Positions 1 through 64,000 of a DNA stretch of 64,000 bases are shown here, one piece after another. The position numbers and the translations under genes are program-made. The notes under the pieces were generated by a model. That model was not told the origin of the DNA. It worked only from the letters and a program-made list of their open reading frames with translations, and made no database searches. The stretch covers positions 179,388 through 243,387 of the forward strand of contig CAZRGC010000001.1 of NCBI GenBank assembly GCA_964599625.1, written 5' to 3'. Position 1 is the stretch's first letter, and every line of letters starts with the position of its first letter. The stretch comes from an uncultured Gammaproteobacteria bacterium (GTDB lineage Bacteria > Patescibacteriota > Microgenomatia > UBA8517).

Positions 1-1073
1 CGTTAATATTCTTGTTTTTCTGGCAAAAATATAAAGTTAAAAATGCTGTTTTGAATTACGGATTATTGTTGGTTATTTTGCTGATTGTCGATAAGGTTTT
101 TTTCAGGTTCATACATGACGCAGGGTTTATATATTCAATATCTTCTCAAACAAAAAGTGCAGTTTTAAATTATACTTCCGCATCCGGATCTGCCTCGGCG
201 TTTCTAAGAGGAGGTGAAACCAACCTCCAGTTGGTTGAAATATTCAAAAAAATATTTTACAACCTGTACAACTTTTACAAGCTGCTGCCCAATATACTTA
301 ACCCTTATGTTTTTATTTTTTTCCTTATAGAACTCTTCAGGTATGATAAAAACAGGTTTTTGGTTAAACGCTTTAAAGTTGTGTCTTTGCTTATGGTCCT
401 TCTGACTTTCCTGGTTACTGCAATTAGCATTCCGTTCTATAGGTATATTCACCCGGTAATACCAATCGTTTATATAATTGGCTCATCCTTTATCGTGTGG
501 CTATTAACACAAATAGACCTTCCTGATTTATATCTGGTTGATAAATCACTTAGAGTAACTAAAGCTATGGTGAGTAGTCTTTTTTTGTCGTTGGTTATTG
601 TATTTGTTTCGGTAGGAAACACAACAGGTTTTATTTTGTTAGATTCCAGGTTTGAAAAAAGGAACAACAACATCGAATCCCCCCCTGTGTATTTTAATCT
701 TGCCCAATCAATGAAGGAAAATACAAACAAAGACGATATCGTTTTAACCAATCTGGATACGTGGGGGAGTTGGTATGGAGAACGCAAAACAGTTTGGTTC
801 CCGCTCGAACCGAAGCAAATTGTTAATAATAAAGATAACACTATTCCATTTAATGCCATATATTTAACCAGTTACTTAATGGATGATGAAAATTACAAAA
901 TGAGTGATTCTTGGAAGCAAATATTTGAAAATCCATCAAACCCTAAGATGTGGACTTGCGATGGGTGTGATGTGATTGCAAATCAATTTTATTTAAAAGG
1001 TATATATAACACAAAAGCCAGTGAAACTTACGAAAAACAAGAGGCCAAAGCTATTCTTCTGCTTAAAAAGTAA
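1..1073 (+). CDS. Polytopic membrane protein with a C-terminal soluble domain, 5'-truncated at the window edge. Possibly another GT-C-type glycosyltransferase of the island.
   Basis: The reading frame is open from the window start and the ORF tool's start at 12 is a TTG. Several hydrophobic helices are followed by a ~150-aa hydrophilic tail. The context is a glycosylation island. Confidence 0.45.
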   Translation, partial: LIFLFFWQKYKVKNAVLNYGLLLVILLIVDKVFFRFIHDAGFIYSISSQTKSAVLNYTSASGSASAFLRGGETNLQLVEIFKKIFYNLYNFYKLLPNILNPYVFIFFLIELFRYDKNRFLVKRFKVVSLLMVLLTFLVTAISIPFYRYIHPVIPIVYIIGSSFIVWLLTQIDLPDLYLVDKSLRVTKAMVSSLFLSLVIVFVSVGNTTGFILLDSRFEKRNNNIESPPVYFNLAQSMKENTNKDDIVLTNLDTWGSWYGERKTVWFPLEPKQIVNNKDNTIPFNAIYLTSYLMDDENYKMSDSWKQIFENPSNPKMWTCDGCDVIANQFYLKGIYNTKASETYEKQEAKAILLLKK

Positions 1074-1805
1074 ATGTCACTTTCTGATACGCAAATTATA
1101 AAAAAGCTAAATATCAAAAATTCGGACAAAGTTTTGGATATAGGCGGTAGCATGAAACAACACAGTGAAATATTTGTGAACACACTGGCTGACATAATAA
1201 GACCTGAAGAAGCCCCGTATACAAAATCAAAGTTAAAAGCTAAAAAATTCGTCCGAGTTGATATTACAAAGGAGAAACTTCCGTTTAAAGATAAAGAGTT
1301 CGACGTAGCACTTTGTACACACGTATTGGAAGATTTGCCGACGCCTTTTCCTGTAATCTCTGAAATGCAACGTGTTGCAAAAAGGGGATATATATCAACA
1401 CCCTCAATGGGTCGAGATATGATTTTTTCTCATTATAATCTTACGGATTGGGAAACAGGAGGGCGACGAGTTCCTGGGTGGTCACACCACAAGTGGCTCT
1501 TTTACAAATCAGGGAAAAACATGTATATACTTCCGAAAAATTACGGCGTTTTGTATTCATCGGAGTTTCATTTTACTAATTGGTCTGGGAATGACGAATT
1601 CCAGTATTTTTGGACGAAAAGCATTAATTATAAAGAGATTAAAGATTTAAACGTCCACCTTCTTATTTCCCAATATCGAAAGTATGTACAAAAAAATATC
1701 AGATATTTGACCAAGGGAAGGCCATTGTTGTATTTTGACAATCCACTTTTTATATTAAAAGAGTTTGTCAAAAAAATGGTTTTAAGAAAACTAAAAACCG
1801 GTTGA
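1074..1805 (+). CDS. Class I SAM-dependent methyltransferase, Methyltransf_11-like, probably a glycan O/N-methyltransferase.
   Basis: It has the motif I 'VLDIGGS' and a downstream acidic 'LCTHVLEDL' segment. It starts 1 nt after the upstream stop. Confidence 0.7.
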   Translation: MSLSDTQIIKKLNIKNSDKVLDIGGSMKQHSEIFVNTLADIIRPEEAPYTKSKLKAKKFVRVDITKEKLPFKDKEFDVALCTHVLEDLPTPFPVISEMQRVAKRGYISTPSMGRDMIFSHYNLTDWETGGRRVPGWSHHKWLFYKSGKNMYILPKNYGVLYSSEFHFTNWSGNDEFQYFWTKSINYKEIKDLNVHLLISQYRKYVQKNIRYLTKGRPLLYFDNPLFILKEFVKKMVLRKLKTG

Positions 1806-1901
1806 GTTATTGATGTCTAAAGTTTTAACAAATGCTATATATTCGTATGCAAGATCTGTTCTAATGGAATTGCCTACTCTTCTTGTGAGAAAATAATCGA
1901 G

Positions 1902-3968
1902 ATGAAACTTGTCGTTATTCAAAGCTTGCTGTCTCCATACAGGTACCCACTTTTTGATGTATTGTCATATGTTTACGACTTGGAGGTGTGGTTCATGGGT
2001 CGTAGTGTTAAAAATAGAACATGGGACGGTTCCGACATAAAATATCATGTTTTTAAACACAAATTCCTTCAGGGCCTAACTATAAACATTGGCAAAGATG
2101 ATAATTACCCTTTTTGGATAAACTCAGGTATTCCGCTCATGTTAGTCAAAGCAAAGCCGGACGTGTTAGTTTTGTTTGGCTGGGATTCACTCACGTCATT
2201 TCTTGCGGTATTTTTCAGATTTTTATACCACAAAACGAAGATTGTCTTATTTTCCGAAAGCACAAAGTATGAAACAAGTTGGAGAAGGTCTGTAACAAAG
2301 CCTTTGGTGAAAATGCTCTTACGAAAAGTCGACTATTGTTTGGCGGCAGGTAAAAGATCGAAAGATTATTTAATGTCGTTGGGTGTACCCAAAGATAAAA
2401 TTGGCATAGCTCCAACAACAAATGATGTAGACAGATATGTTTTTCTAAAGGATAAATTTTCAAAACAAAGGCATGCCACAAGAACTAATTTGGGTTACCG
2501 CAAAGAAGATATTGTGATTATGTTTTATGGACAACTAATAAAGCGAAAGGGAGTAGATGTCTTGCTTAAGGCTTACAAAGAGCTGGTTAAAAACAACAAC
2601 TTAGCAAAATTGCTGATAATTGGTGATGGAAAAGCGAGGACAGATTTAAACGAATATATAAAATCACAAAACATATCTGGTGTAAAAATATTTCCTAATC
2701 CTGGAGATTTTGAGATCAATAAATATTATGCAGCCTCAGACATTTTTGTGTTGCCGTCGAGAAACGACACCTGGGGTTTGGTAGTAAACGAAGCCATGTG
2801 TGCGGGGCTTCCGGTAATTGTTTCTAACATGGTTGGGTCTGGGAGCGAGCTTGTTAATAAAGGTGTAAACGGTTTTATTTTCAAGTCTGAAGATGTTGAA
2901 GAACTGAAAAGTTATTTAGAAAAACTGATTTCAAGCAAAGAGCTTCGCAGCAAGTTTGGAAAAATGTCTTCGACGATGATACAAAATTTCAGGCCGGAAA
3001 ATACCCTAAAAGGATATATTGATGCTATTAAAAAAGTCACAAAAATTAATTATGGACAACAATATAATCTAAAGTTTTTAAATAAACCAAAAAAGGGATT
3101 GGTATCGGTTGTAATTCCTGTTTACAGCGACCCATCGGGTTTAACTGTTACATTGGAATCTTTAGGGGCAAAAAAGGTAGGCTTAGATAATATTGAAATT
3201 ATTGTTGTAAATGATGGCGGCAATTCCCAGGTGTCGGAGGTGCTTAAAAAATTTGAAGTTAAAGAAGTTGTCCTACAACAAAGAAAAGGATCCTATGGCG
3301 CCAGAAATGCCGGTGTAGAAATTTCTTCTGGAGAAAAAATACTTTTTATAGACGCAGGAGTAATTGCTTCCAAAAATTGGGTCAGTAAAAGTTCAGAAAG
3401 TCTAAACAATTTTGACTATGTTTGTGGACCAATAAACATAGCAAATCATAAAGGTTGGCTGGGAGTATATGAAGCAAACAGGGAATTCCCTGTCAAAGAG
3501 TTTCTGGACGATTTGCATTTTGCCCCAACGGCAAATCTGGGGGTAACCAGGAGGGTTTTGGAAAACTGCGGTGGTTTCGATGCTCGTTTGGAATCTTCGG
3601 GTGATTACGAATTTGGTAACCGTTTGTATTTTCAAGGAGGATATTCTCAGCTTTACGATGCGGAAGTGGTAGTTTTCCACAGCCCAAGAAGTTGGATGGA
3701 GTGGTTTTCAAAACACAGACGTTTAGCAAAAGGTTTTAGAGATCTATCTAGGTATTATCCCGAGCGTTTTTTTGGCGGAAGACTGGCAATTTATAAGTTG
3801 ACCCTAAAGGCGTTTACTCCACCTTTTTGGTTATTTTCAAAAAAAACTTGGAAAATTTTAAATTCCAAAAAAAAGTTGCAGGTTTTTTTGGTTACATACT
3901 TATTCTCTGCCTATCAGCATCTTTATGCAGCCAAATTAACATTTCTGAAGAAACCAACTGATAACTAA
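1902..3968 (+). CDS. Two-domain glycosyltransferase: an N-terminal GT4 (GT-B) domain fused to a C-terminal GT2 (GT-A) domain.
   Basis: The N-terminal half carries the GT4 C-terminal signature 'NEAMCAGLPVIVSNMVGSGSELV'. The C-terminal half starts 'VSVVIPVYSDP...IEIIVVNDGG' with a later 'DAG' DxD-like motif. Confidence 0.8.
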   Translation: MKLVVIQSLLSPYRYPLFDVLSYVYDLEVWFMGRSVKNRTWDGSDIKYHVFKHKFLQGLTINIGKDDNYPFWINSGIPLMLVKAKPDVLVLFGWDSLTSFLAVFFRFLYHKTKIVLFSESTKYETSWRRSVTKPLVKMLLRKVDYCLAAGKRSKDYLMSLGVPKDKIGIAPTTNDVDRYVFLKDKFSKQRHATRTNLGYRKEDIVIMFYGQLIKRKGVDVLLKAYKELVKNNNLAKLLIIGDGKARTDLNEYIKSQNISGVKIFPNPGDFEINKYYAASDIFVLPSRNDTWGLVVNEAMCAGLPVIVSNMVGSGSELVNKGVNGFIFKSEDVEELKSYLEKLISSKELRSKFGKMSSTMIQNFRPENTLKGYIDAIKKVTKINYGQQYNLKFLNKPKKGLVSVVIPVYSDPSGLTVTLESLGAKKVGLDNIEIIVVNDGGNSQVSEVLKKFEVKEVVLQQRKGSYGARNAGVEISSGEKILFIDAGVIASKNWVSKSSESLNNFDYVCGPINIANHKGWLGVYEANREFPVKEFLDDLHFAPTANLGVTRRVLENCGGFDARLESSGDYEFGNRLYFQGGYSQLYDAEVVVFHSPRSWMEWFSKHRRLAKGFRDLSRYYPERFFGGRLAIYKLTLKAFTPPFWLFSKKTWKILNSKKKLQVFLVTYLFSAYQHLYAAKLTFLKKPTDN

Positions 3969-3984
3969 ATTCAGGAGGAAGAAA

Positions 3985-4971
3985 TCACACGCCGTGGCCA
4001 AGTTCTCGTTCACTAATTTTTGAATATATAAAGTTTGGAGACACTACTGCAATCAAACCACCAATGGTTATTACAAAAATGTTAATAAGACCCAAAAAAA
4101 TACCCGGGATTATAAAAAAAGCGTCGGATGGCTTTTCTTTAAAAAGTATTACAGCATTTGTAAACAACCTATAAAGCTTCCAAGGTCCCAGAAAAATTGC
4201 ATTTCCTAACTTTTTGATTAAAGATCGTTTTTCAAAAACTTCCAGGTTGTCTGTAACGCCGAAGTCTGCCATGCGCACAAAATCCGCTCCGTATGCAAGC
4301 ATTCTGTAGAGCCAATCCAAAAAGTTGCCCGGAGGTGCATGATAACCCCTTGTGTGTGGAGCTCTGACAATTTTGAAATTTGATAATTTCAAAATTTTTT
4401 CCCAAAGCGGAATTTTGTTGCGGTAAAGCGGAACTTTGCTGGGTATTGGGTGTTCCAAAAGTTCTGTGCGGTATGCAGCAAAGTTGTTTAAAGGAAAGTA
4501 ATAAGTTTCCTCGGGGGATCTTGTTTTGTCGGATAGAAGCTGAACCATCCATGTCATATTCAGAGAAGCTCTGTAGACGGAATTTGTTTCCAATCTCGTG
4601 TCTCCGGAAACGATGAGTTTTTTGTTTTGATTCTCAAATGGTTTAAGAATGTTTTCCAGCCACTCTTTTTGGTATCTCATGTCCGAATCTGCATAAACAA
4701 TTATTTCACTTCTGGTGACTGCAGCTCCAAGCATTTTTGATTCAGTGTACTCCAGAGTTTTATCTGTTTTTGCGATTTTGATAAATTTGTATTTGTTTTT
4801 TAAGTAATCTTGAACCTTTTGTGACACATGACTGCCAACTATTATGTACAGCCCGTCTGATTTTTCAGGAGAAAGAGTTTGTTTGGCCAGAGAATCGAGA
4901 CTGGCTTCCAAGTCATCCATTTCGGCCATCCCTAAATTTTCCGTTTCCAAAACAACTGAAAATGTTTTCAT
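3985..4971 (-). CDS. GT2 glycosyltransferase with a C-terminal transmembrane anchor, possibly a GtrB/ArnC/Ppm1-like polyprenol-phosphate glycosyltransferase.
   Basis: It has an N-terminal GT-A fold ('LYIIVGS', 'ADSDM' DxD) and a ~30-aa hydrophobic C-terminus ('FFIIPGIFLGLINIFVITIGGLIAVV'). Its size (328 aa) matches GtrB-type enzymes. Confidence 0.6.
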   Translation of the reverse strand: MKTFSVVLETENLGMAEMDDLEASLDSLAKQTLSPEKSDGLYIIVGSHVSQKVQDYLKNKYKFIKIAKTDKTLEYTESKMLGAAVTRSEIIVYADSDMRYQKEWLENILKPFENQNKKLIVSGDTRLETNSVYRASLNMTWMVQLLSDKTRSPEETYYFPLNNFAAYRTELLEHPIPSKVPLYRNKIPLWEKILKLSNFKIVRAPHTRGYHAPPGNFLDWLYRMLAYGADFVRMADFGVTDNLEVFEKRSLIKKLGNAIFLGPWKLYRLFTNAVILFKEKPSDAFFIIPGIFLGLINIFVITIGGLIAVVSPNFIYSKISERELGHGV

Positions 4972-5018
4972 TGTTTAATTATACGATAGATAAACGTCTG
5001 GGGTGATAGAATGATTTT

Positions 5019-6308
5019 ATGCGAAAGTATGTAGAGAAGTTCAGAGATATGGCTGTTTCGGCAACCGCAAGAGACACTTATGTTTCGTTTGCAGGAAACC
5101 TCTTCTCAGCTTTTTGGGGATTTGTTTTCACTTTGATTGTGGCAAGGACAATGAGCGTTTCCGATTTTGGAGTTTTTTCGGCGGTTTTGAATCTTGTTAT
5201 CATACTATCCTCGCTTGCAGATGTTGGTATTTCCACAGGTTCTGTAAAGTTTATAGCTGAAAATTTTGCTAATGGTGACCATGCAGAAACGGACAAATAT
5301 ATAAAAGCATCATTCGTGGTTAGGATTTCAATTGTCCTTTTACTGTCACTGTTGGTTGGTATTTTTTCTCCTTTTGTTTCTGCTTCGCTTTTGGCAACGA
5401 GTAATCCTGCAATGGCTGTCTGGGCGGCAATTGTTTCTGTTTTTATATTTCCCGTTATGTTTTTCCCAAATGTTTTACAGGCCGAGAGGAAGTTTGTTGC
5501 TTCTGCGGTTTTGGACAATTCTTATTATTTGGGCAGGCTAATTGTTGCATTTTTCTTTGCTCATTTTGCCAACATGACCATGCAAAATGCATTCATTACG
5601 TTTGGGGTTGGTTTCCTTGTGTCAATTCTTTTAACTTATAAATATGTCGGCTTGAATTTTATTAAAGCAAAACCGGACAGAAGTATTTACCGAAATCTGA
5701 TTGGTTTTTCATGGTGGATAGCTGTGAACAGGATCATTTCTTCGATATCCGGTAGACTTGACGTGCAAATGCTGGCCGCCATGGCAGGTGCCCTTGCAAC
5801 CGGCCTATATTCCATTCCGTCTCGTCTGGCATCATTTTTAATTGTTTTGGCAGGCAGTTTTTCGGCAGTTTTGGCACCAAGATTTTCCGCCTTTAATGAT
5901 AAAAAGAAAGAGAGGGAGTATGTTATCAAGTCCACACTTGCACTTATCCCAATTACAGGTTTAATTGTGCTCTGGATTGTTTTTGCAAAAGAGTTTATGC
6001 TGCTACTCTTTGGAGAAAAATATTCAGACTCCACACCAATTTTGCAGGCACTTCTTGCCGCTCAGATACCGTTTTTGTTTACCGTTCCGTCGGTAACTGC
6101 AATTATTTACTCAATGAAAAAAACAGTCTATATAGGTGCTTTCTCCTTTTTCCAAATCACAGCAATGTTTCTTTTGAACTTTTTCCTTATTCCCAAATAT
6201 GGACCTTTGGGTCCAACTTTGACCTTTGGGGTGGTGAATATTATTTTGGTAATTTACACTTGGGCGATTGTCGTGAAGTATTACTGGGGGAAACCTCAGG
6301 TGAAATAG
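5019..6308 (+). CDS. wzx: Wzx-type oligosaccharide flippase (polysaccharide biosynthesis protein, MOP superfamily).
   Basis: A 429-aa protein with about 12 predicted TM helices and a typical Wzx N-terminus. It sits in a glycan locus and has an ATG start with a divergent neighbour. Confidence 0.75.
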   Translation: MRKYVEKFRDMAVSATARDTYVSFAGNLFSAFWGFVFTLIVARTMSVSDFGVFSAVLNLVIILSSLADVGISTGSVKFIAENFANGDHAETDKYIKASFVVRISIVLLLSLLVGIFSPFVSASLLATSNPAMAVWAAIVSVFIFPVMFFPNVLQAERKFVASAVLDNSYYLGRLIVAFFFAHFANMTMQNAFITFGVGFLVSILLTYKYVGLNFIKAKPDRSIYRNLIGFSWWIAVNRIISSISGRLDVQMLAAMAGALATGLYSIPSRLASFLIVLAGSFSAVLAPRFSAFNDKKKEREYVIKSTLALIPITGLIVLWIVFAKEFMLLLFGEKYSDSTPILQALLAAQIPFLFTVPSVTAIIYSMKKTVYIGAFSFFQITAMFLLNFFLIPKYGPLGPTLTFGVVNIILVIYTWAIVVKYYWGKPQVK

Positions 6309-8155
6309 GATTCGTGCCACATTTCCAGCGACATCAATGACCAGATCCTTGGCCCAAAATCCTCGGTTCTGTTGTTGTCCTCCACCATATTTTTGAGATA
6401 TTCCGAGTCAAAAATCTCTGAAACAAAACTCCCCTTATTCAAAATTATATGAGAAGCGTATTTGTTTAATTTGCCGCTAAACCATTTCTCTAATGGGATC
6501 GTAAAACCAACCTTTGGTCTATACAAGTTTTCCTTGGGTACAATTTCCTCAAGTGCCTTTTTGAATATGTACTTTGTAACTCCGTTTTTAACTTTAAGGT
6601 CGAAGGGGATTTTGCAGGCAAGCTCAATAAACTTTTGGTCTAGTAGTGGGGATCTGGCCTCCAAAGATACTGCCATAGATGCAATGTCGACCTTGGTCAG
6701 AAGTTGGTCAGGCAAAAAATATAAAAGGTCGAATTTCAAGCCTGCATCCTTCATGTCTTTGCCTTTGAACATCTGAAAACACTTATTTACAATATCAAGC
6801 TGCCCCTTCTTGTATATCTCATCAAAAACTTTACCTCTCGAATAGTTTTCAAGCGACTCGTTCAAAAAAATTTGATTATAAGAAGCAAATCTTTGATAGA
6901 TTGGAAGTTTTGCCATATCAAAAAACTTCTGAGCTCTTGGTATGTTTTTAATGAAATAGGCTACAGCAGGTCTAATTTTTTGAATCCAAAAGTCATAGTC
7001 TACATCCCTTTTTAACCGAAGGTACCTGTTTGAATACCCTGCAAAATTTTCATCACCCCCGTCTCCGTTTAGGGCAACTGTCACATGTTTCTTTGTAAGT
7101 TGGGACACTATGTAAGTAATTATATTGCTGGCATCTGCGAAAGGTTCTTCATATTGTTTGGCTAAATAGGGCAAAAGTTCGACCGATTGAGGATCAACCG
7201 AAACAATATGGTGGTCAGTTTTGTATTTTTTTGCGATTGTCGCTGCAAATTTATCTTCAGACATGGTTTTGTCTTTGAAGGACACAGTAAAAGTCTTGAT
7301 CGGCTTTGTTGACAATCTTGCCATAGTTGCGACAACTGCACTGGAGTCAACACCGCCCGATAAAAACGCCCCAATGGGCACATCCGAAATCATTCTTAGG
7401 CGCGTTGATTCTTCAAGTGTTGATATTATTTCTTGACACCATTCAGATTCGGATAAATTCAGTTTCTCAAAGTACATTGGCTCCCAATATCTTTTTTTAA
7501 CAAAACTTTTGTTTTCAATATTTATAAAAATGTAATGTCCCGGTTCCAGCTTGTTTATTCCCAAAAACCCTGTAAGGGGAGATGGAACATAACCGTAAGT
7601 TAAATAGTCTGCGATGGCTTTATGGTCGACTTGTTTTTTGATACCGGATTGAGTAAGTATTGCCTTGAGTTCCGATGCAAAAATAAATACAGAATCGTTT
7701 ATAAAATATTTAAGTGGCTTTTTGCCTATTCTGTCCCTGGCTAAGAAAATAGTTTTTTCGTGGGAGTCATAAATTGCGAAGGCAAACATACCACGTAATC
7801 TTTCTAGGCATTTTTTGCCGTACTTGGAGTACAGTGCGAGTATAACCTCAGTATCAGAATAAGATTTAAATTCGTATCCTGACTTGGAAAGTTTTTCCCT
7901 TTCTTCCTGAAAATTATATATTTCCCCGTTGAAAGTTATCGTGTAGCGGTTTTGAAATGTCATTGGCTGGTGACCGTTTTGTGATAAATCAATTATCGCC
8001 AGTCTGTTGTTTCCAAACCCTACTTTTCTGTCTTCAGAAATGAAAATCCCACTATCATTCGGGCCTCTATGGTCCAAGGTGTGGACCATCTTGGATATGT
8101 CAGTTTTGGTTACTTCTCGCTTAGTAAAATATATTTTTCCTGAGATGGCACACAT
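6296..8155 (-). CDS. asnB: Asparagine synthase (glutamine-hydrolysing) family amidotransferase.
   Basis: It starts 'MCAISG' (the N-terminal nucleophile Cys of class II glutamine amidotransferases) and has the PP-loop 'SGGVDSS' of the synthetase domain. Confidence 0.85.
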   Translation of the reverse strand: MCAISGKIYFTKREVTKTDISKMVHTLDHRGPNDSGIFISEDRKVGFGNNRLAIIDLSQNGHQPMTFQNRYTITFNGEIYNFQEEREKLSKSGYEFKSYSDTEVILALYSKYGKKCLERLRGMFAFAIYDSHEKTIFLARDRIGKKPLKYFINDSVFIFASELKAILTQSGIKKQVDHKAIADYLTYGYVPSPLTGFLGINKLEPGHYIFINIENKSFVKKRYWEPMYFEKLNLSESEWCQEIISTLEESTRLRMISDVPIGAFLSGGVDSSAVVATMARLSTKPIKTFTVSFKDKTMSEDKFAATIAKKYKTDHHIVSVDPQSVELLPYLAKQYEEPFADASNIITYIVSQLTKKHVTVALNGDGGDENFAGYSNRYLRLKRDVDYDFWIQKIRPAVAYFIKNIPRAQKFFDMAKLPIYQRFASYNQIFLNESLENYSRGKVFDEIYKKGQLDIVNKCFQMFKGKDMKDAGLKFDLLYFLPDQLLTKVDIASMAVSLEARSPLLDQKFIELACKIPFDLKVKNGVTKYIFKKALEEIVPKENLYRPKVGFTIPLEKWFSGKLNKYASHIILNKGSFVSEIFDSEYLKNMVEDNNRTEDFGPRIWSLMSLEMWHESYFT

Positions 8156-8222
8156 AATGTTCAGGTAATTCTATTGAAACTTTAAGAAAACTACAAACAA
8201 TATTTCAGCATAGAAATATCTT

Positions 8223-8250
8223 TTATGATAATCCGATTATGATAATCCGA
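8223..8250. repeat. Perfect tandem duplication of the 14-bp unit TTATGATAATCCGA in the divergent asnB/GT2 promoter region.
   Basis: 8223-8236 and 8237-8250 are identical. The repeat lies about 40-70 nt upstream of the + gene start at 8291, which is preceded by a 'tataaaat' -10-like box. Confidence 0.6.
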
Positions 8251-8290
8251 CCCCATAGCTCAAGATCGGGAAAAAATATAAAATAAGCAA

Positions 8291-9127
8291 ATGAAAGTTT
8301 GGGGACATACTTTGGTAAAAAACGAAGGTAGGTGGCTGTGGTTTTCTGTAACCTCGGTAATAAACCACCTTGATAAGCTTCTTATTTGGGACACTGGAAG
8401 CACAGATGACACAGTCCGGATTATAACCGAGTTGAAAAAAAGGTATCCGGAAAAAATAATCTTCAAAAAACGCATAATTACCAAATTGCAGGATTTCGCA
8501 TTGGCTAGATCTGAAATGTTAGCAGAGACAAAATCTGACTGGTTTATGGTTTTGGATGGTGACGAAATTTGGTGGGAGGATTCCATCAAATCAGTACTTT
8601 CGAGAATTCAAGGCGATAACACAATCGAATCTGTTGTTACACCGACCATAAACTTGGTCGGTGACATATATCATTTTCAGGAACAGGCTGCAGGGAACTA
8701 CAATTTAGCTGGACGTATCGGGCACTACAACCTGAGATTTATAAAACGAGGCATTCCAGGTCTTGCCTCGGCGGGAAACCACGGAACATGGGGCTGGGTG
8801 GATGGGGAGAACAAAATGATTCAAGACAGGGATGTTTCAAAAATCGTTTTTGTAGATGCCCCCTATCTGCATGCAACCAACATAGAAAGGTCTTCTGACG
8901 TGTTTGGCGATACTGGAGTTATGAAACGCCCGGGAAAGCTTAAATACGATTTAGGAATAACTTTTCCTTTGGATTACTATTATCCGGAATCGCTTTTTTT
9001 ATGGAGGCCGGATTTTGTAAAAAGCCCATGGAAATCGAGGAGCAAAAAATTTATTATTCAATCAGGCCTTCAAACACCTTTACGGAAGGTAAAAAGAAGG
9101 CTTTGGTTTAAAAAGGTTGGTTATTAG
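8291..9127 (+). CDS. GT-A fold (GT2-like) glycosyltransferase.
   Basis: It has the N-terminal 'LVKNEGRWL...LIWDTGSTDDT' signature typical of a GT2 subgroup and a 'VLDGDE' DxD motif. Confidence 0.6.
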   Translation: MKVWGHTLVKNEGRWLWFSVTSVINHLDKLLIWDTGSTDDTVRIITELKKRYPEKIIFKKRIITKLQDFALARSEMLAETKSDWFMVLDGDEIWWEDSIKSVLSRIQGDNTIESVVTPTINLVGDIYHFQEQAAGNYNLAGRIGHYNLRFIKRGIPGLASAGNHGTWGWVDGENKMIQDRDVSKIVFVDAPYLHATNIERSSDVFGDTGVMKRPGKLKYDLGITFPLDYYYPESLFLWRPDFVKSPWKSRSKKFIIQSGLQTPLRKVKRRLWFKKVGY

Positions 9128-10475
9128 CATGGCTATTTTAACAATAATTCTTCTGCATATTTTTGGCTTGATTAAACTCAAGTTTACAGCTTGGCCGGAA
9201 ATGCTTCTTTGGCCGTATCTTATGTTAGACGGATGGCTTCCATACAAAGATATAGCCATTGCTCATACACCCAATCTTATTGTGGCACTAAAGGCGTTTT
9301 TCGCTTTGTTTGGGGTGGGGATAATGCAGCTAAAAGTTTTTAGTTGGATTTTGGTTCTGATTTCCGATTTACTATTTCTATTCGTTGTTAGAAGTATGTT
9401 AGTTAAGGAGAACAAAAAACAAAAAAAATTAAAACTTATTTTGGCAGCGCTTTCATTTGTAATTTGGCAGCTTTACTTCGATGGAAACGGCTTGTGGTTT
9501 GAGCTTGCACTCTTGCCTTTGTCGATTATTCTTTTTTTTATGGTTAACAAAAAAGAATACTTTTGGTCGGGCGTAATATTTGCGTTTGCTTTTTTTACCA
9601 AACAGACTGCTGTTTGGTTTTTAATACCGATTTTTTACAGTTTGATACAATCTCAGGGAAAGATAAGACAATCTTTGATAAAGATCGTATCGGGTTCTGC
9701 TGCCGTTTTCGGAATATATATTGTAATTTTTTATATAAACGGATTCGTTTCGGATTTTTATAAATGGGCTTTAGAGTTTGGGATTTTTACCTTGCCAAGA
9801 TCACAAGGTCAAATACAGTTTCCTTCACTCAAGCCGTTGCTTGTTTCACTGTTTCCTTTTACTGTGTTCATTCCACTTCTGCTAAGGAAAGATAAAAAAC
9901 TTTTTAGTCTTTTCCTTTGGGCCTTTGCGGGCGGTTTCGCAGCATATCCCAGGTTCGAATATTTTCATTTTCAGACAGCCGTTCCGTTTTTGGCAATCGC
10001 AACCTCAACTTTTTTTACGCAAAAGTTGCGTGCACTTCACGAAAAGTATTTCTCATTCGTTTATGTCTTGGTCGCTGTTTTCCTGTTTTGCAGTTTTTTC
10101 ATCAGAAACATCTCTGAAGGAGTACGATTTTACGATGCGGATGTGGGTGAACTGCAGAATTATATTCAAAGGAATACTGCAAACGGGGATAGAATATTTG
10201 TGATGAACTACTGGGATATCCTTTATCCTTTAACTGGCACCTATCCAGCCACCAGACCCTGGGTTCCCCAACTGGCTTGGTATCTGAGTCTGCCTGGAGT
10301 TGAGAATCAAATGACAGAAAATTTGGCAGAAACCCACCCCAAACTAATAATACTCAACCGTTATACGGATTCCGGGTTGTCCTCATATGTACCAACAGGT
10401 CTTTATGAACATGTTCTCAAAAATTACAAGTTCAAAGAAAGGGTTGCCGGTATGGATGTGTTTGTACCTCAATGA
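9117..10475 (+). CDS. Polytopic membrane protein, GT-C-fold glycosyltransferase-like. The start is TTG at 9117 or ATG at 9129.
   Basis: It has about 11 hydrophobic helices spread over 452 aa and immediately follows a GT2 gene. Confidence 0.45.
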   Translation: MVISMAILTIILLHIFGLIKLKFTAWPEMLLWPYLMLDGWLPYKDIAIAHTPNLIVALKAFFALFGVGIMQLKVFSWILVLISDLLFLFVVRSMLVKENKKQKKLKLILAALSFVIWQLYFDGNGLWFELALLPLSIILFFMVNKKEYFWSGVIFAFAFFTKQTAVWFLIPIFYSLIQSQGKIRQSLIKIVSGSAAVFGIYIVIFYINGFVSDFYKWALEFGIFTLPRSQGQIQFPSLKPLLVSLFPFTVFIPLLLRKDKKLFSLFLWAFAGGFAAYPRFEYFHFQTAVPFLAIATSTFFTQKLRALHEKYFSFVYVLVAVFLFCSFFIRNISEGVRFYDADVGELQNYIQRNTANGDRIFVMNYWDILYPLTGTYPATRPWVPQLAWYLSLPGVENQMTENLAETHPKLIILNRYTDSGLSSYVPTGLYEHVLKNYKFKERVAGMDVFVPQ

Positions 10476-11737
10476 AAAATTTTTTGATGGATAAGAAAAC
10501 TCTTATTTGGTTTTTGGTAATTACAATTCTCTCTATTTTTGTTCATTTCCGTAATTACCACGGTTTGCTTAATTTTAGCCTAGATCCGCCTGCTCATATT
10601 ACGGAGGCAAAACAAATTGTCGAGTCCGGGAAACTAAACTTAGTTGGCCCGCCTATAACTAGCAAAGAGGTTTTGGGTAGAGTTATTTTTTTGGGACCAT
10701 TCTATTACTATGTATTAGAGTTTCTGGGTGTTGTTTTAAGTTGGGATATCTACCTTATAAGCATTGTCTTTACGTCAGTTTGGTTTGCCACAGCAATTAT
10801 TATTTTTGCAATTATTTACAAAAACTTTGGCGGATATCTTGGCTTGCTGTTTTATTCCGCAGTCTCATTTGCCCCGATTTTTGTAGTGTTCTCTAGGCAG
10901 ATATGGAACCTGCAGTTTGTGCCATTGTTTGCAGCTTTGTTTTTGTCGTTTTTGTTGGCCAGGTCAAAAAAAATCAACCTTTTTTGGGTAGGGATATCCC
11001 TGGGGCTTGGGTTTAATGTACATTATGCCTCCATATTTTGGATATTAATTGCAATACCTTTTTTGCTGGAAGACGTTAGGTTGAAGAAATTTAACCTTTC
11101 CGGTTGGTTAATGATTCCCTTGGGTGTTTTGGCCGCCGAAATGCCGCTTCTTCTGTTTGAAATCAGGCACAACTTTTACAATTTGCGTACAGTTATGTTT
11201 CACCTCCAATATGCCGAGATTTCTGCAGGCTATAAGTTTGGGCTTTGGTATTACTATGTACTGCCTCTTTTTCCAATTCTTGTTTATTTTTTTTGTAAAT
11301 TTATTCACAAAGTTAAAAATTCAAACTTGTATAAAATTTCTACCACGCTAATTATGATTGCAGTACCTCTTTTATTTTTTGACTCGTTGTTTTTCAAAGG
11401 GCAGGAGACCTTGCATCCTCCGGGATGGTCAATTGTTGCACAAAAAAAAGTTGCCGCGATTATTAAAGAAGAAAACGAAAACGAATTTGAAGTTGCTCAA
11501 ACTATTACTTCCGACACCAGATCGCAAGACCTTAGATGGTGGCTCGGTCAAAAAGGTATAAATGTTTTAGACTTTAAAAGCTATCCAAGTGCAAAAATAT
11601 TATATTTAGTAACAACAAGGTCGCGCCCGCCGGAAAAAGAAGGTGTTTGGGAGGTGTCATCGTTCAGGCCTTTTGAAGTTGTGTATGAAAAAGAGCTCGG
11701 TGAAGGTTTACTATTATATAAGTTGAGTAAAAAATGA
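10472..11737 (+). CDS. Polytopic membrane protein, GT-C-fold (GT39/GT83 ArnT/PMT-like) glycosyltransferase-like.
   Basis: The N-terminal TM region carries an early periplasmic-loop segment and ends in a soluble C-terminal domain. An ATGA overlap with the upstream gene suggests translational coupling. Confidence 0.5.
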   Translation: MKNFLMDKKTLIWFLVITILSIFVHFRNYHGLLNFSLDPPAHITEAKQIVESGKLNLVGPPITSKEVLGRVIFLGPFYYYVLEFLGVVLSWDIYLISIVFTSVWFATAIIIFAIIYKNFGGYLGLLFYSAVSFAPIFVVFSRQIWNLQFVPLFAALFLSFLLARSKKINLFWVGISLGLGFNVHYASIFWILIAIPFLLEDVRLKKFNLSGWLMIPLGVLAAEMPLLLFEIRHNFYNLRTVMFHLQYAEISAGYKFGLWYYYVLPLFPILVYFFCKFIHKVKNSNLYKISTTLIMIAVPLLFFDSLFFKGQETLHPPGWSIVAQKKVAAIIKEENENEFEVAQTITSDTRSQDLRWWLGQKGINVLDFKSYPSAKILYLVTTRSRPPEKEGVWEVSSFRPFEVVYEKELGEGLLLYKLSKK

Positions 11738-12744
11738 AAATACTATTCATCAACATATATCAGAATAGTGTAAATAGGGGAGCAGAAACTTTTGTTAAAG
11801 AAATTTCCAAACGAATTACTGGAGATGTTGACATTATTTCTGGAAATGCAAAAGTGTCAAAAAGGTGGCCGCTTTTGTGGCGATTCTTTATCGATCTTAA
11901 TGGGGTTCAGATTGCCTTGTTTACCTTAAGGAATTTACTCAAAATTGCAAAATCCAGATATGATGTGATAATTCCCCTGAATGGTGGTTGGCAGGTAAGG
12001 ATGCTTCGCCTGCTTACATGGATAATAGGCGGCAAGCTTGTGGTTTCGGGGCAGTCGGGTGACGGGTGGGACGATAGGAACAATCTCTGGGCCTTTCCAG
12101 ATGTGTTTGTTGCACTCACGAAAAAATCCGAAAAATGGGCAAAAAAAGTTAATCCTTATATAAATGTAATCTCCATTGGTAACGGTGTTGATATAGAGAT
12201 GTTCAAGCCAAAAGGGGATGTGTATGCTTCCGGTTTGGAGCGACCGGTAATTTTGGCCTCCGGAGCATTTACAAAACAAAAAAGATTGGATTTGACAATA
12301 GAGGCAGTTGCAATGCTTCGAGACGCCAGTCTTCTTATCGCAGGGGCCGACGGCCCCAATAGTAAATTTTTAAGAGAGTTGGGAACAAGTAAGTTAGGCG
12401 ATAGGTTTAAAATGATTTCTGTTTCTTATACTACAATGCCGTCTGTATATAGAAGTGCTGACCTATTCACTTTGGTTTCTGGGTCATCAGAATCTTTCGG
12501 CAATGTTTATGTCGAAGCGATGGCCTCAAACCTACCGATTGTTGCGACAGATGATCCACAAAGGCATGAGGTGGTTGGAGAGGCGGGTTTGTTTGTGAAT
12601 CCTGAAGATGTTGACGCATATAGCAATATGTTGAGAACCGCTCTAAAGCGAAAGTGGGCCAACATACCTATTAATGCTTCCAAAAAATATTCATGGGATG
12701 AGGTTGCAAAAAAGTACGAAGGGCTTTTTAGTGATTTAATATGA
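11734..12744 (+). CDS. GT4 (GT-B) glycosyltransferase.
   Basis: It has the C-terminal 'ESFGNVYVEAMASNLPIVATDDP' EX7E-type motif. Confidence 0.75.
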   Translation: MKILFINIYQNSVNRGAETFVKEISKRITGDVDIISGNAKVSKRWPLLWRFFIDLNGVQIALFTLRNLLKIAKSRYDVIIPLNGGWQVRMLRLLTWIIGGKLVVSGQSGDGWDDRNNLWAFPDVFVALTKKSEKWAKKVNPYINVISIGNGVDIEMFKPKGDVYASGLERPVILASGAFTKQKRLDLTIEAVAMLRDASLLIAGADGPNSKFLRELGTSKLGDRFKMISVSYTTMPSVYRSADLFTLVSGSSESFGNVYVEAMASNLPIVATDDPQRHEVVGEAGLFVNPEDVDAYSNMLRTALKRKWANIPINASKKYSWDEVAKKYEGLFSDLI

Positions 12745-13577
12745 AATTATCTGTTGTTATTCCGTCATTTAATGACAAAGCTGATTTGGAAAAATGCCTT
12801 GAGTCTTTGGGCTCTCAGACTATACGCGATTTCGAGATCATTGTTGTTGACGACGGCTCAACTGATGGCACGAGCAATATGCTATCCGGTCTTACTAAAG
12901 TAATATCCAACTTCCAATTTATTCAGGCATCACATGTTGGGGCGGGTGGTGCACGAAATCTGGGTGCCCAAAAAGCAAAGGGGGACATTTTGGTTTTTGT
13001 AGACTCAGACATGACCTTTGACCGGTTTTTTTTGGAAAAACTTGTTCGCCCTATTACAGCAGGTGAAAAAGGAACCTTTAGTAAAGAAGAGTTTGTGTCA
13101 AACTGGGAAAATGTTTGGTCCAGGTGTTGGAATATTAACGAGGGTTGGGAAGAAAAAAGACGCCACCCCAAACATTATCCCGATTCACAGCCTGTGTTTC
13201 GGGCTATCCTCAAAAGTGAATTTGACAGAGTTGGCGGTTTTACTCCCGGGGGGTACGATGACGATTGGAGTTTGAGCAAAAAGTTGGGCTATCTTGCCAA
13301 ATCTGCCCCTGGAGCAATTTTTTATCACAAAAACCCATCCAGACTTTCGGAGATTTTTAAACATGCAAAATGGGTAGCAAAAAGAAAATATAAGTTTGGG
13401 GGATTTGGTTTGTTTATCTCACTTTTCAGGTCCTCTTTCCCTGTATCGCTGCTTGTGGGTGTCTATAAATCAGTTCTGTCCGGAGTTTTTGAATATATTG
13501 TGTTCAAGATAGTTTACGACGCCGGTATATTTTTCGGCATACTGGAATTTATAGTTACGAAAAAAGGTTATAAATAA
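12741..13577 (+). CDS. GT2 glycosyltransferase, a candidate polyprenol-phosphate sugar synthase paired with the downstream GT-C enzyme.
   Basis: It has 'LSVVIPSFNDKADLEKCLESL...EIIVVDDGSTDGT' and a 'VDSDM' DxD. It directly precedes a GT-C gene with a 2-nt gap. Confidence 0.8.
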   Translation: MKLSVVIPSFNDKADLEKCLESLGSQTIRDFEIIVVDDGSTDGTSNMLSGLTKVISNFQFIQASHVGAGGARNLGAQKAKGDILVFVDSDMTFDRFFLEKLVRPITAGEKGTFSKEEFVSNWENVWSRCWNINEGWEEKRRHPKHYPDSQPVFRAILKSEFDRVGGFTPGGYDDDWSLSKKLGYLAKSAPGAIFYHKNPSRLSEIFKHAKWVAKRKYKFGGFGLFISLFRSSFPVSLLVGVYKSVLSGVFEYIVFKIVYDAGIFFGILEFIVTKKGYK

Positions 13578-13579
13578 AT

Positions 13580-14929
13580 ATGAAAGCAACAATTAATAAA
13601 ATTAACTTAAACAACTATTATTTTTTCGGGATTTTGATTATTGCTGTTATTTTTAGATTGATTTCACTTAATCAGTCGTTGTGGTTAGATGAAGCAACAA
13701 CCGCAAGTGTTTCGGTCATGAGTTTTGGGCAGATATTCCGCAACTTTCTACCCGGTGATTTTCACCCTCCGTTTTATTACGTTTTAATGAAATTTTGGGT
13801 TGACGTATTTGGAAACTCTGAAACTTCTTTGAGAGTGCCATCAATTATCTTTGGTTTGGGCACAGTTGTTATGATTTACAAAATCGGGCGGTTAAAATTC
13901 ACAAACAGGGAATCACTAACAGCATCTTTTCTCGCTGCAACTTCAGGGCTTCTTGTTTACTATTCGCAGGAAGCCAGAATGTACTCGCTAGTGGTTTTTC
14001 TTGTTTGCTGTGCATTTTATTTTTTCCTAAAAAGCCGTTGGTTTTTTTTATCGGTTACATTGGCTCTTTTGGCAGCAACTGACTACGTAGCGCTTTCAAT
14101 TATTCCCGTTCTTTTTATAATTTCGAAAAACAGACGCCAATTTGTGATGGCTCTGATACCACTTTTTGTGTTTTTCTTGTTTTGGGCTCAAACTTTTTTA
14201 ACTCAATTAGGTTTTGGATTCAAAGTTTCCGGTACACCATGGGGCAACCTTTTGGGGCCTGCAACTGTCAAAAATGTATTACTTATTCCGGTTAAATTTA
14301 TCATCGGCAGAGTGTCGATAGACAATATTTGGTCGTATACACTCACAATGTCCGTTGTCGTATTGGTATTTGCATATTTAACTTACAAAGTTCGTAGAAG
14401 CTATAAAGAGATTTGGCTTTGGGCAGTGTTGCCTCTTACGATCGGGATTCTCGTAAGTCTGAAAATACCAACACTTACTTATTTCAGGTTTATTTTTGTT
14501 CTGCCAGCTTTTTATCTTCTTTTGTCCGCAGGGATTTGGAGCAGTAAAAAGTTTAGTTTTGTATTTATGGCTATAGTGGCAACTGTGAATTTGGTCTCAA
14601 CGATAACGTATCTTTATAACCCCAAATTCCAAAGAGAAGATTGGAGGGGGGCAGTCACTCTTATTGAATCCCAAAGGCCCAGAAACTCACTGGTTGTATT
14701 TGTAACCCGTTCCAACTGGGAAGCTTACAAATATTATGCCCCGGATGCTAAAATTGTCGATCCATCTATGGTCACACCAGGTCATGAAAATATATATTTA
14801 ATGAGATATGTTTACGAAATTTTTGATCCAAAGGACACTGCAAGATTGAAAATACTTTCGGAAGGGTATGTTTTTGACGGTACGATTTCTCAGGGGGGCA
14901 TTGAGGCATATCGATTTAAACAAAGATGA
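13580..14929 (+). CDS. GT-C glycosyltransferase of the GT39/GT83 (ArnT/PMT-like) type.
   Basis: It has the first-loop 'SLWLDEATTA' signature (DE motif) of polyprenol-P-sugar-dependent GT-C enzymes, about 11 TM helices and a C-terminal soluble domain. Confidence 0.65.
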   Translation: MKATINKINLNNYYFFGILIIAVIFRLISLNQSLWLDEATTASVSVMSFGQIFRNFLPGDFHPPFYYVLMKFWVDVFGNSETSLRVPSIIFGLGTVVMIYKIGRLKFTNRESLTASFLAATSGLLVYYSQEARMYSLVVFLVCCAFYFFLKSRWFFLSVTLALLAATDYVALSIIPVLFIISKNRRQFVMALIPLFVFFLFWAQTFLTQLGFGFKVSGTPWGNLLGPATVKNVLLIPVKFIIGRVSIDNIWSYTLTMSVVVLVFAYLTYKVRRSYKEIWLWAVLPLTIGILVSLKIPTLTYFRFIFVLPAFYLLLSAGIWSSKKFSFVFMAIVATVNLVSTITYLYNPKFQREDWRGAVTLIESQRPRNSLVVFVTRSNWEAYKYYAPDAKIVDPSMVTPGHENIYLMRYVYEIFDPKDTARLKILSEGYVFDGTISQGGIEAYRFKQR

Positions 14930-16029
14930 AAATAGCTATAGATATTTCACAGACGGTTTACGATACAGGCGTCTCCCACTATGTCAAAAATCTAGTCACA
15001 AATTTATTGAAGGTTGATAAAGATAACACATATTTACTCTTTGCAGGGACACTTAGGCAGAAACCTAAAATTTACGAATTTACAGATAGTCTAAGCGGCA
15101 ACTTCACAGTTAAAACTTTCCCCATACCTCCGGTTGCAACTGATTTTTTTTGGAATGGTCTGCATATAGGTTATATAGAAAAGTTAATCGGAGGCTGTGA
15201 CATTGTTCATACATCAGACTGGGCCGAGCCTCCCAGTAGGGTGCCAAAAGTAACCACCGTGCATGATTTGGCACCCATACTTCACCCTGGACTTTTTCCA
15301 AGGGACAAGGTGAGAGACATTGTAAGAGTGCATGCAAAAAGACTTTCTTGGGTGAGGAAGGAATCTTCTTTTATCATAACTCCATCAGAGGCTACCAAAG
15401 TTGATATGGAGAAACTGGATTTTGACAGTTCCAAGATACGTGTTGTGCACGAAGCTGTAAATGTAAATTTTGCAAAATCAAAAATTGAAGAAATTGACGA
15501 GATCAAAAAGAAATACAAAATTTCCGGGGATTACCTTTTAGCAGTTGGAACCGACCCCCGTAAAAACGCAAAGAATATAATTGAAGCCTTCAAAAGGGTT
15601 ATGCCGGGAAGAGACTTGAAACTTGTGTTTATTGGCTCGGACAAATATTCGCAAATTGTTGATGAAAGAAATATCAGATTCGCAGGTCACGTGCCCACAG
15701 ATGATCTGCCAAAATTTTATTCAGCAGCATCAGCTTTGGTTTACCCATCGTTTTACGAGGGTTTTGGACTGCCCATACTGGAAGCTTTTGCTTGTGGATG
15801 TCCTGTTGTTACCTCCAATATTTCGTCAATGGCCGAGGTTGCGGGGGACGCTGCGGCACTTGTTGACCCTTACAGTATTGACTCTATCGTCTCGGGAGTC
15901 GAAAGTGTTCTTCGTGCACCCAAATCATTTATCGAAAAAGGACACAAGCGTGCCAAAGATTTTTCTTGGGAAGATACTGCCAAAAAAACGTTGGAAGTCT
16001 ACAGTTTGGCTTTACAAAAACACAAATGA
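14926..16029 (+). CDS. GT4 glycosyltransferase.
   Basis: It has 'FYEGFGLPILEAFACGCPVVTSNISSMAEVAG'. Confidence 0.8.
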   Translation: MKIAIDISQTVYDTGVSHYVKNLVTNLLKVDKDNTYLLFAGTLRQKPKIYEFTDSLSGNFTVKTFPIPPVATDFFWNGLHIGYIEKLIGGCDIVHTSDWAEPPSRVPKVTTVHDLAPILHPGLFPRDKVRDIVRVHAKRLSWVRKESSFIITPSEATKVDMEKLDFDSSKIRVVHEAVNVNFAKSKIEEIDEIKKKYKISGDYLLAVGTDPRKNAKNIIEAFKRVMPGRDLKLVFIGSDKYSQIVDERNIRFAGHVPTDDLPKFYSAASALVYPSFYEGFGLPILEAFACGCPVVTSNISSMAEVAGDAAALVDPYSIDSIVSGVESVLRAPKSFIEKGHKRAKDFSWEDTAKKTLEVYSLALQKHK

Positions 16030-17147
16030 TTATTGGAATTGATGGGAACGAGGCAAATGTGGCGAATAGAGTAGGTATCAATGTTTACGGCTTCGAGCTC
16101 CTGCGGTCCATGCACCGACTACAGGAGGAATGGGAAAATGATGTTGAGCTCATAGTTTATCTTAAGAATACCCCCGTTTTTGACATGCCGAAAGAAACGC
16201 AAAAATTCAAATATAAAGTTATCCGGGGTGGTGGGAACTGGATTATGCAAAAACTCATACCTGATTTGTTTCTGTCATCACCAAGGCCTGATATTTTTTT
16301 CTCACCCAGCCACTATGTGCCACTCTTGTCACCGATACCCGTTGTTTGTTCTATTATGGACCTTGGTTATCTCGAATTTTCGGGGCAATTCAGAAAAAAA
16401 GACTTTTGGCAGTTAAGGTTGTGGAGTGCTAGCAGCATATATATATCAAAAGCAATCATTGCTATATCAAACAGTACAAAGTCAGACATTGTACGACACT
16501 ATCCCAGTTCAAAAAACAAAATATATACTACCCCGCTGGGCTACGACAAAAGTAGATTTAATAAACAAATTTCATCAAATGATGTGCGACGTGTAAAGAA
16601 AAAATACTCCATAGTTGATGACTATGTGTTATACATTGGCACCCTCAAGCCAAGTAAAAATATTAAGACTGTTGTGGAAGCCATTGGTCAAATCAAAGAT
16701 GTAAAACTTGTAGTTGCTGGCAAGAAGGGATGGTTGTTCCAAGATATATACGACAAGGTAAAAGAACTTAGTTTGGAGAAAAGAGTGATTTTCACAGATT
16801 TTGTCACAGAAGAGGACAAGCCGGCACTAATTAAGGGGGCAAAATTATTGGTGCTGGCTTCTTTCTGGGAGGGTTTCGGCTTGGATGTGCTAAACGCAAT
16901 GGCCTGCGGTGTCCCTGTGGTTGTTTCGGATCGCGGTTCTCTTCCTGAAGTGGTTGGTGGTGCTGGCATATTGGTTGATCCAACCGACACAAACAGCATC
17001 CGGGAGGGAATAGAAAAAGTACTTTTTATGTCTAGTGAGAGTTATAATGATTTATCAGAAAGAGTAGTTTCGCGCGCTAACACTTTTTCCTGGGACGATA
17101 CCGCAAAGAAAACACTTGAAGTACTAAAAAAATATGCTAAAAGATAA
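16026..17147 (+). CDS. GT4 glycosyltransferase, a tandem paralogue of the previous gene.
   Basis: It has 'FWEGFGLDVLNAMACGVPVVVSDRGSLPEVVG'. I chose the start at ATG 16026 (ATGA overlap with the upstream stop), not the longer ORF-track start at 15966. Confidence 0.8.
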   Translation: MIIGIDGNEANVANRVGINVYGFELLRSMHRLQEEWENDVELIVYLKNTPVFDMPKETQKFKYKVIRGGGNWIMQKLIPDLFLSSPRPDIFFSPSHYVPLLSPIPVVCSIMDLGYLEFSGQFRKKDFWQLRLWSASSIYISKAIIAISNSTKSDIVRHYPSSKNKIYTTPLGYDKSRFNKQISSNDVRRVKKKYSIVDDYVLYIGTLKPSKNIKTVVEAIGQIKDVKLVVAGKKGWLFQDIYDKVKELSLEKRVIFTDFVTEEDKPALIKGAKLLVLASFWEGFGLDVLNAMACGVPVVVSDRGSLPEVVGGAGILVDPTDTNSIREGIEKVLFMSSESYNDLSERVVSRANTFSWDDTAKKTLEVLKKYAKR

Positions 17148-17730
17148 AACAGGAAAAATTCTCACTCCGAGGGAGATCTTGTCAAAGGTAATTGTAAGGT
17201 TTTACAACTATATTTTGGATTTGGAGCTAATGGTTCTGAGAACTGTTGGCAGTATTCCCTCACACTCGTTAAGAAAGATGTTTTACAGGCTGGCGGGTGT
17301 AAAAATAGGTAAAGGATCATCTTTACATATGTGGGCAAATTTTTTTGAGCCCTCAAACATATCAATCGGCGAAGATTCAATCATTGGTGACCATGTTTTT
17401 CTTGACGGGCGAGACACTTTATCAATAGGAAGTCATGTGGATATTGCTTCTTATGTAATGATTTATAATTCCGAGCATGATGTTGAAAGCCCCGGATTTT
17501 CGGCAGTTTTGGGAAAGGTAGAGATAAAAGACTATGTTTTTGTCGGCCCAAGGGCCATTATTTTACCGGGTGTGGTTGTGGGCAAGGGTGCCGTTGTGGC
17601 TGCCGGTGCCGTTGTAACAAAAGATGTGCCTGATTTTGCTATTGTCGGCGGTGTTCCTGCTAAAGTAATTTCGGAAAGGAAAAATAAAAATCTCCGTTAC
17701 AAGTTGGGCCGGGCTCGTCTTTTTCAGTAA
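17134..17730 (+). CDS. Hexapeptide-repeat (left-handed beta-helix) acetyltransferase, probably a sugar O-acetyltransferase.
   Basis: It has imperfect hexapeptide repeats ('IGEDSIIGDHVFLDG...IGSHVDIASYVMIYN...VGPRAIILPGVVVGKGAVVAAGAVV'). Confidence 0.8.
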   Translation: MLKDKTGKILTPREILSKVIVRFYNYILDLELMVLRTVGSIPSHSLRKMFYRLAGVKIGKGSSLHMWANFFEPSNISIGEDSIIGDHVFLDGRDTLSIGSHVDIASYVMIYNSEHDVESPGFSAVLGKVEIKDYVFVGPRAIILPGVVVGKGAVVAAGAVVTKDVPDFAIVGGVPAKVISERKNKNLRYKLGRARLFQ

Positions 17731-18266
17731 TGAAGCAATTTTTGAAATTCATAGTTTGTATCTTTTTTGTTTTGTTTGTTTTATATCAGCTGATTCCAGG
17801 GCCGCAGTTTCCGCCTCCGCCACCCGATTCAATTCAATCATTCGAACCCGCAGATAGCGAATCTCCGCTTAGACGGGCCTATTTTACTAATTACACAAGA
17901 TCGGAGGTAATGTCCTGGTACAAAAGTAATTTTGACAAAACAGGGGTCGAATGGCTTAAATTTTATTCGATAAATTTGAACTATGGACCCGAAGAAGCCC
18001 CTGGAATTATACGTGATCAAACCAGAAGCACATTTTTGGAAGAACTGGCACACCCCTTTAGGGAGAGTGTATATATCAACGGATTTGAACCAAAGGACCC
18101 AAAAGATGATATTTTTATTGAAGGTAAGCACTGGAGGCAGAAAATCATAGTCAGATACATTCCATCAAATGTGTATGTCAGGTTAGTTTTTGTTGCATCT
18201 GTGGCCACCGCGCTTTGGATTACAGTTAAAAAGGGTAAGAACATCCTAAGTAATAAAAGCAATTAA
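17730..18266 (+). CDS. Hypothetical bitopic membrane protein with an N-terminal TM, a PPPPP tract and a C-terminal TM.
   Basis: The ORF carries 'FIVCIFFVLFVLYQLI' then 'PQFPPPPPD' and a C-terminal 'VRLVFVASVATALWITV'. I recognise no family. Confidence 0.45.
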   Translation: MKQFLKFIVCIFFVLFVLYQLIPGPQFPPPPPDSIQSFEPADSESPLRRAYFTNYTRSEVMSWYKSNFDKTGVEWLKFYSINLNYGPEEAPGIIRDQTRSTFLEELAHPFRESVYINGFEPKDPKDDIFIEGKHWRQKIIVRYIPSNVYVRLVFVASVATALWITVKKGKNILSNKSN

Positions 18267-18311
18267 CAAGTTGGGTTTCACTTTGTCTGGTTATGGCTAT
18301 ATAATTTCAGT

Positions 18312-19235
18312 ATGAACCCGGACTTATCTATAGTAATAGTGTCCACAAACATCGAAGATCTGCTGAGGAAGTGCCTTAAATCTATTTCCCCTGCCATAAA
18401 AAATCTTTCAGCCGAAGTGATTGTTGTAGACAATGCCTCCAGCGACAACACTCCAAATATGGTGGCCAAGGAATTTCCGTGGGTGAAGCTTATAAGAAAA
18501 AGTGAGAATAGAGGTTTTGGAGCAAATAACAACTTTGGAATGAAGGTTGCCAAAGGCCGTTACATTTTGCTTTTGAATTCTGACACAGAGATTATAGACA
18601 AGGATATTTTTAACGGAATGGTTGAATGGATGGATTCTCATCCCGAAGTAGGGGTTTCAAGCTGCGCACTTGTAAATCCTGATAAAAAGACATTTCAAGG
18701 TTCAGGTGGTTCGTTCCCGGATCTTTTCAGAGTGTTCGCATGGATGTTTTTTATAGATGATATTCCGGGGCTTGATAACTTAATAAAACCATATCATCCA
18801 ATGCACAGCTTCTCGCCGTTAAACAAAAACGAAAGCTATTTCAAAAAAGAACACGAGCAGGATTGGCTGACCGGAGCGTTTTATTTAATGAGAAAAAAAG
18901 CCATGGACCAGGCAGGGCTTTTTGATGAAGACTTCTTTTTGTATGTGGAAGAGGTGGAGCTGTCATACAGATTTAAAAAGTATGGATGGAAGGTATGGTA
19001 TTTGCCGAGATGGAAGACGTTGCATTATGGCATGGTCACCAATGGAAGCGAAAAAGCTATGGTTTTTGAGATGCAGAATATTAAACTTTTTTACAAAAAA
19101 CATATGCCTTTCTGGCAGCTTCCGCTTTTGACACTTATACTTAAACTTGGGGCACTTATTAGAATTATTATTTTTGGCCTTTTAAGCGGTCCAAAAGTTG
19201 CAAAAATTTATGCAAAAGCGTTCATGGCTACTTGA
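18312..19235 (+). CDS. GT2 glycosyltransferase.
   Basis: It has 'LSIVIVSTNIEDLLRKCLKSI...VIVVDNASSDNT' and an 'NSDTE' DxD-like motif. Confidence 0.8.
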   Translation: MNPDLSIVIVSTNIEDLLRKCLKSISPAIKNLSAEVIVVDNASSDNTPNMVAKEFPWVKLIRKSENRGFGANNNFGMKVAKGRYILLLNSDTEIIDKDIFNGMVEWMDSHPEVGVSSCALVNPDKKTFQGSGGSFPDLFRVFAWMFFIDDIPGLDNLIKPYHPMHSFSPLNKNESYFKKEHEQDWLTGAFYLMRKKAMDQAGLFDEDFFLYVEEVELSYRFKKYGWKVWYLPRWKTLHYGMVTNGSEKAMVFEMQNIKLFYKKHMPFWQLPLLTLILKLGALIRIIIFGLLSGPKVAKIYAKAFMAT

Positions 19236-20601
19236 AAGATCGGCGAAATATATTCTGGCTGCAGTTTTCGTAATAGTTCCACTTTTTCCAAAGTTTCCCT
19301 TGTTTTCTGTAACTGGAACATATGTTTCAGTAAGATTTGAAGATTTGATCTTGTTGTTGCTGTCTTTATTGGTTGCAATTGGTTTTTTAAAGGACTTAAA
19401 AAATAATATTAAATCTAGACTGTACCAAAGTATCGGCATATTTTTTCTTATAGGTGGGTTGTCGCTTTTTTCCGGTGTATTTCTTACTCAAACAGCGCCT
19501 ATAAAAATAGGTTTGCTGCATTTGTTTCGCAGGTTGGAATATTTGGTACCTCTTTTTGCAGTTTTGACGCTTCTGGACCCCAAAAAAGTTAAAGAATATT
19601 TGTCGTTTTACCTAAAAATAATCTTGCTGGTCGTTACTGTTGCCTTCCTTTATGGATTTGGGCAAAGGTATTGGAATTTTCCGATTATTATTACCCAAAA
19701 CGAAGAATATTCAAAAGGTGTGGCACTTTTTTGGACCCCGGGTAGCCATATAAATTCAACCTTCGCAGGGCATTATGATGCCGCGGCGGTTATGGTTTTA
19801 ATGCTCCCAATTTTAATTCCGCTTTTTGTAGCATCAAAAGATAAAATTACCAAACTGCTGTTGGCTCTCACATCGTCGTTTGGTTTGTGGCTTTTAATCA
19901 ATTCGCTTTCACGAATCGCACAGTTATCTTATCTTGTTGCCTTGGGTCTTGCCTTTCTTTTTGCAAAGAGGCTTAAGGCGTTGGTATTTTTCATTTTAGT
20001 TAGTACAATTCTTGTTGGTTCATCATCAGGTTTGGCGGTAAGATTTGGAAGAATATTTGAGGTTTACTACGGGAGAATTGTAAATTCAAAACCAATAACT
20101 TTTGTTCAGAGCAAGTTTGTCGTCTTTGCCGAAGACTCTGTATTGCCCGCTAGAAGAGAATCGCCTGTTGCCACCCCCACACCGATACCCGTATTTGAAG
20201 ACAGGTCCACATCAATCAGATTTAATGTTGAATGGCCCAGAGCAATCCGTGCATTCAACAAGAACATCATTTTTGGTACAGGTTATTCTTCTATAAATCT
20301 GGCCACAGACAATGATTATCTGAGGCTTTTGGGTGAAACCGGTATTTTTGGTTTTATTGCATTCTTTTTTATTTTTTCGGATATTTTTAAAGAGGTAACA
20401 TCTTTTTTCAGAAACTCTGAAAAATATGATTCATTGCAGAAAACATTTATTTATGGTGTTGTTGGAGGAATATGTGGTACTTTTGTGAATGCTTTTTTCT
20501 TGGATATATTTGAGGCGTCAAAGTTTGCTATTATTTTTTGGATGCTTGTCGGTTTAATGCTTTTAGTTATAAGAAGTGAAAATGTTGAAAAGAATAATTA
20601 G
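19210..20601 (+). CDS. O-antigen ligase / Wzy_C-domain polytopic membrane protein (a polymerase, ligase or O-oligosaccharyltransferase candidate).
   Basis: It has more than 10 TM helices and the 'NSLSRIAQLSYLVALGL' segment resembling the Wzy_C SR..L signature, with a periplasmic loop. Start is at ATG 19210, 12 nt inside the TTG-initiated ORF. Confidence 0.5.
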   Translation: MQKRSWLLERSAKYILAAVFVIVPLFPKFPLFSVTGTYVSVRFEDLILLLLSLLVAIGFLKDLKNNIKSRLYQSIGIFFLIGGLSLFSGVFLTQTAPIKIGLLHLFRRLEYLVPLFAVLTLLDPKKVKEYLSFYLKIILLVVTVAFLYGFGQRYWNFPIIITQNEEYSKGVALFWTPGSHINSTFAGHYDAAAVMVLMLPILIPLFVASKDKITKLLLALTSSFGLWLLINSLSRIAQLSYLVALGLAFLFAKRLKALVFFILVSTILVGSSSGLAVRFGRIFEVYYGRIVNSKPITFVQSKFVVFAEDSVLPARRESPVATPTPIPVFEDRSTSIRFNVEWPRAIRAFNKNIIFGTGYSSINLATDNDYLRLLGETGIFGFIAFFFIFSDIFKEVTSFFRNSEKYDSLQKTFIYGVVGGICGTFVNAFFLDIFEASKFAIIFWMLVGLMLLVIRSENVEKNN

Positions 20602-22057
20602 TTTTTGCAATTCAAACTTTTTTTGGCATGCCCTTGTTGTGTTGGTTTTTGTCTTGGGGTTTCTTGTCAGACTTTATAAAGTACAAAACCCAATTGCTGA
20701 CTGGCACTCCTGGCGCCAAGCAGATACAGCCAGTGTGACAAGATTCTTTGTAAAAGATGGAATAGATCTTCTTAAACCGCGATACCACGACATATCCAGT
20801 ATCCAAACAGGGATATTCAATCCCAATGGTTTTAGAATGGTTGAGTTACCGATTTATAACGCCGTACACTCACTGCTTTTTAAAACCTTTGGTCTTTTTA
20901 GTCTCGAAGTTTGGGGAAGACTGACGACTATAGCAATTGCACTTACTACAGCCTTTTTTGTTTTTAGAGTTGGGATGCTTATTTTTGGAAAATGGGGAGC
21001 TTTGATTTCATTGTTTTTTTATCTTTTTATACCTTTTAATATTTATTTTACTAGAGTAATACTGCCCGACCCAATGGGTGTTTTGTTTGCCGTCGTCTCC
21101 TTGTGGGCGTTTTTGATTTACATTGAAAAAATGAATGATGTATATTTCTACATTTCTTCATTGGCGATGGCTTTAACACTTTTGATAAAGCCCTATTTTG
21201 GTTTCTATTTGATCCCGATTCTTTATTTGGCAATTTCCAAGTTTGGATTTAGGAACATTTTGAATGACAAGAATCTCAGGTTAAAACTAATAATTTATTC
21301 AACCATCGCATTTGCTCCTTTTCTTGCGTATAGGTTTTGGGAGTCAAAATTTCCAGAAGGTATTCCTTTTTACAAATGGGCCTTTAATGGGAATGGAATA
21401 AGATTCAAACCATCGTTTTGGTATTGGATATTTGGTCAACGTTTGTCGCACCTTATTTTGGGTGGCTTGGGTGTTGTTCCGTTTGTTTTTGGCCTTCTTG
21501 ATTCAAGATCGAAAAATCGCATAGTTCAGTATTTGTTATTGGGAGCATTGGTTTATGTCACTTTGGTGGCAAACGCAAATGTGATGCATGATTATTACCA
21601 GATCCCTCTTATTCCAATTTTCTCGCTGACTTTGGCAAGTGGAGTTATATATTTATGGAATACCGATATCTTTAGTAGGTTTCTTTCAAGATCGGTGGTT
21701 ATTGTTTCTGTATTGGTAATGCTTGTTACCGGATGGAGTTTGATTAAGGAAAACTACAACATTAACCATCCCGAAATAATTGAAGCAGGTAAGGCCTTGG
21801 ATGCAATCGCAGATAAAAATTCACTTGTTTTGGCGCCATATAACGGTGACACGGCACTTTTGTATCAAACCGGAAGAAGTGGCTGGCCGGCGGTAGACGA
21901 TTCAATTGATAACATAATTTCCAAAGGGGCTGAATATTATTTATCTGTGGATTTGGGGAGTAAAGATACTAAGTTTGTTGAGTCAAAGTTTAAGACTATT
22001 ACAAAAACCGACAAGTATATAATTGTAGACCTCAGGTCGGCAATAAAATCAAAATGA
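20582..22057 (+). CDS. GT-C-fold polytopic membrane glycosyltransferase-like protein.
   Basis: A 490-aa protein with a first-loop 'DWHSWRQADTASVT' segment and about 11 TM helices. It lies between the Wzy_C gene and a GT4 gene. Confidence 0.5.
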   Translation: MLKRIISFCNSNFFWHALVVLVFVLGFLVRLYKVQNPIADWHSWRQADTASVTRFFVKDGIDLLKPRYHDISSIQTGIFNPNGFRMVELPIYNAVHSLLFKTFGLFSLEVWGRLTTIAIALTTAFFVFRVGMLIFGKWGALISLFFYLFIPFNIYFTRVILPDPMGVLFAVVSLWAFLIYIEKMNDVYFYISSLAMALTLLIKPYFGFYLIPILYLAISKFGFRNILNDKNLRLKLIIYSTIAFAPFLAYRFWESKFPEGIPFYKWAFNGNGIRFKPSFWYWIFGQRLSHLILGGLGVVPFVFGLLDSRSKNRIVQYLLLGALVYVTLVANANVMHDYYQIPLIPIFSLTLASGVIYLWNTDIFSRFLSRSVVIVSVLVMLVTGWSLIKENYNINHPEIIEAGKALDAIADKNSLVLAPYNGDTALLYQTGRSGWPAVDDSIDNIISKGAEYYLSVDLGSKDTKFVESKFKTITKTDKYIIVDLRSAIKSK

Positions 22058-23253
22058 AAATCTTGATGCTTACCCCATATCTTCCGTTTCCTGATTCATC
22101 AGGCGGACAAATAAGATCGTACAATTTAATCAAATATTTAAGCAAAAAACATGAAATAACATTATTTTCCTTAATAAAAGATGATTCAGAAAAAAGATTT
22201 GTTTCGGAACTTGAAAAATACTGCAAAAAGGTAAGGGTCTTTAGAAGATCAAAATCTCCATGGACAATGAGGAATATATTACTTACAGGGTTTGGACCCT
22301 ATCCGTTTTTGGTAATTAGGAATTTGTCACCCAGACAAAGGATTGCTGTTGTAGAAGAAATCAAAAAAGAAAAATATGACTTAATCCATGCCGAAACTTT
22401 TTACGTAATGCCCCATATCCCCAAGACCAATATACCGATTCTTTTGGTGGAGCAGACGATTGAATATCTTGTCTATAAACACTATGTAGAAGGGCTTAAA
22501 AATATTTTTTTAAGACTGCTTCTGTCTATTGATGTTGCAAAGCTTAGATTTTGGGAGACAACCTTTTGGAAAAAGGCCGACGGCGTTGTTGCTGTATCTG
22601 AGGCGGACAAAAAAGAAATGATCAAGCTTGCCCCCGACTTGGATGTTGGACTAGTACCCAACGGTGTTAACCTGGATTTTTTCCAGGTCAAAGGTAAATG
22701 GGACGCAAGAAGCCCTAAAATTCTTTTTGTTGCCAATTTCAAATGGCTGCAAAACGTTGAGGCTGCGGAGCTACTGCTTGACCACGTCTTTCCTGTGGTA
22801 AAAAAGAAGAATCCCGGAGTTAAAGTCTGGATCGTTGGCCAATACATACCACAACATATTATGGATAGGAAAAATACTGACATAATTGTTGACAATCTCA
22901 AAGAAGATGACCAGGAGGGCATCCGGAAAGCATACTATGAAGCATCGGTCTTTGTATCCCCGCTTAAAGGTCCTGGTGGAACCCGCCTCAAACACTTTGC
23001 TGCTATGGCGGCAAAGCTTCCTCTGATTACAACATCCGTTGGCGCAGAAGGTTTGGGAGCAACACACTCAGAGAACATTATTGTTCAGGACGATCCGTTG
23101 TCGCTGGCCGACGCCACGCTGGAGATAATCGGCAATCCGAAAAAGGCGAAACAAATAGCGGAAAACGCACGCAAGCTAGTTGAAGAAAAATACAGTTGGT
23201 ATAAAATGAGCGAGTATTTGGATTCGATTTACGAGGAAAGCGCCAAAAAATGA
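22054..23253 (+). CDS. GT4 glycosyltransferase.
   Basis: It has a GT-B fold and the C-terminal 'PLKGPGGTRLKHFAAMAAKLPLITTSVGAEGL'. Confidence 0.8.
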   Translation: MKILMLTPYLPFPDSSGGQIRSYNLIKYLSKKHEITLFSLIKDDSEKRFVSELEKYCKKVRVFRRSKSPWTMRNILLTGFGPYPFLVIRNLSPRQRIAVVEEIKKEKYDLIHAETFYVMPHIPKTNIPILLVEQTIEYLVYKHYVEGLKNIFLRLLLSIDVAKLRFWETTFWKKADGVVAVSEADKKEMIKLAPDLDVGLVPNGVNLDFFQVKGKWDARSPKILFVANFKWLQNVEAAELLLDHVFPVVKKKNPGVKVWIVGQYIPQHIMDRKNTDIIVDNLKEDDQEGIRKAYYEASVFVSPLKGPGGTRLKHFAAMAAKLPLITTSVGAEGLGATHSENIIVQDDPLSLADATLEIIGNPKKAKQIAENARKLVEEKYSWYKMSEYLDSIYEESAKK

Positions 23254-24131
23254 AAAAACCAGAACTGACAGTAATAATACTTAACTACAACACAAAGGAA
23301 CTTTTGGAGGATTGCCTTAACTCAATTAAGAAAAATATTAAAGAAGTGTCCATGGAGGTTATTGTTTCGGACAACAGTTCCACAGACGGAAGCCCCGACA
23401 TGATAAGGAAAAAATTCCCATGGGTAAAACTATTGGAAGGGCCGAACGAAGGATTTTCCCGAGGCAATAATCGGGCTAGGCCGTTTGCAAACGGAAAGAT
23501 GATTCTTTTTCTTAATCCCGACACCGTTGTTCATCCTGGAGTATTTACTAAAAACGTTGAGTATCTCAAAAAACACCCCGAAGTCGGCGCCCTCTCATGC
23601 AAGCTGATACTTCCCGACGGTTCAATGGATAAAGACGTTAGAAGAAGATTTCCGACCCCGAGAGTTTCATTTAATCGTTTAATTCTTGGAAAAACTAGAG
23701 AATATTATTACGAAGACATTCCTGACACCCAAACACACGAAGTAGATGCTATCCAGGGGGCATTTTTTCTTTCTTGGAAAAAGATTTTGGACAAGGTAGG
23801 ATGGTTTGACCCTGAATACTTTTTTGATGGTGAGGATGTTGATCTTTGTTACCAAATTCACAAGTTGGGCTACAAGCTTGTTTACTACCCCGAAACATAC
23901 ATAACACATCTGAAGGGTGTTACAAAAGGAAAGGTAAAAAAGTGGAAGTTCAAAACAACACCTGAACATAGGAAAAAACTTAGACTTGCAGGTGTTGCTT
24001 CCATGGAGAGGTTCTTCAGAAAAAATCTTTGGAACAAATACCCGCTTGTTTTTGATTACTTCGTGATTTTTGGAATAAATGTTTTTAAAGTGATTAGGTA
24101 TGTGAAAGTGGTTCTCCTCTCTTCGTATTAA
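23250..24131 (+). CDS. GT2 glycosyltransferase.
   Basis: It has 'LTVIILNYNTKELLEDCLNSI...EVIVSDNSSTDGS' and an 'NPDT' DxD-like motif. Confidence 0.8.
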   Translation: MKKPELTVIILNYNTKELLEDCLNSIKKNIKEVSMEVIVSDNSSTDGSPDMIRKKFPWVKLLEGPNEGFSRGNNRARPFANGKMILFLNPDTVVHPGVFTKNVEYLKKHPEVGALSCKLILPDGSMDKDVRRRFPTPRVSFNRLILGKTREYYYEDIPDTQTHEVDAIQGAFFLSWKKILDKVGWFDPEYFFDGEDVDLCYQIHKLGYKLVYYPETYITHLKGVTKGKVKKWKFKTTPEHRKKLRLAGVASMERFFRKNLWNKYPLVFDYFVIFGINVFKVIRYVKVVLLSSY

Positions 24132-25297
24132 TGAAAATTTTGATTGACGGAAGACTTTATGGTCTTGAAAATGCCGGCCTCGGAAGATATGTAATCAACT
24201 TGGTTGGTGAGTTGTCAAAAATCGATCAAAAAAATAGCTATGTCCTGCTGCTTCCAAAAAAGCATAGTTTGCGAGTCAAGCTTCCTTCAAACTGGAAAGT
24301 GATACCTGTAGAATTCCGGCATTACGGTTTTTTTGAACAACTTTTGCTTCCCCGAATAATAAAAAAAGAAGGCCCAGATTTGGTGCATTTTCCTCATTTC
24401 AACATTCCGGTGTGGTTTGGCGGCAACTTTGTAGTAACAGTGCATGATATGTTGATGCATAAGCAGGTAGGACGGCAGGCCACAACACTTTCTCCGCCGA
24501 TGTACTATCTTAAAAGGTTGGGTTACAAAACCGTTTTTAATGCTGCCGTCAAAAAAGCTGTGCAGATAATAGCTCCCAGTAGAGCAGTGAAGGAGGAAAT
24601 AATTAAATACTACGGCACCAAGCCGGAAAAGGTTTCGGTGATTTATGAGGGTTTTGAAAACTTGCAGCAACACGCAGTTGGTTTCGACTTTGCCAAAGCA
24701 GGGATAACTAAACCTTATATTGCATATGTAGGAAACGCATACCCCCATAAAAATCTAAAACGCCTTATCGAAGCGACTGTTTCCTTCAACAAATCTCACG
24801 GTTATTACGGAAACAAAAGTTCACAAAAAAAAGTAATGCTAGCAATTGCCAGTTCAAGGAGTGTTTTTACCCAAAGGCTCAAAAAAACAATCGAAGACTT
24901 GGGCGGGCGCGACTATGTAAGAATTGTTGGATTTGTCCCGGATGGAGAAATGTCGAGCTTCCTTTCAAACTCATTGGCACTTTTTACACCCTCGCTGTCT
25001 GAAGGTTTTGGACTTCCGGGCCTTGAAGCTATGAGTACTGGTTGTTTGGTCGCCGCCTCCGATATACCTGTATACAAAGAAGTTTACGAAAAGCATGTGA
25101 TTTATTTTAACCCATTGGACTTTTCTTCCATAGAGAGCTCTATAGAAAAAATCGTAAATATGTCAAAAAGTGAACGTGATTCGGTCGTTTTAGCGGCAAA
25201 GGTATTTGCTAAAAAATATTCATGGTCTAAAATGGCCCGAGAAACTTTACAGATATATGAAAAAACGCGTAGCGATAGTTTACGATCGGGTAAATAA
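24131..25297 (+). CDS. GT4 glycosyltransferase.
   Basis: It has 'SEGFGLPGLEAMSTGCLVAASDIPVYKEV'. Confidence 0.8.
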   Translation: MKILIDGRLYGLENAGLGRYVINLVGELSKIDQKNSYVLLLPKKHSLRVKLPSNWKVIPVEFRHYGFFEQLLLPRIIKKEGPDLVHFPHFNIPVWFGGNFVVTVHDMLMHKQVGRQATTLSPPMYYLKRLGYKTVFNAAVKKAVQIIAPSRAVKEEIIKYYGTKPEKVSVIYEGFENLQQHAVGFDFAKAGITKPYIAYVGNAYPHKNLKRLIEATVSFNKSHGYYGNKSSQKKVMLAIASSRSVFTQRLKKTIEDLGGRDYVRIVGFVPDGEMSSFLSNSLALFTPSLSEGFGLPGLEAMSTGCLVAASDIPVYKEVYEKHVIYFNPLDFSSIESSIEKIVNMSKSERDSVVLAAKVFAKKYSWSKMARETLQIYEKTRSDSLRSGK

Positions 25298-26327
25298 ATG
25301 GGGAGGTGCCGAAAGGGTACTTCTTGCGCTACATGATATTTTTCCTGACGCTCCGCTTTACACCTCGGTTTATGATAAAAAAAACGCTCCTTGGGCCAAA
25401 GTCTTTCCGGAAATAAAAACTTCATTCTTGCAACACATACCTTTGGCAAAAGGTAATCACGAGTTTTTAGCGCCCATTATGGCCTTCGCTTTTGAGTCTT
25501 TTGACTTTTCCGAGTATGACTTGGTGATATCGGTTACCAGTGAATACGCCAAAGCTATTAGAACGGGTCCCAAAACCAGACACATCTGTTACTGTCTCAC
25601 GCCAACTAGATATTTGTGGAGCGGGTACGATGACTATTTTTCATCCAAGTCCGTTCTTAGTTGGTTCGGTAAGTTTTTTGTGAATTATTTAAGGAGGTTA
25701 GACCTTGTTTTTGCGCAAAGGCCAGACAAAATTGTGGCCATTTCCGGTGAAGTCCAAAAAAGAATTGCCAAATATTACAATAGAGAGTCGGAAGTAATTT
25801 ATCCACCTGTTGAATTTCCCAAGTCAAATGAAATAAAAGCAAAAGGTAGGCACTTTTTGGTAGTTAGTAGACTTGTTCCGTACAAACGTATCGACATTGC
25901 TGTGCGTTTGTTTAATAAATTAAGAAAAAAACTTGTAGTTGTGGGTACAGGTCGTGATTTCGGGAAAATTAAATCAATTGCAAATAAAAACATAGACCTA
26001 AAGGGATCTGTTTCGGAACGAGTTCTTACAAAAATCTACCACAATGCGATTGCATTAATCATGCCTCAGGAGGAAGACTTCGGAATAACGGCCATTGAAG
26101 CCGCACTTATGGGTGTACCTGTCATAGCTTACAAAAAGGGTGGAGCCGGCGATACCGTTGTTCATGGAAAAACAGGGGTTCTTTTTGAAAAACAGACTGA
26201 AAGTTCGTTGGAAAAAGCCATAAAAATTTTTGAAAAGTCGAAGTTTAACCGCAGTTATATGTCCAAACATTCTAAAAAGTTTTCCAAAGAAAAATTTGTC
26301 AAAGCTTTCAAAAGGCTTGTTGTTTAG
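25257..26327 (+). CDS. GT4 glycosyltransferase.
   Basis: It has 'QEEDFGITAIEAALMGVPVIAYKKGGAGDTV'. I chose the start at ATG 25257 ('MKKRVAIVYD'); the longer 25206 start is an alternative. Confidence 0.75.
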   Translation: MKKRVAIVYDRVNKWGGAERVLLALHDIFPDAPLYTSVYDKKNAPWAKVFPEIKTSFLQHIPLAKGNHEFLAPIMAFAFESFDFSEYDLVISVTSEYAKAIRTGPKTRHICYCLTPTRYLWSGYDDYFSSKSVLSWFGKFFVNYLRRLDLVFAQRPDKIVAISGEVQKRIAKYYNRESEVIYPPVEFPKSNEIKAKGRHFLVVSRLVPYKRIDIAVRLFNKLRKKLVVVGTGRDFGKIKSIANKNIDLKGSVSERVLTKIYHNAIALIMPQEEDFGITAIEAALMGVPVIAYKKGGAGDTVVHGKTGVLFEKQTESSLEKAIKIFEKSKFNRSYMSKHSKKFSKEKFVKAFKRLVV

Positions 26328-26375
26328 TGCCTCTACCGTGTTGGCCATTTTTAAAACTGGTGGTAAAATAAACCC

Positions 26376-27494
26376 ATGAATGAAGGAGATTTTCAGAAAC
26401 ATATATACGCCTTAGTGCTTGCGGGCGGTGGCGGTACTAGGCTTTGGCCTGTCAGCAGAAACGAAACACCAAAGCAATTTCTTAAATTGTTCAAAGACCA
26501 GACTCTTACGCAGATTACAATTCAACGTTTAAGAAAAATAATCCCATTGGAACGGATTTTTGTCGTCACGGTATCCGATGAATATAAAGAAGAAATAAAA
26601 AAGGAAATTCCGGAACTTGTTGATGAAAATATCATTGTGGAACCTGTCAGAAGGGAAACAGGGCCTGCATATGCATTAGGAGCACTTCACATCTACGAAA
26701 AGGACAACGACGCCGTGATTATAACCGAGGCTGCAGATAGACTAGTAAGACCAATTCCTTTATACCTGGAGACACTTTTAGCTGCTGCAAAGGTTGCATA
26801 TGATAAACGAATAATGGTTGCGATGGGAATAGAGCCCAGATATCCACATCCCGGTTTGGGACATATCAAAAAAGGTGACAAAGCAGAAAGTGTGGACGGT
26901 GTGGAATTTTACAAACTCGCAGATTTTGTCGAGAAACCTCCAATAGAAGTGGCAAAGGAGTACACAGAGTCGGGCCAGTATCTTTGGAATGCTGGTCAAT
27001 ATGTATGGAGGGCTGACACACTTCTTGATTCCTATAAGCAAAACGCTCCGGATATTTATGCAATTCTTGAAGAAATAAGGCCACATGTTTTTCATCAGGA
27101 TGAGCAGGAACTTCTTAAGGCGGAGTATGAAAAAATGCCTTCAATAGCAGTTGACTACGCCATTTCCGAAAAGGACAAAAATTTCATGGTGGCAGCAGCT
27201 GACTTTTACTGGACAGATATTGGTGATTGGAAAGAAGTTTGGGGAAATTTACCCAAGGACTCGGGAGGAAATGTCGTTATTTCTGGTAGCGGCAAAGACA
27301 CCGAGGTTATAAATATTGATTCTACAGACTCATTAATCCACACTGACGGAAGATTGATCGCCATTGTTGATGTAGACAACATAGTTGTAGTGGACACAAA
27401 AGACGCCCTTCTTATAACTACCAAGAGTCGGGCGCAAAGTGTCAAAAAGGTAGTCGAGAGATTAAAAGAAGAAAACAAAGTGGAACTACTTTGA
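26376..27494 (+). CDS. manC: Mannose-1-phosphate guanylyltransferase (GDP-mannose pyrophosphorylase).
   Basis: It has the nucleotidyltransferase motif 'LVLAGGGGTRLWPVSRNETPKQFL' and its length is typical of a GMP domain alone. Confidence 0.8.
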   Translation: MNEGDFQKHIYALVLAGGGGTRLWPVSRNETPKQFLKLFKDQTLTQITIQRLRKIIPLERIFVVTVSDEYKEEIKKEIPELVDENIIVEPVRRETGPAYALGALHIYEKDNDAVIITEAADRLVRPIPLYLETLLAAAKVAYDKRIMVAMGIEPRYPHPGLGHIKKGDKAESVDGVEFYKLADFVEKPPIEVAKEYTESGQYLWNAGQYVWRADTLLDSYKQNAPDIYAILEEIRPHVFHQDEQELLKAEYEKMPSIAVDYAISEKDKNFMVAAADFYWTDIGDWKEVWGNLPKDSGGNVVISGSGKDTEVINIDSTDSLIHTDGRLIAIVDVDNIVVVDTKDALLITTKSRAQSVKKVVERLKEENKVELL

Positions 27495-27561
27495 TTTTTT
27501 TTCACTCAAACCATAAATTTGAGTGGCAAAGATCCCGTCTATCAGGCATGGTGGGAAATTT

Positions 27562-28212
27562 ATGTATTACGAAATTGCCAAAAGAATAATCGACCTTATA
27601 ATGGCTGTAATACTAATTATTTTGTTCGCCCCAATAATGCTCATCACGGCGATAATTATAATGCTGACTTCACCCGGTCCTATATTGGTTGAAAAAAGTA
27701 ACAAGACTGCCCAGAGAGTGGGTAAAGACGGAAAGATTTTTTATCACTATAAATTCAGGTCGATGATCGTCGATGCTTACAGGTTATTGAAAACTGACCC
27801 CAAGTTTAAAAAATTATACAAGGAATACAAAGAATCCAGTTTCAAGCTTCACAAAGACCCCAGAGTTACCAAATTCGGCAGATTTATAAGAAAGTACTCA
27901 ATTGATGAAATGCCGCAACTTTTTAATGTCCTAAAAGGCGAAATGAGTTTGGTAGGGCCCAGGCCATATTTTGTAGACGAGCTCAAAGAGCAACAGGAAA
28001 AATATCCACACACAAAATCACTTGTAAAAGAAACGCTAACCGTCAAACCAGGAATTACGGGTTATTGGCAAGTTTCCGGAAGAAGCGCAGTAAATTTTGA
28101 TAAACGAATAGAGATGGATGCCGGATATGCCAAAAAGAGATCTCTTTTTCTTGATTTTGTAATTATCCTAAAGACTCCGTTTGTAATGGTTAGCGGCAAA
28201 GGCGCTGTGTAA
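27562..28212 (+). CDS. Monotopic polyprenyl-phosphate phosphoglycosyltransferase (bacterial sugar transferase, PglC/WbaP C-terminal-domain type), the initiating enzyme.
   Basis: It has one N-terminal TM and the 'DEMPQLFNVLKGEMSLVGPRP' signature. Start is at ATG 27562, 39 nt inside the GTG-initiated ORF, and is preceded by GGTGG. Confidence 0.8.
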   Translation: MYYEIAKRIIDLIMAVILIILFAPIMLITAIIIMLTSPGPILVEKSNKTAQRVGKDGKIFYHYKFRSMIVDAYRLLKTDPKFKKLYKEYKESSFKLHKDPRVTKFGRFIRKYSIDEMPQLFNVLKGEMSLVGPRPYFVDELKEQQEKYPHTKSLVKETLTVKPGITGYWQVSGRSAVNFDKRIEMDAGYAKKRSLFLDFVIILKTPFVMVSGKGAV

Positions 28213-28252
28213 CTTCATATAATCGGTTTTTTTGTGTATCATTAATCTTGCC

Positions 28253-30277
28253 ATGGACGATGTTGTCATTCCAAAAATAGATCCCAACAAAAACAAAGCA
28301 GATGCGTCAGTCTTGGTTCCTGAAAATCAAGCTGAGGTTTTGAATCAAGTTAAACCGAATTCACAAACCAATACGACAGTTCCAGAATCCGGTGAAATTT
28401 CCAAAAAACCATTCTCAAAAAACAAAACAATTTGGCTTTCAGTAGGCGCATTATTTCTTGTTTTTATTTTCTACAACCTTGTTGCCATCTATTTGGTATA
28501 CCAAAACGCATTAAAGGTTGTTGACTCAGGAAAAAAACTCCAAACTTATGTGCAAGAGAAGGACCTTGTAAAAATCAAAACTGGACTGGATTCCACCAAA
28601 AAAGAGGTTTTGGGTTTAAGATCAAAAGTGGGTTTACTCAGCTGGGCTAAAATACTTCCTGTCGTAGGCGGTTTCGTAAGTGATGCAGGGCATGGCCTAA
28701 ATGCCGCGGTTGCGGGCATTGATGCGGGCGACGTCGTCATTTCTGCCGCCGCACCTTACTCGGATTTATTGGGACTGGGTGGAACTGAACCAAAAACTTC
28801 CGAACAGTCAACACAAGAAAGAATCGACTTTGTTTTAAAAACAATACCCGATCTGATACCCAAGATAGATGAAATATCCGGCAAAGTTTCAACAGTAAAC
28901 GAAGAGCTTTCAAAAATAGATGCCGAGCGATATCCGGAGAAGTATAAAGGGCAGGTGGTAAGATCAAAAATCAAAACTGTTCAAAGTATTGCTTCGGAGG
29001 TTTCAATGTTTTTGACAAACGGAAAACCCGTTCTTGAGTCGGCACCATATCTTTTGGGAATGGAGTCACCAAGAAACTACCTGATACTTTTCCAAAACGA
29101 CAAAGAACTCCGGCCGACTGGCGGGTTTCTAACTGCCTACGCGATTATGAAAGTTGATAAGGCTAAGTTTGAGCCCGTATCTTCAAATGACATTTACAAC
29201 CTGGATGCACTTTATAAGCCGTCCATTCCGGCACCGGACCCAATTGTTAAATACATTAAAGGTCCGTACATTTTGTCAAAGAATCTGAGGCTAAGGGATA
29301 TGAATTGGTCTCCTGACTTCCCGCAGAGTATGGATATGTTTTCCGCTGCTGCCAAAGAGGCCGGTGTTAAGGGTGTAGACGGAATAATTGCGGTCGACAC
29401 TCATCTTTTGGAAAACATTTTGGATGTAATTGGCCCAATTGGTGTTCCAGGTTTTGGAAACTTCAGTACTGAAATCGATCCGGAATGTAACTGTTCTCAA
29501 GTCATTCATGAATTGGAAAGTTTTGCTGACGTAGAAGGACCTATTGTTTGGGATCCGGTCAGTGGGAAGATTGTCTATAAACCCAAAAATGCGGATAACA
29601 GAAAAAAAATCATAGGACCGCTCATGAATTCAATTTTGGCAAACGCGCTAGGACAGCCTAAAGAAAAGTTGCCGGATCTGGTTGCGGCTGTTTTTACTTC
29701 TCTTATTGAAAAACATGTTTTGTTCTATATAGACGAAGCAAACGTTCAAAAAGCCATGTCAGACTTCGGCCTTGCCGGAAAAGTAAAAGACTACGATGGA
29801 GACTATCTTCATATTAATGACGCAAATCTAGGAGGAAGAAAATCCAACCTTTATGCAACAGAAGAAGTTGAACAAGTAGTAAATGTTGCGAAGGATGGTG
29901 GCGTCACAAAAACTGTAACAATTACATACAAAAATCCTGAAAAACATGATGGCTGGTTGAACTCGGTGCTTCCAACATGGGTAAGAGTTTACGTTCCCAA
30001 GGGAAGTGAGCTTATTGCTGCAGAAGGTTTGGAGACAACCCAGGACCCGTATGAGGATTTGGGTAAGACAGTTTATGCTGGATTTTTTCAACTAAGGCCG
30101 GAAGGTGTTTCAAAGATTACTTTCAAATACAAACTGCCGTTTAAAGTTACAGAAACATACAAGATGCTAATTCAAAAACAACCTGGTACCGATGGGTTTT
30201 TGTATACTGTTAAAGTTGGTAAAAAGCAGGATGAGTTTTTCCTCAAAACAGACAAGGAGATCAAGATTGATCTTTAG
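28253..30277 (+). CDS. Large N-terminally membrane-anchored exported protein, DUF4012-like.
   Basis: It has one TM near residue 60 and an 'ILFQNDKELRPTGGF' motif that I associate with DUF4012 (family name from memory, not verified). Start is at ATG 28253, 21 nt inside the TTG-initiated ORF. Confidence 0.5.
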   Translation: MDDVVIPKIDPNKNKADASVLVPENQAEVLNQVKPNSQTNTTVPESGEISKKPFSKNKTIWLSVGALFLVFIFYNLVAIYLVYQNALKVVDSGKKLQTYVQEKDLVKIKTGLDSTKKEVLGLRSKVGLLSWAKILPVVGGFVSDAGHGLNAAVAGIDAGDVVISAAAPYSDLLGLGGTEPKTSEQSTQERIDFVLKTIPDLIPKIDEISGKVSTVNEELSKIDAERYPEKYKGQVVRSKIKTVQSIASEVSMFLTNGKPVLESAPYLLGMESPRNYLILFQNDKELRPTGGFLTAYAIMKVDKAKFEPVSSNDIYNLDALYKPSIPAPDPIVKYIKGPYILSKNLRLRDMNWSPDFPQSMDMFSAAAKEAGVKGVDGIIAVDTHLLENILDVIGPIGVPGFGNFSTEIDPECNCSQVIHELESFADVEGPIVWDPVSGKIVYKPKNADNRKKIIGPLMNSILANALGQPKEKLPDLVAAVFTSLIEKHVLFYIDEANVQKAMSDFGLAGKVKDYDGDYLHINDANLGGRKSNLYATEEVEQVVNVAKDGGVTKTVTITYKNPEKHDGWLNSVLPTWVRVYVPKGSELIAAEGLETTQDPYEDLGKTVYAGFFQLRPEGVSKITFKYKLPFKVTETYKMLIQKQPGTDGFLYTVKVGKKQDEFFLKTDKEIKIDL

Positions 30278-30280
30278 TCT

Positions 30281-30289
30281 TGATATAAT
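30281..30289 (+). promoter_or_regulatory. Extended -10 element TGnTATAAT placed so that transcription would start at or next to the recO ATG (possible leaderless mRNA).
   Basis: 'tgatataat' sits 6 nt upstream of the ATG at 30296 and no SD sequence lies between them. Confidence 0.35.
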
Positions 30290-30295
30290 GGCCTA

Positions 30296-30841
30296 ATGAG
30301 TTTAATGACCTATACTTCTAGGGGCGTTGTGTTGTTCACAAGAGATATCGGAGAGGCCGACAGGGTAGTGACCATATTCTCAGACAAATTTGGTAAAAAA
30401 GCACTTTTGGCAAAAGGGGTTCGTAAACTTTCAAGCAGAAAACGGGGACACCTGAAACCGTTCAACTGTGTAACTTTTACTGCAGTATCCGGAAAGTCGA
30501 TGGATTTGATAACAGAAACAACATCATTGAATGAATTTGGAGTAATTGGGACAAGTTTAAACAAAATGACTTTAGCATTTTATATATGTGAAATAGTTGC
30601 AAAAACCACCAATGAAGGGGAACCAAACAGTGAAGTTTTTGACCATTTGATGTCGACCCTAAGTAGGATAGAGGCTTCAAAAAAGCTTAAGGAAGTAAGA
30701 TTAGATTTTGTTGTCGGCCTCCTTGAGATTTTGGGTTACATTCCAAAAAACGAGGTTTTTGGCGACCCCTTCGTTCTATTAGAAAACGTCATCGAGAAAC
30801 AGGTATATTCCGAAAGAGTAGGAAAAAGGGTGTTACAATAA
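30296..30841 (+). CDS. recO: DNA repair protein RecO, a short form lacking the C-terminal zinc-binding region.
   Basis: It has the N-terminal OB-fold region 'SRGVVLFTRDIGEADRVVTIFSDKFGKKALLAKGVRK'. It is 181 aa and has no CxxC pairs. Confidence 0.75.
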   Translation: MSLMTYTSRGVVLFTRDIGEADRVVTIFSDKFGKKALLAKGVRKLSSRKRGHLKPFNCVTFTAVSGKSMDLITETTSLNEFGVIGTSLNKMTLAFYICEIVAKTTNEGEPNSEVFDHLMSTLSRIEASKKLKEVRLDFVVGLLEILGYIPKNEVFGDPFVLLENVIEKQVYSERVGKRVLQ

Positions 30842-30853
30842 AACAACTCCGGT

Positions 30854-31579
30854 ATGGAAAATATTTTGTCGGTAAAAAATCTCACAGTAAAATTTAATTC
30901 TCACAAAGTGCTGGACGATGTCACGTTTGACGTCGAAAGAGATTCTACTATTGCCATAATTGGCCCCAACGGAGCCGGTAAATCTGTGCTTTTTAAAGCA
31001 TTGCTTGGACTTGTGGAATATGATGGTGATGTTGAGTGGGCCAAGGATATAAAAATAGGCTATGTTCCACAAAAACTTTCTTTACCAAAAGATTTGCCGC
31101 TTACCGTACTTGAATTTTTAAGTTTTAAGGAAAAAAGTAAAGAAGTTATTTTAGCGACTTTAAGATCCGTCGGCTTTTTGGAAACTTCCGTTCACCCCCA
31201 CAATGACAAGCGGGTTCTCAATACAAAAGTAGGAAATCTATCCGGGGGCGAGTTGCAAAGAGTGCTTATTGCTTACGCACTACTGGGCGACCCAAACATT
31301 TTGCTTTTCGACGAACCGACTGCGGGTGTTGATGTTGGCGGAGAAGAAACTGTTTATGGCCTAATTCATAAGTTACAAAAAGATGACGACCTCACAATAA
31401 TTTTCATATCCCACGAATTACAAGTTGTCTACCATTATGCTGACACAGTTCTATGTCTTAACAAAGAAAAAATATGTTACGGACCACCTGTTGATGTTAT
31501 TGACAGATCAGCACTCAAAAAGATGTATGGTGAAAAGGTAATGATGTACAAACATCACGATCATAGTCATGGACAATAA
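30854..31579 (+). CDS. znuC: Metal (Zn/Mn) ABC transporter ATP-binding protein.
   Basis: It has Walker A 'GPNGAGKS', the signature 'LSGGELQRV', Walker B 'LLLFDEPTAGVD' and a His-rich C-terminus 'YKHHDHSHGQ'. Confidence 0.8.
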   Translation: MENILSVKNLTVKFNSHKVLDDVTFDVERDSTIAIIGPNGAGKSVLFKALLGLVEYDGDVEWAKDIKIGYVPQKLSLPKDLPLTVLEFLSFKEKSKEVILATLRSVGFLETSVHPHNDKRVLNTKVGNLSGGELQRVLIAYALLGDPNILLFDEPTAGVDVGGEETVYGLIHKLQKDDDLTIIFISHELQVVYHYADTVLCLNKEKICYGPPVDVIDRSALKKMYGEKVMMYKHHDHSHGQ

Positions 31580-32336
31580 TTTACTAATACTGGCTATTGT
31601 TGGAACTTTTGTCGGGGCTTCCTCGGGATATTTGGGAAGTTTTATGGTTCTCAAGCGTATGTCTTTGGTTGGTGACGCCTTGAGCCATGTTGCCTTACCG
31701 GGAATAGCGGTCGCCCTGACATTTGGAATAAATCCCATGCTGGGTGCTTTTGTTGCACTTTTTCTTGCGACATTTGCAATATGGTATTTATCCGAAAATT
31801 CGGAGATATATCCTGAAGCGCTGGTTGGCGTCTTTTTTACTGCAAGCCTTTCTTTGGGTCTTTTGATTACACCAGAGCCGGAGCTCCTTGAGGCTTTGTT
31901 TGGAGACATTGATAAAATTAACGGAGTTGACGCGCTGTTTGTAGTCCTTGGAAGTATTTTGATATTTACCATAACACATAGAATTTCTAAAAAACTTATT
32001 CTGGGTGTTGTATCAGAGGATTTGGCAAGATCTCAGGGGATAAGCACTTCTAAGATAAATCTTGTTTATCTGTTAATGGTTTCCTTGGCTGTTACTATTG
32101 GTGTCAAATTTTTAGGAACACTTTTGACGGGGGCTTTGGTGATTATACCGGCTGTTACCGCAAAGAACCTTTCTGAAAGTATCAAATCTTTCCAGATTGT
32201 TGCCGTTTTTACAGGTATAATATCTGCACTTTTTGGAATAGTGATTTCGAAATTTTTTGGAATATCTTCGGGTCCTGCCATAATACTTACTTCTGTTGCA
32301 CTCTTTGCTTTTAGTTACCTTTACAAAAGAAACTAG
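31569..32336 (+). CDS. znuB: Metal ABC transporter permease (ABC-3 family).
   Basis: An 8-TM protein adjacent to and overlapping the ATPase gene, with the typical 'GDALSHVALPGIAVA' motif. Confidence 0.8.
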   Translation: MDNNLLILAIVGTFVGASSGYLGSFMVLKRMSLVGDALSHVALPGIAVALTFGINPMLGAFVALFLATFAIWYLSENSEIYPEALVGVFFTASLSLGLLITPEPELLEALFGDIDKINGVDALFVVLGSILIFTITHRISKKLILGVVSEDLARSQGISTSKINLVYLLMVSLAVTIGVKFLGTLLTGALVIIPAVTAKNLSESIKSFQIVAVFTGIISALFGIVISKFFGISSGPAIILTSVALFAFSYLYKRN

Positions 32337-32386
32337 CTTGCTTCTTTTTTACTGCTTATATAAAATCAATACACTATTTTTTTGAA

Positions 32387-32992
32387 ATGTTTGAAGTTTT
32401 TTTTGATACAGAGACAAAAAAGTTTTTCGATGAAATTGCTACAAACGACCCGGCGCTTTTGGGTGTTTCCATAACCTCGGTTTATTGGCGCAAGCTCGAC
32501 AGCGATTTAAAACAGATAGAAGGAGGTATGGTAAGTTTTTGGGAAAAGGATTTTGACGAGATGTTTAAACTTTTTGAAAAAGCGGACAGGATTGTGGGTT
32601 TTAATTCATTAACCTTTGACATTCCGGCATTGTCACCATATCTTCCGGCGCATTGGCCCAAACTCAAGCATTTTGATATTTTGGATGAACTAAAAAAAGC
32701 CGAAGGCAAACGAGCCTCTTTGGACGCAATCGCAAAAGCAACACTTCAGTCAGCAAAAAACGACTCAGGTGAGAACGCAGTTAAATACTGGAATGCAGGT
32801 GACCCTGAATCATTGGCCAAACTTCAAAAGTATTGCGAAATGGATGTTGCCATAACGAGAGATGTTTATGACCACGTTGTTTATAAAGGTTTTTTAAAAT
32901 ACAAAGATTATTGGAATGAGATACACGAAGTAAAGTTAGATTTTTCATATCCCAAAAATTCAGAGTCCAACATTCAGACAAGTTTGTTTTAA
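32387..32992 (+). CDS. DEDDy-type 3'-5' exonuclease (RNase H-like fold).
   Basis: It has Exo I 'FFDTET', Exo II 'VGFNSLTFDIPAL' and Exo III 'YCEMDVAITRDVYDH' (Y-x3-D). Confidence 0.6.
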   Translation: MFEVFFDTETKKFFDEIATNDPALLGVSITSVYWRKLDSDLKQIEGGMVSFWEKDFDEMFKLFEKADRIVGFNSLTFDIPALSPYLPAHWPKLKHFDILDELKKAEGKRASLDAIAKATLQSAKNDSGENAVKYWNAGDPESLAKLQKYCEMDVAITRDVYDHVVYKGFLKYKDYWNEIHEVKLDFSYPKNSESNIQTSLF

Positions 32993-33002
32993 TATTTTAT
33001 TA

Positions 33003-33389
33003 ATGGATTTTAAAAAAACAAAAAAAGAATTAACAAAGGAGCAATACAACGTCTGCTTTCTCAAAGGAACTGAGCCGCCCGGCTCCGGTAAATATCTTCA
33101 CAATAACGAGACCGGAACATACAACTGTACCGTTTGTGGCCAGAAATTGTTTGAGTCAGAAACAAAATACGATTCAGGTACCGGTTGGCCTTCTTTTTGG
33201 GACATGGCAGACAGTGGTGCTATCAAAAAAGAAGTTGACAACTCTCACGGAATGACACGAACAGAAGTTTTGTGTTCAAAATGCGGATCGCATTTGGGAC
33301 ATGTTTTTGACGACGGACCGCAAGACAAAACCGGTTTACGATATTGTATCAACTCGCTTTCTTTAGAGTTCACTAAAAAAACTGAATAA
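33003..33389 (+). CDS. msrB: Peptide-methionine (R)-S-oxide reductase.
   Basis: It has the zinc-site CxxC pairs 'CTVCGQ' and 'CSKCGS' and the signature 'HLGHVFDDGP...RYCINS'. Confidence 0.9.
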   Translation: MDFKKTKKELTKEQYNVCFLKGTEPPGSGKYLHNNETGTYNCTVCGQKLFESETKYDSGTGWPSFWDMADSGAIKKEVDNSHGMTRTEVLCSKCGSHLGHVFDDGPQDKTGLRYCINSLSLEFTKKTE

Positions 33390-33390
33390 C

Positions 33391-34224
33391 ATGCAAAAAG
33401 ACAAATATAAGGCGACTTGGGTTTCCCACTCTTCTATATCTGATTTTTTAAAGTGCCCCAGACTTTATTTTTTGAGAAATGTTTACAAAGACCCAAAAAC
33501 AGGGAACAAAATGACTATCACTTCCCCACCTTTGGTTTTGGGACAGGCAGTCCACGAAGTAGTTGAATCTTTGTCATCTTTGCCGGCGGAAGAAAGATTG
33601 AAAATATCTCTTATCAAAAAGTTTGATCTTGGGTGGACAAAATTTGTCGGCAAGAAGGGTGGGTTCAAAAATCATACCGAAGAAGTTGAATACAGAGACA
33701 GAGGTGTTGCCATGTTAAGAACTATTGAAGAAAATCCTGGGCCGATACTCAGAAAAGCAATTAAAATAAAATCTGAGATGGGGCTGCCTAACTATTTTAT
33801 TTCTGAAGAAGATAATATAATCCTTTGCGGAAAAATTGACTGGTTGGAATATTTGGAGGATCTGGACGGCGTTCATATCGTAGACTTTAAAACAGGAAAA
33901 AATGAGGAAAGTGACGATTCACTTCAGCTCCCGATTTACTTGTTAATTGCATCCAACACTCAGTCCAAAAAAGTGGCAAAAGCAAGCTACTGGTATCTGG
34001 AAAAGGGTGGGGATCTGACCGCAAAAAACTTACCCACGGCTACCGATGCGTTTGAAAAAGTTATCACAGTCGCAAGGAGAATAAAACTTGCAAGGCAAAT
34101 AAATCATATGAAATGTCCCAGTGGAGGATGTTTTGCCTGTAGGCCATATGAACGAATATTAAACGGCGAAGGGGAGAAAGTAGGTGTTAGTGAAACCCGG
34201 CAAGATGTTTATATACTGCCCTAA
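33391..34224 (+). CDS. RecB-family PD-(D/E)XK nuclease with a 4-Cys Fe-S cluster (Cas4-like, stand-alone).
   Basis: It has motif II 'GKIDWL', motif III 'IVDFK', the 'QLPIY' (QhxxY) motif, an N-terminal Cys ('LKCPRL') and a C-terminal 'CPSGGCFAC' (C-x5-C-x2-C). It starts 1 nt after the msrB stop. Confidence 0.7.
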   Translation: MQKDKYKATWVSHSSISDFLKCPRLYFLRNVYKDPKTGNKMTITSPPLVLGQAVHEVVESLSSLPAEERLKISLIKKFDLGWTKFVGKKGGFKNHTEEVEYRDRGVAMLRTIEENPGPILRKAIKIKSEMGLPNYFISEEDNIILCGKIDWLEYLEDLDGVHIVDFKTGKNEESDDSLQLPIYLLIASNTQSKKVAKASYWYLEKGGDLTAKNLPTATDAFEKVITVARRIKLARQINHMKCPSGGCFACRPYERILNGEGEKVGVSETRQDVYILP

Positions 34225-34505
34225 GAACTTCTGAATGGTTGTGTTGTGAACCATACTTTTTGATCCAGGATTTTACTGTCGACAATATGATTTTTGCCTT
34301 TTCTCGGGTAAACCAGGTCGATTTGATGATTCTCCACAAAAAAGTTTTTGTGCCCAATTACCTGGCCTCTTAAGACAAAATTGCCGATCCTGGTTTTATC
34401 ATTACCGACAAACACAGGTTTCCTGCAGGTCTCGCAGTAGGCGACCACATTGTCGCCTGGTTCAAGTTCAAAGTAGGGAATTTCTGCTGGCTCTCGTTCA
34501 TTCAT
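34221..34505 (-). CDS. Hypothetical small protein (94 aa) with one CxxC pair.
   Basis: A conserved-looking ORF ('CETC') that converges on and overlaps the nuclease gene by 4 nt. It is the last gene of the minus-strand LCP-msrA operon. Confidence 0.4.
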   Translation of the reverse strand: MNEREPAEIPYFELEPGDNVVAYCETCRKPVFVGNDKTRIGNFVLRGQVIGHKNFFVENHQIDLVYPRKGKNHIVDSKILDQKVWFTTQPFRSS

Positions 34506-34524
34506 GGCGGTAATTCTAACACAC

Positions 34525-35046
34525 TTACTTAGTTATCTGGGAAAATTCTTTTTTTAGTTTCTCTATTTTTGGATCTATGACAATGCGACAATATGCGTTG
34601 GATCTGTTTTTAAAGTAGTAATCTTTATGTTCCGGTTCTGCCGGGAAAAAATTCTTATATTTTGTAATTTCGGTTACAACTTGATTTTTATAGTCATTGG
34701 AAATTTCACTTTTAATTTTTTCTGCAACCTTTCTTTGCTCTTCATCAACGTAAAAGATTGCAGACCTGTACTGAGTGCCAATATCTGCCCCTTGCCTGTT
34801 TAACTCTGTTGGGTCGTGTAGTTTGAAAAACACCCTAAGGATATCTTCGAGTTTAATTATATTGGGGTTGAAGGTTACAAAAACACACTCTGCATGGTTG
34901 GTCTCACCGGAGGCCACCTGGTAATACCCTGGGTTTTGAATATCACCCCCGGAATACCCGGGTATTGCGTCAATAACACCTTTTAGTGATTTAAATATAG
35001 CTTCTGTACACCAGAAACACCCGCCGGCGAGAATTATATTTTCCAT
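34525..35046 (-). CDS. msrA: Peptide-methionine (S)-S-oxide reductase.
   Basis: It has the N-terminal active site 'GGCFWC'. Confidence 0.9.
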   Translation of the reverse strand: MENIILAGGCFWCTEAIFKSLKGVIDAIPGYSGGDIQNPGYYQVASGETNHAECVFVTFNPNIIKLEDILRVFFKLHDPTELNRQGADIGTQYRSAIFYVDEEQRKVAEKIKSEISNDYKNQVVTEITKYKNFFPAEPEHKDYYFKNRSNAYCRIVIDPKIEKLKKEFSQITK

Positions 35047-35048
35047 TT

Positions 35049-35699
35049 TTATCCGTTGACTCTTGATGAATAAGTAAACATAAATTTTTTAATTGAATTT
35101 CCTTGTTCAGTATTAAAGATTGTAAGGCCTTTGTCGTTTTTATCGGCTATCGGACTTTGGTATTCTGGACCATTAAGACTTCTTTCAACCGCATAAGGAT
35201 CCGGCCAACTGCCACCGTCTCTGTGAGTAATATAGTTTATAACTTTTTCCAATGTGGGCTCAGCTATTATTTTTAGTGCATAATAATCACTTTTTGAAGT
35301 GTTGTGGTTTCCAGGCGAAGCTGCATACCAGATACCGTCAACACTCTCCATAACCACATATGTGTGATAAAAAAGTGTTCCTTGTCTGCCAACTATCATT
35401 CTAGACACATTTGAAGATTGTGGTAAATCATAAGACGTCATCAAAAACATTTTTTTATATGTTTCCGGGAATCTTGTTGCTAAAACATATGCAGCATCGA
35501 TAGATGAGCGTTCGCAAGTACCCTTAGATGCTTCATGAATTGCTTTATTTAAAGCTCTTGTTTTGAAAAATCTTGGTGATGTAACAGGATTTTCCTTAAG
35601 GTGCTCATTGATATTTGCCGCATAAGCTATGGCAACAGCTTCCGAAAACGCCGCAAGAGGTGTTGCTTTTTGATTTTCGGGAGCGTTTTTTGATTCCAT
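35049..35699 (-). CDS. Hypothetical protein with a candidate Cys/His thiol-hydrolase-like arrangement.
   Basis: It has no TM. A 'GTCERSS' Cys lies about 50 residues before 'FYHTYVVMESVDG'. Its start overlaps the LCP stop by 1 nt. Confidence 0.4.
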   Translation of the reverse strand: MESKNAPENQKATPLAAFSEAVAIAYAANINEHLKENPVTSPRFFKTRALNKAIHEASKGTCERSSIDAAYVLATRFPETYKKMFLMTSYDLPQSSNVSRMIVGRQGTLFYHTYVVMESVDGIWYAASPGNHNTSKSDYYALKIIAEPTLEKVINYITHRDGGSWPDPYAVERSLNGPEYQSPIADKNDKGLTIFNTEQGNSIKKFMFTYSSRVNG

Positions 35700-36826
35700 T
35701 AAATGTTGGTTTTGATATAAGTTTTGACTTCGGAAAAGTTAAGGTTTCCTGCTTTTGGCATAAGTATAAATTGACCGTCAGAACTTTTTCCGGAAACAAG
35801 CACGTTTTCTGTAGTAATTTGCACTCTTTTTATAGTGTAGGCTCTGGGGTCGCCAAAATCTGATATTAAAGTTTTAATTACCCCGATATTAATATCGGTT
35901 TTAACCATTTTGGATAGTGTGTCAATTATTTCATCAAGTTTTCCGGCACTTTGGGCAGATGTCAGTTTTGTAAGAATACCTTCCAGTATTGCAAACTGTC
36001 TCAAGCTTCTGCCAAAATCGCTGTCACCATGGCGGGATCTTGATAATTTGAGAGCTGTTGTCCCGTTTACTTTGGTTGGACCTTTTCCATAACTTAATGT
36101 CTCGTATCTGCATTTAAACTGAGTCTCGAGTGCATAACCAGTGTATTTGGTTTTTAAGGTCTCTATTTCTTGTGCAGTAAATCCGCAGGTGTTATTTTCC
36201 TGTCCGGCGATGGGGTAGAAAGGGTCTTCGAACGCGACCGGAATATTTACCTCGATACCGCCAAGGCTGTCTATTAATTTTACAAAATTGCCAAAATCTA
36301 TGGAAACATAATAATTGATCGGAATCCCCGTGACACTTTGGACAACCCCTCCCACGTTTTGATAACCAACCTGCACCCCGACTGAATTTATTTTGTGATT
36401 TCCCGTAACCCACAGATCTCTTGGTATTGATATTAACCCGACCGACTTTTTACCGGTGTCAACATTAATCACTATTATGCTATCTGTTAAGGCCCCTCCT
36501 GAATGTCCGGACCCTCCATGACCCAAAAGCAAAAAGTTGTATACACCTTTTTGGGGATTAACTTCGTTTACCGGTGCGGGTGTAGCCTCGTTAAACGGTT
36601 GCATTACGTTTTCGTCATTTGGCACCGGAGTAGGTTTTACGTATATTTTTGACAACTTAAGCCCAAGATAAGAAACATAGAAACCAAGGATGAATATCCC
36701 GGTAAGTAAAACACCTATTTGGAGATCTTGAAGATTGATTTTAATTCTCATTGAATAATTAGTAATTATACTCGTACAAATAACAAAATGCCTCGCATCT
36801 GGGTGGAAAGAATAACTATATTGCAA
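35699..36826 (-). CDS. LCP (LytR-CpsA-Psr) family protein, a glycopolymer-to-peptidoglycan phosphotransferase.
   Basis: It has an N-terminal TM and 'LLLGHGGSGHSGGALTDSIIVINVDTGKKSVGLISIPRD'. Confidence 0.8.
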   Translation of the reverse strand: MQYSYSFHPDARHFVICTSIITNYSMRIKINLQDLQIGVLLTGIFILGFYVSYLGLKLSKIYVKPTPVPNDENVMQPFNEATPAPVNEVNPQKGVYNFLLLGHGGSGHSGGALTDSIIVINVDTGKKSVGLISIPRDLWVTGNHKINSVGVQVGYQNVGGVVQSVTGIPINYYVSIDFGNFVKLIDSLGGIEVNIPVAFEDPFYPIAGQENNTCGFTAQEIETLKTKYTGYALETQFKCRYETLSYGKGPTKVNGTTALKLSRSRHGDSDFGRSLRQFAILEGILTKLTSAQSAGKLDEIIDTLSKMVKTDINIGVIKTLISDFGDPRAYTIKRVQITTENVLVSGKSSDGQFILMPKAGNLNFSEVKTYIKTNI

Positions 36827-36838
36827 TATAATTGACCC

Positions 36839-38215
36839 ATGGCAGATTTGATGGAAAAAGTGGTGGCACTTGCAAAACGAAGAGGTTTTGTTTTTCCAAC
36901 ATCCGAAATTTACGGAGGATTGGCAAATTCCTACGATTACGGTCCTGCGGGTAGTGAGCTTCTCAGAAACATTAGAAACATTTGGTGGAAGAATTTTGTA
37001 AATGACCGGGAAGATATGGTAGGCCTTGATTCGCAGATACTTCTACATCCGGAAACTTGGGTTGCGTCCGGACATGTCGGCGGATTTTCTGACCCAATGG
37101 TTGAAGATTTGGTAACTCACAAAAGATACCGGGTGGATCATCTCATTGAACCCACTTTATCCAAAGATGATAAAGTGGTCGAAGACATGACCTTGGATGA
37201 AATGGCTGATTACATCAAGTTAAACAAGGTAAAAAGTCCGGACGGTAACGATTTGGGCGAGGTGAAACAGTTTAATTTACTTTTTGAGACTGGTATCGGA
37301 ACAGTTGGCGGAGACAAGTCTAAAGTATATTTGAGGGGGGAAACTGCACAGGGAATATTTACAGACTTCAAACAGGTTTTGGATTCTTCAAGGGTTAAAT
37401 TACCCTTTGGTGTGGGGCAAATCGGTAAGAGTTTCCGAAACGAAATCACAACGGGGCAATTTATATTTAGAACACTGGAGTTGGAACAGGCCGAGATTGA
37501 ATATTTCTTTGATCCTGAAACTACTGACTGGGAAAGAATTATGAATGAGTGGAAAGAGTCTATGATAAGTTTTGTTACCGAAACACTTGGTGTCAAAAAA
37601 GAAAACATACAATGGAGGAGGCATACCGACAAAGAACGCAGTTTTTATAGCAAAGACACTTATGATTTGGATTACAAATTCCCATTTGGTTGGAAGGAAT
37701 TATGGGGAATTGCCTACAGAACAGACTACGACCTAAAGCAGCACATGGAGCACTCCGGAATGAGTCTGGAATATACAGACCCTTCCACGGGACGCAAGTT
37801 TGTTCCGCATGTTATAGAACCTGCTGTAGGGGTAAACAGGATCTTTTTGATGCTTCTTTGTGATGCATATTCGGAAGAAGAAGGGCGTGTGGTTTTAAAA
37901 CTAAATCCAAGGGTTGCCCCATATAAAGTTGCCGTATTTCCGCTTCTTGCAAACAAACTTGAGTTGGTGGCAAAGGCAAGGGAAGTTTATTCGCAACTGA
38001 AGTCAGACCTTGTGGTTTTGTGGGACGACAGGGGCAATATCGGAAAAAGATATTTTGCTCAGGATGAACTCGGTACTCCGTGGTGTGTAACTGTTGACTT
38101 TGAAACACTTAATGACAGATCGGTAACAGTAAGAGATCGAGACACAATGAAACAGGAAAGAGTGGCCATTGACAAGTTGAACGATTATTTCCAAAATAAA
38201 CTTAAGAAAGTTTGA
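36839..38215 (+). CDS. glyQS: Glycine--tRNA ligase, dimeric alpha2 type.
   Basis: It has the N-terminus 'RRGFVFPTSEIYGGLANSYDYGPAGSELLRNIRNIWW' and class II motifs. Confidence 0.9.
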   Translation: MADLMEKVVALAKRRGFVFPTSEIYGGLANSYDYGPAGSELLRNIRNIWWKNFVNDREDMVGLDSQILLHPETWVASGHVGGFSDPMVEDLVTHKRYRVDHLIEPTLSKDDKVVEDMTLDEMADYIKLNKVKSPDGNDLGEVKQFNLLFETGIGTVGGDKSKVYLRGETAQGIFTDFKQVLDSSRVKLPFGVGQIGKSFRNEITTGQFIFRTLELEQAEIEYFFDPETTDWERIMNEWKESMISFVTETLGVKKENIQWRRHTDKERSFYSKDTYDLDYKFPFGWKELWGIAYRTDYDLKQHMEHSGMSLEYTDPSTGRKFVPHVIEPAVGVNRIFLMLLCDAYSEEEGRVVLKLNPRVAPYKVAVFPLLANKLELVAKAREVYSQLKSDLVVLWDDRGNIGKRYFAQDELGTPWCVTVDFETLNDRSVTVRDRDTMKQERVAIDKLNDYFQNKLKKV

Positions 38216-38877
38216 TGAAAAAGAATCTAATGCTTCTGGTTGGTATTGCGGTACTCCTTGTTGTGGTAATTGGCGTTTTCGTAATGAAAAACAAAAAAGC
38301 GGAGCCTGTAGATGATGAATCGGACGAAGTTGTGGCCGACTTACCTCAGTCGCAATGGCCTGCAATGTCACTCGTTCCCACACAAGATCCTGCTGTACCC
38401 AAATCTCTGGGCCATTTTTTGGCGATGAAGGTACAAAAAATTAACGTACCAAAAGCAGAGACAATGGATTATTTGTTAGTGTATTCAACCAGTGATGGCG
38501 GACAGCAAGGTGTTCCTGGTTCCGTTAAATTAACGGGGGACACTGTTGAGAAAAAACTGCTTTTGGGTTCGGAATCTTCTGGCAAATTCAGATTCGATGC
38601 CGGGGTAAGCCAGGGGACTATCACACTAACCTTTCGGGATGGAAAAGGAAAATCGCTGGGAAGAATAGTTTCTGATTTTCATTTGCAGTCAGACACTCAA
38701 GAGCTTACTTCAGTAGATGGATCCGTAAAATATACATTGGATAAAACACCCAAAGGAACTTTCTTTGTTACAGTTAAAACATTCCTCGAACCCGCAGGAG
38801 TAGAGTCTGTCTACTGGCAGAACGGGTACGGAATTTATGCTTCCGATGACAAAGAATATCCTGGAAAGTCTTCATAA
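38212..38877 (+). CDS. Hypothetical membrane-anchored exported protein.
   Basis: It has the signal-anchor 'LMLLVGIAVLLVVVIGVFV' and an ATGA overlap with glyQS. Confidence 0.5.
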   Translation: MMKKNLMLLVGIAVLLVVVIGVFVMKNKKAEPVDDESDEVVADLPQSQWPAMSLVPTQDPAVPKSLGHFLAMKVQKINVPKAETMDYLLVYSTSDGGQQGVPGSVKLTGDTVEKKLLLGSESSGKFRFDAGVSQGTITLTFRDGKGKSLGRIVSDFHLQSDTQELTSVDGSVKYTLDKTPKGTFFVTVKTFLEPAGVESVYWQNGYGIYASDDKEYPGKSS

Positions 38878-38892
38878 TTTTTCCACAAAAAA

Positions 38893-38930
38893 GCCATCAT
38901 TCTTAGTTTTTCAACCAGTGTATGATGGCT
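38893..38930. terminator. Hairpin between convergent genes, a possible bidirectional terminator.
   Basis: 'GCCATCAT' (38893-38900) and 'ATGATGGC' (38923-38930) pair, extendable to about 11/12 bp, around a 22-nt loop. It lacks a strong U-tract and overlaps the last codons of the minus-strand gene. Confidence 0.3.
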
Positions 38931-39273
38931 ATTCATTTCTTATCCAAGTCAGGTCCAAAAGAAGACCGATTCCCGCTCCGATAAAGTAAGCAATAAAATC
39001 TCCGGGAAAGTCGAATGTACCTGTTAGAAAGAATATGTTATGGATTTGGAATAGTTGTAAAAACTCAAAGAACACACCGATTCCAAAGGCAATACCAAAG
39101 ATACTGAATGGGTTTGGAGACTCAAAAAGCATTTGAGCAACAAGTTCAATAAAGATAAACGCTGCAAACGCGTATCTTATGTCGTTGCCCCAACTGTCCA
39201 TGAATCTTCCAGCTTCGCCATGAAGATTTTTTGTAAGTATCATGACGACTGCGCCCAGTATCGTTAGAAACAA
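38929..39273 (-). CDS. VanZ-like family small membrane protein.
   Basis: A 4-TM protein with a C-terminal 'FDFPGDFIAYFIGAGIGLL'. It has a TTG start, and an alternative ATG lies at residue 11. Confidence 0.45.
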   Translation of the reverse strand: MFLTILGAVVMILTKNLHGEAGRFMDSWGNDIRYAFAAFIFIELVAQMLFESPNPFSIFGIAFGIGVFFEFLQLFQIHNIFFLTGTFDFPGDFIAYFIGAGIGLLLDLTWIRNE

Positions 39274-39504
39274 AAGACGCAGGAGTATTTTGACTTTTAA
39301 GATGCTACACCTCCTAATTGGTGTACGTGGCTATTGTAACATACTATAAGATAAAAATCAAGTTTTGCCCAAGCTCTTGTGAAGGAACCCTTGACAAGTT
39401 TGTGAAAACAATAGAGAATGGTTAACAATGGTGAGAAATGGTGAAAACCATTTCACACTGAATCAAAATTATTATGAACCTGCCCAGTTCTGTAAATTGT
39501 CACT

Positions 39505-39945
39505 ATGCTTCTTGGAACATATCCAGCGAAAATTGTTGCTGGCAGACGCGCCGCAGTTCCTTCATTGATACGCAAAGAACTTGGACAAAAGTATATCTTG
39601 GCCAGGTGGTATGAAGGTTGTTTGGTGCTCATTGATATAAAAAGCTGGCTTGCAATGTACAAAAGATTGGTTGGAGACACTAAGGTTATTGTCTCGCCAA
39701 TTAGGGATACAGAAAGATTTATCTTGGGATCGGCCTTTGAAGTTGTTCCAGACGAACAGGGCCGAATAGTAATTCCGGAAAGGCTGTTGGAATATTCGGA
39801 AATTAACGAAGACATTTATTTTATAGGTCTGGGGGACAGGGTTGAGATTTGGGACAAGCAAAAATGGGAACAGCGGGAAGCAGGGGTTGTCGCTAACTCT
39901 GCTGATTTTATCGAAGAGTTGGCGGGAAAAAATAGAAGCAAATGA
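39505..39945 (+). CDS. mraZ: Division/cell wall cluster transcriptional regulator MraZ.
   Basis: It has two MraZ half-domains ('AKIVAGRRAAVPSLIRKEL' and 'VVPDEQGRIVIPERLLEY'), is 146 aa and sits first in the dcw cluster. Confidence 0.8.
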   Translation: MLLGTYPAKIVAGRRAAVPSLIRKELGQKYILARWYEGCLVLIDIKSWLAMYKRLVGDTKVIVSPIRDTERFILGSAFEVVPDEQGRIVIPERLLEYSEINEDIYFIGLGDRVEIWDKQKWEQREAGVVANSADFIEELAGKNRSK

Positions 39946-40814
39946 ATAATTATCACGAAACAGTATTACCCGATGAAGCAGTTGAAGCTCTGAATGTAAA
40001 ACCAGGAGGGCTTTATGTAGACGGTACATTGGGAAACGGCGGTCACTCAGAAAAAATATTAGAGATGGGTGGACGTGTTATTGGGATCGACCTTGATCCA
40101 AAAATGATTGAGATTTCAGTAAAAAGATTGGCAAAGTATGGGGGAAAATTTATTCCCGTAAACGGTAATTTCAAAGATATTGATCAGATTGTTCTTTCAA
40201 AAAAAATTGAGTATGTCGACGGAGTTCTTTTGGACTTGGGTGTAACAAACATTCATCTTAAAGATTTAGAAAGAGGTTTTTCGTTTGGCAATCCTGATGC
40301 GGATTTGGATATGAGACTTAATAGAGAAATGCAAGGCGTAAAAGCCGCAGATCTATTAAATGTATTAAGGGAAGATCAGCTTAGAGATCTTTTTGAGATA
40401 ACACTCGATCCGGGTCCTGCGAAATGGCTTACGGGGCGAGTTCTTTTTTCAAGATCCCAAAAACCAATCAAGACAGTCGGAGACGCTCTTGAAATATGTG
40501 AGGGATTAAAAGTGGGTAAGTACGGCCTTAACGAAGCAACTCTGCCGTTTTTGGCGCTTAGGATCGCGGTTAACAGTGAACTTGATAATTTGAAAGAAGT
40601 TTTGCCGAAAATATTAAACATTTTGTCGACAGGAGGAAGAATGGCTGTAATAAGTTTCCATTCAAAAGAAGATTCGATTGTAAAAGATTTTTTTAAAGAG
40701 TCACTGAGTATTGGGTCGCAGATTACTTATAAGCCAATATTGGCAACTGAGGCCGAGCAGATTTCTAATAGAAGATCGAGAAGTGCCAAGCTTAGAGTTT
40801 TTGAGAAGAAATGA
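39942..40814 (+). CDS. rsmH: 16S rRNA (cytosine1402-N4)-methyltransferase.
   Basis: It has 'YHETVLPDEAVEAL...YVDGTLGNGGHSEKIL'. Confidence 0.9.
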   Translation: MNNYHETVLPDEAVEALNVKPGGLYVDGTLGNGGHSEKILEMGGRVIGIDLDPKMIEISVKRLAKYGGKFIPVNGNFKDIDQIVLSKKIEYVDGVLLDLGVTNIHLKDLERGFSFGNPDADLDMRLNREMQGVKAADLLNVLREDQLRDLFEITLDPGPAKWLTGRVLFSRSQKPIKTVGDALEICEGLKVGKYGLNEATLPFLALRIAVNSELDNLKEVLPKILNILSTGGRMAVISFHSKEDSIVKDFFKESLSIGSQITYKPILATEAEQISNRRSRSAKLRVFEKK

Positions 40815-41098
40815 AAATGAAAAAGAATTTTAAAAATTACTTATTATTTGGAATGTTGGGTCTTTTGGCCCTGTCGTCTATATTCCTTACAATAGAGACA
40901 GCGACCACTGGGCTAGAAATTTCTAAGATGGAAAAATCTGAAAAAGATCTGGCAAGACAAAAATCAGAACTCGAACAAACACTTGTTCGGACACTCTCAA
41001 TGGGCGAGCTTCAGGAGAAAAGTTCCGGAATGGGCTTTACCAAACCTTCAAACTTGGTTTATATTACGCCTACGGAGAATGTTGCCAAGCTTCCCTAA
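40811..41098 (+). CDS. ftsL: FtsL-like cell division protein.
   Basis: It is 95 aa with one TM and a coiled-coil-like segment, and sits between rsmH and ftsI. Confidence 0.5.
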   Translation: MKMKKNFKNYLLFGMLGLLALSSIFLTIETATTGLEISKMEKSEKDLARQKSELEQTLVRTLSMGELQEKSSGMGFTKPSNLVYITPTENVAKLP

Positions 41099-41107
41099 AT
41101 ATTTAGT

Positions 41108-42814
41108 ATGAGCGGTAAAATCAGATTTCTTACTTTTGTATTCATATTTCTTTTTGCAGGCGCTTTTTTGAGGTTGTTTTACTGGCAGGTAATTAAAGGC
41201 TCAGAACTTTCGCAGGATGCAAGAGGACAATATACCTCTTCAACAATTACTCAGGCACCCAGAGGGAATATTTTGGCCAATGATGGAAGTTTTTGGGTGC
41301 TTAGGACAGATGTTTGGACAGTCTATGCAGATTCCAAAAAGATCAAAGAAACACCCAGGCTGATATCCGAAAAAATCGCTCCGCTTTTTGTTGAAACAGA
41401 TTCGAAAGCGGATCTATTGGCTGAGTCACAGCGCATCGAAAGTCTATTAAGTAAAAATAGCTCATATATTGTTATCAAAAACAGGGTAAATTCAGATATA
41501 AAAAAGAGCCTTGAAGGTCTAAAGATTGCCGGAATAAATTTTGATGTCAACGAATCACGTTTTTACCCGGAGGCATCTTCTGCAGCCCAAATACTTGGTT
41601 TTGTCGGCAAGAACGACATTGGCGAAAGTGTTGGATACTTTGGTTTGGAGGGATATTACAATCTTTCTTTAAGCGGTAAATCAGGTCTAACAAAAAGACA
41701 AAAAGATGCGCAGGGATCCACAATAATTGTGGATCAAAGTAAAAATATTACTGCAATTTCTGGAGTAGACCTTGTTACAAGCATAGATAAAAGAATTCAG
41801 ATTTTGATCGAAAGCAAACTAAAAGAAGGTATCGAAAAATACGGAGCTTCCCGCGGCAATATAACTGTCATGAACCCAAACACTGGTGAAATATTGGCTA
41901 TGGCCAGTAGTCCCACTTTTGACCCGGGTTCGTATTGGGAATATGGGGACTCTGTTTTCAGGAACCCTGTTATTTCCGACACATTTGAACCGGGAAGTAT
42001 TATGAAAGTAGTTGTGATGGCATCAGGTCTAGATGCAGAAGTTGTTAAACCCGATACTCCCTGTGACATTTGCGGCCAACCGCTAAAACTTGATAAATAT
42101 TTAATCAAAACCTGGAACAATGAATACCATAATGATATATCCATGACAGACGTTATTGTTCATTCGGACAATGTTGGAATGAGTTTTGTTGGCCAAAAGC
42201 TAGGAGCGGACAGACTGTATGATTATTTGGACAAGTTTGGTTTTGGTAAGCCGACTGGTGTGGATTTACAAGGTGAAGTTGCATCTCCTATGAGGCAAAA
42301 GGGAACGTGGAGCATTGTTGATACAGCTACAGCATCCTTTGGTCAAGGAATTGCAGTAACAGGAATGCAGATGATCAAGGCCGTGTCTGCAATTGCCAAT
42401 GGCGGTTATTTGGTAACACCCAGGATTGTCAGTAAAATTCAATCAGAGGACTGGACTGACAGCTTAAGTGGAGGTCGGCCAAAAAGGATAATTAGTCAGG
42501 ACGCAGCCAGGAGTATTACAGAAATGATGGTTAAAGCTGTAGATAACGGTGAGGCCAAGTGGACAAGAACGCCGGGTTACCAAATTGCAGGAAAAACAGG
42601 AACTGCCCAAATTGCCGTTGAAGGCCACTATGATACCGTCAACACAAACCACTCGTTTATTGGTTTTGCGCCTGCTTCAAAACCTGAATTTATAATGCTG
42701 GTTACTCTGAAAACTCCGCAATCTTCGCCGTGGGCCTCTGAAACCGCAGCGCCATTGTGGTTCTCGGTGGCAAAAGATATCTTTCCGTATTTGGGAATCG
42801 CACCATCAGAATGA
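41108..42814 (+). CDS. ftsI: Class B penicillin-binding protein (peptidoglycan D,D-transpeptidase).
   Basis: It has an N-terminal TM plus SxxK 'SIMK', SxN 'SDN' and KTG 'KTGTA'. Confidence 0.85.
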   Translation: MSGKIRFLTFVFIFLFAGAFLRLFYWQVIKGSELSQDARGQYTSSTITQAPRGNILANDGSFWVLRTDVWTVYADSKKIKETPRLISEKIAPLFVETDSKADLLAESQRIESLLSKNSSYIVIKNRVNSDIKKSLEGLKIAGINFDVNESRFYPEASSAAQILGFVGKNDIGESVGYFGLEGYYNLSLSGKSGLTKRQKDAQGSTIIVDQSKNITAISGVDLVTSIDKRIQILIESKLKEGIEKYGASRGNITVMNPNTGEILAMASSPTFDPGSYWEYGDSVFRNPVISDTFEPGSIMKVVVMASGLDAEVVKPDTPCDICGQPLKLDKYLIKTWNNEYHNDISMTDVIVHSDNVGMSFVGQKLGADRLYDYLDKFGFGKPTGVDLQGEVASPMRQKGTWSIVDTATASFGQGIAVTGMQMIKAVSAIANGGYLVTPRIVSKIQSEDWTDSLSGGRPKRIISQDAARSITEMMVKAVDNGEAKWTRTPGYQIAGKTGTAQIAVEGHYDTVNTNHSFIGFAPASKPEFIMLVTLKTPQSSPWASETAAPLWFSVAKDIFPYLGIAPSE

Positions 42815-42829
42815 TACAATACTAACGTT

Positions 42830-44086
42830 ATGACTAAGTTTCTCGTGACCGGTGGGAGAAAACTGGAAGGTGAAGTCAGCCTTTCGGGAAACAAAAACGC
42901 GGCACTCAAGCTGATACCTGCAGCGCTTGTTGCAGATACAAAATCTACATTTACAAATGTGCCGGACATTTCAGATGTTTCGGTAATGGTGGACCTCATC
43001 AGGAAACTGGGTGTAACAATTGAATATTCCGACCACACACTTACAATTGACCCCTCTACAATTACTTCTTATGATTTGGACCCAGATTTATCATCTAAAT
43101 TCAGAGCATCTGTTGTTTTGGCTGCACCACTTTTGGTTAAGTTTGGTAAGGCCATAGTCACCCCGCCGGGTGGCGACCAGATCGGTGACAGACTTTTGGA
43201 TACACATTTTTCAATGATGCAAAAAATGGGTGTCGCTATGCAAAGGAAAGACGGAAGATTCTTCTTGGAGTGGAAAGAAAGGAAAGCAACTTCAATTTTT
43301 CTTGAAGAGGCGTCTGTTACGGCAACAGAAATGGGTCTAATGATGGCCTCCTCACTGGAAAACGAAACCATAATTGATGATGCAGCCACAGAACCGCACG
43401 TAATCGAACTCTCAAACTATTTGAACAAAATGGGTGCAAATATTTCTGGGGGAGGTACAAACAGAATCAGAATCTCCGGAGGAAAACTTAGAGGTGCAGA
43501 ACACCGTGTGGGTGCAGACCACATTGAAGGCGGAACTTTCGCGATTGCGTCTGCCATAACCGGAGGGACTATAAAAATAAACGACTTCGAGCCGGACAGT
43601 TATCACATGATTCTTAAATATCTTGGAGACATGGGGATAAATTACCGTACCGAGAAAAACTCACTGGTTGTTTTGCCTTCAAAACTAAAGTCCAACAGGA
43701 GAAAGTTTCAAACAAGGCCTTGGCCGGGATTTCCAACTGATCTTATGAGCCCTTTTATTGTTTTGGCAACTCAAACCGAGGGTACCGTGCTTTGTCATGA
43801 TTGGATGTACGAATGGAGAATGTTTTTTGTTGACGACCTTATCTCAATGGGTGCAAATATTTTTATTGCTGACCCACATCGGGTTATTGTGAGCGGACCA
43901 ACCAGGCTCATGAGCGACAGACTGTTTTGTAAAGATATAAGGGCTGGTATATCTGTTGTCTTGGCAGCGATGGTTGCTGACGGTAGAAGTACTATTGAAA
44001 ACGTAGAAGTGGTTCAGCGAGGTTACGAAAACATAGATCAAAGATTTCGCGCTCTTGGCGCCGAAATAGTCAAAAAGGACGAATGA
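42830..44086 (+). CDS. murA: UDP-N-acetylglucosamine 1-carboxyvinyltransferase.
   Basis: It starts 'FLVTGGRKLEGEVSLSGNKNAALKLIPAAL' and has a two-domain EPT fold. Confidence 0.9.
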   Translation: MTKFLVTGGRKLEGEVSLSGNKNAALKLIPAALVADTKSTFTNVPDISDVSVMVDLIRKLGVTIEYSDHTLTIDPSTITSYDLDPDLSSKFRASVVLAAPLLVKFGKAIVTPPGGDQIGDRLLDTHFSMMQKMGVAMQRKDGRFFLEWKERKATSIFLEEASVTATEMGLMMASSLENETIIDDAATEPHVIELSNYLNKMGANISGGGTNRIRISGGKLRGAEHRVGADHIEGGTFAIASAITGGTIKINDFEPDSYHMILKYLGDMGINYRTEKNSLVVLPSKLKSNRRKFQTRPWPGFPTDLMSPFIVLATQTEGTVLCHDWMYEWRMFFVDDLISMGANIFIADPHRVIVSGPTRLMSDRLFCKDIRAGISVVLAAMVADGRSTIENVEVVQRGYENIDQRFRALGAEIVKKDE

Positions 44087-45090
44087 CAAAATACAAACAC
44101 AACCAGAAAGTTGTCACTTTTGGTGGTAAAACAGGACACTTCCAACTTTTGAACGGTCTAAAAAAAATCAACGATCCCTCTAAAATAACTGCAGTAGTGG
44201 GGACGTGGGATAGCGGAGGTAGTAGTGGTGTATTGCGAAGCGAACTTGGTGTTTTACCCCCAGGTGATATAAGAGCGTGTCTTTTGGCGCTTATGGAAGA
44301 CGATGAACAGCAAAAGGTGGCGCAAAGGTTGTTTGATGACAGACTGCAAGAAGCAACTGGGCCACTTAAGGGTCATTCTTTGGGAAACTTAATTGGTGTG
44401 CGGCTGGATCACATCTTTCATGGTCAAGACAGGGGAACCGATGCAGAACGTGCTCTGTTTAGAATCCGAGGTGAAGTTTTACCAGCTACAATGACCGACT
44501 TGAATTTGGTAGGGGTTACCAAAAGGGGAATAGAAATTGACGGTGAAACCAATATCGACAACCGGAGTCAGCGCCAAGACTTCAACCCGGAAGACCGGAT
44601 TATGCGAATATATTTCGGAACACATGCCGAAAGTAATCCGCGTGTTCTTGCGGCTATAAAAAATGCGGATAAAATAGTTTTTGCTCCCGGAGATCTTTAT
44701 ACAAGCGTCCTCCCTCATTTGTTGATTGATGGTGTCGCAGAAGCAATACAGAAATCAAAAGCTAAGGTTTATTTTGTTTTAAATTTAACCACCAAAAAGG
44801 GAGAGACTGATTACTTTAAAGCGTCTGATTATGTTAAAGCCTTGGTTTATTATTTGGGAGACAGCGGAAGGTTGAATTACGTTGTGGCAGATAAGGGGGG
44901 TCTTAATGCTGATATTGTTTCGGTATACAAAAAAGCAGGTCAGGAAGTGGTTAAAATAGATGAAGATAACTGTTTGAGCGTCGCGCCAAATGCCAAGATT
45001 GTCAAAGAAAAACTTGGGGAATATTTGAAAAAAGCACACTTACTTAGGCACAATTCGGAAAAACTTGCGGCTGCAATAGTGGATAATTAG
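44083..45090 (+). CDS. yvcK: YvcK/GlmR (UPF0052, CofD-like) family protein.
   Basis: It has 'VVTFGGKTGHFQLLNGLKK...ITAVVGTWDSGGSSGVLR'. Confidence 0.8.
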   Translation: MTKYKHNQKVVTFGGKTGHFQLLNGLKKINDPSKITAVVGTWDSGGSSGVLRSELGVLPPGDIRACLLALMEDDEQQKVAQRLFDDRLQEATGPLKGHSLGNLIGVRLDHIFHGQDRGTDAERALFRIRGEVLPATMTDLNLVGVTKRGIEIDGETNIDNRSQRQDFNPEDRIMRIYFGTHAESNPRVLAAIKNADKIVFAPGDLYTSVLPHLLIDGVAEAIQKSKAKVYFVLNLTTKKGETDYFKASDYVKALVYYLGDSGRLNYVVADKGGLNADIVSVYKKAGQEVVKIDEDNCLSVAPNAKIVKEKLGEYLKKAHLLRHNSEKLAAAIVDN

Positions 45091-45098
45091 AATTAAAC

Positions 45099-45593
45099 TT
45101 ACAACTTTTTTCTCATATACAAAACCCCATCTGTTTGTTTTTTAGCCTTAAACCCTAGGATTTTGTAGACTTTTTTGGCAACCATGTTTTTTGAATTTAC
45201 AGACAACCAAATGCCTGGAGATTCTGCTTCTCTAAAGCGTGTGGTTGTGGTAAATGATTTTATGGCTTCACTCAAAAATATTTTCGAGTATCCTTTCCCC
45301 CTCCCTGATTTATAGATCCTTATTGCCACGGAAAACCTGTAGTCAGGAAATTCGGGCGTAGTTTTTTCCGAAAACCAGGCTATGCCCAACAAATTATCCG
45401 ATTTGTCTGTAAGGGTGTAAATAATTTTATTTTTTTGCCACCTCTTGAAAGTGGTCTTATTTTTAAAACGTACGGTGTCTCTGGTGAACTTTTTAATCAA
45501 AAGATCTGACTTTGATTCTTGAATTAAGTAGGCAATTTGATTATCAGTTATACCCGGTTTGAATATGGTTTCGGGGTCGTTTTGGGCTTGCAT
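45099..45593 (-). CDS. GNAT family N-acetyltransferase.
   Basis: It has motif A 'IYKSGRGKGYSKIFLSEAI' and is 164 aa. It is the only antisense gene inside the dcw cluster. Confidence 0.6.
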   Translation of the reverse strand: MQAQNDPETIFKPGITDNQIAYLIQESKSDLLIKKFTRDTVRFKNKTTFKRWQKNKIIYTLTDKSDNLLGIAWFSEKTTPEFPDYRFSVAIRIYKSGRGKGYSKIFLSEAIKSFTTTTRFREAESPGIWLSVNSKNMVAKKVYKILGFKAKKQTDGVLYMRKKL

Positions 45594-45612
45594 TTGCTAT
45601 AATATAGCACGA

Positions 45613-47634
45613 ATGTTTACTGACGTTTCTGATTTGTGTCAAAAAATATCTAACTTTTCTGGCTTGACCGAAGATTCAAGGAAGGTAAGAAAGAACTACA
45701 TTTTTGTGGCAGTTAAGGGAAAGACCACCGACGGCCACGCTCACATAGGTGATGCACTAGAAAGGGGTGCCTCACTTGTTATATGTGAACAAAAACCAAA
45801 CACTTTCAATGGTAATTTCTTAAAGGTGGATGATTCACGTGTTGCTTTGTCTCAGGTTGCGGCCGCGTTTTACGGCTACCCTTCGAGGAATTTGAGGATC
45901 GTCGGTGTGACTGGAACAAAAGGAAAAACTACGACTTCCCACATGATTTATCATATTTTGCAGAAAACCGAAGGTAACACCGGACTCATTTCGACCATAG
46001 TTGCCAAAATAGGAGGAAAAGACTTTGGTACAGGGTTTCATGTAACAAGTCCTGATGTAATAACTTTAAATAAATTCCTCAGAGAGATGGTTGATGCTGG
46101 TTGCAAGTATTGTGTGTTGGAAGTTTCTTCCCATGGAATTGATCAAAAACGCATTTCAGGCATAGATTTTGAAGTTGGTGTTGTTACTAATATAGCACCG
46201 GAACATCTGGACTATCATGGAACTTACAAAGAGTATAAGAGGGTCAAAATGAGTTTTGTTAATTCTGCAAAAAACAAAGTAGTAATGCCAAAAGAAACAG
46301 ATATAAATATCTTTCCCGGAAAATTCAATAATCTCGACGCCGAGTCTGCGGTAAATGCTGTTTCGTTTTTGGGAATTGACCGCAAGACCTCACTTGAGGC
46401 ATTGGAAAGTTTCGAATTACCAGAAGGGAGACTCCAGAGGGTGGAAAACAGTTTGGGTATTGATATTTTTATTGATTTTGCACATACACCTGACTCCTTA
46501 GAGGCGGCATTGACATATTTCAAAAGCATAACCTCTGGAAGGTTGATTTCTGTATTTGGGTGCGCTGGTGAGAGAGATGTAAAAAAACGCAGGAAAATGG
46601 GGAGAATTTCTGAAAATATTTCAGATTATTCGATATTTACAGCAGAAGACCCAAGGCGAGAAAATTTAACTGACATTTTTGCACTAATGAAGAAAGATGC
46701 TAAAAATTTTATTTGTATTCCTGAACGTGGGGAAGCGATTGCATATGCATTATCATATGCAAAAAGGGGCGATACGGTTGTTTTTTTGGGAAAGGGTCAT
46801 GAGTCAAGTATGGCATATAAAGGGTTTGAACACCCATGGAGTGATAAAGAAGAAATTAATAACTTTTTATCTCGGGACGAGAGTGTTTCGGCAATTGTTC
46901 TTGCTGCAGGCAGAGGTTCTAGGATGAAGTCTTCTAAACCCAAGATTTTGCATGAAATATGCGGTAGGCCAATGATTTCGTATAGTTTGCAGAATTTAAG
47001 GAGGGCTGGAGTTGGCGAGATAATAGCTGTTGTTTCTTACAGGAAAAATCTGGTGATCAATGCAATTAAGGGTGAAGTGAAAACTGCTTTCCAAAAAAAC
47101 CCTAAGGGCGGAACTGGGGATGCTGCACGCGTTGGTATGAGTAAGGTCTCAGAAAAAGCCAAATCCGTTATGGTTCTTTATGGAGATGATACAGCTTTCT
47201 ATTCACCCGATACAATTTCAAAAGTAATTAAGAACCATCATAGTAACCGAGCTGTGATCACATTCATAACTCTTACAAAAGAAAATCCTTACGGACTTGG
47301 TAGGATTGTTAGGAACAGAAACGGCGACTTGGTAAAAATAGTGGAGGAAAAAGATGCCAACGAAGAAGAGAAGAAGATTTCCGAGGTAAATGATGGTCTG
47401 TATGTTTTTGATAGAAATTGGTTTGAGGAAAACGTTACTAAGATAAACCCCAGCATGGTAACCAGGGAATTGTATATAGTTGATCTTATCAAAATGGCGA
47501 TTGAACAAAATAAGAAGGTTACTGCTTACCGGCTGCCTACCGATATTGAATGGCAAGGTGTAAATACACCAGCAGAGTTGGAAAAGGCAAAAGAAAAAAT
47601 GGAAGAACGTCTCAAGGTTTTTTCTAATGGTTAA
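45613..47634 (+). CDS. murE: Fusion protein: MurE (UDP-MurNAc-L-Ala-D-Glu:diamino acid ligase) followed by the GlmU N-terminal uridyltransferase domain (GlcNAc-1-P uridyltransferase) with no LbH acetyltransferase domain.
   Basis: Residues ~1-430 carry the Mur ligase motifs ('VGVTGTKGKTTTSHMI', 'DFAHTPDSLEAAL'). Residues ~440-674 carry 'AIVLAAGRGSRMKSSKPKILHEICGRPM' and 'VLYGDD', closely matching the GlmU N-terminal domain. Start is at ATG 45613, 54 nt inside the annotated ORF. Confidence 0.8.
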   Translation: MFTDVSDLCQKISNFSGLTEDSRKVRKNYIFVAVKGKTTDGHAHIGDALERGASLVICEQKPNTFNGNFLKVDDSRVALSQVAAAFYGYPSRNLRIVGVTGTKGKTTTSHMIYHILQKTEGNTGLISTIVAKIGGKDFGTGFHVTSPDVITLNKFLREMVDAGCKYCVLEVSSHGIDQKRISGIDFEVGVVTNIAPEHLDYHGTYKEYKRVKMSFVNSAKNKVVMPKETDINIFPGKFNNLDAESAVNAVSFLGIDRKTSLEALESFELPEGRLQRVENSLGIDIFIDFAHTPDSLEAALTYFKSITSGRLISVFGCAGERDVKKRRKMGRISENISDYSIFTAEDPRRENLTDIFALMKKDAKNFICIPERGEAIAYALSYAKRGDTVVFLGKGHESSMAYKGFEHPWSDKEEINNFLSRDESVSAIVLAAGRGSRMKSSKPKILHEICGRPMISYSLQNLRRAGVGEIIAVVSYRKNLVINAIKGEVKTAFQKNPKGGTGDAARVGMSKVSEKAKSVMVLYGDDTAFYSPDTISKVIKNHHSNRAVITFITLTKENPYGLGRIVRNRNGDLVKIVEEKDANEEEKKISEVNDGLYVFDRNWFEENVTKINPSMVTRELYIVDLIKMAIEQNKKVTAYRLPTDIEWQGVNTPAELEKAKEKMEERLKVFSNG

Positions 47635-48901
47635 AATACATTTTATCGGCATTGGAGGAAGCGGAATTTCGGGTATTGCTAAACTCGCAAAACTTTCGGG
47701 GTATGAGGTTGATGGTTGTGACGTTCAAAAAGATACTGCTTACACGCAAAATATTTTTGAGGGACATTCGAAGGATCATGTAGTTGGGGCAGATTTGGTA
47801 GTCACCTCACCTGCATTGTTTTTTTCCGACAAAACTAATCCCGAGATCGAACTTGCCAGAGAGCAAAATAAACTTTTAACATGGCAGGAATTTTTGGGTA
47901 CCTATCTTCAAAAAAATAAGAAAGTTATCTGTGTTGCAGGAACCCATGGTAAATCCACAACAACCGCAATGGCAGCAAAACTCTTGGAAGATAACGGCTT
48001 TGACCCATCGGTGACGATTGGCGCAGTTATTAAAAGTACGGGAAATAATTACAGATTTGGTAAAGGGAAATATTTTGTAACAGAGGCAGACGAGTTTTTT
48101 AATAATTTTTTGAATTATAACCCTGAAGTAATAGTATTAAACAATATAGAGTTTGACCATCCGGATTTTTTTAAATCAAAGGAGGATGTTTACGAAAGTT
48201 TTAGAAAATTTGTTAAGAGGCTTACCGGTGCCAAGGTTCTTATTGCAAATGCAGGTGACCCCGGAGTTTTGGAAATTCTCAAAGATATCGGTAATGACGT
48301 TAAAGTTTTGAGTTACTCAGACGATGACGGTCTGAATATTCCCAATCTCAAAGTCCCCGGAGTGCACAATAAGATGAACGCAAAAGGAATCTTTATGTTG
48401 GGACGTCTTCTAAAGATAGATGACAAAAAAATAGCAGAAAGCTTGGCCGGATTCGAAGGTATCGCACGAAGATTGGAAATCGTGAACGAGGGCGGAAAAT
48501 TTAAAGTTTTTGATGATTACGCACATCACCCCACAGCCATCAAAGAAACTCTTAAGGCTTTAAGATCAATGTTTCCCAAAAATAGAATAATTGCGGTTGA
48601 TGAACCGCATGGTTTTGCCCGGTCTTCAAAGCTTTTGACGGAGTACTCGGGAGTGTTTGATAATGCGGATATTTCATTCATAGGGCCAATATTTAAAGCC
48701 CGCGACACGGAAAGTTTTGGTATGAACCCGGGGGTAGTTGCACAAGCTTCTAAAAACGCAAATGTAAAAGGTTTTAATTCGTTTCCCGAAATATTAGACG
48801 AAGTCAAAAAGATTATTAAAAAAGGAGATGTAGTTTGTGTTATGGGGGCAGGGGACAGTTATAAATGGGCAAGGGAGATATCCAAGATAGATACAAATTA
48901 A
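47627..48901 (+). CDS. murC: UDP-N-acetylmuramate--L-alanine ligase.
   Basis: It has 'IHFIGIGGSGISGIA' and 'VAGTHGKSTTTAM'. Confidence 0.9.
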   Translation: MVKIHFIGIGGSGISGIAKLAKLSGYEVDGCDVQKDTAYTQNIFEGHSKDHVVGADLVVTSPALFFSDKTNPEIELAREQNKLLTWQEFLGTYLQKNKKVICVAGTHGKSTTTAMAAKLLEDNGFDPSVTIGAVIKSTGNNYRFGKGKYFVTEADEFFNNFLNYNPEVIVLNNIEFDHPDFFKSKEDVYESFRKFVKRLTGAKVLIANAGDPGVLEILKDIGNDVKVLSYSDDDGLNIPNLKVPGVHNKMNAKGIFMLGRLLKIDDKKIAESLAGFEGIARRLEIVNEGGKFKVFDDYAHHPTAIKETLKALRSMFPKNRIIAVDEPHGFARSSKLLTEYSGVFDNADISFIGPIFKARDTESFGMNPGVVAQASKNANVKGFNSFPEILDEVKKIIKKGDVVCVMGAGDSYKWAREISKIDTN

Positions 48902-49929
48902 TGAAAACTATACAAGGAAAAAGTTTTAAAGATCTTACAACTTTTGGCATTGGAGGAAAAATAAAACATTATGTTGAGGTTTCATCGGAAGATGAAATTA
49001 GAGATGTTTCTAAATTTGCGAAGGATGAAAAGTTGGATATTTTTGTCTTGGGGGGCGGGAGTGACATTTTGGTTTCTGACAAGGAATTTGACGGATTGGT
49101 TGTGCATTATAAAAAAGCTGACATAAATCTATCGAATGAGAACGGAAAATATTTTTTGAGTGTTTGCTCTGGAGCTATCTGGGACAGTGTTGTGGAATAT
49201 ACAGTTGCAAAAAATCTTCAGGGAATAGAATGTTTGTCGGGAATTCCCGGTTTTTCAGGGGCAGCCCCCATCCAGAATATTGGTGCATATGGCCAGGAGA
49301 TAAAAGATGTATTTGTCTCACTTAAAGCTTATAACTTTGAAGAAGACAAATTCGAGACTTTCGACAAAAACATGTGTGAATTTGGGTATAGGGAAAGTGT
49401 TTTCAAAACAAGCAAATACTGGCAAAAATATTTGATTACAGAAATGACATTGGAGCTCAAGAAAAACTACCCACCGTTTGTGGAATATGAATCATTGAAA
49501 AAATATTTGTCAGAAAAAAGTATAACAACGCCTACATTTGGTGAAGTAAGAGAGGCAGTGCTGCAAATAAGGTCCGGTAAATTTGAAAATCCGCGGGAAA
49601 CGGGAAACGCGGGGTCGTTTTTCAAAAATCCGATCATAGAAAACAGTAAGGCTACCGAGTTAATGGAAAAATTTCCTGATATAAAACTCCGGGAGCTGCC
49701 GGATGGTAAATATAAGTCTTTCGCTGCGTGGTTTGTTGAGAAATCCGGTTGGAAAGGAAAGACCCTGGGAGGTGCGGGGGTGTCGTCGCAGCACGCGCTA
49801 ATTCTCATTAATAAATCGGGATCGGCAAAATCAAGTGATGTTTTTGATTTGTCGGAGGCGATAATTAAAGACGTGTCCGTAAAGTTTGGAATTACTTTGG
49901 AAAGGGAAGTTCAACTTATAAATTTCTAA
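48901..49929 (+). CDS. murB: UDP-N-acetylenolpyruvoylglucosamine reductase.
   Basis: It has an FAD-binding N-terminus 'LTTFGIGGKIKHYV'. The TAATG overlap with murC places the start at ATG 48901, 36 nt inside the annotated ORF. Confidence 0.85.
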   Translation: MKTIQGKSFKDLTTFGIGGKIKHYVEVSSEDEIRDVSKFAKDEKLDIFVLGGGSDILVSDKEFDGLVVHYKKADINLSNENGKYFLSVCSGAIWDSVVEYTVAKNLQGIECLSGIPGFSGAAPIQNIGAYGQEIKDVFVSLKAYNFEEDKFETFDKNMCEFGYRESVFKTSKYWQKYLITEMTLELKKNYPPFVEYESLKKYLSEKSITTPTFGEVREAVLQIRSGKFENPRETGNAGSFFKNPIIENSKATELMEKFPDIKLRELPDGKYKSFAAWFVEKSGWKGKTLGGAGVSSQHALILINKSGSAKSSDVFDLSEAIIKDVSVKFGITLEREVQLINF

Positions 49930-51233
49930 TGAATTACTCAAATAAAAAAATTGCCATTTTAGGTTTTGGTATCGAAGGTAAGGACGCGGCATCTTTTTTG
50001 TTGAGTAAAGGCTCCTTGGTGACAGTGCTTGATAAGAACGAGAATTTGGACAAAGGTGACTTCGAAAGTTTGGGAATAAGATTTATTTTAGGAGATAAAT
50101 ATCTTGAAAGTGATTTGAACGAATTTGACTATATAGTCAGGTCTCCGGGAATATATAGATTTTGTAAAGAAATACTAGAGGCAGAGAGTTTGGGTGTAAA
50201 AGTTACCTCGGCACTACAGATTTTTATGGATGAAACAAAAGCAAAAATAATTGGTGTTACTGGTACAAAAGGCAAGGGTACAACTTCGACACTGATTTAC
50301 GAAATTCTTAAGGAAGTTGGTAATAAAGTATTTTTAGTCGGCAATATTGGCAAGCCTTATTTGGAACTATTGCCAAAACTGGATCCTGACACTTGGGTGG
50401 TTATGGAAATGTCTTCATTTCAGCTTATTGACATCAAAAAATCTCCCAACATTGCGGTGGTACTGAATATTACGTCAGACCACATGGATTGGCACAAAAA
50501 CAACAAAGAATATATTGACGCAAAAAGCAATATTGTAGCTTGGCAAAACAAAGAAGATTACGCGCTTTTGAATTCTGAGTACCAATCGTCAAAGAGTTTC
50601 GCGTCGATGACCACCGCAAAAGTTATATATTTTTCAAAGTCGGAGTTGCCCGAAGAATATAAAGAAAATTTACTTCTAAGAGGCGAACACAACCTTGAAA
50701 ACATTGCGGCAGCAGTTGCCGTATCAAAACTGCTTAACATTAAAAAAGATAAAATATTGCAAACCATACAAAATTTTAAAGGTTTGGAACACCGCCTAGA
50801 ATTGGTTGCGGAAGTGAAGGGTGTTAAGTACTACAACGATTCTTTTGCAACAGGACCTCAACCAACCGTCGCTGCGATCAAGTCGTTTAACGAACCACAA
50901 ACAGTCATATTGGGCGGATCTGATAAGAACTTAAATTTCGATACTCTGGCGGAAGAGATTAAAAACAATGCTTCGGTTAAAAATGTAATACTAATTGGTG
51001 AAACGGCAGCCAAAATTAAACTTGCTTTGGAAAGCGTCAAAGTGAGCGTCAATCTTTTTTCGATGGGTAAGCCAAGTATGTTAGAAATTGTAACAAAAGC
51101 AAAAGAAGTAACACCCGTTGGGGGTGTAGTTGTATTGTCTCCGGCGTGCGCCAGTTTTGATATGTTTAAAAATTACAAAGATAGGGGTAATCAATTCAAA
51201 GAGGCGGTTCTGCTTTTGAATAATGAAAAATAA
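49929..51233 (+). CDS. murD: UDP-N-acetylmuramoylalanine--D-glutamate ligase.
   Basis: It has 'IGVTGTKGKGTTSTLI'. Confidence 0.9.
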   Translation: MNYSNKKIAILGFGIEGKDAASFLLSKGSLVTVLDKNENLDKGDFESLGIRFILGDKYLESDLNEFDYIVRSPGIYRFCKEILEAESLGVKVTSALQIFMDETKAKIIGVTGTKGKGTTSTLIYEILKEVGNKVFLVGNIGKPYLELLPKLDPDTWVVMEMSSFQLIDIKKSPNIAVVLNITSDHMDWHKNNKEYIDAKSNIVAWQNKEDYALLNSEYQSSKSFASMTTAKVIYFSKSELPEEYKENLLLRGEHNLENIAAAVAVSKLLNIKKDKILQTIQNFKGLEHRLELVAEVKGVKYYNDSFATGPQPTVAAIKSFNEPQTVILGGSDKNLNFDTLAEEIKNNASVKNVILIGETAAKIKLALESVKVSVNLFSMGKPSMLEIVTKAKEVTPVGGVVVLSPACASFDMFKNYKDRGNQFKEAVLLLNNEK

Positions 51234-52023
51234 ACCGATTGGTATTTTTGACTCCGGTTTGGGCGGGTTGACCGTGACCAAGGAGATAATAAAATTACTT
51301 CCGAATGAAGATATTGTTTATTTGGGTGACACCGCAAGGGTTCCCTATGGAACAAGAAGTGCGGAAGTTGTAAGGGATTTTTCACTTGATGATGCAAAAT
51401 TTTTACTTACCAAAGATGTCAAAGTCGTTGTAATTGCATGCAACACAGCTTCTGCCTTGGCAGGTGATTGGATAAAAGAAAAAATAAAAATACCGGTTTT
51501 CGAAGTTATTGCCCCTGCAGCCAAATTGGCAGCAGAAACAACAGTCAACAACAAAATCGGCGTTATAGGCACTCGCGGCACAATTGGGAGCAATGTTTAT
51601 CAGAGGCTGATTAAAAAGAATAATAAAAATGCCGAAATAACTGCGACGGCATGCCCGCTATTTGTACCATTCATCGAAGAAGGAGTTGTAGAATCCGAGG
51701 CCTTGAAAATTATCGCATCAAACTATTTGAAAGACATCATAAACAAAGACGTAGATACTTTAGTAATGGGTTGTACACATTATCCGATTATAGAAAATGT
51801 GCTAAGAAGCATTATGGATGAAAATGTGAATATTATTAACCCCGGCGTTTGTCAGGCAAAAGAAGTTTATAGTTTTTTAAAAAATAACGATCTTTTCAAA
51901 GACGAGAAAGGTGAAGTGGTAAGGTCGTATTACGTAACAGACTTTACTGAAAGATTTGTAAAAGTTGCCGAAATGTTTTTAGGTGGTAAAATACACGGAA
52001 GTTTGCAAAAAGCAGTACTTTAG
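51223..52023 (+). CDS. murI: Glutamate racemase.
   Basis: It has 'IGIFDSGLGGLTV' and 'VIACNTAS'. Confidence 0.9.
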   Translation: MKNKPIGIFDSGLGGLTVTKEIIKLLPNEDIVYLGDTARVPYGTRSAEVVRDFSLDDAKFLLTKDVKVVVIACNTASALAGDWIKEKIKIPVFEVIAPAAKLAAETTVNNKIGVIGTRGTIGSNVYQRLIKKNNKNAEITATACPLFVPFIEEGVVESEALKIIASNYLKDIINKDVDTLVMGCTHYPIIENVLRSIMDENVNIINPGVCQAKEVYSFLKNNDLFKDEKGEVVRSYYVTDFTERFVKVAEMFLGGKIHGSLQKAVL

Positions 52024-53058
52024 ATGAAACAAAAAACACGTGTCGCCGTGATTATGGGAGGCAATTCTTCCGAACATGAAATTTCTTTTCTTTCGGGAAG
52101 CAATGTTATTCAAAGTTTGGACAAAAGTGAATACGAAATCCTTCCTGTGGTGATATCAAAAACAGGAAAGTGGCAACTAACTTCGGCAGAAAGTATCAAA
52201 AAAATCAGCAACCCCATTGACTTTAAAAATACAACAAAAGAGATATCTTTATACAAAAAAAGCGAAATAAAAAATTTCCGCAACTCGCTGTCTGGAAAAG
52301 TCGATGTTGCCTTTATTGCGCTGCATGGAAAAAACGGTGAGGACGGGAGCATCCAGGGTTTTTTTGAAACTTTGGGTGTTAAGTATACCGGCTCTGGCGT
52401 GCTGGCATCGTCCTTGGGTATGGATAAAATTATGTTTCGCAAAATGATGGAGAGGGAAAAAATTCCTGTACCAAAATATATAGTAGTTAAAAAGGGTGAT
52501 AACTTTAAAAAAATAAAAAAACTTCTAAAGCGCCCGCCGTATTTTGTTAAGCCGAGCGACCAGGGTTCCTCAGTAGGGGCATCTGTTGTTAAAAAAGAAA
52601 AAGATTTGGGAAAGAGTCTCAAACTCGCACATCAGTATTCTGACCTGGCACTTGTTGATAAGTTAATAAAAGGCAGGGAAGTCACGTGCGCTATTTTGGG
52701 AGGAATAAAACCAACTGCACTGCCCCTTGTTGAGATTGTTACCAAGAACGAATTCTTTGATTATGACGCAAAGTATTCAGAAGGTGGGGCAGAAGAAATA
52801 GTGCCTGCTCGGGTTGGAAAAAGACTCACTAAGAAAGTCCAAGAGATCTCATTGGCTGTATATAGGGCATTGGGATGCAAAGGATTTGCGAGAGTTGATT
52901 TCATAATAGAAGACAATCAATCCCCGTACGTTTTGGAAATTAATACGATACCGGGTCTTACTGAAATGTCACTTTTACCAAAGGCTGCTAAAGCTTATGG
53001 TATCGAGTACCCCAATCTTATTGGTAGAATAATAGGAAATGCACTCAAAGGATATTAA
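52024..53058 (+). CDS. ddl: D-alanine--D-alanine ligase.
   Basis: It has an ATP-grasp fold, 'ALHGKNGEDGSIQGFFE' and a C-terminal 'EINTIPG'. Confidence 0.9.
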   Translation: MKQKTRVAVIMGGNSSEHEISFLSGSNVIQSLDKSEYEILPVVISKTGKWQLTSAESIKKISNPIDFKNTTKEISLYKKSEIKNFRNSLSGKVDVAFIALHGKNGEDGSIQGFFETLGVKYTGSGVLASSLGMDKIMFRKMMEREKIPVPKYIVVKKGDNFKKIKKLLKRPPYFVKPSDQGSSVGASVVKKEKDLGKSLKLAHQYSDLALVDKLIKGREVTCAILGGIKPTALPLVEIVTKNEFFDYDAKYSEGGAEEIVPARVGKRLTKKVQEISLAVYRALGCKGFARVDFIIEDNQSPYVLEINTIPGLTEMSLLPKAAKAYGIEYPNLIGRIIGNALKGY

Positions 53059-54184
53059 CCCGCTTATATCTTGGTGGATGACTCCCAAGCTTCCATACGA
53101 AGACATATATGAATTACCCCTTTTGAAAAAAAAGGGTTTTTCAAGCAAGGTGGTCCACCTGCTTTCGGGATGGGTTATTCATCCGATAAAAAGACGTTTA
53201 GCCAGATATTATGTGGCTTTCCTACAAAAAAGAGGGCTTACAGTGATAGGAATCACCGGCAGTGCCGGTAAAAGTACGACCGCAAAAATGGTTGGAGATG
53301 TCCTTTCTAAAAAAGCCAAGACGATTGTTACACCTCCAGGGATAGATCCTGTTTACAATATTCCCAACACAATTCTTAAATGTGACGGTGATACAAAGTT
53401 TTTGGTGTTGGAAATGTCCGTCGAGTTTCCTGGGGAAATGGATTATTACTTGTGGTTGGTCAAGCCAGACGCTGCGATTATTACAAATATCTTTGCGTCA
53501 CATTTGGAGTTTTTTAAAGACTTGGATGGTGTTTTGAAAGAAAAAGGAAAACTTCCCAAAGTAATTGATTCCAATAACGTTGTGTTTTTAAACCAAGACG
53601 ATCAGAGGCTGGAAAAATTTGCTGGATCACTTAAGTCTAGGGTAATTTGGTTTAGATCCAAAGGGGACCCTATAGCTGACAACTGGGAGGCAGCAAAAGC
53701 TGTGGGGAATTACTATGGTGTGGAAAAGAAATACCTTTTGAGCGTAAAGAAAAATTTTGCAAACCCCGACCACAGAATGCAGCTAATAAGAAAGGGAAGT
53801 ATTACTATTTTAGATGATACTTACAATAGCAATCCTTCTGCTGCAATCGCAGTAGTTAAACATTTTGCCAAACTTTCTAAGGGTTTTAGAATTGTAGTCC
53901 TTGGAGACATGCTTCAGATGGGGGTGTATGACCAAGAAGCTCATAAAGTTGTGGGAAAAGAAGTTGCCAGATATAAATTTGATGTTTTTGTAGGAGTGGG
54001 AAAGTCTTCGGAGCTTACTGCCAAAATAGTAAAGATGCACTCAAGGGGAACCAAGGTGATTTGGGCAAAAAATTGCGAAGAAGCCATACCGGTTGTAAGA
54101 AATATGCTCAAACCTGGAAGTTATGTTTTGGTTAAAGGTTCTCGCTCTATCGGTTTAGATAAACTTGTCGACGCAATCTCCTGA
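53039..54184 (+). CDS. murF: UDP-N-acetylmuramoyl-tripeptide--D-alanyl-D-alanine ligase.
   Basis: It has 'IGITGSAGKSTTAKM'. An alternative start lies at 53078. Confidence 0.85.
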   Translation: MHSKDINPLISWWMTPKLPYEDIYELPLLKKKGFSSKVVHLLSGWVIHPIKRRLARYYVAFLQKRGLTVIGITGSAGKSTTAKMVGDVLSKKAKTIVTPPGIDPVYNIPNTILKCDGDTKFLVLEMSVEFPGEMDYYLWLVKPDAAIITNIFASHLEFFKDLDGVLKEKGKLPKVIDSNNVVFLNQDDQRLEKFAGSLKSRVIWFRSKGDPIADNWEAAKAVGNYYGVEKKYLLSVKKNFANPDHRMQLIRKGSITILDDTYNSNPSAAIAVVKHFAKLSKGFRIVVLGDMLQMGVYDQEAHKVVGKEVARYKFDVFVGVGKSSELTAKIVKMHSRGTKVIWAKNCEEAIPVVRNMLKPGSYVLVKGSRSIGLDKLVDAIS

Positions 54185-54216
54185 AGGTTGTTTTCACGCT
54201 CAATCTGAATTATCAT

Positions 54217-55278
54217 ATGCTCATGGGTTCATCCAATTTTTTGCCGCTTGTTTTGGGCCTCTTAATTTTTTCTTTCATGATTTCTTCAGTTCTTATAGTT
54301 CCGTTTATAAATTTGCTTTTTAAATTAAGAATTACCAGAAGGAAGGAGGCGCCCAAAAAGGGAAAAGTTCCACTTTTTGACAAACTTCATGACTCAAAAG
54401 CCGGCACTCCTGTGGGTGGCGGCATCTTTATAATCGCAATCGTTGCAATTTTCTTTGCTGTTCTTTTTCCACTCTCTGCCGGTTTGGGGGTATTTGTTGA
54501 GACAGCCTATGACCTTAAAAGTGAACTTTTCGTTATATTTTTCACCTTTATATCATTTGGAATTTTAGGCTTGTCCGACGATCTTCTTAAGATCTTTGGT
54601 AAGCCAACAAAAGGTGTTTTGGGTTTGTGGTTTGGATTAAGGAGAAAACAAAAGTTTCTTCTCCAGTGGATTTTGGCTCTTCTTGACGCTTACTTTATTT
54701 TCAAACTTCTAGGGATACACATTATAAATATTCCTATGGTTCATGTAGTTATAGATTTGGGAATTTGGTACGTTCCATTTGCTGCATTTGTTATCGTTGC
54801 CTTTACTAACGCTTTCAACGTCACAGATGGTCTTGATGGACTTTCTACCGGTTTACTTCTTATTTGTTTAGCGGCATTTGGAATAATTGTTGCAAGTCAT
54901 TTGGATACGCCGCTTTCTCTTTTTATAGCATTGTGGGTAGGTGCTCTGATTGCATTTTTGTATTTCAATATCTGGCCGGCAAGAATATGGTTGGGGGATG
55001 CAGGGGCTTTGTCATTTGGGGCAACCCTGGCTGTAATTGGACTGCTTACAGGAAGTATTGTGGCTCTTCTGATAATAGGAGGAATATTTGTTATTGAAAT
55101 TGCTTCCTCGGCACTGCAGATTTTGGGTTGGAAATATCTAAAACGCCCCATCTTGCCAATAGCACCAATTCACCATTCGTTTTTGGCCATGGGTTGGGAG
55201 GAGCCTAAGATTGTTATGAGAGCTTGGCTTTTGGGAATAATGCTGGCAATATTTGGACTTTGGCTTGCCACAATATGA
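54217..55278 (+). CDS. mraY: Phospho-N-acetylmuramoyl-pentapeptide transferase.
   Basis: It has 'NAFNVTDGLDGLSTG' and about 10 TM helices. Confidence 0.9.
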   Translation: MLMGSSNFLPLVLGLLIFSFMISSVLIVPFINLLFKLRITRRKEAPKKGKVPLFDKLHDSKAGTPVGGGIFIIAIVAIFFAVLFPLSAGLGVFVETAYDLKSELFVIFFTFISFGILGLSDDLLKIFGKPTKGVLGLWFGLRRKQKFLLQWILALLDAYFIFKLLGIHIINIPMVHVVIDLGIWYVPFAAFVIVAFTNAFNVTDGLDGLSTGLLLICLAAFGIIVASHLDTPLSLFIALWVGALIAFLYFNIWPARIWLGDAGALSFGATLAVIGLLTGSIVALLIIGGIFVIEIASSALQILGWKYLKRPILPIAPIHHSFLAMGWEEPKIVMRAWLLGIMLAIFGLWLATI

Positions 55279-55301
55279 CACTCCTTTGATATTATTATTT
55301 A

Positions 55302-56408
55302 GTGAAAAAGTTTAAACTTCAAAAGCAGAAATACGGGTTGGATAAAAATTTATTGATTCTTGTTTTTGTTCTTCTTTCTATGGGGTTGGTATTTATCGCA
55401 GACGCTTCAGCTCCGCAAGCCCTAAATCAATACGGTGATAAGTTTTTTTTCGTCAAACAGCAACTTCAATGGGCAGTGATAGGAATAGCAGCATTATTTG
55501 TTTTTTCTAATGTGCATTATTCATTTTGGGAGAAAATTGCAACGCCATTGTTTTTTCTCTCCATTTTTTTACTTTTGATAGTATTGCTGCCGCATTTTGG
55601 CTTGAAGGCTCTTGGTGCAAGAAGGTGGATATCAGTTGGTTTTATTAACTTTCAACCCTCGGAAGTTATAAAGCTTTCAATGGCTGTCTACCTTGCCAAA
55701 GTAACTTCAAAATCCAAAAAACCTTTGTCTTACTTTCTGCCGTTGGGTCTGGTTGCGCTTTTGATAATGGGACAACCGGATTTGGGAACAACGATGGTGG
55801 TTGCTTTGATTGGGTTGGCTCAAATCTTTGTTGCAGAAGTCAGTATTTATTACTTTTTGGGTGCGCTGTTATTTGGGGGGTTGGGAGTTGTCGGCTTGAT
55901 ACTCACCTCCCCTTACAGGAAAGATCGCCTACTAACATTTTTACAAATGACCAACGATCCATTGGGCAAGTCGTACCACATTAGGCAGGTGCTTTTGGCA
56001 TTGGGCTCCGGAGGTGTGTTTGGTGTCGGTTTGGGTTCATCCAGGCAAAAATATTTATTTCTTCCGGAATCATCAACTGATTCGATATTCGCAGTGATTG
56101 GTGAAGAGCTTGGACTTTTTGGTGGTGCTGTGTTAATCAGCCTTTTTGTTTACTTTGTGATTAGGGGTTTAAAGATTGCAAGAGGTGCCCCTGATAAGTT
56201 TTCGCAAAGCTTGGCTACAGGTATAACAGCATGGATAGCCGGTCAGGCATTCTTGAACATTTCAGCTATGGTTGCTCTGGTTCCTTTGACTGGAATTCCG
56301 TTGCCATTTTTGTCATACGGTGGAAGTAGTTTGCTTATGATTCTTTCCGCATGCGGTATACTTCTAAATATATCCAAAAATGCAAGCCTCGAAAAAATCA
56401 AAAGATAA
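55302..56408 (+). CDS. ftsW: SEDS-family peptidoglycan glycosyltransferase FtsW.
   Basis: A 10-TM protein with 'FQPSEVIKL'. It sits between mraY and murG. Confidence 0.85.
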   Translation: MKKFKLQKQKYGLDKNLLILVFVLLSMGLVFIADASAPQALNQYGDKFFFVKQQLQWAVIGIAALFVFSNVHYSFWEKIATPLFFLSIFLLLIVLLPHFGLKALGARRWISVGFINFQPSEVIKLSMAVYLAKVTSKSKKPLSYFLPLGLVALLIMGQPDLGTTMVVALIGLAQIFVAEVSIYYFLGALLFGGLGVVGLILTSPYRKDRLLTFLQMTNDPLGKSYHIRQVLLALGSGGVFGVGLGSSRQKYLFLPESSTDSIFAVIGEELGLFGGAVLISLFVYFVIRGLKIARGAPDKFSQSLATGITAWIAGQAFLNISAMVALVPLTGIPLPFLSYGGSSLLMILSACGILLNISKNASLEKIKR

Positions 56409-57492
56409 TATCGTTCTTACGGGCGGACACGGTGCTACTGCTGCTTATGCTTTGGTAGAGGAAATACTAAAATCCGCTAGTCACCCAACTATCTATTGGA
56501 TAGGTACAAAAAAGGCAATTGAAGGAAATAATTCATCAACCTTAGAGTTCAAAATACTTCCCAAATTGGGGGTTAACTTTGTTGAAATAATGGCGGGAAG
56601 GTTGCAACGAAGATTTACTTGGTACACTATCCCGTCGATGATAAAAATACCCATAGGCTTTTTCCAGGCTCTTGGGCAAATAATCAAAATACATCCTAGG
56701 GTTGTGGTTTCTTTTGGTGGTTTTGCCTCATTTCCTGTTGTTCTGGCGGCAAAAATCTTTGGCATACCAACAATTCTTCATGAGCAGACTGTGGTTGCCG
56801 GCCGTTCGTCTTTGGCTTCTGCTTTTTTTGTTGATCAAATAGCTTTGGCCAGGGAGGAAAGCCTAAGGTTTTTCCCCAAAAAAAAGACATTGGTGGTCGG
56901 TAACCCTATTAACTCCGAGATTTTGGCAATAAAGCCCAAAAGTCCACACAAAAACAGGAAGACTATTTTTGTTACAGGTGGGTCCAGAGGTTCTGTAAGT
57001 GTAAATTCGGTATTGGAAAAAATTCTTCCTTCTATTTTGGCTGCATATAAAATAATTCATCAGACAGGGGAACTGGATTACGAAAAGTTTATAAAACTCA
57101 GGGCAGCCTTGCCGTCTGAACTTAGAAACAATTATCAGGTTTCTGATGTAATGGACCCACACGACATGGCGTTGGCCTACGAGGCTTCGGATTTGATCGT
57201 GTCGCGAGCGGGTGCCAATACTGTTTCTGAAATAGTATCGTCCAAAAGACCGGCTGTTTTAATACCACTTGCTATAAGCTACAAAGATGAACAAACTGAA
57301 AACGCCAGGTGGGCACAAAGGTTTGTCCCTGTTGTTGTCCTCAATCAAAAAGATTTAGATTCAGATAATCTTCTTAAAGCAATTGAAAAATTAACCAGTG
57401 TGGCAACTTCAGTCAATGATTTCAAATATGAGTCTCCAGACAAGTATGCTTCCAAAAAACTGGTTGGCCTAATAGATCAATGGATAAGATAA
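56380..57492 (+). CDS. murG: Undecaprenyldiphospho-muramoylpentapeptide beta-N-acetylglucosaminyltransferase.
   Basis: It has 'IVLTGGHGATAAYAL' and 'FVTGGSRGS' and its position is conserved. Confidence 0.85.
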   Translation: MQASKKSKDNIVLTGGHGATAAYALVEEILKSASHPTIYWIGTKKAIEGNNSSTLEFKILPKLGVNFVEIMAGRLQRRFTWYTIPSMIKIPIGFFQALGQIIKIHPRVVVSFGGFASFPVVLAAKIFGIPTILHEQTVVAGRSSLASAFFVDQIALAREESLRFFPKKKTLVVGNPINSEILAIKPKSPHKNRKTIFVTGGSRGSVSVNSVLEKILPSILAAYKIIHQTGELDYEKFIKLRAALPSELRNNYQVSDVMDPHDMALAYEASDLIVSRAGANTVSEIVSSKRPAVLIPLAISYKDEQTENARWAQRFVPVVVLNQKDLDSDNLLKAIEKLTSVATSVNDFKYESPDKYASKKLVGLIDQWIR

Positions 57493-58157
57493 AAAAATTT
57501 TTGCCCATCTTTTTGTTTCTGGGAATCTTTTTGACAATTTTTATATATCCTTTTCGTATAAAAGTTCAGGTCGGTTGCGAAACCCAATATGGCGAGTGCC
57601 CCAAAGAGATTTTGGAAGTAGTTAAAAAATTTGAAGGTAAAAATCTGATTGCTGCCAGGTCTGGGATCAAAAAAGAAGTAAGAAAAAATGTGCTGGTGTC
57701 TGATGCCTCCTTGCAGTTTAAATTGCCTTCACGGCTTTTGATAAATATTCTTATTAAAAAACCTTCATTTAATTTACATTCTATTTCTGAAAATAAGTAT
57801 TCACTGGTTGGCCAAGACGGCCTGGTTTTACTAATGGCATCAAATTCAAATTTGCCCATGGTAGAAATAGAGAATTTGGCAATTAAACCCGGTGATCGTG
57901 TTAGTGATGACGTTTTATTTTCATCACGGATTGTGCTTGGGGTGCACTCAATGTATTCTGCGCAAGTGGGAAGAATCTCGGATGAGGGTTTGGTTGTTGA
58001 ACTACCGAATGGTATTAGAGTAATATTTCCTTTACAGGGCGATACCGACGTCCTTCTTGGTTCACTGCGTCTGATATATTCAAAGTTGGACACAGAAGAA
58101 TATTCTGGGAAATACAAACAAATAGACTTGCGTTTTAAAAATCCGGTATTAAGATGA
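57480..58157 (+). CDS. ftsQ: FtsQ/DivIB-like cell division protein.
   Basis: It has one N-terminal TM and a POTRA-like region, and lies directly upstream of ftsA. Confidence 0.5.
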   Translation: MDKIKKFLPIFLFLGIFLTIFIYPFRIKVQVGCETQYGECPKEILEVVKKFEGKNLIAARSGIKKEVRKNVLVSDASLQFKLPSRLLINILIKKPSFNLHSISENKYSLVGQDGLVLLMASNSNLPMVEIENLAIKPGDRVSDDVLFSSRIVLGVHSMYSAQVGRISDEGLVVELPNGIRVIFPLQGDTDVLLGSLRLIYSKLDTEEYSGKYKQIDLRFKNPVLR

Positions 58158-58185
58158 TTAGTAGTTATAAATAAGTATTAAAAAA

Positions 58186-59463
58186 ATGTCAAAAAACAGA
58201 GTGCTAGCCGCAATAGAAATAGGATCTTCAAAGGTTGCCACACTTATCAGTAAAGTAGAAGAGGATCCTGTGAGCTTGGAGTCGGTAATAAATATAGTGG
58301 GAGCATCTTCGGTAGCCTCCAAAGGAATAAAAAAAGGCCAAATAGTTAACATTGAAGAAGCGGTTGAGGCCGCAGTCAGCTCTGTTGAATCTTCCGAACG
58401 TATGGCGGGTTACAATTTGGATTCTGCGTATTTGGCTATAGGCGGCGCACAAATTCACTCTCAAAATTCACATGGTGTAGTGGCTATTTCAGACCCAAAT
58501 GGTGAAATAACACAAAGCGATGTTGACAGAGCAATCGAAGCTGCTTCTGCGGTCACACTTCCGGCTTCGCGCGAAGTGATTCATGTTTTGCCCAGAGAAT
58601 ACATAGTAGACGGCGAGTCTGGGGTCAGAGACCCAATAGGTATGAGTGGTGTAAGGCTTGAAGTCGATACCCATATTATTTCTGCCAGCAGTTCATCAAT
58701 TAAAAATATAAAAAAAGCAGTTGCAGAAGTTGGTATCCAGATCGAGGGCATGGTGTTTACAGGGCTTGCATCAGCAGAAGCTGTTGTTTCACCCACCGAA
58801 AAAGAACTTGGCTGCGTTTTGATAGACGTTGGTGGCGGCACCACCTCGATTGTTGTGTTTGTTGACGGATCAATAAGTTATTCGGGCGTCATCCCTATTG
58901 GAGCCAGCCATGTTACTAATGATTTAGCGGTTGGACTAAGATGTAGTCTAGAAGATGCCGAAAAAATAAAGTTGGCCTTGTCCTCCAAAAAGAAAAAAAC
59001 AGGAACTGCAGCTATTCCCGAAGAAGACGAGTTGGATCTTTCTACGCTTGGAGTTACCGAAATTAGAAAAATTAGCAGGAAGACATTGTTGGAAGGAATA
59101 ATAAGGCCCAGATTAAACGAAATTTTCACTATGGTGAAAATCGAGTTGGAAAAACAAGGTCTTGCAAACAGAATTCCCTCGGGTGCAATTATTACTGGCG
59201 GCGGCGCCGAAACCGCAGGTGTGATTGATTCTGCAAAAAGAATGCTTGGCTTGCAAGTCAGAGTTGGTATACCTTCTAACTTAACGGGGCTTATTGACGA
59301 TATTATGACTCCGGCCTTTTCCACAAGTATAGGATTATTAAAATTCGGAGTTAAACAGTCACCTTCTCAAAACTTGACAAGCTTCAGAAAAAAGATAAAA
59401 CTACCTCAGGCGTCTGGATTTTTAGGGAAAATTATTGACTCTGTTCGTGACCTTCTGCCCTGA
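58186..59463 (+). CDS. ftsA: Cell division protein FtsA.
   Basis: It has an actin-like ATPase fold with 'LAAIEIGSSKV' and 'VLIDVGGGTTSIVVF'. Confidence 0.9.
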   Translation: MSKNRVLAAIEIGSSKVATLISKVEEDPVSLESVINIVGASSVASKGIKKGQIVNIEEAVEAAVSSVESSERMAGYNLDSAYLAIGGAQIHSQNSHGVVAISDPNGEITQSDVDRAIEAASAVTLPASREVIHVLPREYIVDGESGVRDPIGMSGVRLEVDTHIISASSSSIKNIKKAVAEVGIQIEGMVFTGLASAEAVVSPTEKELGCVLIDVGGGTTSIVVFVDGSISYSGVIPIGASHVTNDLAVGLRCSLEDAEKIKLALSSKKKKTGTAAIPEEDELDLSTLGVTEIRKISRKTLLEGIIRPRLNEIFTMVKIELEKQGLANRIPSGAIITGGGAETAGVIDSAKRMLGLQVRVGIPSNLTGLIDDIMTPAFSTSIGLLKFGVKQSPSQNLTSFRKKIKLPQASGFLGKIIDSVRDLLP

Positions 59464-59477
59464 CCCATTAGGCAGGC

Positions 59478-59506
59478 TTGATTCTTTCCTCTGCTCACTA
59501 TAAAAT
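59478..59506 (+). promoter_or_regulatory. Sigma-70-like promoter upstream of ftsZ.
   Basis: A -35 'TTGATT' (59478-59483) is followed, after a 17-nt spacer, by a -10 'TAAAAT' (59501-59506) within a 'TATAAAAT' block. The ftsZ ATG is at 59545. Confidence 0.4.
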
Positions 59507-59544
59507 GCGGCGATAGTTATTTAGCGTCTTAAAAAAATAAATAT

Positions 59545-60702
59545 ATGGCATTAGTAAAACCCGACTCTGCAAGAATAGCAAAAATAAAAGTTATAGGAGT
59601 CGGCGGCGGTGGAGGAAACGCCATATCTTCAATGATAGACTCTGGAAACATTAATGGTGTCGAGTTTATTGCAGTTAATACAGATGCTCAGGTACTTCTT
59701 GCCAATAAAGCTCCAACTAAACTTCAGATTGGTGAAAAACTTACAAAAGGACTGGGTGTAGGCGGTCATCCGGAGATTGGAGAGCAGGCTGCCCAGGAAT
59801 CGGTCGAAAAAATAAAAGAACTTCTCATTGATTCCGACATGGTGTTCGTTACCGCGGGTATGGGTGGTGGGACCGGAACTGGTGCGGCGCCTGTAATTGC
59901 AAAGTTGGCAAAAGACAGTGGTGCCTTAACGGTCGGGGTGGTTACAAAACCTTTTGCATTTGAAGGAACCAGGAGGTCGGTAGCCGCAGAAGACGGAATA
60001 GAAAAATTAAAAGAAGCTACAGACACTTTAATTGTTATTCCAAATCAACGGCTAATGGATGTTATCGACAAAAAGATGACGTTGATCGAGGCTTTTAAAG
60101 TTGTTGATGGAGTTTTGGGTCAGGCAGTTGGGGGAATAGCTGACATTATTACAACGGCAGGTTTGGTAAACGTCGACTTTGCAGACGTTAAAACAATCAT
60201 GAAAGACGCAGGCTCTGCACTTTTGGGTATCGGAACCGGCGTCGGAGAAAACAGGGCTCAAATGGCGGCACGGGCCGCAGTCAGTTCCCCGCTTTTGGAT
60301 CTTTCCATAGAGGGTGCAAGGGGAGTTCTGTTTAACATAGCAGGCGGAAACGACTTGACCATGTTTGAAGTGGACGAGGCAGCCAAAATTATAAGTTCGT
60401 CTGCCGATCCAGATGCCAACGTTATATTTGGGGCTGTAATAAAAGACGACCTCAACGACCAGGTAAAGATTACCGTTATAGCAACAGGGTTTGACGAAAC
60501 CAGATCCAAGCTTGCACAGATGAGTAAACCCATAACCCAACCGCTTGTTCAGGGGGTAATTGGCGACTCACCTATGATCCAAAAGAAAAACGAAACCGAT
60601 GAAGACTCCGGCATGCCACCCGACGACGACGGAGCGGGTGGAGATGACGACATTTTTGGTACAAAGTTTGAGATCCCAGCATTCTTGAGGAAAGGACGGT
60701 AA
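59545..60702 (+). CDS. ftsZ: Cell division GTPase FtsZ.
   Basis: It has '[13 protein letters not shown]' and the tubulin signature 'GGGTGTG'. Confidence 0.95.
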
Positions 60703-60765
60703 ATCTACGTCTTGCCTCAAATTAGGCTTCTCATCGACCACTCTCTGTAGTAGAATAGGCTTCAT

Positions 60766-63700
60766 ATGGCCAAGAATAAGCCTTATTTTGAGGCTGTCGA
60801 GCCTAATGTAAATTTCCCCGAGCTTGAAAAGAAGCTCATTGATGAGTGGTATAAAAAGGGTGTAGTCAAAAAATACCTCCGTAAGAATGCTTCCTCCAAA
60901 AAATTCTTCTCTTTTCAAGATGGTCCAATTACGGCCAACAACCCAATGGGTGTTCACCATGCCTGGGGAAGAACCTATAAAGATTTATGGCAACGTTACA
61001 AAAACATGCAGGGTTATAGACAAAGATTCCAAAACGGTTTTGACGCACAAGGTCTTTGGGTAGAAGTGGAAGTCGAAAAAGAACTTGGCTTCAAAAGCAA
61101 AAAAGACATTGAGGAGTTTGGTATTGCCAAGTTTGTGCAGCTTTGTAGGGACCGTGTCAAAAAATATTCACAAATACAAACCGACCAAAGTAAAAGGTTG
61201 GGTTATTTTATGGACTGGGACCACTCCTATTACACACTAAGCGAAGACAACAACTACATGATTTGGCATTTTCTAAAAAAATGTTTTGACAATGGTTGGA
61301 TCTACAAAGGAAATGATTCTGTTCCCTGGTGTCCCAGATGTCAAACTGCAATTTCCCAGCACGAAATGCTCACCGAAGATTATAAAGAACTTACACATGA
61401 ATCTGTTTATTTGGCTTTTCCGATTGTCGGTCAGAAAGATGAATATTTTATGGTTTGGACAACAACACCGTGGACCATTCCGGCAAACATTGCAATAGCT
61501 ATTGATGAAAAAATCGAATATTCACAAATCGAAGTTGGTGCCAAAAAATATTGGATTGCGAAAGACGCTGTTGTCAGAGTTCTTGGTGGAGTAAAGTACA
61601 AATCTCTAAAAACAGTTCCCGGATCAAAACTGGCCGGCTTAAGGTATAAGGGCGCATTTGACGACTTGCCAAATGTTCAAGCTATTTCCGGAAAGAACGA
61701 GGACAAGTTTCACATTGTTGTTACAACAGATTCCCTGATTCTCCCTATTACCACAACAGAAGGCACCGGGCTTGTCCATACCGCTGTTTCTGCGGGATCG
61801 GAAGATTTTAAATTGGGCAAAAAGTTGGGTTTACCAATGGTTCCGGTCATCAACGACGACGCATCCTATATTCAAGGAATGGGATTTCTTTCCGGTGAAA
61901 ATGCTAAAAAACATCCGGAGGTGATCTTAGACTATCTAAAAAAACTCGATGCAGAAGGCAGACATTTTTATTTTAAGACAGAAAAAATAACTCACAGGTA
62001 CCCTGCTTGTTGGCGCTGCAAAACCGAACTAGTGTGGAAAGTCACCGATGAGTGGTATATCTCCATGGACACACCTCCATCAGTAAACAAAAAAGCAGAC
62101 AAACCTGTCAATTGGGACGAAGATGAGGAAACCCCCAAGCCTGACACCAGAACACTTAGAGAAAGAATGAAAGTTGTGGCCTCCAAAATCAATTGGATTC
62201 CGTCATTCGGGTTAGACAGAGAACTTGATTGGCTTACAAATATGCACGATTGGCTTATTAGTAAAAAGAACAGATATTGGGGTTTGGCATTGCCGATTTG
62301 GGAATGTAAAAACTGCGGAAAGTTTGAAGTTGTCGGATCGAAAGAAGAACTTAAAGAACGTTCAGTCGAGGGTTGGAAAAAGTTTGAACGGTTGACGCCC
62401 CATAAGCCGCAGATTGATGAAATAAAACTCAAATGCTCAGCCTGTGGGCATATTTCAGAAAGGATAGAACCAGTTGGAAATCCTTGGCTTGACGCCGGAA
62501 TTGTGCCCTTTTCTACAATAAGCGAAAATAATCAGGCCTGCAATTTTGATAAAACAAAAACGAAACCGCTCTATCTTGAAGATAGAAAAAGCTGGCTTAA
62601 TTGGTTTCCGGAAAGTTTCATTACGGAAAGTTTCCCGGGTCAGTTCAAAAACTGGTTTTATGCAATGATTGCAATGAGTACCGTTTTGGAAGACATCAAT
62701 CCATTCAAAACAGTATTGGGGTTTGCAACTTGTGTAGGCGAAGACGGCCGACCAATGCACAAAAGCTGGGGTAATTCTATTGAGTTCAACGAAGGTGCGG
62801 ACAAAATTGGAGTGGATGTTATGAGATGGATGTATGTCCGCCAAAACCCAGCCGAGAATATGCTTTTTGGATACAAAATCGCAGACGAAACAAGAAGGAG
62901 ATTCCATCTTAAACTTTGGAATATTTATAACTTTTTTGTAACGTATGCCAACATTGACGGTTTTGTGCCGGAAAAAACCAAAAAATCTGATTCGGTGTTG
63001 GATAAATGGCTCCTTGCCAGATTAGACGAGGTTTTGAATACAGTCACATCGTCGCTTGATAATTTTGACGCTTATACAGCTACAAATGCAATTGATAAGT
63101 TTGTTGACGATTTTTCACTTTGGTATATAAGGCGCTCCAGAGACCGGGTTGGACCAGCCGCAGAGTCCCAAAAGGATAAAAACGCTTTCTATTCGACATG
63201 TTTTTATGCCTTAGTAAATCTTTCAAAAGTATTGGCGCCTTTGATGCCTTTTATGAGCGAGACGATTTACAGGAATCTTACAAAAGATGAATCCGTGCAT
63301 CTTTCTGACTGGCCAAAACTAAAAGCAGTCAAGCCAGAACTTTCAGACATCATTAAGCAAATGGAAGTTGCCAGAGAAGTTGTAGAAAAAGCACATGCCC
63401 TAAGAAAAGAAAAAATGATTGCAGTAAAGCAGCCTTTGTCACGCCTAACTATATCGGGTTATGTTTTTGCGGAATCTGTTGCCAAACTTATTGCTGACGA
63501 GTTAAATGTTAAGGAAGTTGTCTCAAAAAGCTCAAAAGGGAAGATCGAAATTGATCTTGACACCAAAATTACTCAGGAGCTCAAAGAAGAGGCGGAAGTC
63601 AGAGAATTGGTGCGTTCGATCCAAGACGAAAGAAAGAAAATGGGTCTAACTCTCAACCAAAAAGTAAAAGTTAGGTTGCCGTTGCTACCCAAAAATAAGG

Positions 63701-63777
63701 ATCTGCTTGAGTGGGTCACAAAAAAGGCTCAAATCGAGGAACTCTCCGAAGGAAAATTCAAAGTAGAAAAAGTATAG
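60766..63777 (+). CDS. ileS: Isoleucine--tRNA ligase, type 2 (eukaryote/archaeal-like).
   Basis: It is 1003 aa. The N-terminal region 'GPITANNPMGVHHAWGRTYKDL...GFDAQGL' aligns with the type-2 IleS HIGH region. It has zinc knuckles (CPRC, CWRC, CKNC, CSAC), a KMSKS-region 'PMHKSWGN', and the Firmicute-like position downstream of ftsZ. Confidence 0.75.
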   Translation: MAKNKPYFEAVEPNVNFPELEKKLIDEWYKKGVVKKYLRKNASSKKFFSFQDGPITANNPMGVHHAWGRTYKDLWQRYKNMQGYRQRFQNGFDAQGLWVEVEVEKELGFKSKKDIEEFGIAKFVQLCRDRVKKYSQIQTDQSKRLGYFMDWDHSYYTLSEDNNYMIWHFLKKCFDNGWIYKGNDSVPWCPRCQTAISQHEMLTEDYKELTHESVYLAFPIVGQKDEYFMVWTTTPWTIPANIAIAIDEKIEYSQIEVGAKKYWIAKDAVVRVLGGVKYKSLKTVPGSKLAGLRYKGAFDDLPNVQAISGKNEDKFHIVVTTDSLILPITTTEGTGLVHTAVSAGSEDFKLGKKLGLPMVPVINDDASYIQGMGFLSGENAKKHPEVILDYLKKLDAEGRHFYFKTEKITHRYPACWRCKTELVWKVTDEWYISMDTPPSVNKKADKPVNWDEDEETPKPDTRTLRERMKVVASKINWIPSFGLDRELDWLTNMHDWLISKKNRYWGLALPIWECKNCGKFEVVGSKEELKERSVEGWKKFERLTPHKPQIDEIKLKCSACGHISERIEPVGNPWLDAGIVPFSTISENNQACNFDKTKTKPLYLEDRKSWLNWFPESFITESFPGQFKNWFYAMIAMSTVLEDINPFKTVLGFATCVGEDGRPMHKSWGNSIEFNEGADKIGVDVMRWMYVRQNPAENMLFGYKIADETRRRFHLKLWNIYNFFVTYANIDGFVPEKTKKSDSVLDKWLLARLDEVLNTVTSSLDNFDAYTATNAIDKFVDDFSLWYIRRSRDRVGPAAESQKDKNAFYSTCFYALVNLSKVLAPLMPFMSETIYRNLTKDESVHLSDWPKLKAVKPELSDIIKQMEVAREVVEKAHALRKEKMIAVKQPLSRLTISGYVFAESVAKLIADELNVKEVVSKSSKGKIEIDLDTKITQELKEEAEVRELVRSIQDERKKMGLTLNQKVKVRLPLLPKNKDLLEWVTKKAQIEELSEGKFKVEKV

Positions 63778-63780
63778 GTA

Positions 63781-64000
63781 ATGAAGGATATATTTTTGTT
63801 CGGTCCTGTAATATTTCTTTTGATTCTTTCCTCATTTGTTTTGAGGTCTATATCGCCTTCGCTTTTCCCACTCCATTTTTTTTATCTTTTTTTGGGTGTA
63901 ATGATTTTTTGGTTTTTTTCACAAGTTGACTTTGACGTACTTTCGATATTTTCGAACCACTTGTATGTAGTTTCGATAGTTCTTCTTTTGATAACTTTAC
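63781..64000 (+). CDS. SEDS family (RodA/FtsW-like) protein, N-terminal fragment truncated at the window end.
   Basis: An open frame from ATG 63781 to the window end encodes two TM helices ('IFLLILSSFVL...HFFYLFLGVMIFWFFSQVDFDVLSIFSNHLYVVSIVLLLITL') like a RodA/FtsW N-terminus. Confidence 0.4.
   Translation, partial: MKDIFLFGPVIFLLILSSFVLRSISPSLFPLHFFYLFLGVMIFWFFSQVDFDVLSIFSNHLYVVSIVLLLITL

Follow-up and report, generated by a model that had tools for sequence, protein, structure and literature searches.

CPR/Patescibacteria have very small genomes, and solo Cas4-family nucleases are enriched in the CPR; to our knowledge, none of these CPR enzymes has been characterised. Stand-alone Cas4-family nucleases of CPR bacteria (solo-Cas4, PF12705) have already been described (Hudaiberdiev et al. 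2017, PMC5704561), and the nuclease studied here shares with them a RecB-like PD-(D/E)XK core, one N-terminal and three C-terminal Cys, a position outside CRISPR-cas, a small CPR genome and vertical inheritance. Its nearest solved structure is ACE1, a 4Fe-4S ssDNA endonuclease (PMC12094033), at only 17–20% identity. The exonuclease encoded upstream of it resembles the predicted 3′–5′ exonucleases of PF13482/PF10108 (COG3298/COG3359; Majorek et al. 2014, PMC3985635), a set that includes the MrfB/YprB group. In COG2251 proteins, a PF13482 exonuclease domain is fused to a Cas4-like DUF83 domain (PMC3985635), which is a ‘Rosetta-stone’ hint that such nucleases may act together. The same two domain types occur in our locus as separate genes that are not always adjacent in relatives, unlike the single protein of the COG2251/TM0106 type.

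Gene content and setting of the locus

We analysed a window of 64 kb (the whole stretch of DNA under study) from a compact, groundwater-type genome that is Microgenomates/Woesebacteria-like (CPR/Patescibacteria). At 32387–34224, the ORF list places three genes on the (+) strand: a predicted stand-alone DEDDy 3′–5′ exonuclease that is PolB-exonuclease-like (32387–32992, 201 aa), the methionine-(R)-sulfoxide reductase MsrB (33003–33389, 128 aa) and a stand-alone Cas4-family (RecB-like PD-(D/E)XK) nuclease with four conserved Cys (33391–34224, 277 aa). The gaps are 10 nt between the exonuclease gene and msrB and 1 nt between msrB and the nuclease gene (...GAA TAA C ATG), exactly the tight co-directional packing described in the original prediction, and the three proposed gene identities agree with the Pfam and NCBIfam scores and with the conserved catalytic residues. 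Database relatives at 70% identity or above number 6298 and 904, spread over many Patescibacteria assemblies, and the genes are therefore real and not chance ORFs.

RecO (30296–30841, +; RecO_N 2.5e-20, RecO_C 1.2e-11) belongs to the same co-directional string and lies about 2 kb upstream of the exonuclease–nuclease pair. Between RecO and the exonuclease are a metal-type ABC transporter ATPase and an ABC-3 permease (30854–32336, +; ABC_tran 5e-24, ABC-3 1.3e-53), whose equivalent in two relatives (L005 and L093), a Fur-ZnuA-ZnuC-ZnuB set, is on the opposite strand. Downstream, a conserved 94-aa hypothetical gene (34221–34505, −) is convergent with the nuclease gene, their stop codons overlapping by 4 nt, and separates it from msrA (34525–35046, −; methionine-(S)-sulfoxide reductase, PMSR 1.6e-60), which does lie on the minus strand as had been noted. 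Both of these genes occupy variable slots. The 94-aa ORF has no match in Pfam, NCBIfam or PADLOC, and tblastn matches it in two relatives, L009 (62%) and L010 (33%). The content of the window is housekeeping, comprising polysaccharide synthesis, RecO, the metal ABC transporter, LytR, GlyRS, the dcw cluster through FtsZ, and IleRS, and G+C is uniform throughout. Searches of the 64 kb for tRNA and Rfam families gave no match.

A predicted DEDDy exonuclease and a Cas4-family nuclease

The 201-aa protein is predicted to be a two-metal DEDDy 3′–5′ exonuclease with a PolB-proofreading-like fold. It matches RNase_H_2 (PF13482; 7e-13, 49.3 bits against a threshold of 22) and DNA_pol_B_exo2 (PF10108; 1e-9, 38.7 bits against a threshold of 24), and Exo I (DxE), Exo II (D) and Exo III (Yx3D) are all present, with D7, E9, D78, Y149 and D153 invariant in 31 homologs. 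The AF2 model has a pLDDT of 87, and Foldseek matches it best to RNase T and to two polymerase exonuclease domains, those of ASFV PolB and Pol delta (TM 0.57–0.61); this placement is by fold comparison only, a phmmer search of PDB sequences having found no match. Matches to both Pfam models, the PolB-exonuclease-like fold, the single-domain build and the predicted two-metal 3′–5′ activity are all features of the PF13482/PF10108 set. Within that set MrfB is DEDDh, carries TPR repeats and has the helicase MrfA as partner, whereas the window protein is DEDDy, 201 aa long and without a helicase partner.

The 277-aa protein is a member of PF12705 (PDDEXK_1; 2.6e-22, 80.4 bits against a gathering cutoff of 22, residues 11–244). 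D150, D165-x-K167 and Q179-x3-Y183 are invariant in an alignment of 31 members reaching down to 25% identity, and DxK[TS] together with QxxxY is found in 45 of 47 full-length representatives. The same alignment shows no exception at C22 or C250 and ~90% conservation at C242 and C247. The four family-conserved Cys that had been claimed, one N-terminal and three C-terminal, are thus present, but the C-terminal spacing is C242-x4-C247-x2-C250 and not C-x5-C-x2-C. Among the 47 representatives, C-x(4–9)-C-x2-C occurs in 33 and the canonical C-x2-C-x5-C in five distant ones; the window nuclease has its third C-terminal Cys upstream of the CxxC, and only the most distant members retain the canonical order. 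Together with the PD-(D/E)XK motifs these residues support a Cas4-like Fe-S architecture with a presumed cluster, in which C22 and C242/C247/C250 presumably form an ‘iron staple’ joining the N- and C-terminal parts. Unlike the described solo-Cas4 proteins, the window family falls below the thresholds for Cas4 proper (TIGR00372, 42.6 against 65 bits; PF01930, 18.4 against 22.7), and only the C-terminal half of the nuclease aligns to these models. A literature search on Cas4-like nucleases in Patescibacteria found nothing, and one on RecBCD, AddAB and RecJ in this group had no CPR study among the papers listed.

Relatives of the nuclease occur in 392 GTDB species genomes, with 57–84% identity across classes. 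Across 19 genomes the exonuclease has a median identity of 72% and the nuclease one of 68%, against 51% for GlyRS, 52% for MraZ, 54% for LytR and 45% for RecO, values that point to strong constraint on both nucleases, above that on GlyRS. By analogy with ACE1, the nuclease domains of AdnA and Dna2, and Cas4, the 277-aa enzyme would be metal-dependent and act on ssDNA or 5′ ends.

Structural matches of the nuclease also include AdnA, AddB and AddA, and the family profile can be aligned along almost its entire length (positions 9–248) to the nuclease domain of AdnA (E 5e-7). These matches are what one would expect if the nuclease were the detached C-terminal domain of a split AddB/AdnA-type helicase-nuclease whose UvrD-like helicase is encoded elsewhere, an alternative that the original prediction had set against its own reading. 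We consider this extremely improbable. UvrD/AddA helicase motifs I and II appear together in none of 1267 neighbouring ORFs from 84 loci, no helicase family recurs among the neighbours, and ACE1 and Dna2 match the nuclease as well as or better than AdnA does. Moreover, the nuclease domains of AdnA/AdnB, AddB and Dna2 are parts of large helicase-nucleases, whereas the window nuclease is free-standing with no helicase neighbour and all members of its family are stand-alone proteins of about 275–290 aa.

CRISPR-Cas and defence context

The original prediction that the nuclease lies outside any CRISPR-Cas context holds for the window: the 64 kb contain no CRISPR-repeat match and no CRISPR-like tandem array, and no cas gene accompanies the nuclease. 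Adjacency to cas1/cas2 or CRISPR is likewise absent from the window and does not recur among the neighbours in 84 loci. Among the 60 window ORFs, PADLOC finds no cas or defence protein besides weak matches of the nuclease to the Cas4 and Aga_Cas4-like_Nuc models and generic ABC-ATPase matches; the exonuclease has no PADLOC match. Apparent mad3, mad8 and AriA matches trace to the generic ABC ATPase at 30854–31579 and were set aside as defence evidence. PADLOC also reports a mad2 match in the window, the source ORF of which was not located.

The weak Cas4-type matches, together with ACE1, a defence accessory nuclease, as nearest solved structure, could be taken to mean that the two enzymes form an anti-phage or anti-plasmid nuclease pair, comparable to Argonaute-associated ACE1 or to the solo-Cas4 encoded beside restriction-modification genes in DPANN archaea. 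In cyanobacteria, however, ACE1 is encoded together with a long-A pAgo, whereas the window contains no Argonaute-sized unknown ORF and no PADLOC Ago match, and no Argonaute recurs in related loci. More broadly, neither the 60 window ORFs nor the neighbours in about 160 loci include an Argonaute, cas, restriction-modification or other PADLOC system. Defence genes are patchy and fast-evolving, but the nuclease shows conserved housekeeping synteny, uniform G+C, vertical inheritance and the high identity across classes given above. A role in defence, which had been offered as one possibility, is on these grounds very improbable.

The exonuclease-msrB-nuclease order and the oxidative-stress idea

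The identity of MsrB is secure (SelR 4e-52; TIGR00357 equivalog, 174.2 bits against a cutoff of 113), with the zinc-binding CxxC pairs C42/C45 and C91/C94 and the catalytic C115 in RYCINS. The arrangement in which it is found is rare. The three genes had been described as an operon, and they are indeed co-directional and tightly packed, but such packing is typical of the window: its 46 co-directional gene pairs have a median gap of −1 nt, and 31 of the 46 gaps are 10 nt or shorter. Because the median co-directional gap is −1 nt, tight spacing is no evidence of an operon here. A promoter and terminator scan of 30000–37000 gave counts no different from those of shuffled sequence. The exonuclease-msrB-nuclease order is kept only in the window species and one relative that is 84% identical (L009).

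Of 19 relatives with the same block, 18 have the exonuclease and the nuclease set apart by 1 kb or more of unrelated genes, such as membrane proteins and an opposite-strand cupin; outside the window species and L009 the separating genes number one to six, some of them on the minus strand. Measured from gene start to gene start, the two nucleases are 1017 nt apart only in L009 and 1650–2443 nt apart in the others. Beyond close relatives, order and co-orientation give way to inserted or opposite-strand genes, convergent orientation or no linkage. The exonuclease and nuclease would not be obligatorily co-transcribed, although in the window genome they may share a transcript.

Among about 80 related loci, msrB is present in only five and msrA is beside the nuclease in only eight; elsewhere their slots hold a cupin or membrane proteins or are empty. 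Only in the window species and L009 do msrB and the nuclease gene directly adjoin. In relatives, the ORFs between msrB and the nuclease encode 271 aa and 204 aa; judged by eye from their sequences, one resembles a membrane protein and the other a secreted protein held by an N-terminal hydrophobic anchor, and we rejected them as missing partners. Of the 21 loci with the membrane-protein gene c6, most have it immediately upstream of the nuclease, among them some that carry msrB as well (L005, L027 and L033). As the window, L009 and a few other loci are alone in lacking c6, its loss is the derived state. We suggest that two intervening membrane-protein genes were lost in a recent ancestor of the window species and L009, which would have left msrB abutting the nuclease gene. 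The linkage of MsrB to the nuclease is recent and accidental, a result of gene loss, and MsrB is an incidental neighbour.

The 1-nt gap, and an msrA gene 300 nt downstream on the other strand, had suggested a shared oxidative-stress regulon. Under such a reading the two Msr enzymes would shield the oxidation-sensitive Fe-S nuclease or share its regulation, and several relatives do have msrB after the exonuclease and msrA after the nuclease. The comparative data lend this idea no support, and we regard it as highly doubtful. Both msr genes come and go in slots that are otherwise differently filled, and the direct msrB–nuclease adjacency arose by gene loss. In addition, the convergent msrA could not be on a shared transcript, no regulator and no conserved upstream site were seen, and lineages that have no msr gene nearby conserve the nuclease just as well. 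MsrB and MsrA would instead be unrelated protein-repair enzymes in variable slots of the block.

Recurrence of the exonuclease–nuclease pair

We surveyed GTDB species genomes around the nuclease gene, treating as informative the 50 loci in which each flank extends for 5 kb or more. In 19 of these the exonuclease is within 5 kb of the nuclease, and in 31 no exonuclease lies within that distance. All but one of the 19 represent a single syntenic block, here called context A (RecO-ABC-exonuclease-[variable]-nuclease-[variable]-LytR-GlyRS-MraZ), with the conserved backbone order DUF4012-RecO-metal ABC-exonuclease...nuclease...LytR-GlyRS-MraZ. In a distant nuclease subfamily only 1 of 21 informative loci has an exonuclease within 5 kb. 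Nuclease neighbours in other lineages are unrelated housekeeping genes (O-antigen-ligase-like, IleRS, FtsW, RluB, PrmC, MFS), and the 138 remaining neighbours fall into 131 Pfam families, none of them in more than two loci. In most lineages the nuclease has neither the exonuclease close by nor any partner that stays constant.

Pure block synteny as the sole source of the linkage was rejected by exonuclease-centred look-ups, which found the pair adjacent in a second, unrelated context. In this second lineage (context E), the two genes are convergent and abutting in L097–L100 and have one gene between them in L096. Their companions are RecA, RecX, DinB, RarA, an SPL-like radical-SAM enzyme, a DNA-alkylation-repair protein, MGMT and a GIY-YIG protein, and the pair is next to DinB. 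The orthologs are 54% identical to those of the window for the exonuclease and 54% for the nuclease, and apart from the pair the 64-kb window has nothing in common with the 20-kb neighbourhood of context E. A third arrangement, exonuclease-x-x-nuclease with flanks that differ from those of the window, occurs in a member of the Shapirobacteria (L084). The recurrence in context E and the Shapirobacteria appears to go beyond passive synteny, and speaks for a real functional partnership rather than simple co-residence.

These observations bear on whether exonuclease and Cas4-like nuclease belong together in a genuine two-enzyme module for processing DNA ends, with MsrB still incidental. Such a module would combine a 3′–5′ activity with a 5′–3′ or endonucleolytic one, as a split counterpart of the COG2251 fusions, and would serve RecA/RecFOR-dependent repair in reduced genomes. 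In its favour, the two genes lie within about 2.5 kb of each other in three arrangements (context A, L084 and L096–L100), show the same degree of divergence from one lineage to another with all their other neighbours different, are both unusually conserved, and in context E sit in a repair-gene cluster; the fusion of PF13482 domains to DUF83/Cas4-like domains elsewhere (PMC3985635) points the same way. The survey counts weigh against it, however, since 31 of 50 close and 20 of 21 distant-subfamily nuclease loci have no exonuclease within 5 kb, and outside context A the matches number 2 of 53, near the roughly 1% chance expectation for a 1-Mb genome. Orientation varies and the space between the two readily takes up unrelated genes, which means that co-regulation is not maintained; the exonuclease also occurs with no nuclease nearby (L101), and an unrelated RluB-like pseudouridine synthase shows comparable recurrent linkage to the nuclease. 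Finally, none of 150 family representatives has the exonuclease domain fused to the nuclease, and neither protein matches the TM0106-type (COG2251) family in a search of the whole NCBIfam library at E values up to 10. We therefore hold a genuine module to be possible but rather doubtful. Of the end-processing or DNA-repair module originally proposed, the repair reading is plausible and the pair itself recurs in other arrangements, including a repair cluster, but the three-gene unit with MsrB does not stand.

Discussion

We think it fairly probable, though well short of assured, that the locus consists of vertically inherited housekeeping genes, among them two loosely linked DNA-repair nucleases, and that it is no dedicated three-gene system, MsrB and MsrA being unrelated to the nucleases. 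In this account chromosomal DNA repair or recombination is the most likely task of the exonuclease and nuclease, and the two may act together on DNA ends. In part of Microgenomates they would be loosely linked, in a neighbourhood that is probably ancestral.

A bolder proposal is a near-essential, Microgenomates-wide two-nuclease system for end resection or gap processing, a split analogue of COG2251 that would replace RecBCD/AddAB/RecJ and feed RecO/RecA, with Fe-S ligands permuted relative to all characterised Cas4, AddB and Dna2 proteins. We judge this unlikely. The two nucleases are of a kind already known, and the locus reveals no new system.

Under the housekeeping reading, the value of the locus lies in the two proteins themselves. 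The nuclease family ranks with the most strongly conserved genes around it and has no helicase, cas or Argonaute partner, and in part of Microgenomates it is accompanied by a proofreading-type exonuclease, sometimes in a repair-gene cluster. Both proteins are reasonable candidates for biochemistry of a minimal recombination-repair machinery.

Gene content and packing around the exonuclease and nuclease

The original prediction described an operon of a DEDDy exonuclease, MsrB and a Cas4-like nuclease at 32387-34224. We found these coordinates to be exact, with all three genes on the plus strand and their identities backed by Pfam and NCBIfam. The exonuclease (201 aa, 32387-32992) matches RNase_H_2 (7e-13) and DNA_pol_B_exo2 (1e-9) in Pfam, MsrB (128 aa, 33003-33389) matches SelR (4e-52) and TIGR00357 (174 bits vs a cutoff of 113), and the nuclease (277 aa, 33391-34224) matches Pfam PDDEXK_1 (2.6e-22). 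On the minus strand, a conserved 94-aa hypothetical protein with a CxxC motif (34221-34505; 62% in the related locus L009) has a 4-nt overlap with the nuclease stop. Next along the window come msrA (PMSR, 1.6e-60), a 216-aa hypothetical protein (35049-35699; 67% in L009) and LytR, all on the minus strand, before the plus strand resumes with GlyRS. Neither hypothetical protein matched Pfam, NCBIfam or PADLOC.

The gaps of 10 nt (exonuclease-msrB) and 1 nt (msrB-nuclease) had been read as an operon, but they are uninformative because the window is packed tightly throughout: among its 46 co-directional neighbour pairs the median gap is -1 nt, and 31 are separated by 10 nt or less. The three genes close a run of 11 co-directional genes, in which sugar transferases, DUF4012, RecO and the ABC transporter also lie. 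Elsewhere the window, which has an even G+C content, encodes polysaccharide biosynthesis, RecO, a metal ABC transporter, and the dcw cell-division cluster as far as FtsZ and IleRS. Inside the dcw cluster, a 691-aa protein (45559-47634, +) joins a complete Mur-ligase (N, M and C domains) to a C-terminal NTP_transferase/MobA-like nucleotidyltransferase domain, which looks like an unusual fusion. A 688-aa protein (1902-3968, +) fuses GT1 (group 1) and GT2 glycosyltransferase domains and weakly matches the 'GT4-conflict' Pfam family. The Znu/Mnt-type metal transporter (30854-32336, +) consists of an ATPase and an ABC-3 permease only; its binding protein and regulator are absent at this position, and in two related loci (L005:59-2834 and L093:5123-7911) a Fur-ZnuA-ZnuC-ZnuB set runs on the other strand, divergently from the exonuclease.

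Across the 64-kb window we found no tRNA, no Rfam family (CRISPR repeats included) and no CRISPR-like tandem array. In a PADLOC scan of all 60 window ORFs the nuclease matched Cas4 models weakly; matches to mad3, mad8 and AriA were set aside as generic, arising from the ABC ATPase at 30854-31579. The statement that no cas genes or CRISPR array lie nearby thus stands. A defence-related nuclease pair, which had also been suggested, is unlikely given the housekeeping contexts and the lack of any defence system there.

A Cas4-like nuclease with a displaced cysteine

The nuclease falls below the Cas4 cutoffs (PF01930, 18.4 vs 22.7; TIGR00372, 42.6 vs 65). Its AlphaFold2 model is confident (pLDDT 91), and its nearest solved structure is ACE1, with structural matches also to the Dna2 nuclease domain (15.3), the AdnA nuclease domain (14.8), putative exonuclease 3L0A (13.1), RecE (12.2), Type I-C Cas4 (11.7) and Cas4 SSO0001 (9.8). 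Foldseek gave the same ranking, and profile matches were obtained to AdnA over nearly the full nuclease length (5e-7) and to SSO0001 (3e-4). The nuclease had also been considered as part of a split AddB. This is unlikely, since it has no helicase partner: none of 1267 ORFs in 84 related loci carries UvrD/AddA helicase motifs.

Among 31 members, down to 25% identity, C22, G51, D150, D165, K167, Q179, Y183 and C250 are invariant and C242 and C247 about 90% conserved, a pattern that by alignment corresponds to a RecB-type D...DxK...QxxxY site together with four cysteines. The predicted four cysteines were therefore present, but their spacing is C-x4-C-x2-C, not C-x5-C-x2-C. Cas4, AddB and Dna2 carry C...C-x2-C-x5-C; in this family, unlike those proteins, the third C-terminal cysteine mostly lies upstream of the CxxC (C-x(4-9)-C-x2-C in 33 of 47 full-length representatives), and the C-x2-C-x5-C spacing is kept in five of the most distant members. 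We infer that the nuclease binds an Fe-S cluster, one ligand of which appears to have moved within the family. An exhaustive HMMER search of 1.84 billion cluster representatives returned no more than 400 matches at E<=1e-3 and 58 at E<=1e-30, which marks the family as compact in sequence space. It is nevertheless abundant (6298 clusters at 90% identity), with source names of Patescibacteria, Woesebacteria or Microgenomates. One representative, P0246 (378 aa), has a GIY-YIG-like segment at about residues 160-250 (...YVLKCSDGSFYIGQTENYEKRLKEH...), identified by eye, seemingly inserted between nuclease motifs II and III; the rest is normal for the family.

A DEDDy exonuclease resembling polymerase proofreading domains

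D7, E9, D78, Y149 and D153 are invariant among 31 exonuclease homologs, and these Exo I, II and III residues with Y-x3-D identify the protein as DEDDy. Sequence alone gave no match to solved structures. The AlphaFold2 model (pLDDT 87) best matched family-B polymerase proofreading domains (ASFV polymerase and Pol delta, TM 0.57-0.61), followed by RNase T, so the modelled fold is PolB-exonuclease-like. In two different contexts (L098:8798-10606 and L101:8371-10609) a Y-family polymerase gene (DinB/IMS) is found immediately, or nearly so, upstream of the exonuclease, which could act as a trans-acting proofreader for translesion synthesis.

MsrB occupies a variable slot in a conserved backbone

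A nuclease-centred scan with one genome per GTDB species found a relative in 392 genomes; the best 80 loci (57-84% identity) came from Woese-, Levyi-, Roizman-, Shapiro- and Magasanikbacteria and from Paceibacterota. Many of the loci, L009 among them, carry the record title 'uncultured Gammaproteobacteria/Pseudomonadales bacterium'; they share synteny and 57-84% identity with Woesebacteria/Microgenomates genes, and these titles look taxonomically wrong. An exonuclease HMM matched a neighbour in 23 of 84 nuclease loci. Of 50 loci flanked by 5 kb or more on each side, 19 had the exonuclease within 5 kb. All but one of these 19 share a single backbone, DUF4012-RecO-(metal ABC, either orientation)-exonuclease-[variable]-nuclease-[variable]-LytR-GlyRS-orf221-MraZ. 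The starts of the two genes are 1004-1017 nt apart only in the window's species and L009 (84% identity), and 1650-2443 nt apart in the remaining 18 backbone genomes; in L093, where six genes intervene, the distance rises to 3.8 kb. Inserts, judged by sequence, include a 271-aa membrane protein, a small secreted-looking protein and an opposite-strand cupin. In the window, 32992-33391 (exonuclease to nuclease) and 34224-35699 (nuclease to LytR) are the variable slots of an otherwise rigid backbone, as in L005, L007, L010 and L093; their contents differ by relative (msrB, cupin, membrane/secreted proteins, msrA, TspO, small unknown ORFs).

The exonuclease-msrB-nuclease order was thus confined to the window's species and L009. 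Overall msrB occurs in five related loci and msrA in eight. Since the 271-aa gene immediately precedes the nuclease in most of the 21 loci that carry it, including some that also have msrB, its absence from the window and L009 is a secondary loss, through which msrB came to adjoin the nuclease. We therefore favour MsrB as an incidental neighbour. A shared oxidative-stress regulon of the msr genes and the nuclease, as had been proposed, is unlikely: the msr genes are variable and synteny offers it no comparative support.

Recurrence of the exonuclease-nuclease pair

Both nucleases are strikingly constrained: across 19 genomes the exonuclease had a median identity of 72% and the nuclease one of 68%, against 51% for GlyRS, 52% for MraZ, 54% for LytR and 45% for RecO. 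Their proximity recurs outside the backbone. In a second lineage, all five exonuclease homologs (L096-L100) have beside them a nuclease ortholog 54% identical to that of the window; the pair is convergent and abuts in four loci (ORF coordinates overlap by 4 nt), with one gene between in L096. It is surrounded by RecX, RecA, DinB (IMS), RarA/MgsA, an SPL-like radical-SAM enzyme, a DNA-alkylation-repair protein, MGMT, GIY-YIG and a DEAD helicase. When 17 genes of this setting were compared with the 64-kb window, only the exonuclease and nuclease matched, both at 54%. The repair cluster, found in one Microgenomates lineage, fits within 20 kb (e.g. L097:1780-20606) and also holds a beta-CASP nuclease. 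In a Shapirobacteria locus (L084) where the window's backbone flanks are all absent, the exonuclease precedes opposite-strand genes for a 101-aa and a LigT-like protein, then the nuclease and RluB on its own strand.

This recurrence in two or three arrangements, more than chance, is what speaks for a true cooperating two-nuclease end-processing module, the main rival reading. PF13482 exonuclease domains are fused to DUF83/Cas4-like domains in COG2251 (PMC3985635); neither of our proteins matched that fused family, and none of 150 nuclease family representatives was an exonuclease-nuclease fusion. Outside the backbone, the pair was found in 2 of 53 informative loci, a rate close to the 1% or so that chance alone would give for a 1-Mb genome. 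L101 has the exonuclease with DinB and LigT and no nuclease within 10 kb. In a distant nuclease subfamily sampled from metagenomes, the exonuclease lay within 5 kb in 1 of 21 informative loci, and at a distance of 2.4-4.3 kb in three others of 80 sampled, in every case on the other strand. Elsewhere the nuclease sits among an O-antigen-ligase-like protein and an FNR-like reductase, with RluB/acyltransferase/polysaccharide deacetylase/IleRS/FtsW, with MFS/PrmC, or in singleton contexts; 138 further neighbours represent 131 Pfam families, none in more than two loci. Because most lineages have given up the proximity, the relative orientation varies, genes unrelated to either can intervene and an unrelated RluB-like gene is similarly, recurrently linked to the nuclease, we regard a dedicated module as possible but rather doubtful. 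On balance we lean towards vertically inherited housekeeping DNA-repair nucleases in a decaying ancestral neighbourhood, with MsrB as a bystander.

Proposed function and relation to known enzymes

The catalytic and cysteine residues are conserved and the folds are RecB/Cas4-like and PolB-exonuclease-like. The Argonaute-associated Cas4 family enzyme ACE1 is a 4Fe-4S ssDNA endonuclease (PMC12094033), and Cas4 has been reported as a 5'-3' exonuclease (PMC3466216). By analogy with these and with Dna2/AdnA, the nuclease would be a metal-dependent enzyme that cuts single-stranded DNA or 5' tails, its Fe-S cluster presumably serving as a structural staple joining the N- and C-termini, and the exonuclease would trim 3' ends through two-metal catalysis. 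Their role, joint or separate, could be to process ends, gaps or flaps on which RecO/RecA then act.

A 2017 study described vertically inherited stand-alone Cas4-family genes with no assigned function in CPR genomes and noted that their PF12705 branch lacks CRISPR association (PMC5704561); the window nuclease belongs to this same known kind. What is modestly new, though none of it very surprising to a specialist, is how strongly the family is conserved, its lack of any constant partner, the partial linkage, in either orientation, to a DEDDy exonuclease of PolB-exonuclease-like fold, the cluster of repair genes in one lineage and the permuted cysteine spacing.

Follow-up and report, generated by a model that had tools for sequence, protein, structure and literature searches.

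The window, i.e. the whole 64-kb stretch of DNA that was analysed, contains a gene, designated here murE~glmU-N, whose product combines a complete MurE ligase with the uridyltransferase domain of GlmU in a single polypeptide. The best explanation as a whole, which we consider probable, is that this protein is a bifunctional MurE/GlmU uridyltransferase and that acetylation occurs in trans, with a divergently encoded GNAT protein as the best candidate. Both enzyme activities are predicted from the domain architecture, the conservation of the protein and its intact catalytic motifs.

The murE~glmU-N fusion gene

45613..47634, + strand: murE~glmU-N fusion gene, 673 aa plus stop codon (single ORF, Pfam and NCBIfam domains, recurrence in assemblies and homologues)

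Translation of the window revealed no in-frame stop codon in the fusion ORF, which extends from 45559 (TTG) or 45613 (ATG) to 47634. The ATG at 45613 is supported as the start by the homologues, which begin at the equivalent Met after a conserved spacer of 19-21 nt (in the homologue of locus L087 the start reads MFKNVSDLCQKI). The Pfam matches of the protein comprise the N, M and C domains of Mur ligases (aa 16-395) and NTP_transferase (aa 427-665). In the AF2 model (pLDDT 86.5, pTM 0.82) the last helix of MurE (411-419) passes directly into strand 1 of the GlmU-N part (422-432), and the "short linker" placed between the modules in the preliminary description is thus practically nil.

The architecture is widespread. 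Mur-ligase and NTP_transferase Pfam matches were found together in all of the best 120 database clusters examined (55-72% identity, 630-693 aa), so that the fusion occurs in at least 120 distinct homologue clusters, some of them labelled Woesebacteria, Curtissbacteria or Patescibacteria. Complete or near-complete genomes that bear it include CP066686.1 (Ca. Woesebacteria), JBFOMN010000030.1, JBGPIV010000001.1 and JBFOMY010000011.1. An artefact of assembly or gene calling, uniting two neighbouring genes, could be imagined, since murE and glmU-N adjoin and overlap in some relatives (e.g. L008). However, the ORF is free of stop codons and frameshifts across the junction, contigs of four separate runs (SRR31638238, SRR29708228, SRR30503396 and SRR29708229) encode one and the same 673-aa product, the homologous clusters, although divergent, share the same single ORF, and the junction region (HPWSD...SAI.LAAG) is conserved in an alignment of 24 fusion homologues. 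The probability of an artefact is negligible, and it was rejected on the independent assemblies and the stop-free ORF; the continuous fusion proposed from the sequence is real. The protein is a Mur chimera, in which two cell-wall-precursor enzymes form one conserved polypeptide that recurs in the clusters and assemblies and is accompanied by conserved synteny.

The MurE module

45613..46875, + strand: MurE module, aa 1-421, with the three domains (N, M and C) of Mur ligases (TIGR01085 and NF001126; end set at AF2 helix 411-419)
45904-45939, + strand: ATP P-loop GVTGTKGKTTTS, aa 98-109 (GxxGKT-type, invariant in the homologues)
46474-46500, + strand: DFAHTPDSL, aa 288-296 (motif in the translation)
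46645-46656, + strand: EDPR in place of DNPR, aa 345-348 (motif in the translation)

The N-terminal part had been described as a complete MurE, and it indeed contains all three Mur ligase domains and exceeds the family cut-offs of both TIGR01085 (413 bits; cut-off 257) and the equivalog model NF001126 (406 bits; cut-off 373). The DNPR motif marks meso-DAP specificity in MurE. In the EDPR sequence of the fusion the Arg is retained and the Asn is replaced; E345, D346 and R348 are invariant among the fusion homologues. The motifs quoted in the preliminary description for both halves of the protein (GVTGTKGKTTTS, DFAHTPDSL, LAAGRGSRMKSSKPKILH and LYGDD) were all located in the translated sequence.

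The uridyltransferase module

46876..47631, + strand: GlmU-type GlcNAc-1-P uridyltransferase module without LbH, aa 422-673 (GlmU models, PDB matches, arm helix)
46900..46953, + strand: uridyltransferase signature LAAGRGSRMKSSKPKILH with the Gly-rich nucleotide-binding loop, Arg and Lys, aa 430-447 (aligns with L8-H25 of S. pneumoniae GlmU)
47176..47190, + strand: LYGDD, aa 522-526, second Asp aligned with D102 of S. pneumoniae GlmU (D525 and D526 invariant)
47554..47568, + strand: QGVNT, Asn aligned with N227 of GlmU, the second Mg2+ ligand (G649 and N651 invariant)

The C-terminal 244 aa are matched by GlmU models with 209 and 203 bits, over model positions of about 2-241 out of about 450, and the best PDB matches of the domain are all bifunctional GlmU proteins (residues about 4-253). 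The preliminary assignment to the N-terminal GlcNAc-1-P uridyltransferase domain of GlmU is therefore upheld. It had been made subject to a comparison with generic sugar-1-P nucleotidyltransferases, which came out in favour of GlmU: the same domain obtained 98 bits with archaeal GlmU, 62 with rmlA_long, 37 with RfbA and 36 with both MurU and GalU, and an identity as RmlA, GalU or MurU was rejected on these scores.

The chain terminates with the GlmU arm helix (aa 653-672 of the AF2 model). Behind the GlmU-N domain there is neither a hexapeptide nor an LbH part, and no match to the GlmU models was found past position about 241, in agreement with the earlier statement that the LbH domain is wholly missing. 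Half of each model is thus unmatched, which explains why the whole fusion protein scores 205 and 212 bits with TIGR01173 and NF010934, below the respective cut-offs of 367 and 450. The uridyltransferase domain with its signature loop and metal ligands is present, the LbH acetyltransferase domain (trimer) is absent, and the protein is therefore not a GlmU equivalog but carries a GlmU-type N domain only. According to a review, the N domain of GlmU is active alone and does not require trimerisation (PMC10087520).

Within the signature, the residues corresponding to R15 and K22 of GlmU are conserved, and G433, G435, R437, M438, P443 and K444 are invariant in the 24 fusion homologues; Ser occupies the usual Thr position (GRGSRM). 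The same 24 homologues are invariant at the positions aligned with R15, K22, Q72, G77/T78, D102, N227 and the sugar-pocket E/N of GlmU. The counterpart of D102 in LYGDD is presumably the Mg2+-binding catalytic Asp.

Genes surrounding the fusion

42830..44086, + strand: murA, first committed user of UDP-GlcNAc (EPSP_synthase family, 221 bits)
44083..45090, + strand: yvcK/glmR, UDP-GlcNAc-binding protein (TIGR01826, 235.5 bits; cut-off 196)
45099..45593, - strand: 164-aa GNAT acetyltransferase, oriented divergently to the fusion, candidate LbH replacement (GNAT fold, locus linkage)
45594..45612, no strand: 19-nt divergent spacer TTGCTATAATATAGCACGA, a conserved palindrome (resembling a TGnTATAAT-type extended -10 on both strands; putative promoter)
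47627..48901, + strand: murC, start overlapping the fusion stop by 8 nt (Mur ligase N, M and C domains; junction sequence)
48865..49929, + strand: murB, overlapping murC by 37 nt (FAD_binding_4 and MurB_C)
49929..51233, + strand: murD (MurD-like_N and Mur_ligase M and C domains)

The neighbourhood comparison took in the 64-kb window of the source genome and, in the relatives, flanks of about 10 kb. The position of murA upstream of the fusion is conserved in all fusion loci examined, and MurC~MurB fusions occur in L085, L086, L088, L171 and L172. The yvcK/glmR product belongs to its family by score; an accessory uridyltransferase activity has been reported for YvcK/GlmR (PMC10128056), which might make the locus partly redundant in this respect. 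In the 64-kb window, tblastn detected none of the following: glmS, PGM-type mutase, APH-type kinase, NagB, HAD or a GlmU-C-like LbH. The LbH ORF at 17134-17730 was considered as a substitute for GlmU-C and rejected; it is of the WcaF/WbbJ-like O-acetyltransferase type and is located inside a glycosyltransferase cluster.

Relatives and probable origin of the fusion

Genome contigs searched with the fusion alignment yielded 80 loci among the matches listed, mostly ordinary murE, the informative ones being L001, L002, L006, L008, L010, L012. Among the matches listed in a search of metagenome contigs with GlmU-N, many were canonical glmU; L091, L094, L097, L098, L100, L107 and L118 were informative. 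The uridyltransferase-only form of GlmU is not peculiar to the MurE fusion, being a common stand-alone form in many Patescibacteria: short stand-alone GlmU-N proteins constitute 86 of the 150 nearest representatives, and stand-alone glmU-N genes of 245-260 aa, sited between murE and murC, are common in this group. In relatives, GlmU-N is also found in other fusions, i.e. GlmU-N~MurC, PGM~GlmU-N, GlmU-N~HAD and GlmU-N~APH.

The most likely origin of the fusion is that adjacent murE and glmU-N genes lost their stop/start overlap, since the order murE - glmU-N - murC is still found with separate genes: in L008 (Woykebacteria) murE (428 aa) shares 4 bp with glmU-N (247 aa), and L094 carries murE, a 254-aa glmU-N and murC, all separate. 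The fusion clade of the window is monophyletic in an NJ tree, from which it appears that one monophyletic clade of Microgenomates has retained the fusion.

Candidate for the acetylation step

The preliminary description had placed GlcN acetylation in a separate protein, and this is a reasonable assumption. The GNAT encoded at 45099-45593 has the GNAT fold and an R/Q-x-x-G-x-G/A acetyl-CoA loop, which place it in the GNAT superfamily; no specific similarity to GNA1 was found in either its sequence or its structure. A divergent GNAT is present in 8 of the 11 distinct fusion loci examined and was not found within 10 kb of the fusion in the other three (L001, L086, L172). The spacers are near-identical in L085, L087, L088, L091, L171 and L173, whose proteins are only about 40-60% identical, and the spacer is a putative shared bidirectional promoter. 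In L085 and L088, glmS and yvcK adjoin the GNAT and the fusion, and L171 encodes a HAD~GNAT fusion protein. One triple protein, GlmU-N~HAD~GNAT (P0161), was found as a singleton on a 5.6-kb contig without informative context, and three GlmU-N~HAD proteins were found besides it. The HAD domain has weak, HAD-IA-like matches only.

On account of its divergent position on the shared promoter-like spacer and its linkage to yvcK, glmS and HAD in relatives, we tentatively regard this GNAT as the best candidate for the missing GlmU acetyltransferase, a glucosamine substrate being presumed. A broader proposal, which is possible but doubtful, is that in this Microgenomates lineage an unrelated GNAT, sometimes together with HAD (possibly a phospho-sugar mutase or phosphatase), replaced the LbH half and is co-regulated with murE~glmU-N through the palindromic spacer as a common bidirectional promoter.

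The principal alternative is a split GlmU, in which acetylation falls to a GlmU-C-like LbH trimer with a stand-alone gene at another place in the genome, and the role of the adjacent GNAT is unrelated. The fold of the latter is generic, it is missing beside the fusion in the three loci named above, and suitable LbH proteins exist among relatives: L098 encodes a 209-aa LbH that overlaps the end of glmU-N and matches the acetyltransferase half of archaeal GlmU (137 bits), and L008 carries one of 221 aa. However, among the loci examined, GlmU-C-like LbH or archaeal-type bifunctional GlmU occurs only in non-fusion loci of Patescibacteria (L098, L008, L002, L006); neither the 64-kb window nor any of the 11 fusion loci contains a GlmU-C-like LbH, and the sole LbH of the window is the WcaF-like ORF rejected above. 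A split GlmU also leaves the pairing with the GNAT, the common spacer and the GlmU-N~HAD~GNAT and HAD~GNAT fusions unaccounted for, and we consider it rather unlikely. The biosynthetic capacity of Patescibacteria is reduced. This is consistent with a further alternative, according to which no acetyltransferase is needed: a host or the environment would supply GlcNAc for salvage, with either a kinase plus a mutase or an anomeric kinase, and the uridyltransferase would suffice. The failure to find glmS and glmM in the 64-kb window agrees with it, as does a fusion of GlmU-N with an APH-family kinase (P0155), which suggests a module of sugar-1-kinase and uridyltransferase in some lineages. Against salvage, in L085 and L088 glmS lies directly next to the fusion and its GNAT, and in L012, L098 and L100 it is found near stand-alone glmU-N; close relatives therefore make GlcN-6-P de novo and need to acetylate it, which renders this alternative improbable.

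The specificity of the C-terminal domain might also have shifted, either to GlcN-1-P, giving UDP-GlcN that is later acetylated, or to MurNAc-1-P, as in MurU-like recycling. The Ser in place of Thr in the signature and the presence of PseH among the Foldseek matches of the GNAT are compatible with such a change; UDP-amino sugars are acetylated by some GNATs, among them PseH. Uridylylation before acetylation is moreover possible for GlmU, at greatly reduced parameters (PMC10087520). On the other hand, the domain clearly prefers GlmU to MurU models (209 vs 36 bits), the GlcNAc-pocket and metal-ligand positions are conserved, and both murA and murB are present, so that de novo synthesis of UDP-MurNAc from UDP-GlcNAc is expected. 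A shifted specificity is accordingly improbable, and we retain GlcNAc-1-P uridylylation, with acetylation by a separate protein, as the preferred reading.

Proposed function

In the proposed scheme, (i) the MurE half (421 residues) would catalyze the ATP-dependent addition of the third, diamino-acid residue to UDP-MurNAc-L-Ala-D-Glu, (ii) the C-terminal 250 residues would convert GlcNAc-1-P and UTP into UDP-GlcNAc and PPi, and (iii) glucosamine phosphate would be acetylated in trans, the two modules being joined head-to-tail without a linker in a chain ending behind the arm helix of GlmU. The complete route would lead from GlmS through the GNAT (N-acetylation of GlcN-6-P, GlcN-1-P or UDP-GlcN) and a mutase to GlmU-N. 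Substrate channelling is probably not the rationale of the fusion, because MurA, MurB, MurC and MurD act between the two reactions, which lie four steps apart. It is more plausible that the benefit consists in a fixed 1:1 expression, in a Mur enzyme assembly, or in the stabilisation of GlmU-N without the LbH trimer scaffold.

Bifunctional GlmU is regarded both as the near-universal source of bacterial UDP-GlcNAc and as a drug target. Here, a large uncultivated lineage has a dismantled GlmU, with the uridyltransferase half on MurE and, in relatives, on MurC, a mutase, HAD or a kinase. If the replacement by the GNAT is true, bacteria would possess a route to UDP-GlcNAc that had so far gone unrecognised. 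The finding also affects pathway reconstruction in Patescibacteria, in which such proteins currently bear just the names "Mur ligase family protein" or "NTP transferase domain-containing protein".

Comparison with known systems

The uridyltransferase domain of the fusion is homologous to that of bifunctional GlmU (E. coli, S. pneumoniae, B. subtilis) over model positions 2-241 and shares with it the Gly-rich loop, Arg, Lys, Mg2+ ligands, sugar pocket and the beginning of the arm helix. In contrast to these enzymes, it is located at the C-terminus of MurE and the entire LbH domain, and therefore the trimer scaffold, is missing. An archaeal-type bifunctional enzyme (TIGR03992; 411-416 aa) occupies the same slot, after murE or yvcK, in the close Microgenomates relatives L002 and L006. 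The domain of the window differs from it in having no LbH and in scoring 98 bits with that model vs 209 with bacterial GlmU.

The Mur chimeras on record include MurE-MurF (Bordetella), MurC-Ddl, MurC-MurB, MurG-MurC and MurD-FtsW (PMC10214165). As in these proteins, neighbouring genes of the dcw cluster are combined in one polypeptide; the join, which is head-to-tail and has no linker, resembles that of MurE-MurF of B. pertussis, and the partners catalyze non-consecutive steps, as in MurG-MurC and MurC-Ddl. Unlike in the known chimeras, the partner of MurE is a nucleotide-sugar enzyme of the UDP-GlcNAc pathway instead of a Mur, Ddl or Fts protein. The MurE~GlmU-N type is not included in that survey, which left out unidentified species. 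It represents a new class of Mur chimera and carries further the argument that the order and the fusions of dcw genes mirror enzyme assemblies.

N-terminal-only GlmU proteins, e.g. of Polystyrenella longa, have been described in a preprint as implying an "unidentified acetyltransferase" (Fong et al. 2026, bioRxiv 10.64898/2026.06.23.733835). The GlmU domain of the window is likewise uridyltransferase-only. The proteins of Fong et al., however, are stand-alone and occur in NagU-bearing bacteria, whereas the form described here is fused to MurE in Patescibacteria and has a candidate acetyltransferase linked to it in the genome. The 164-aa GNAT is thus a specific candidate for the step left "unidentified" in the preprint and, if its proposed role is true, for bacteria with only the N-terminal half of GlmU. 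Should the GNAT acetylate GlcN-6-P, the route would resemble the eukaryotic hexosamine pathway (GFAT, GNA1, AGM1, UAP1), with a GNAT before the mutase and a separate uridyltransferase as the last enzyme; it would differ in that the GNAT has no specific similarity to GNA1 and the uridyltransferase is of the GlmU type, not of the UAP1 or NagU type.

Structure of the fusion protein

The gene murE~glmU-N (a tilde denotes a fusion; GlmU-N is the N-terminal uridyltransferase domain of GlmU) constitutes a single ORF on the + strand of the window, located at 45559 (TTG) or 45613 (ATG) to 47634. The fused gene of the preliminary description was confirmed: translation from the ATG yields 673 residues with no internal stop codon, and the four motifs quoted there were all recovered:

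aa 98-109, GVTGTKGKTTTS
aa 288-296, DFAHTPDSL
aa 430-447, LAAGRGSRMKSSKPKILH
aa 522-526, LYGDD

By Pfam, aa 16-395 comprise three Mur-ligase domains and aa 427-665 an NTP_transferase domain. The presence of a complete MurE was confirmed, since the protein exceeds the NCBIfam cut-offs of both the MurE subfamily (TIGR01085; 413 vs. 257 bits) and the MurE equivalog (NF001126; 406 vs. 373 bits). The short linker proposed earlier is practically non-existent: in the AF2 model (pLDDT 86.5, pTM 0.82) the last helix of MurE (aa 411-419) directly abuts the first strand of GlmU-N (aa 422-432). The start of murC precedes the stop codon of the fusion by 8 nt.

DNPR is the motif of DAP-adding MurE enzymes. 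The MurE of the fusion contains EDPR (window 46645-46656), whose E, D and R are invariant across the fusion clade; judging by this motif, the third amino acid of the stem peptide may be other than meso-DAP.

Eleven bacterial GlmU models of NCBIfam recognise the C-terminal 244 residues (127-209 bits, the top two scoring 209 and 203), but within model positions about 2-241 of about 450 only. Other nucleotidyltransferase identities, including the RmlA type, were rejected (archaeal GlmU 98, rmlA_long 62, RfbA 37, GalU 36 and MurU 36 bits vs. 209 for GlmU), and the domain is therefore GlmU-type, as originally suggested. Its top solved-structure matches are all bifunctional GlmU proteins (residues about 4-253). 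The alignment with S. pneumoniae GlmU showed that equivalents of R15, K22, Q72, G77/T78, D102 and N227, as well as the sugar-pocket E and N, are kept; these positions have catalytic roles in GlmU structures. They are likewise invariant in 24 fusion homologues.

No hexapeptide-repeat region follows GlmU-N. The protein ends with a long helix (aa 653-672 of the AF2 model), which would correspond to the arm normally leading into LbH, the C-terminal acetyltransferase domain of canonical GlmU (domain limits according to PMC10087520). The earlier statement that LbH is entirely missing thus holds. The gene encodes one conserved chain, in which MurE and the active site of the GlmU-type uridyltransferase are both intact, and both activities are predicted to be kept.

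Recurrence and taxonomic distribution

The same product (100% identity), with the same neighbouring genes, is encoded on contigs from four different, separately assembled sequencing runs, with no stop codon at the junction; the fusion is not an assembly artefact. A database search yielded 4411 matches, and the best 120 clusters (55-72% identity, 630-693 aa) all contain both the Mur-ligase and NTP_transferase Pfam domains. The homologues stand in public databases under generic names. Their source names, among them Candidatus Woesebacteria, Candidatus Curtissbacteria and "Patescibacteria group", place the fusion clade in the Microgenomates group.

A few fusion-bearing MAG records, such as L001 (CAZWNZ010000002.1) and P0083, are nevertheless labelled "uncultured Gammaproteobacteria" and "Alphaproteobacteria". 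Because such records show Microgenomates-type dcw synteny and 56-74% identity of the MurA, YvcK and fusion proteins, we judged these labels to be unreliable and probably wrong.

The dcw cluster

The Pfam matches and ORF list revealed a full dcw cluster in the window, in the order mraZ - rsmH - ftsL - PBP - murA - yvcK - [GNAT, an acetyltransferase gene on the opposite strand] - murE~glmU-N - murC - murB - murD - murI - ddl - murF - mraY - ftsW - murG - ftsQ - ftsA - ftsZ. Among these genes, the CofD-like one qualifies as a genuine yvcK/glmR (TIGR01826; 235 vs. cut-off 196 bits). In Firmicutes, YvcK/GlmR binds UDP-GlcNAc and has been reported as a GlmS activator or an accessory GlcNAc-1-P uridyltransferase (PMC10128056).

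The murC and murB genes of the window are separate, with a 37-nt overlap (48865-48901). Loci of relatives encode the following Mur fusions (HAD, HAD-family domain):

L085 13097-15289; L086 11947-14130; L088 1786-3975; L171 7084-9315; L172 6989-9190: MurC~MurB, 727-743 aa
L173 7006-10515: MurC~MurB~MurD triple fusion, 1169 aa
L006 3422-5368: HAD~MurC, 648 aa

The fusion clade seems unusually prone to joining dcw enzymes.

Several other features of these loci were recorded. The murF gene of the window (53039-54184) is short (381 aa) and matches the murF model only from position about 67 (224.5 vs. cut-off 288.6 bits); the N-terminal domain usual for MurF is apparently missing from its product. 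A MurL-type epimerase (14132-15388; PF26299/PF26298) takes the place of the glutamate racemase MurI in the mur cluster of the fusion-bearing genome L086, and in L085 a 354-aa gene (12036-13100) with weak alpha/beta-hydrolase Pfam matches only lies between the fusion and murC~murB. A large gene cluster, apparently for surface polysaccharide or glycosylation, occupies positions 1-30300 of the window and includes:

6296-8155 (-), AsnB-like amidotransferase
17134-17730, WcaF-like LbH O-acetyltransferase
26376-27494, mannose-1-P guanylyltransferase

Stand-alone GlmU-N and the origin of the fusion

An exhaustive search with GlmU-N as the sole query retrieved 15510 representatives at E <= 0.001, of which 702 reached E <= 1e-30. 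Among the closest 150 (50% clustering), 86 have the length of a stand-alone N domain (225-285 aa), 21 are of 286-365 aa, 24 are of canonical GlmU size (431-515 aa) and 11 are other fusions (more than 515 aa). Given these 86, a GlmU reduced to its uridyltransferase commonly stands alone and is not peculiar to the window gene. In related Patescibacteria loci it is encoded within the mur cluster:

L008 (Ca. Woykebacteria): 428-aa murE overlapping 247-aa glmU-N by 4 bp, then murC
L094: murE, 254-aa glmU-N, murC
L012, L100 (Collierbacteria-like): murE - glmS - (nagB-like) - yvcK - glmU-N

In other lineages the short GlmU-N also occurs joined to many different partners:

P0131, P0142: GlmU-N~MurC
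P0266: PGM~GlmU-N, 950 aa, with a PGM/PMM mutase
P0161: GlmU-N~HAD (Pfam itself calls NTP_transferase and HAD only)
P0155: GlmU-N~APH-family kinase, a possible sugar-1-kinase salvage module
P0162: GlmU-N~SDR (short-chain dehydrogenase)

In an NJ tree of the GlmU-N domain, one clade unites the window sequence with eleven other MurE~GlmU-N sequences, of which eight are further reference homologues and three are 50% representatives. Five MurE~GlmU-N proteins of greater divergence are interspersed among stand-alone forms. This tree, which carries no support values, suggests recurrent fusion. The simplest history would be the joining of adjacent murE and glmU-N genes through loss of the stop/start overlap.

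A stand-alone GlmU-N of 269 aa (37% identity to the window's domain) recurs, with the same length each time, on many human-gut metagenome contigs (L111-L123, L140; up to 1.0 Mb), so gut-associated organisms also have the short form. In L100 an 840-aa protein (10759-13281) is encoded directly 3' of the stand-alone glmU-N. It has an N-terminal AMP-binding (adenylate-forming) domain and about 250 C-terminal residues with no Pfam match; since its gene lies between glmU-N and murC, it is a further candidate for acyl/acetyl transfer.

The missing acetyltransferase

Canonical GlmU uses its LbH trimer to acetylate GlcN-1-P. The N domain alone is also active (PMC10087520). The arrangements found in Patescibacteria are:

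(a) next to murE in L002 and next to yvcK in L006, directly following these genes, an archaeal-type bifunctional NT+LbH enzyme (411-416 aa)
(b) split GlmU: in L098 a 209-aa LbH that overlaps the glmU-N end, in L008 a 221-aa LbH upstream of mraZ
(c) in the window's clade, a small GNAT gene (window 45099-45593, -) that directly precedes the fusion and is read in the opposite direction

For the L098 LbH the best family match, at 137 bits, is archaeal-type GlmU in its acetyltransferase half. The GNAT occupies its slot in 8 of the 11 fusion loci (window, L085, L087, L088, L089, L091, L171, L173), whereas L001, L086 and L172 lack it within 10 kb. Its orthologues are 36-47% identical, in a family of 46 clusters, Woesebacteria and Shapirobacteria among them. 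L088 and L085, the latter a complete Woesebacteria genome of 1.08 Mb, share the block murA - yvcK - glmS - GNAT(-) - murE~glmU-N.

The GNAT is also linked with HAD domains, being the C-terminal domain of a 404-aa HAD~GNAT protein in L171, while the 228-aa forms (L089, L173, L091) retain a HAD remnant. P0161 (626 aa) joins GlmU-N, HAD and GNAT in one chain, a triple architecture represented by this one sequence, on a 5.6-kb contig; its last 157 residues share 32% identity with the window GNAT (E = 4e-22). GlmU-N~HAD is recurrent (P0317-P0319, L107), and archaeal-type GlmU is flanked by HAD genes in L002 and L006, that of L006 being fused to MurC. The HAD domain of the GNAT and GlmU-N fusions is only weakly HAD-IA-like. 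The GNAT model (pLDDT 93) resembles generic GNATs only (PAT-like, RimI/J, SpeG, AAC(6'), PseH), and sequence and structure comparison found no specific likeness to eukaryotic GNA1.

We tentatively regard the GNAT beside the fusion as a candidate for supplying the missing acetylation, at somewhat less than even chance. A stand-alone LbH encoded elsewhere could perform this step, but tblastn detected no GlmU-C-like LbH in the 64-kb window or in the 11 distinct fusion loci, and we consider this rather unlikely. That GlcNAc salvage replaces acetylation seems improbable.

The 19-21-nt spacer between the divergent ATG codons of the GNAT and the fusion is almost invariant (window 45594-45612, L085, L087, L088, L091, L171, L173), which stands out against the limited identity of the GNAT orthologues. 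It reads TTGCTATAATATAGCACGA in the window and TTGGTATAATATACCACGA in L085 and L087, and is palindromic, GGTATA-A-TATACC (TTGGTATAATATACCAC), the window having the compensated form GCTATA-A-TATAGC. On either strand it resembles an extended -10 element of the TGnTATAAT type, located 7-10 nt from the respective ATG. Such a sequence may serve as a shared bidirectional promoter or operator, whose divergent transcripts would probably be leaderless. A simple promoter scan did not call the spacer, because a -35 element is absent.

Comparison with known Mur chimeras

UDP-GlcNAc formation is separated from the MurE step by the reactions of MurA, MurB, MurC and MurD, so direct channelling does not explain the fusion. 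A survey of Mur chimeras argues likewise for MurG-MurC and MurC-Ddl, and proposes stoichiometric expression and complex assembly (PMC10214165). Stabilisation of the N domain would be a further plausible benefit.

The survey, which left out unidentified species and nowhere mentions GlmU, describes the types MurE-MurF, MurC-Ddl, MurC-MurB, MurG-MurC, MurD-FtsW and MraY-MurG (PMC10214165); murE~glmU-N differs from all of these in its GlmU partner. Full-text searches found no MurE~GlmU-N fusion in the literature: both enzymes are known, but their combination in one protein is undescribed. A 2026 preprint reports N-terminal-only GlmU in scattered bacteria, with no mention of Patescibacteria or fusions, and invokes an "unidentified acetyltransferase", for which the fusion locus gives a testable lead.
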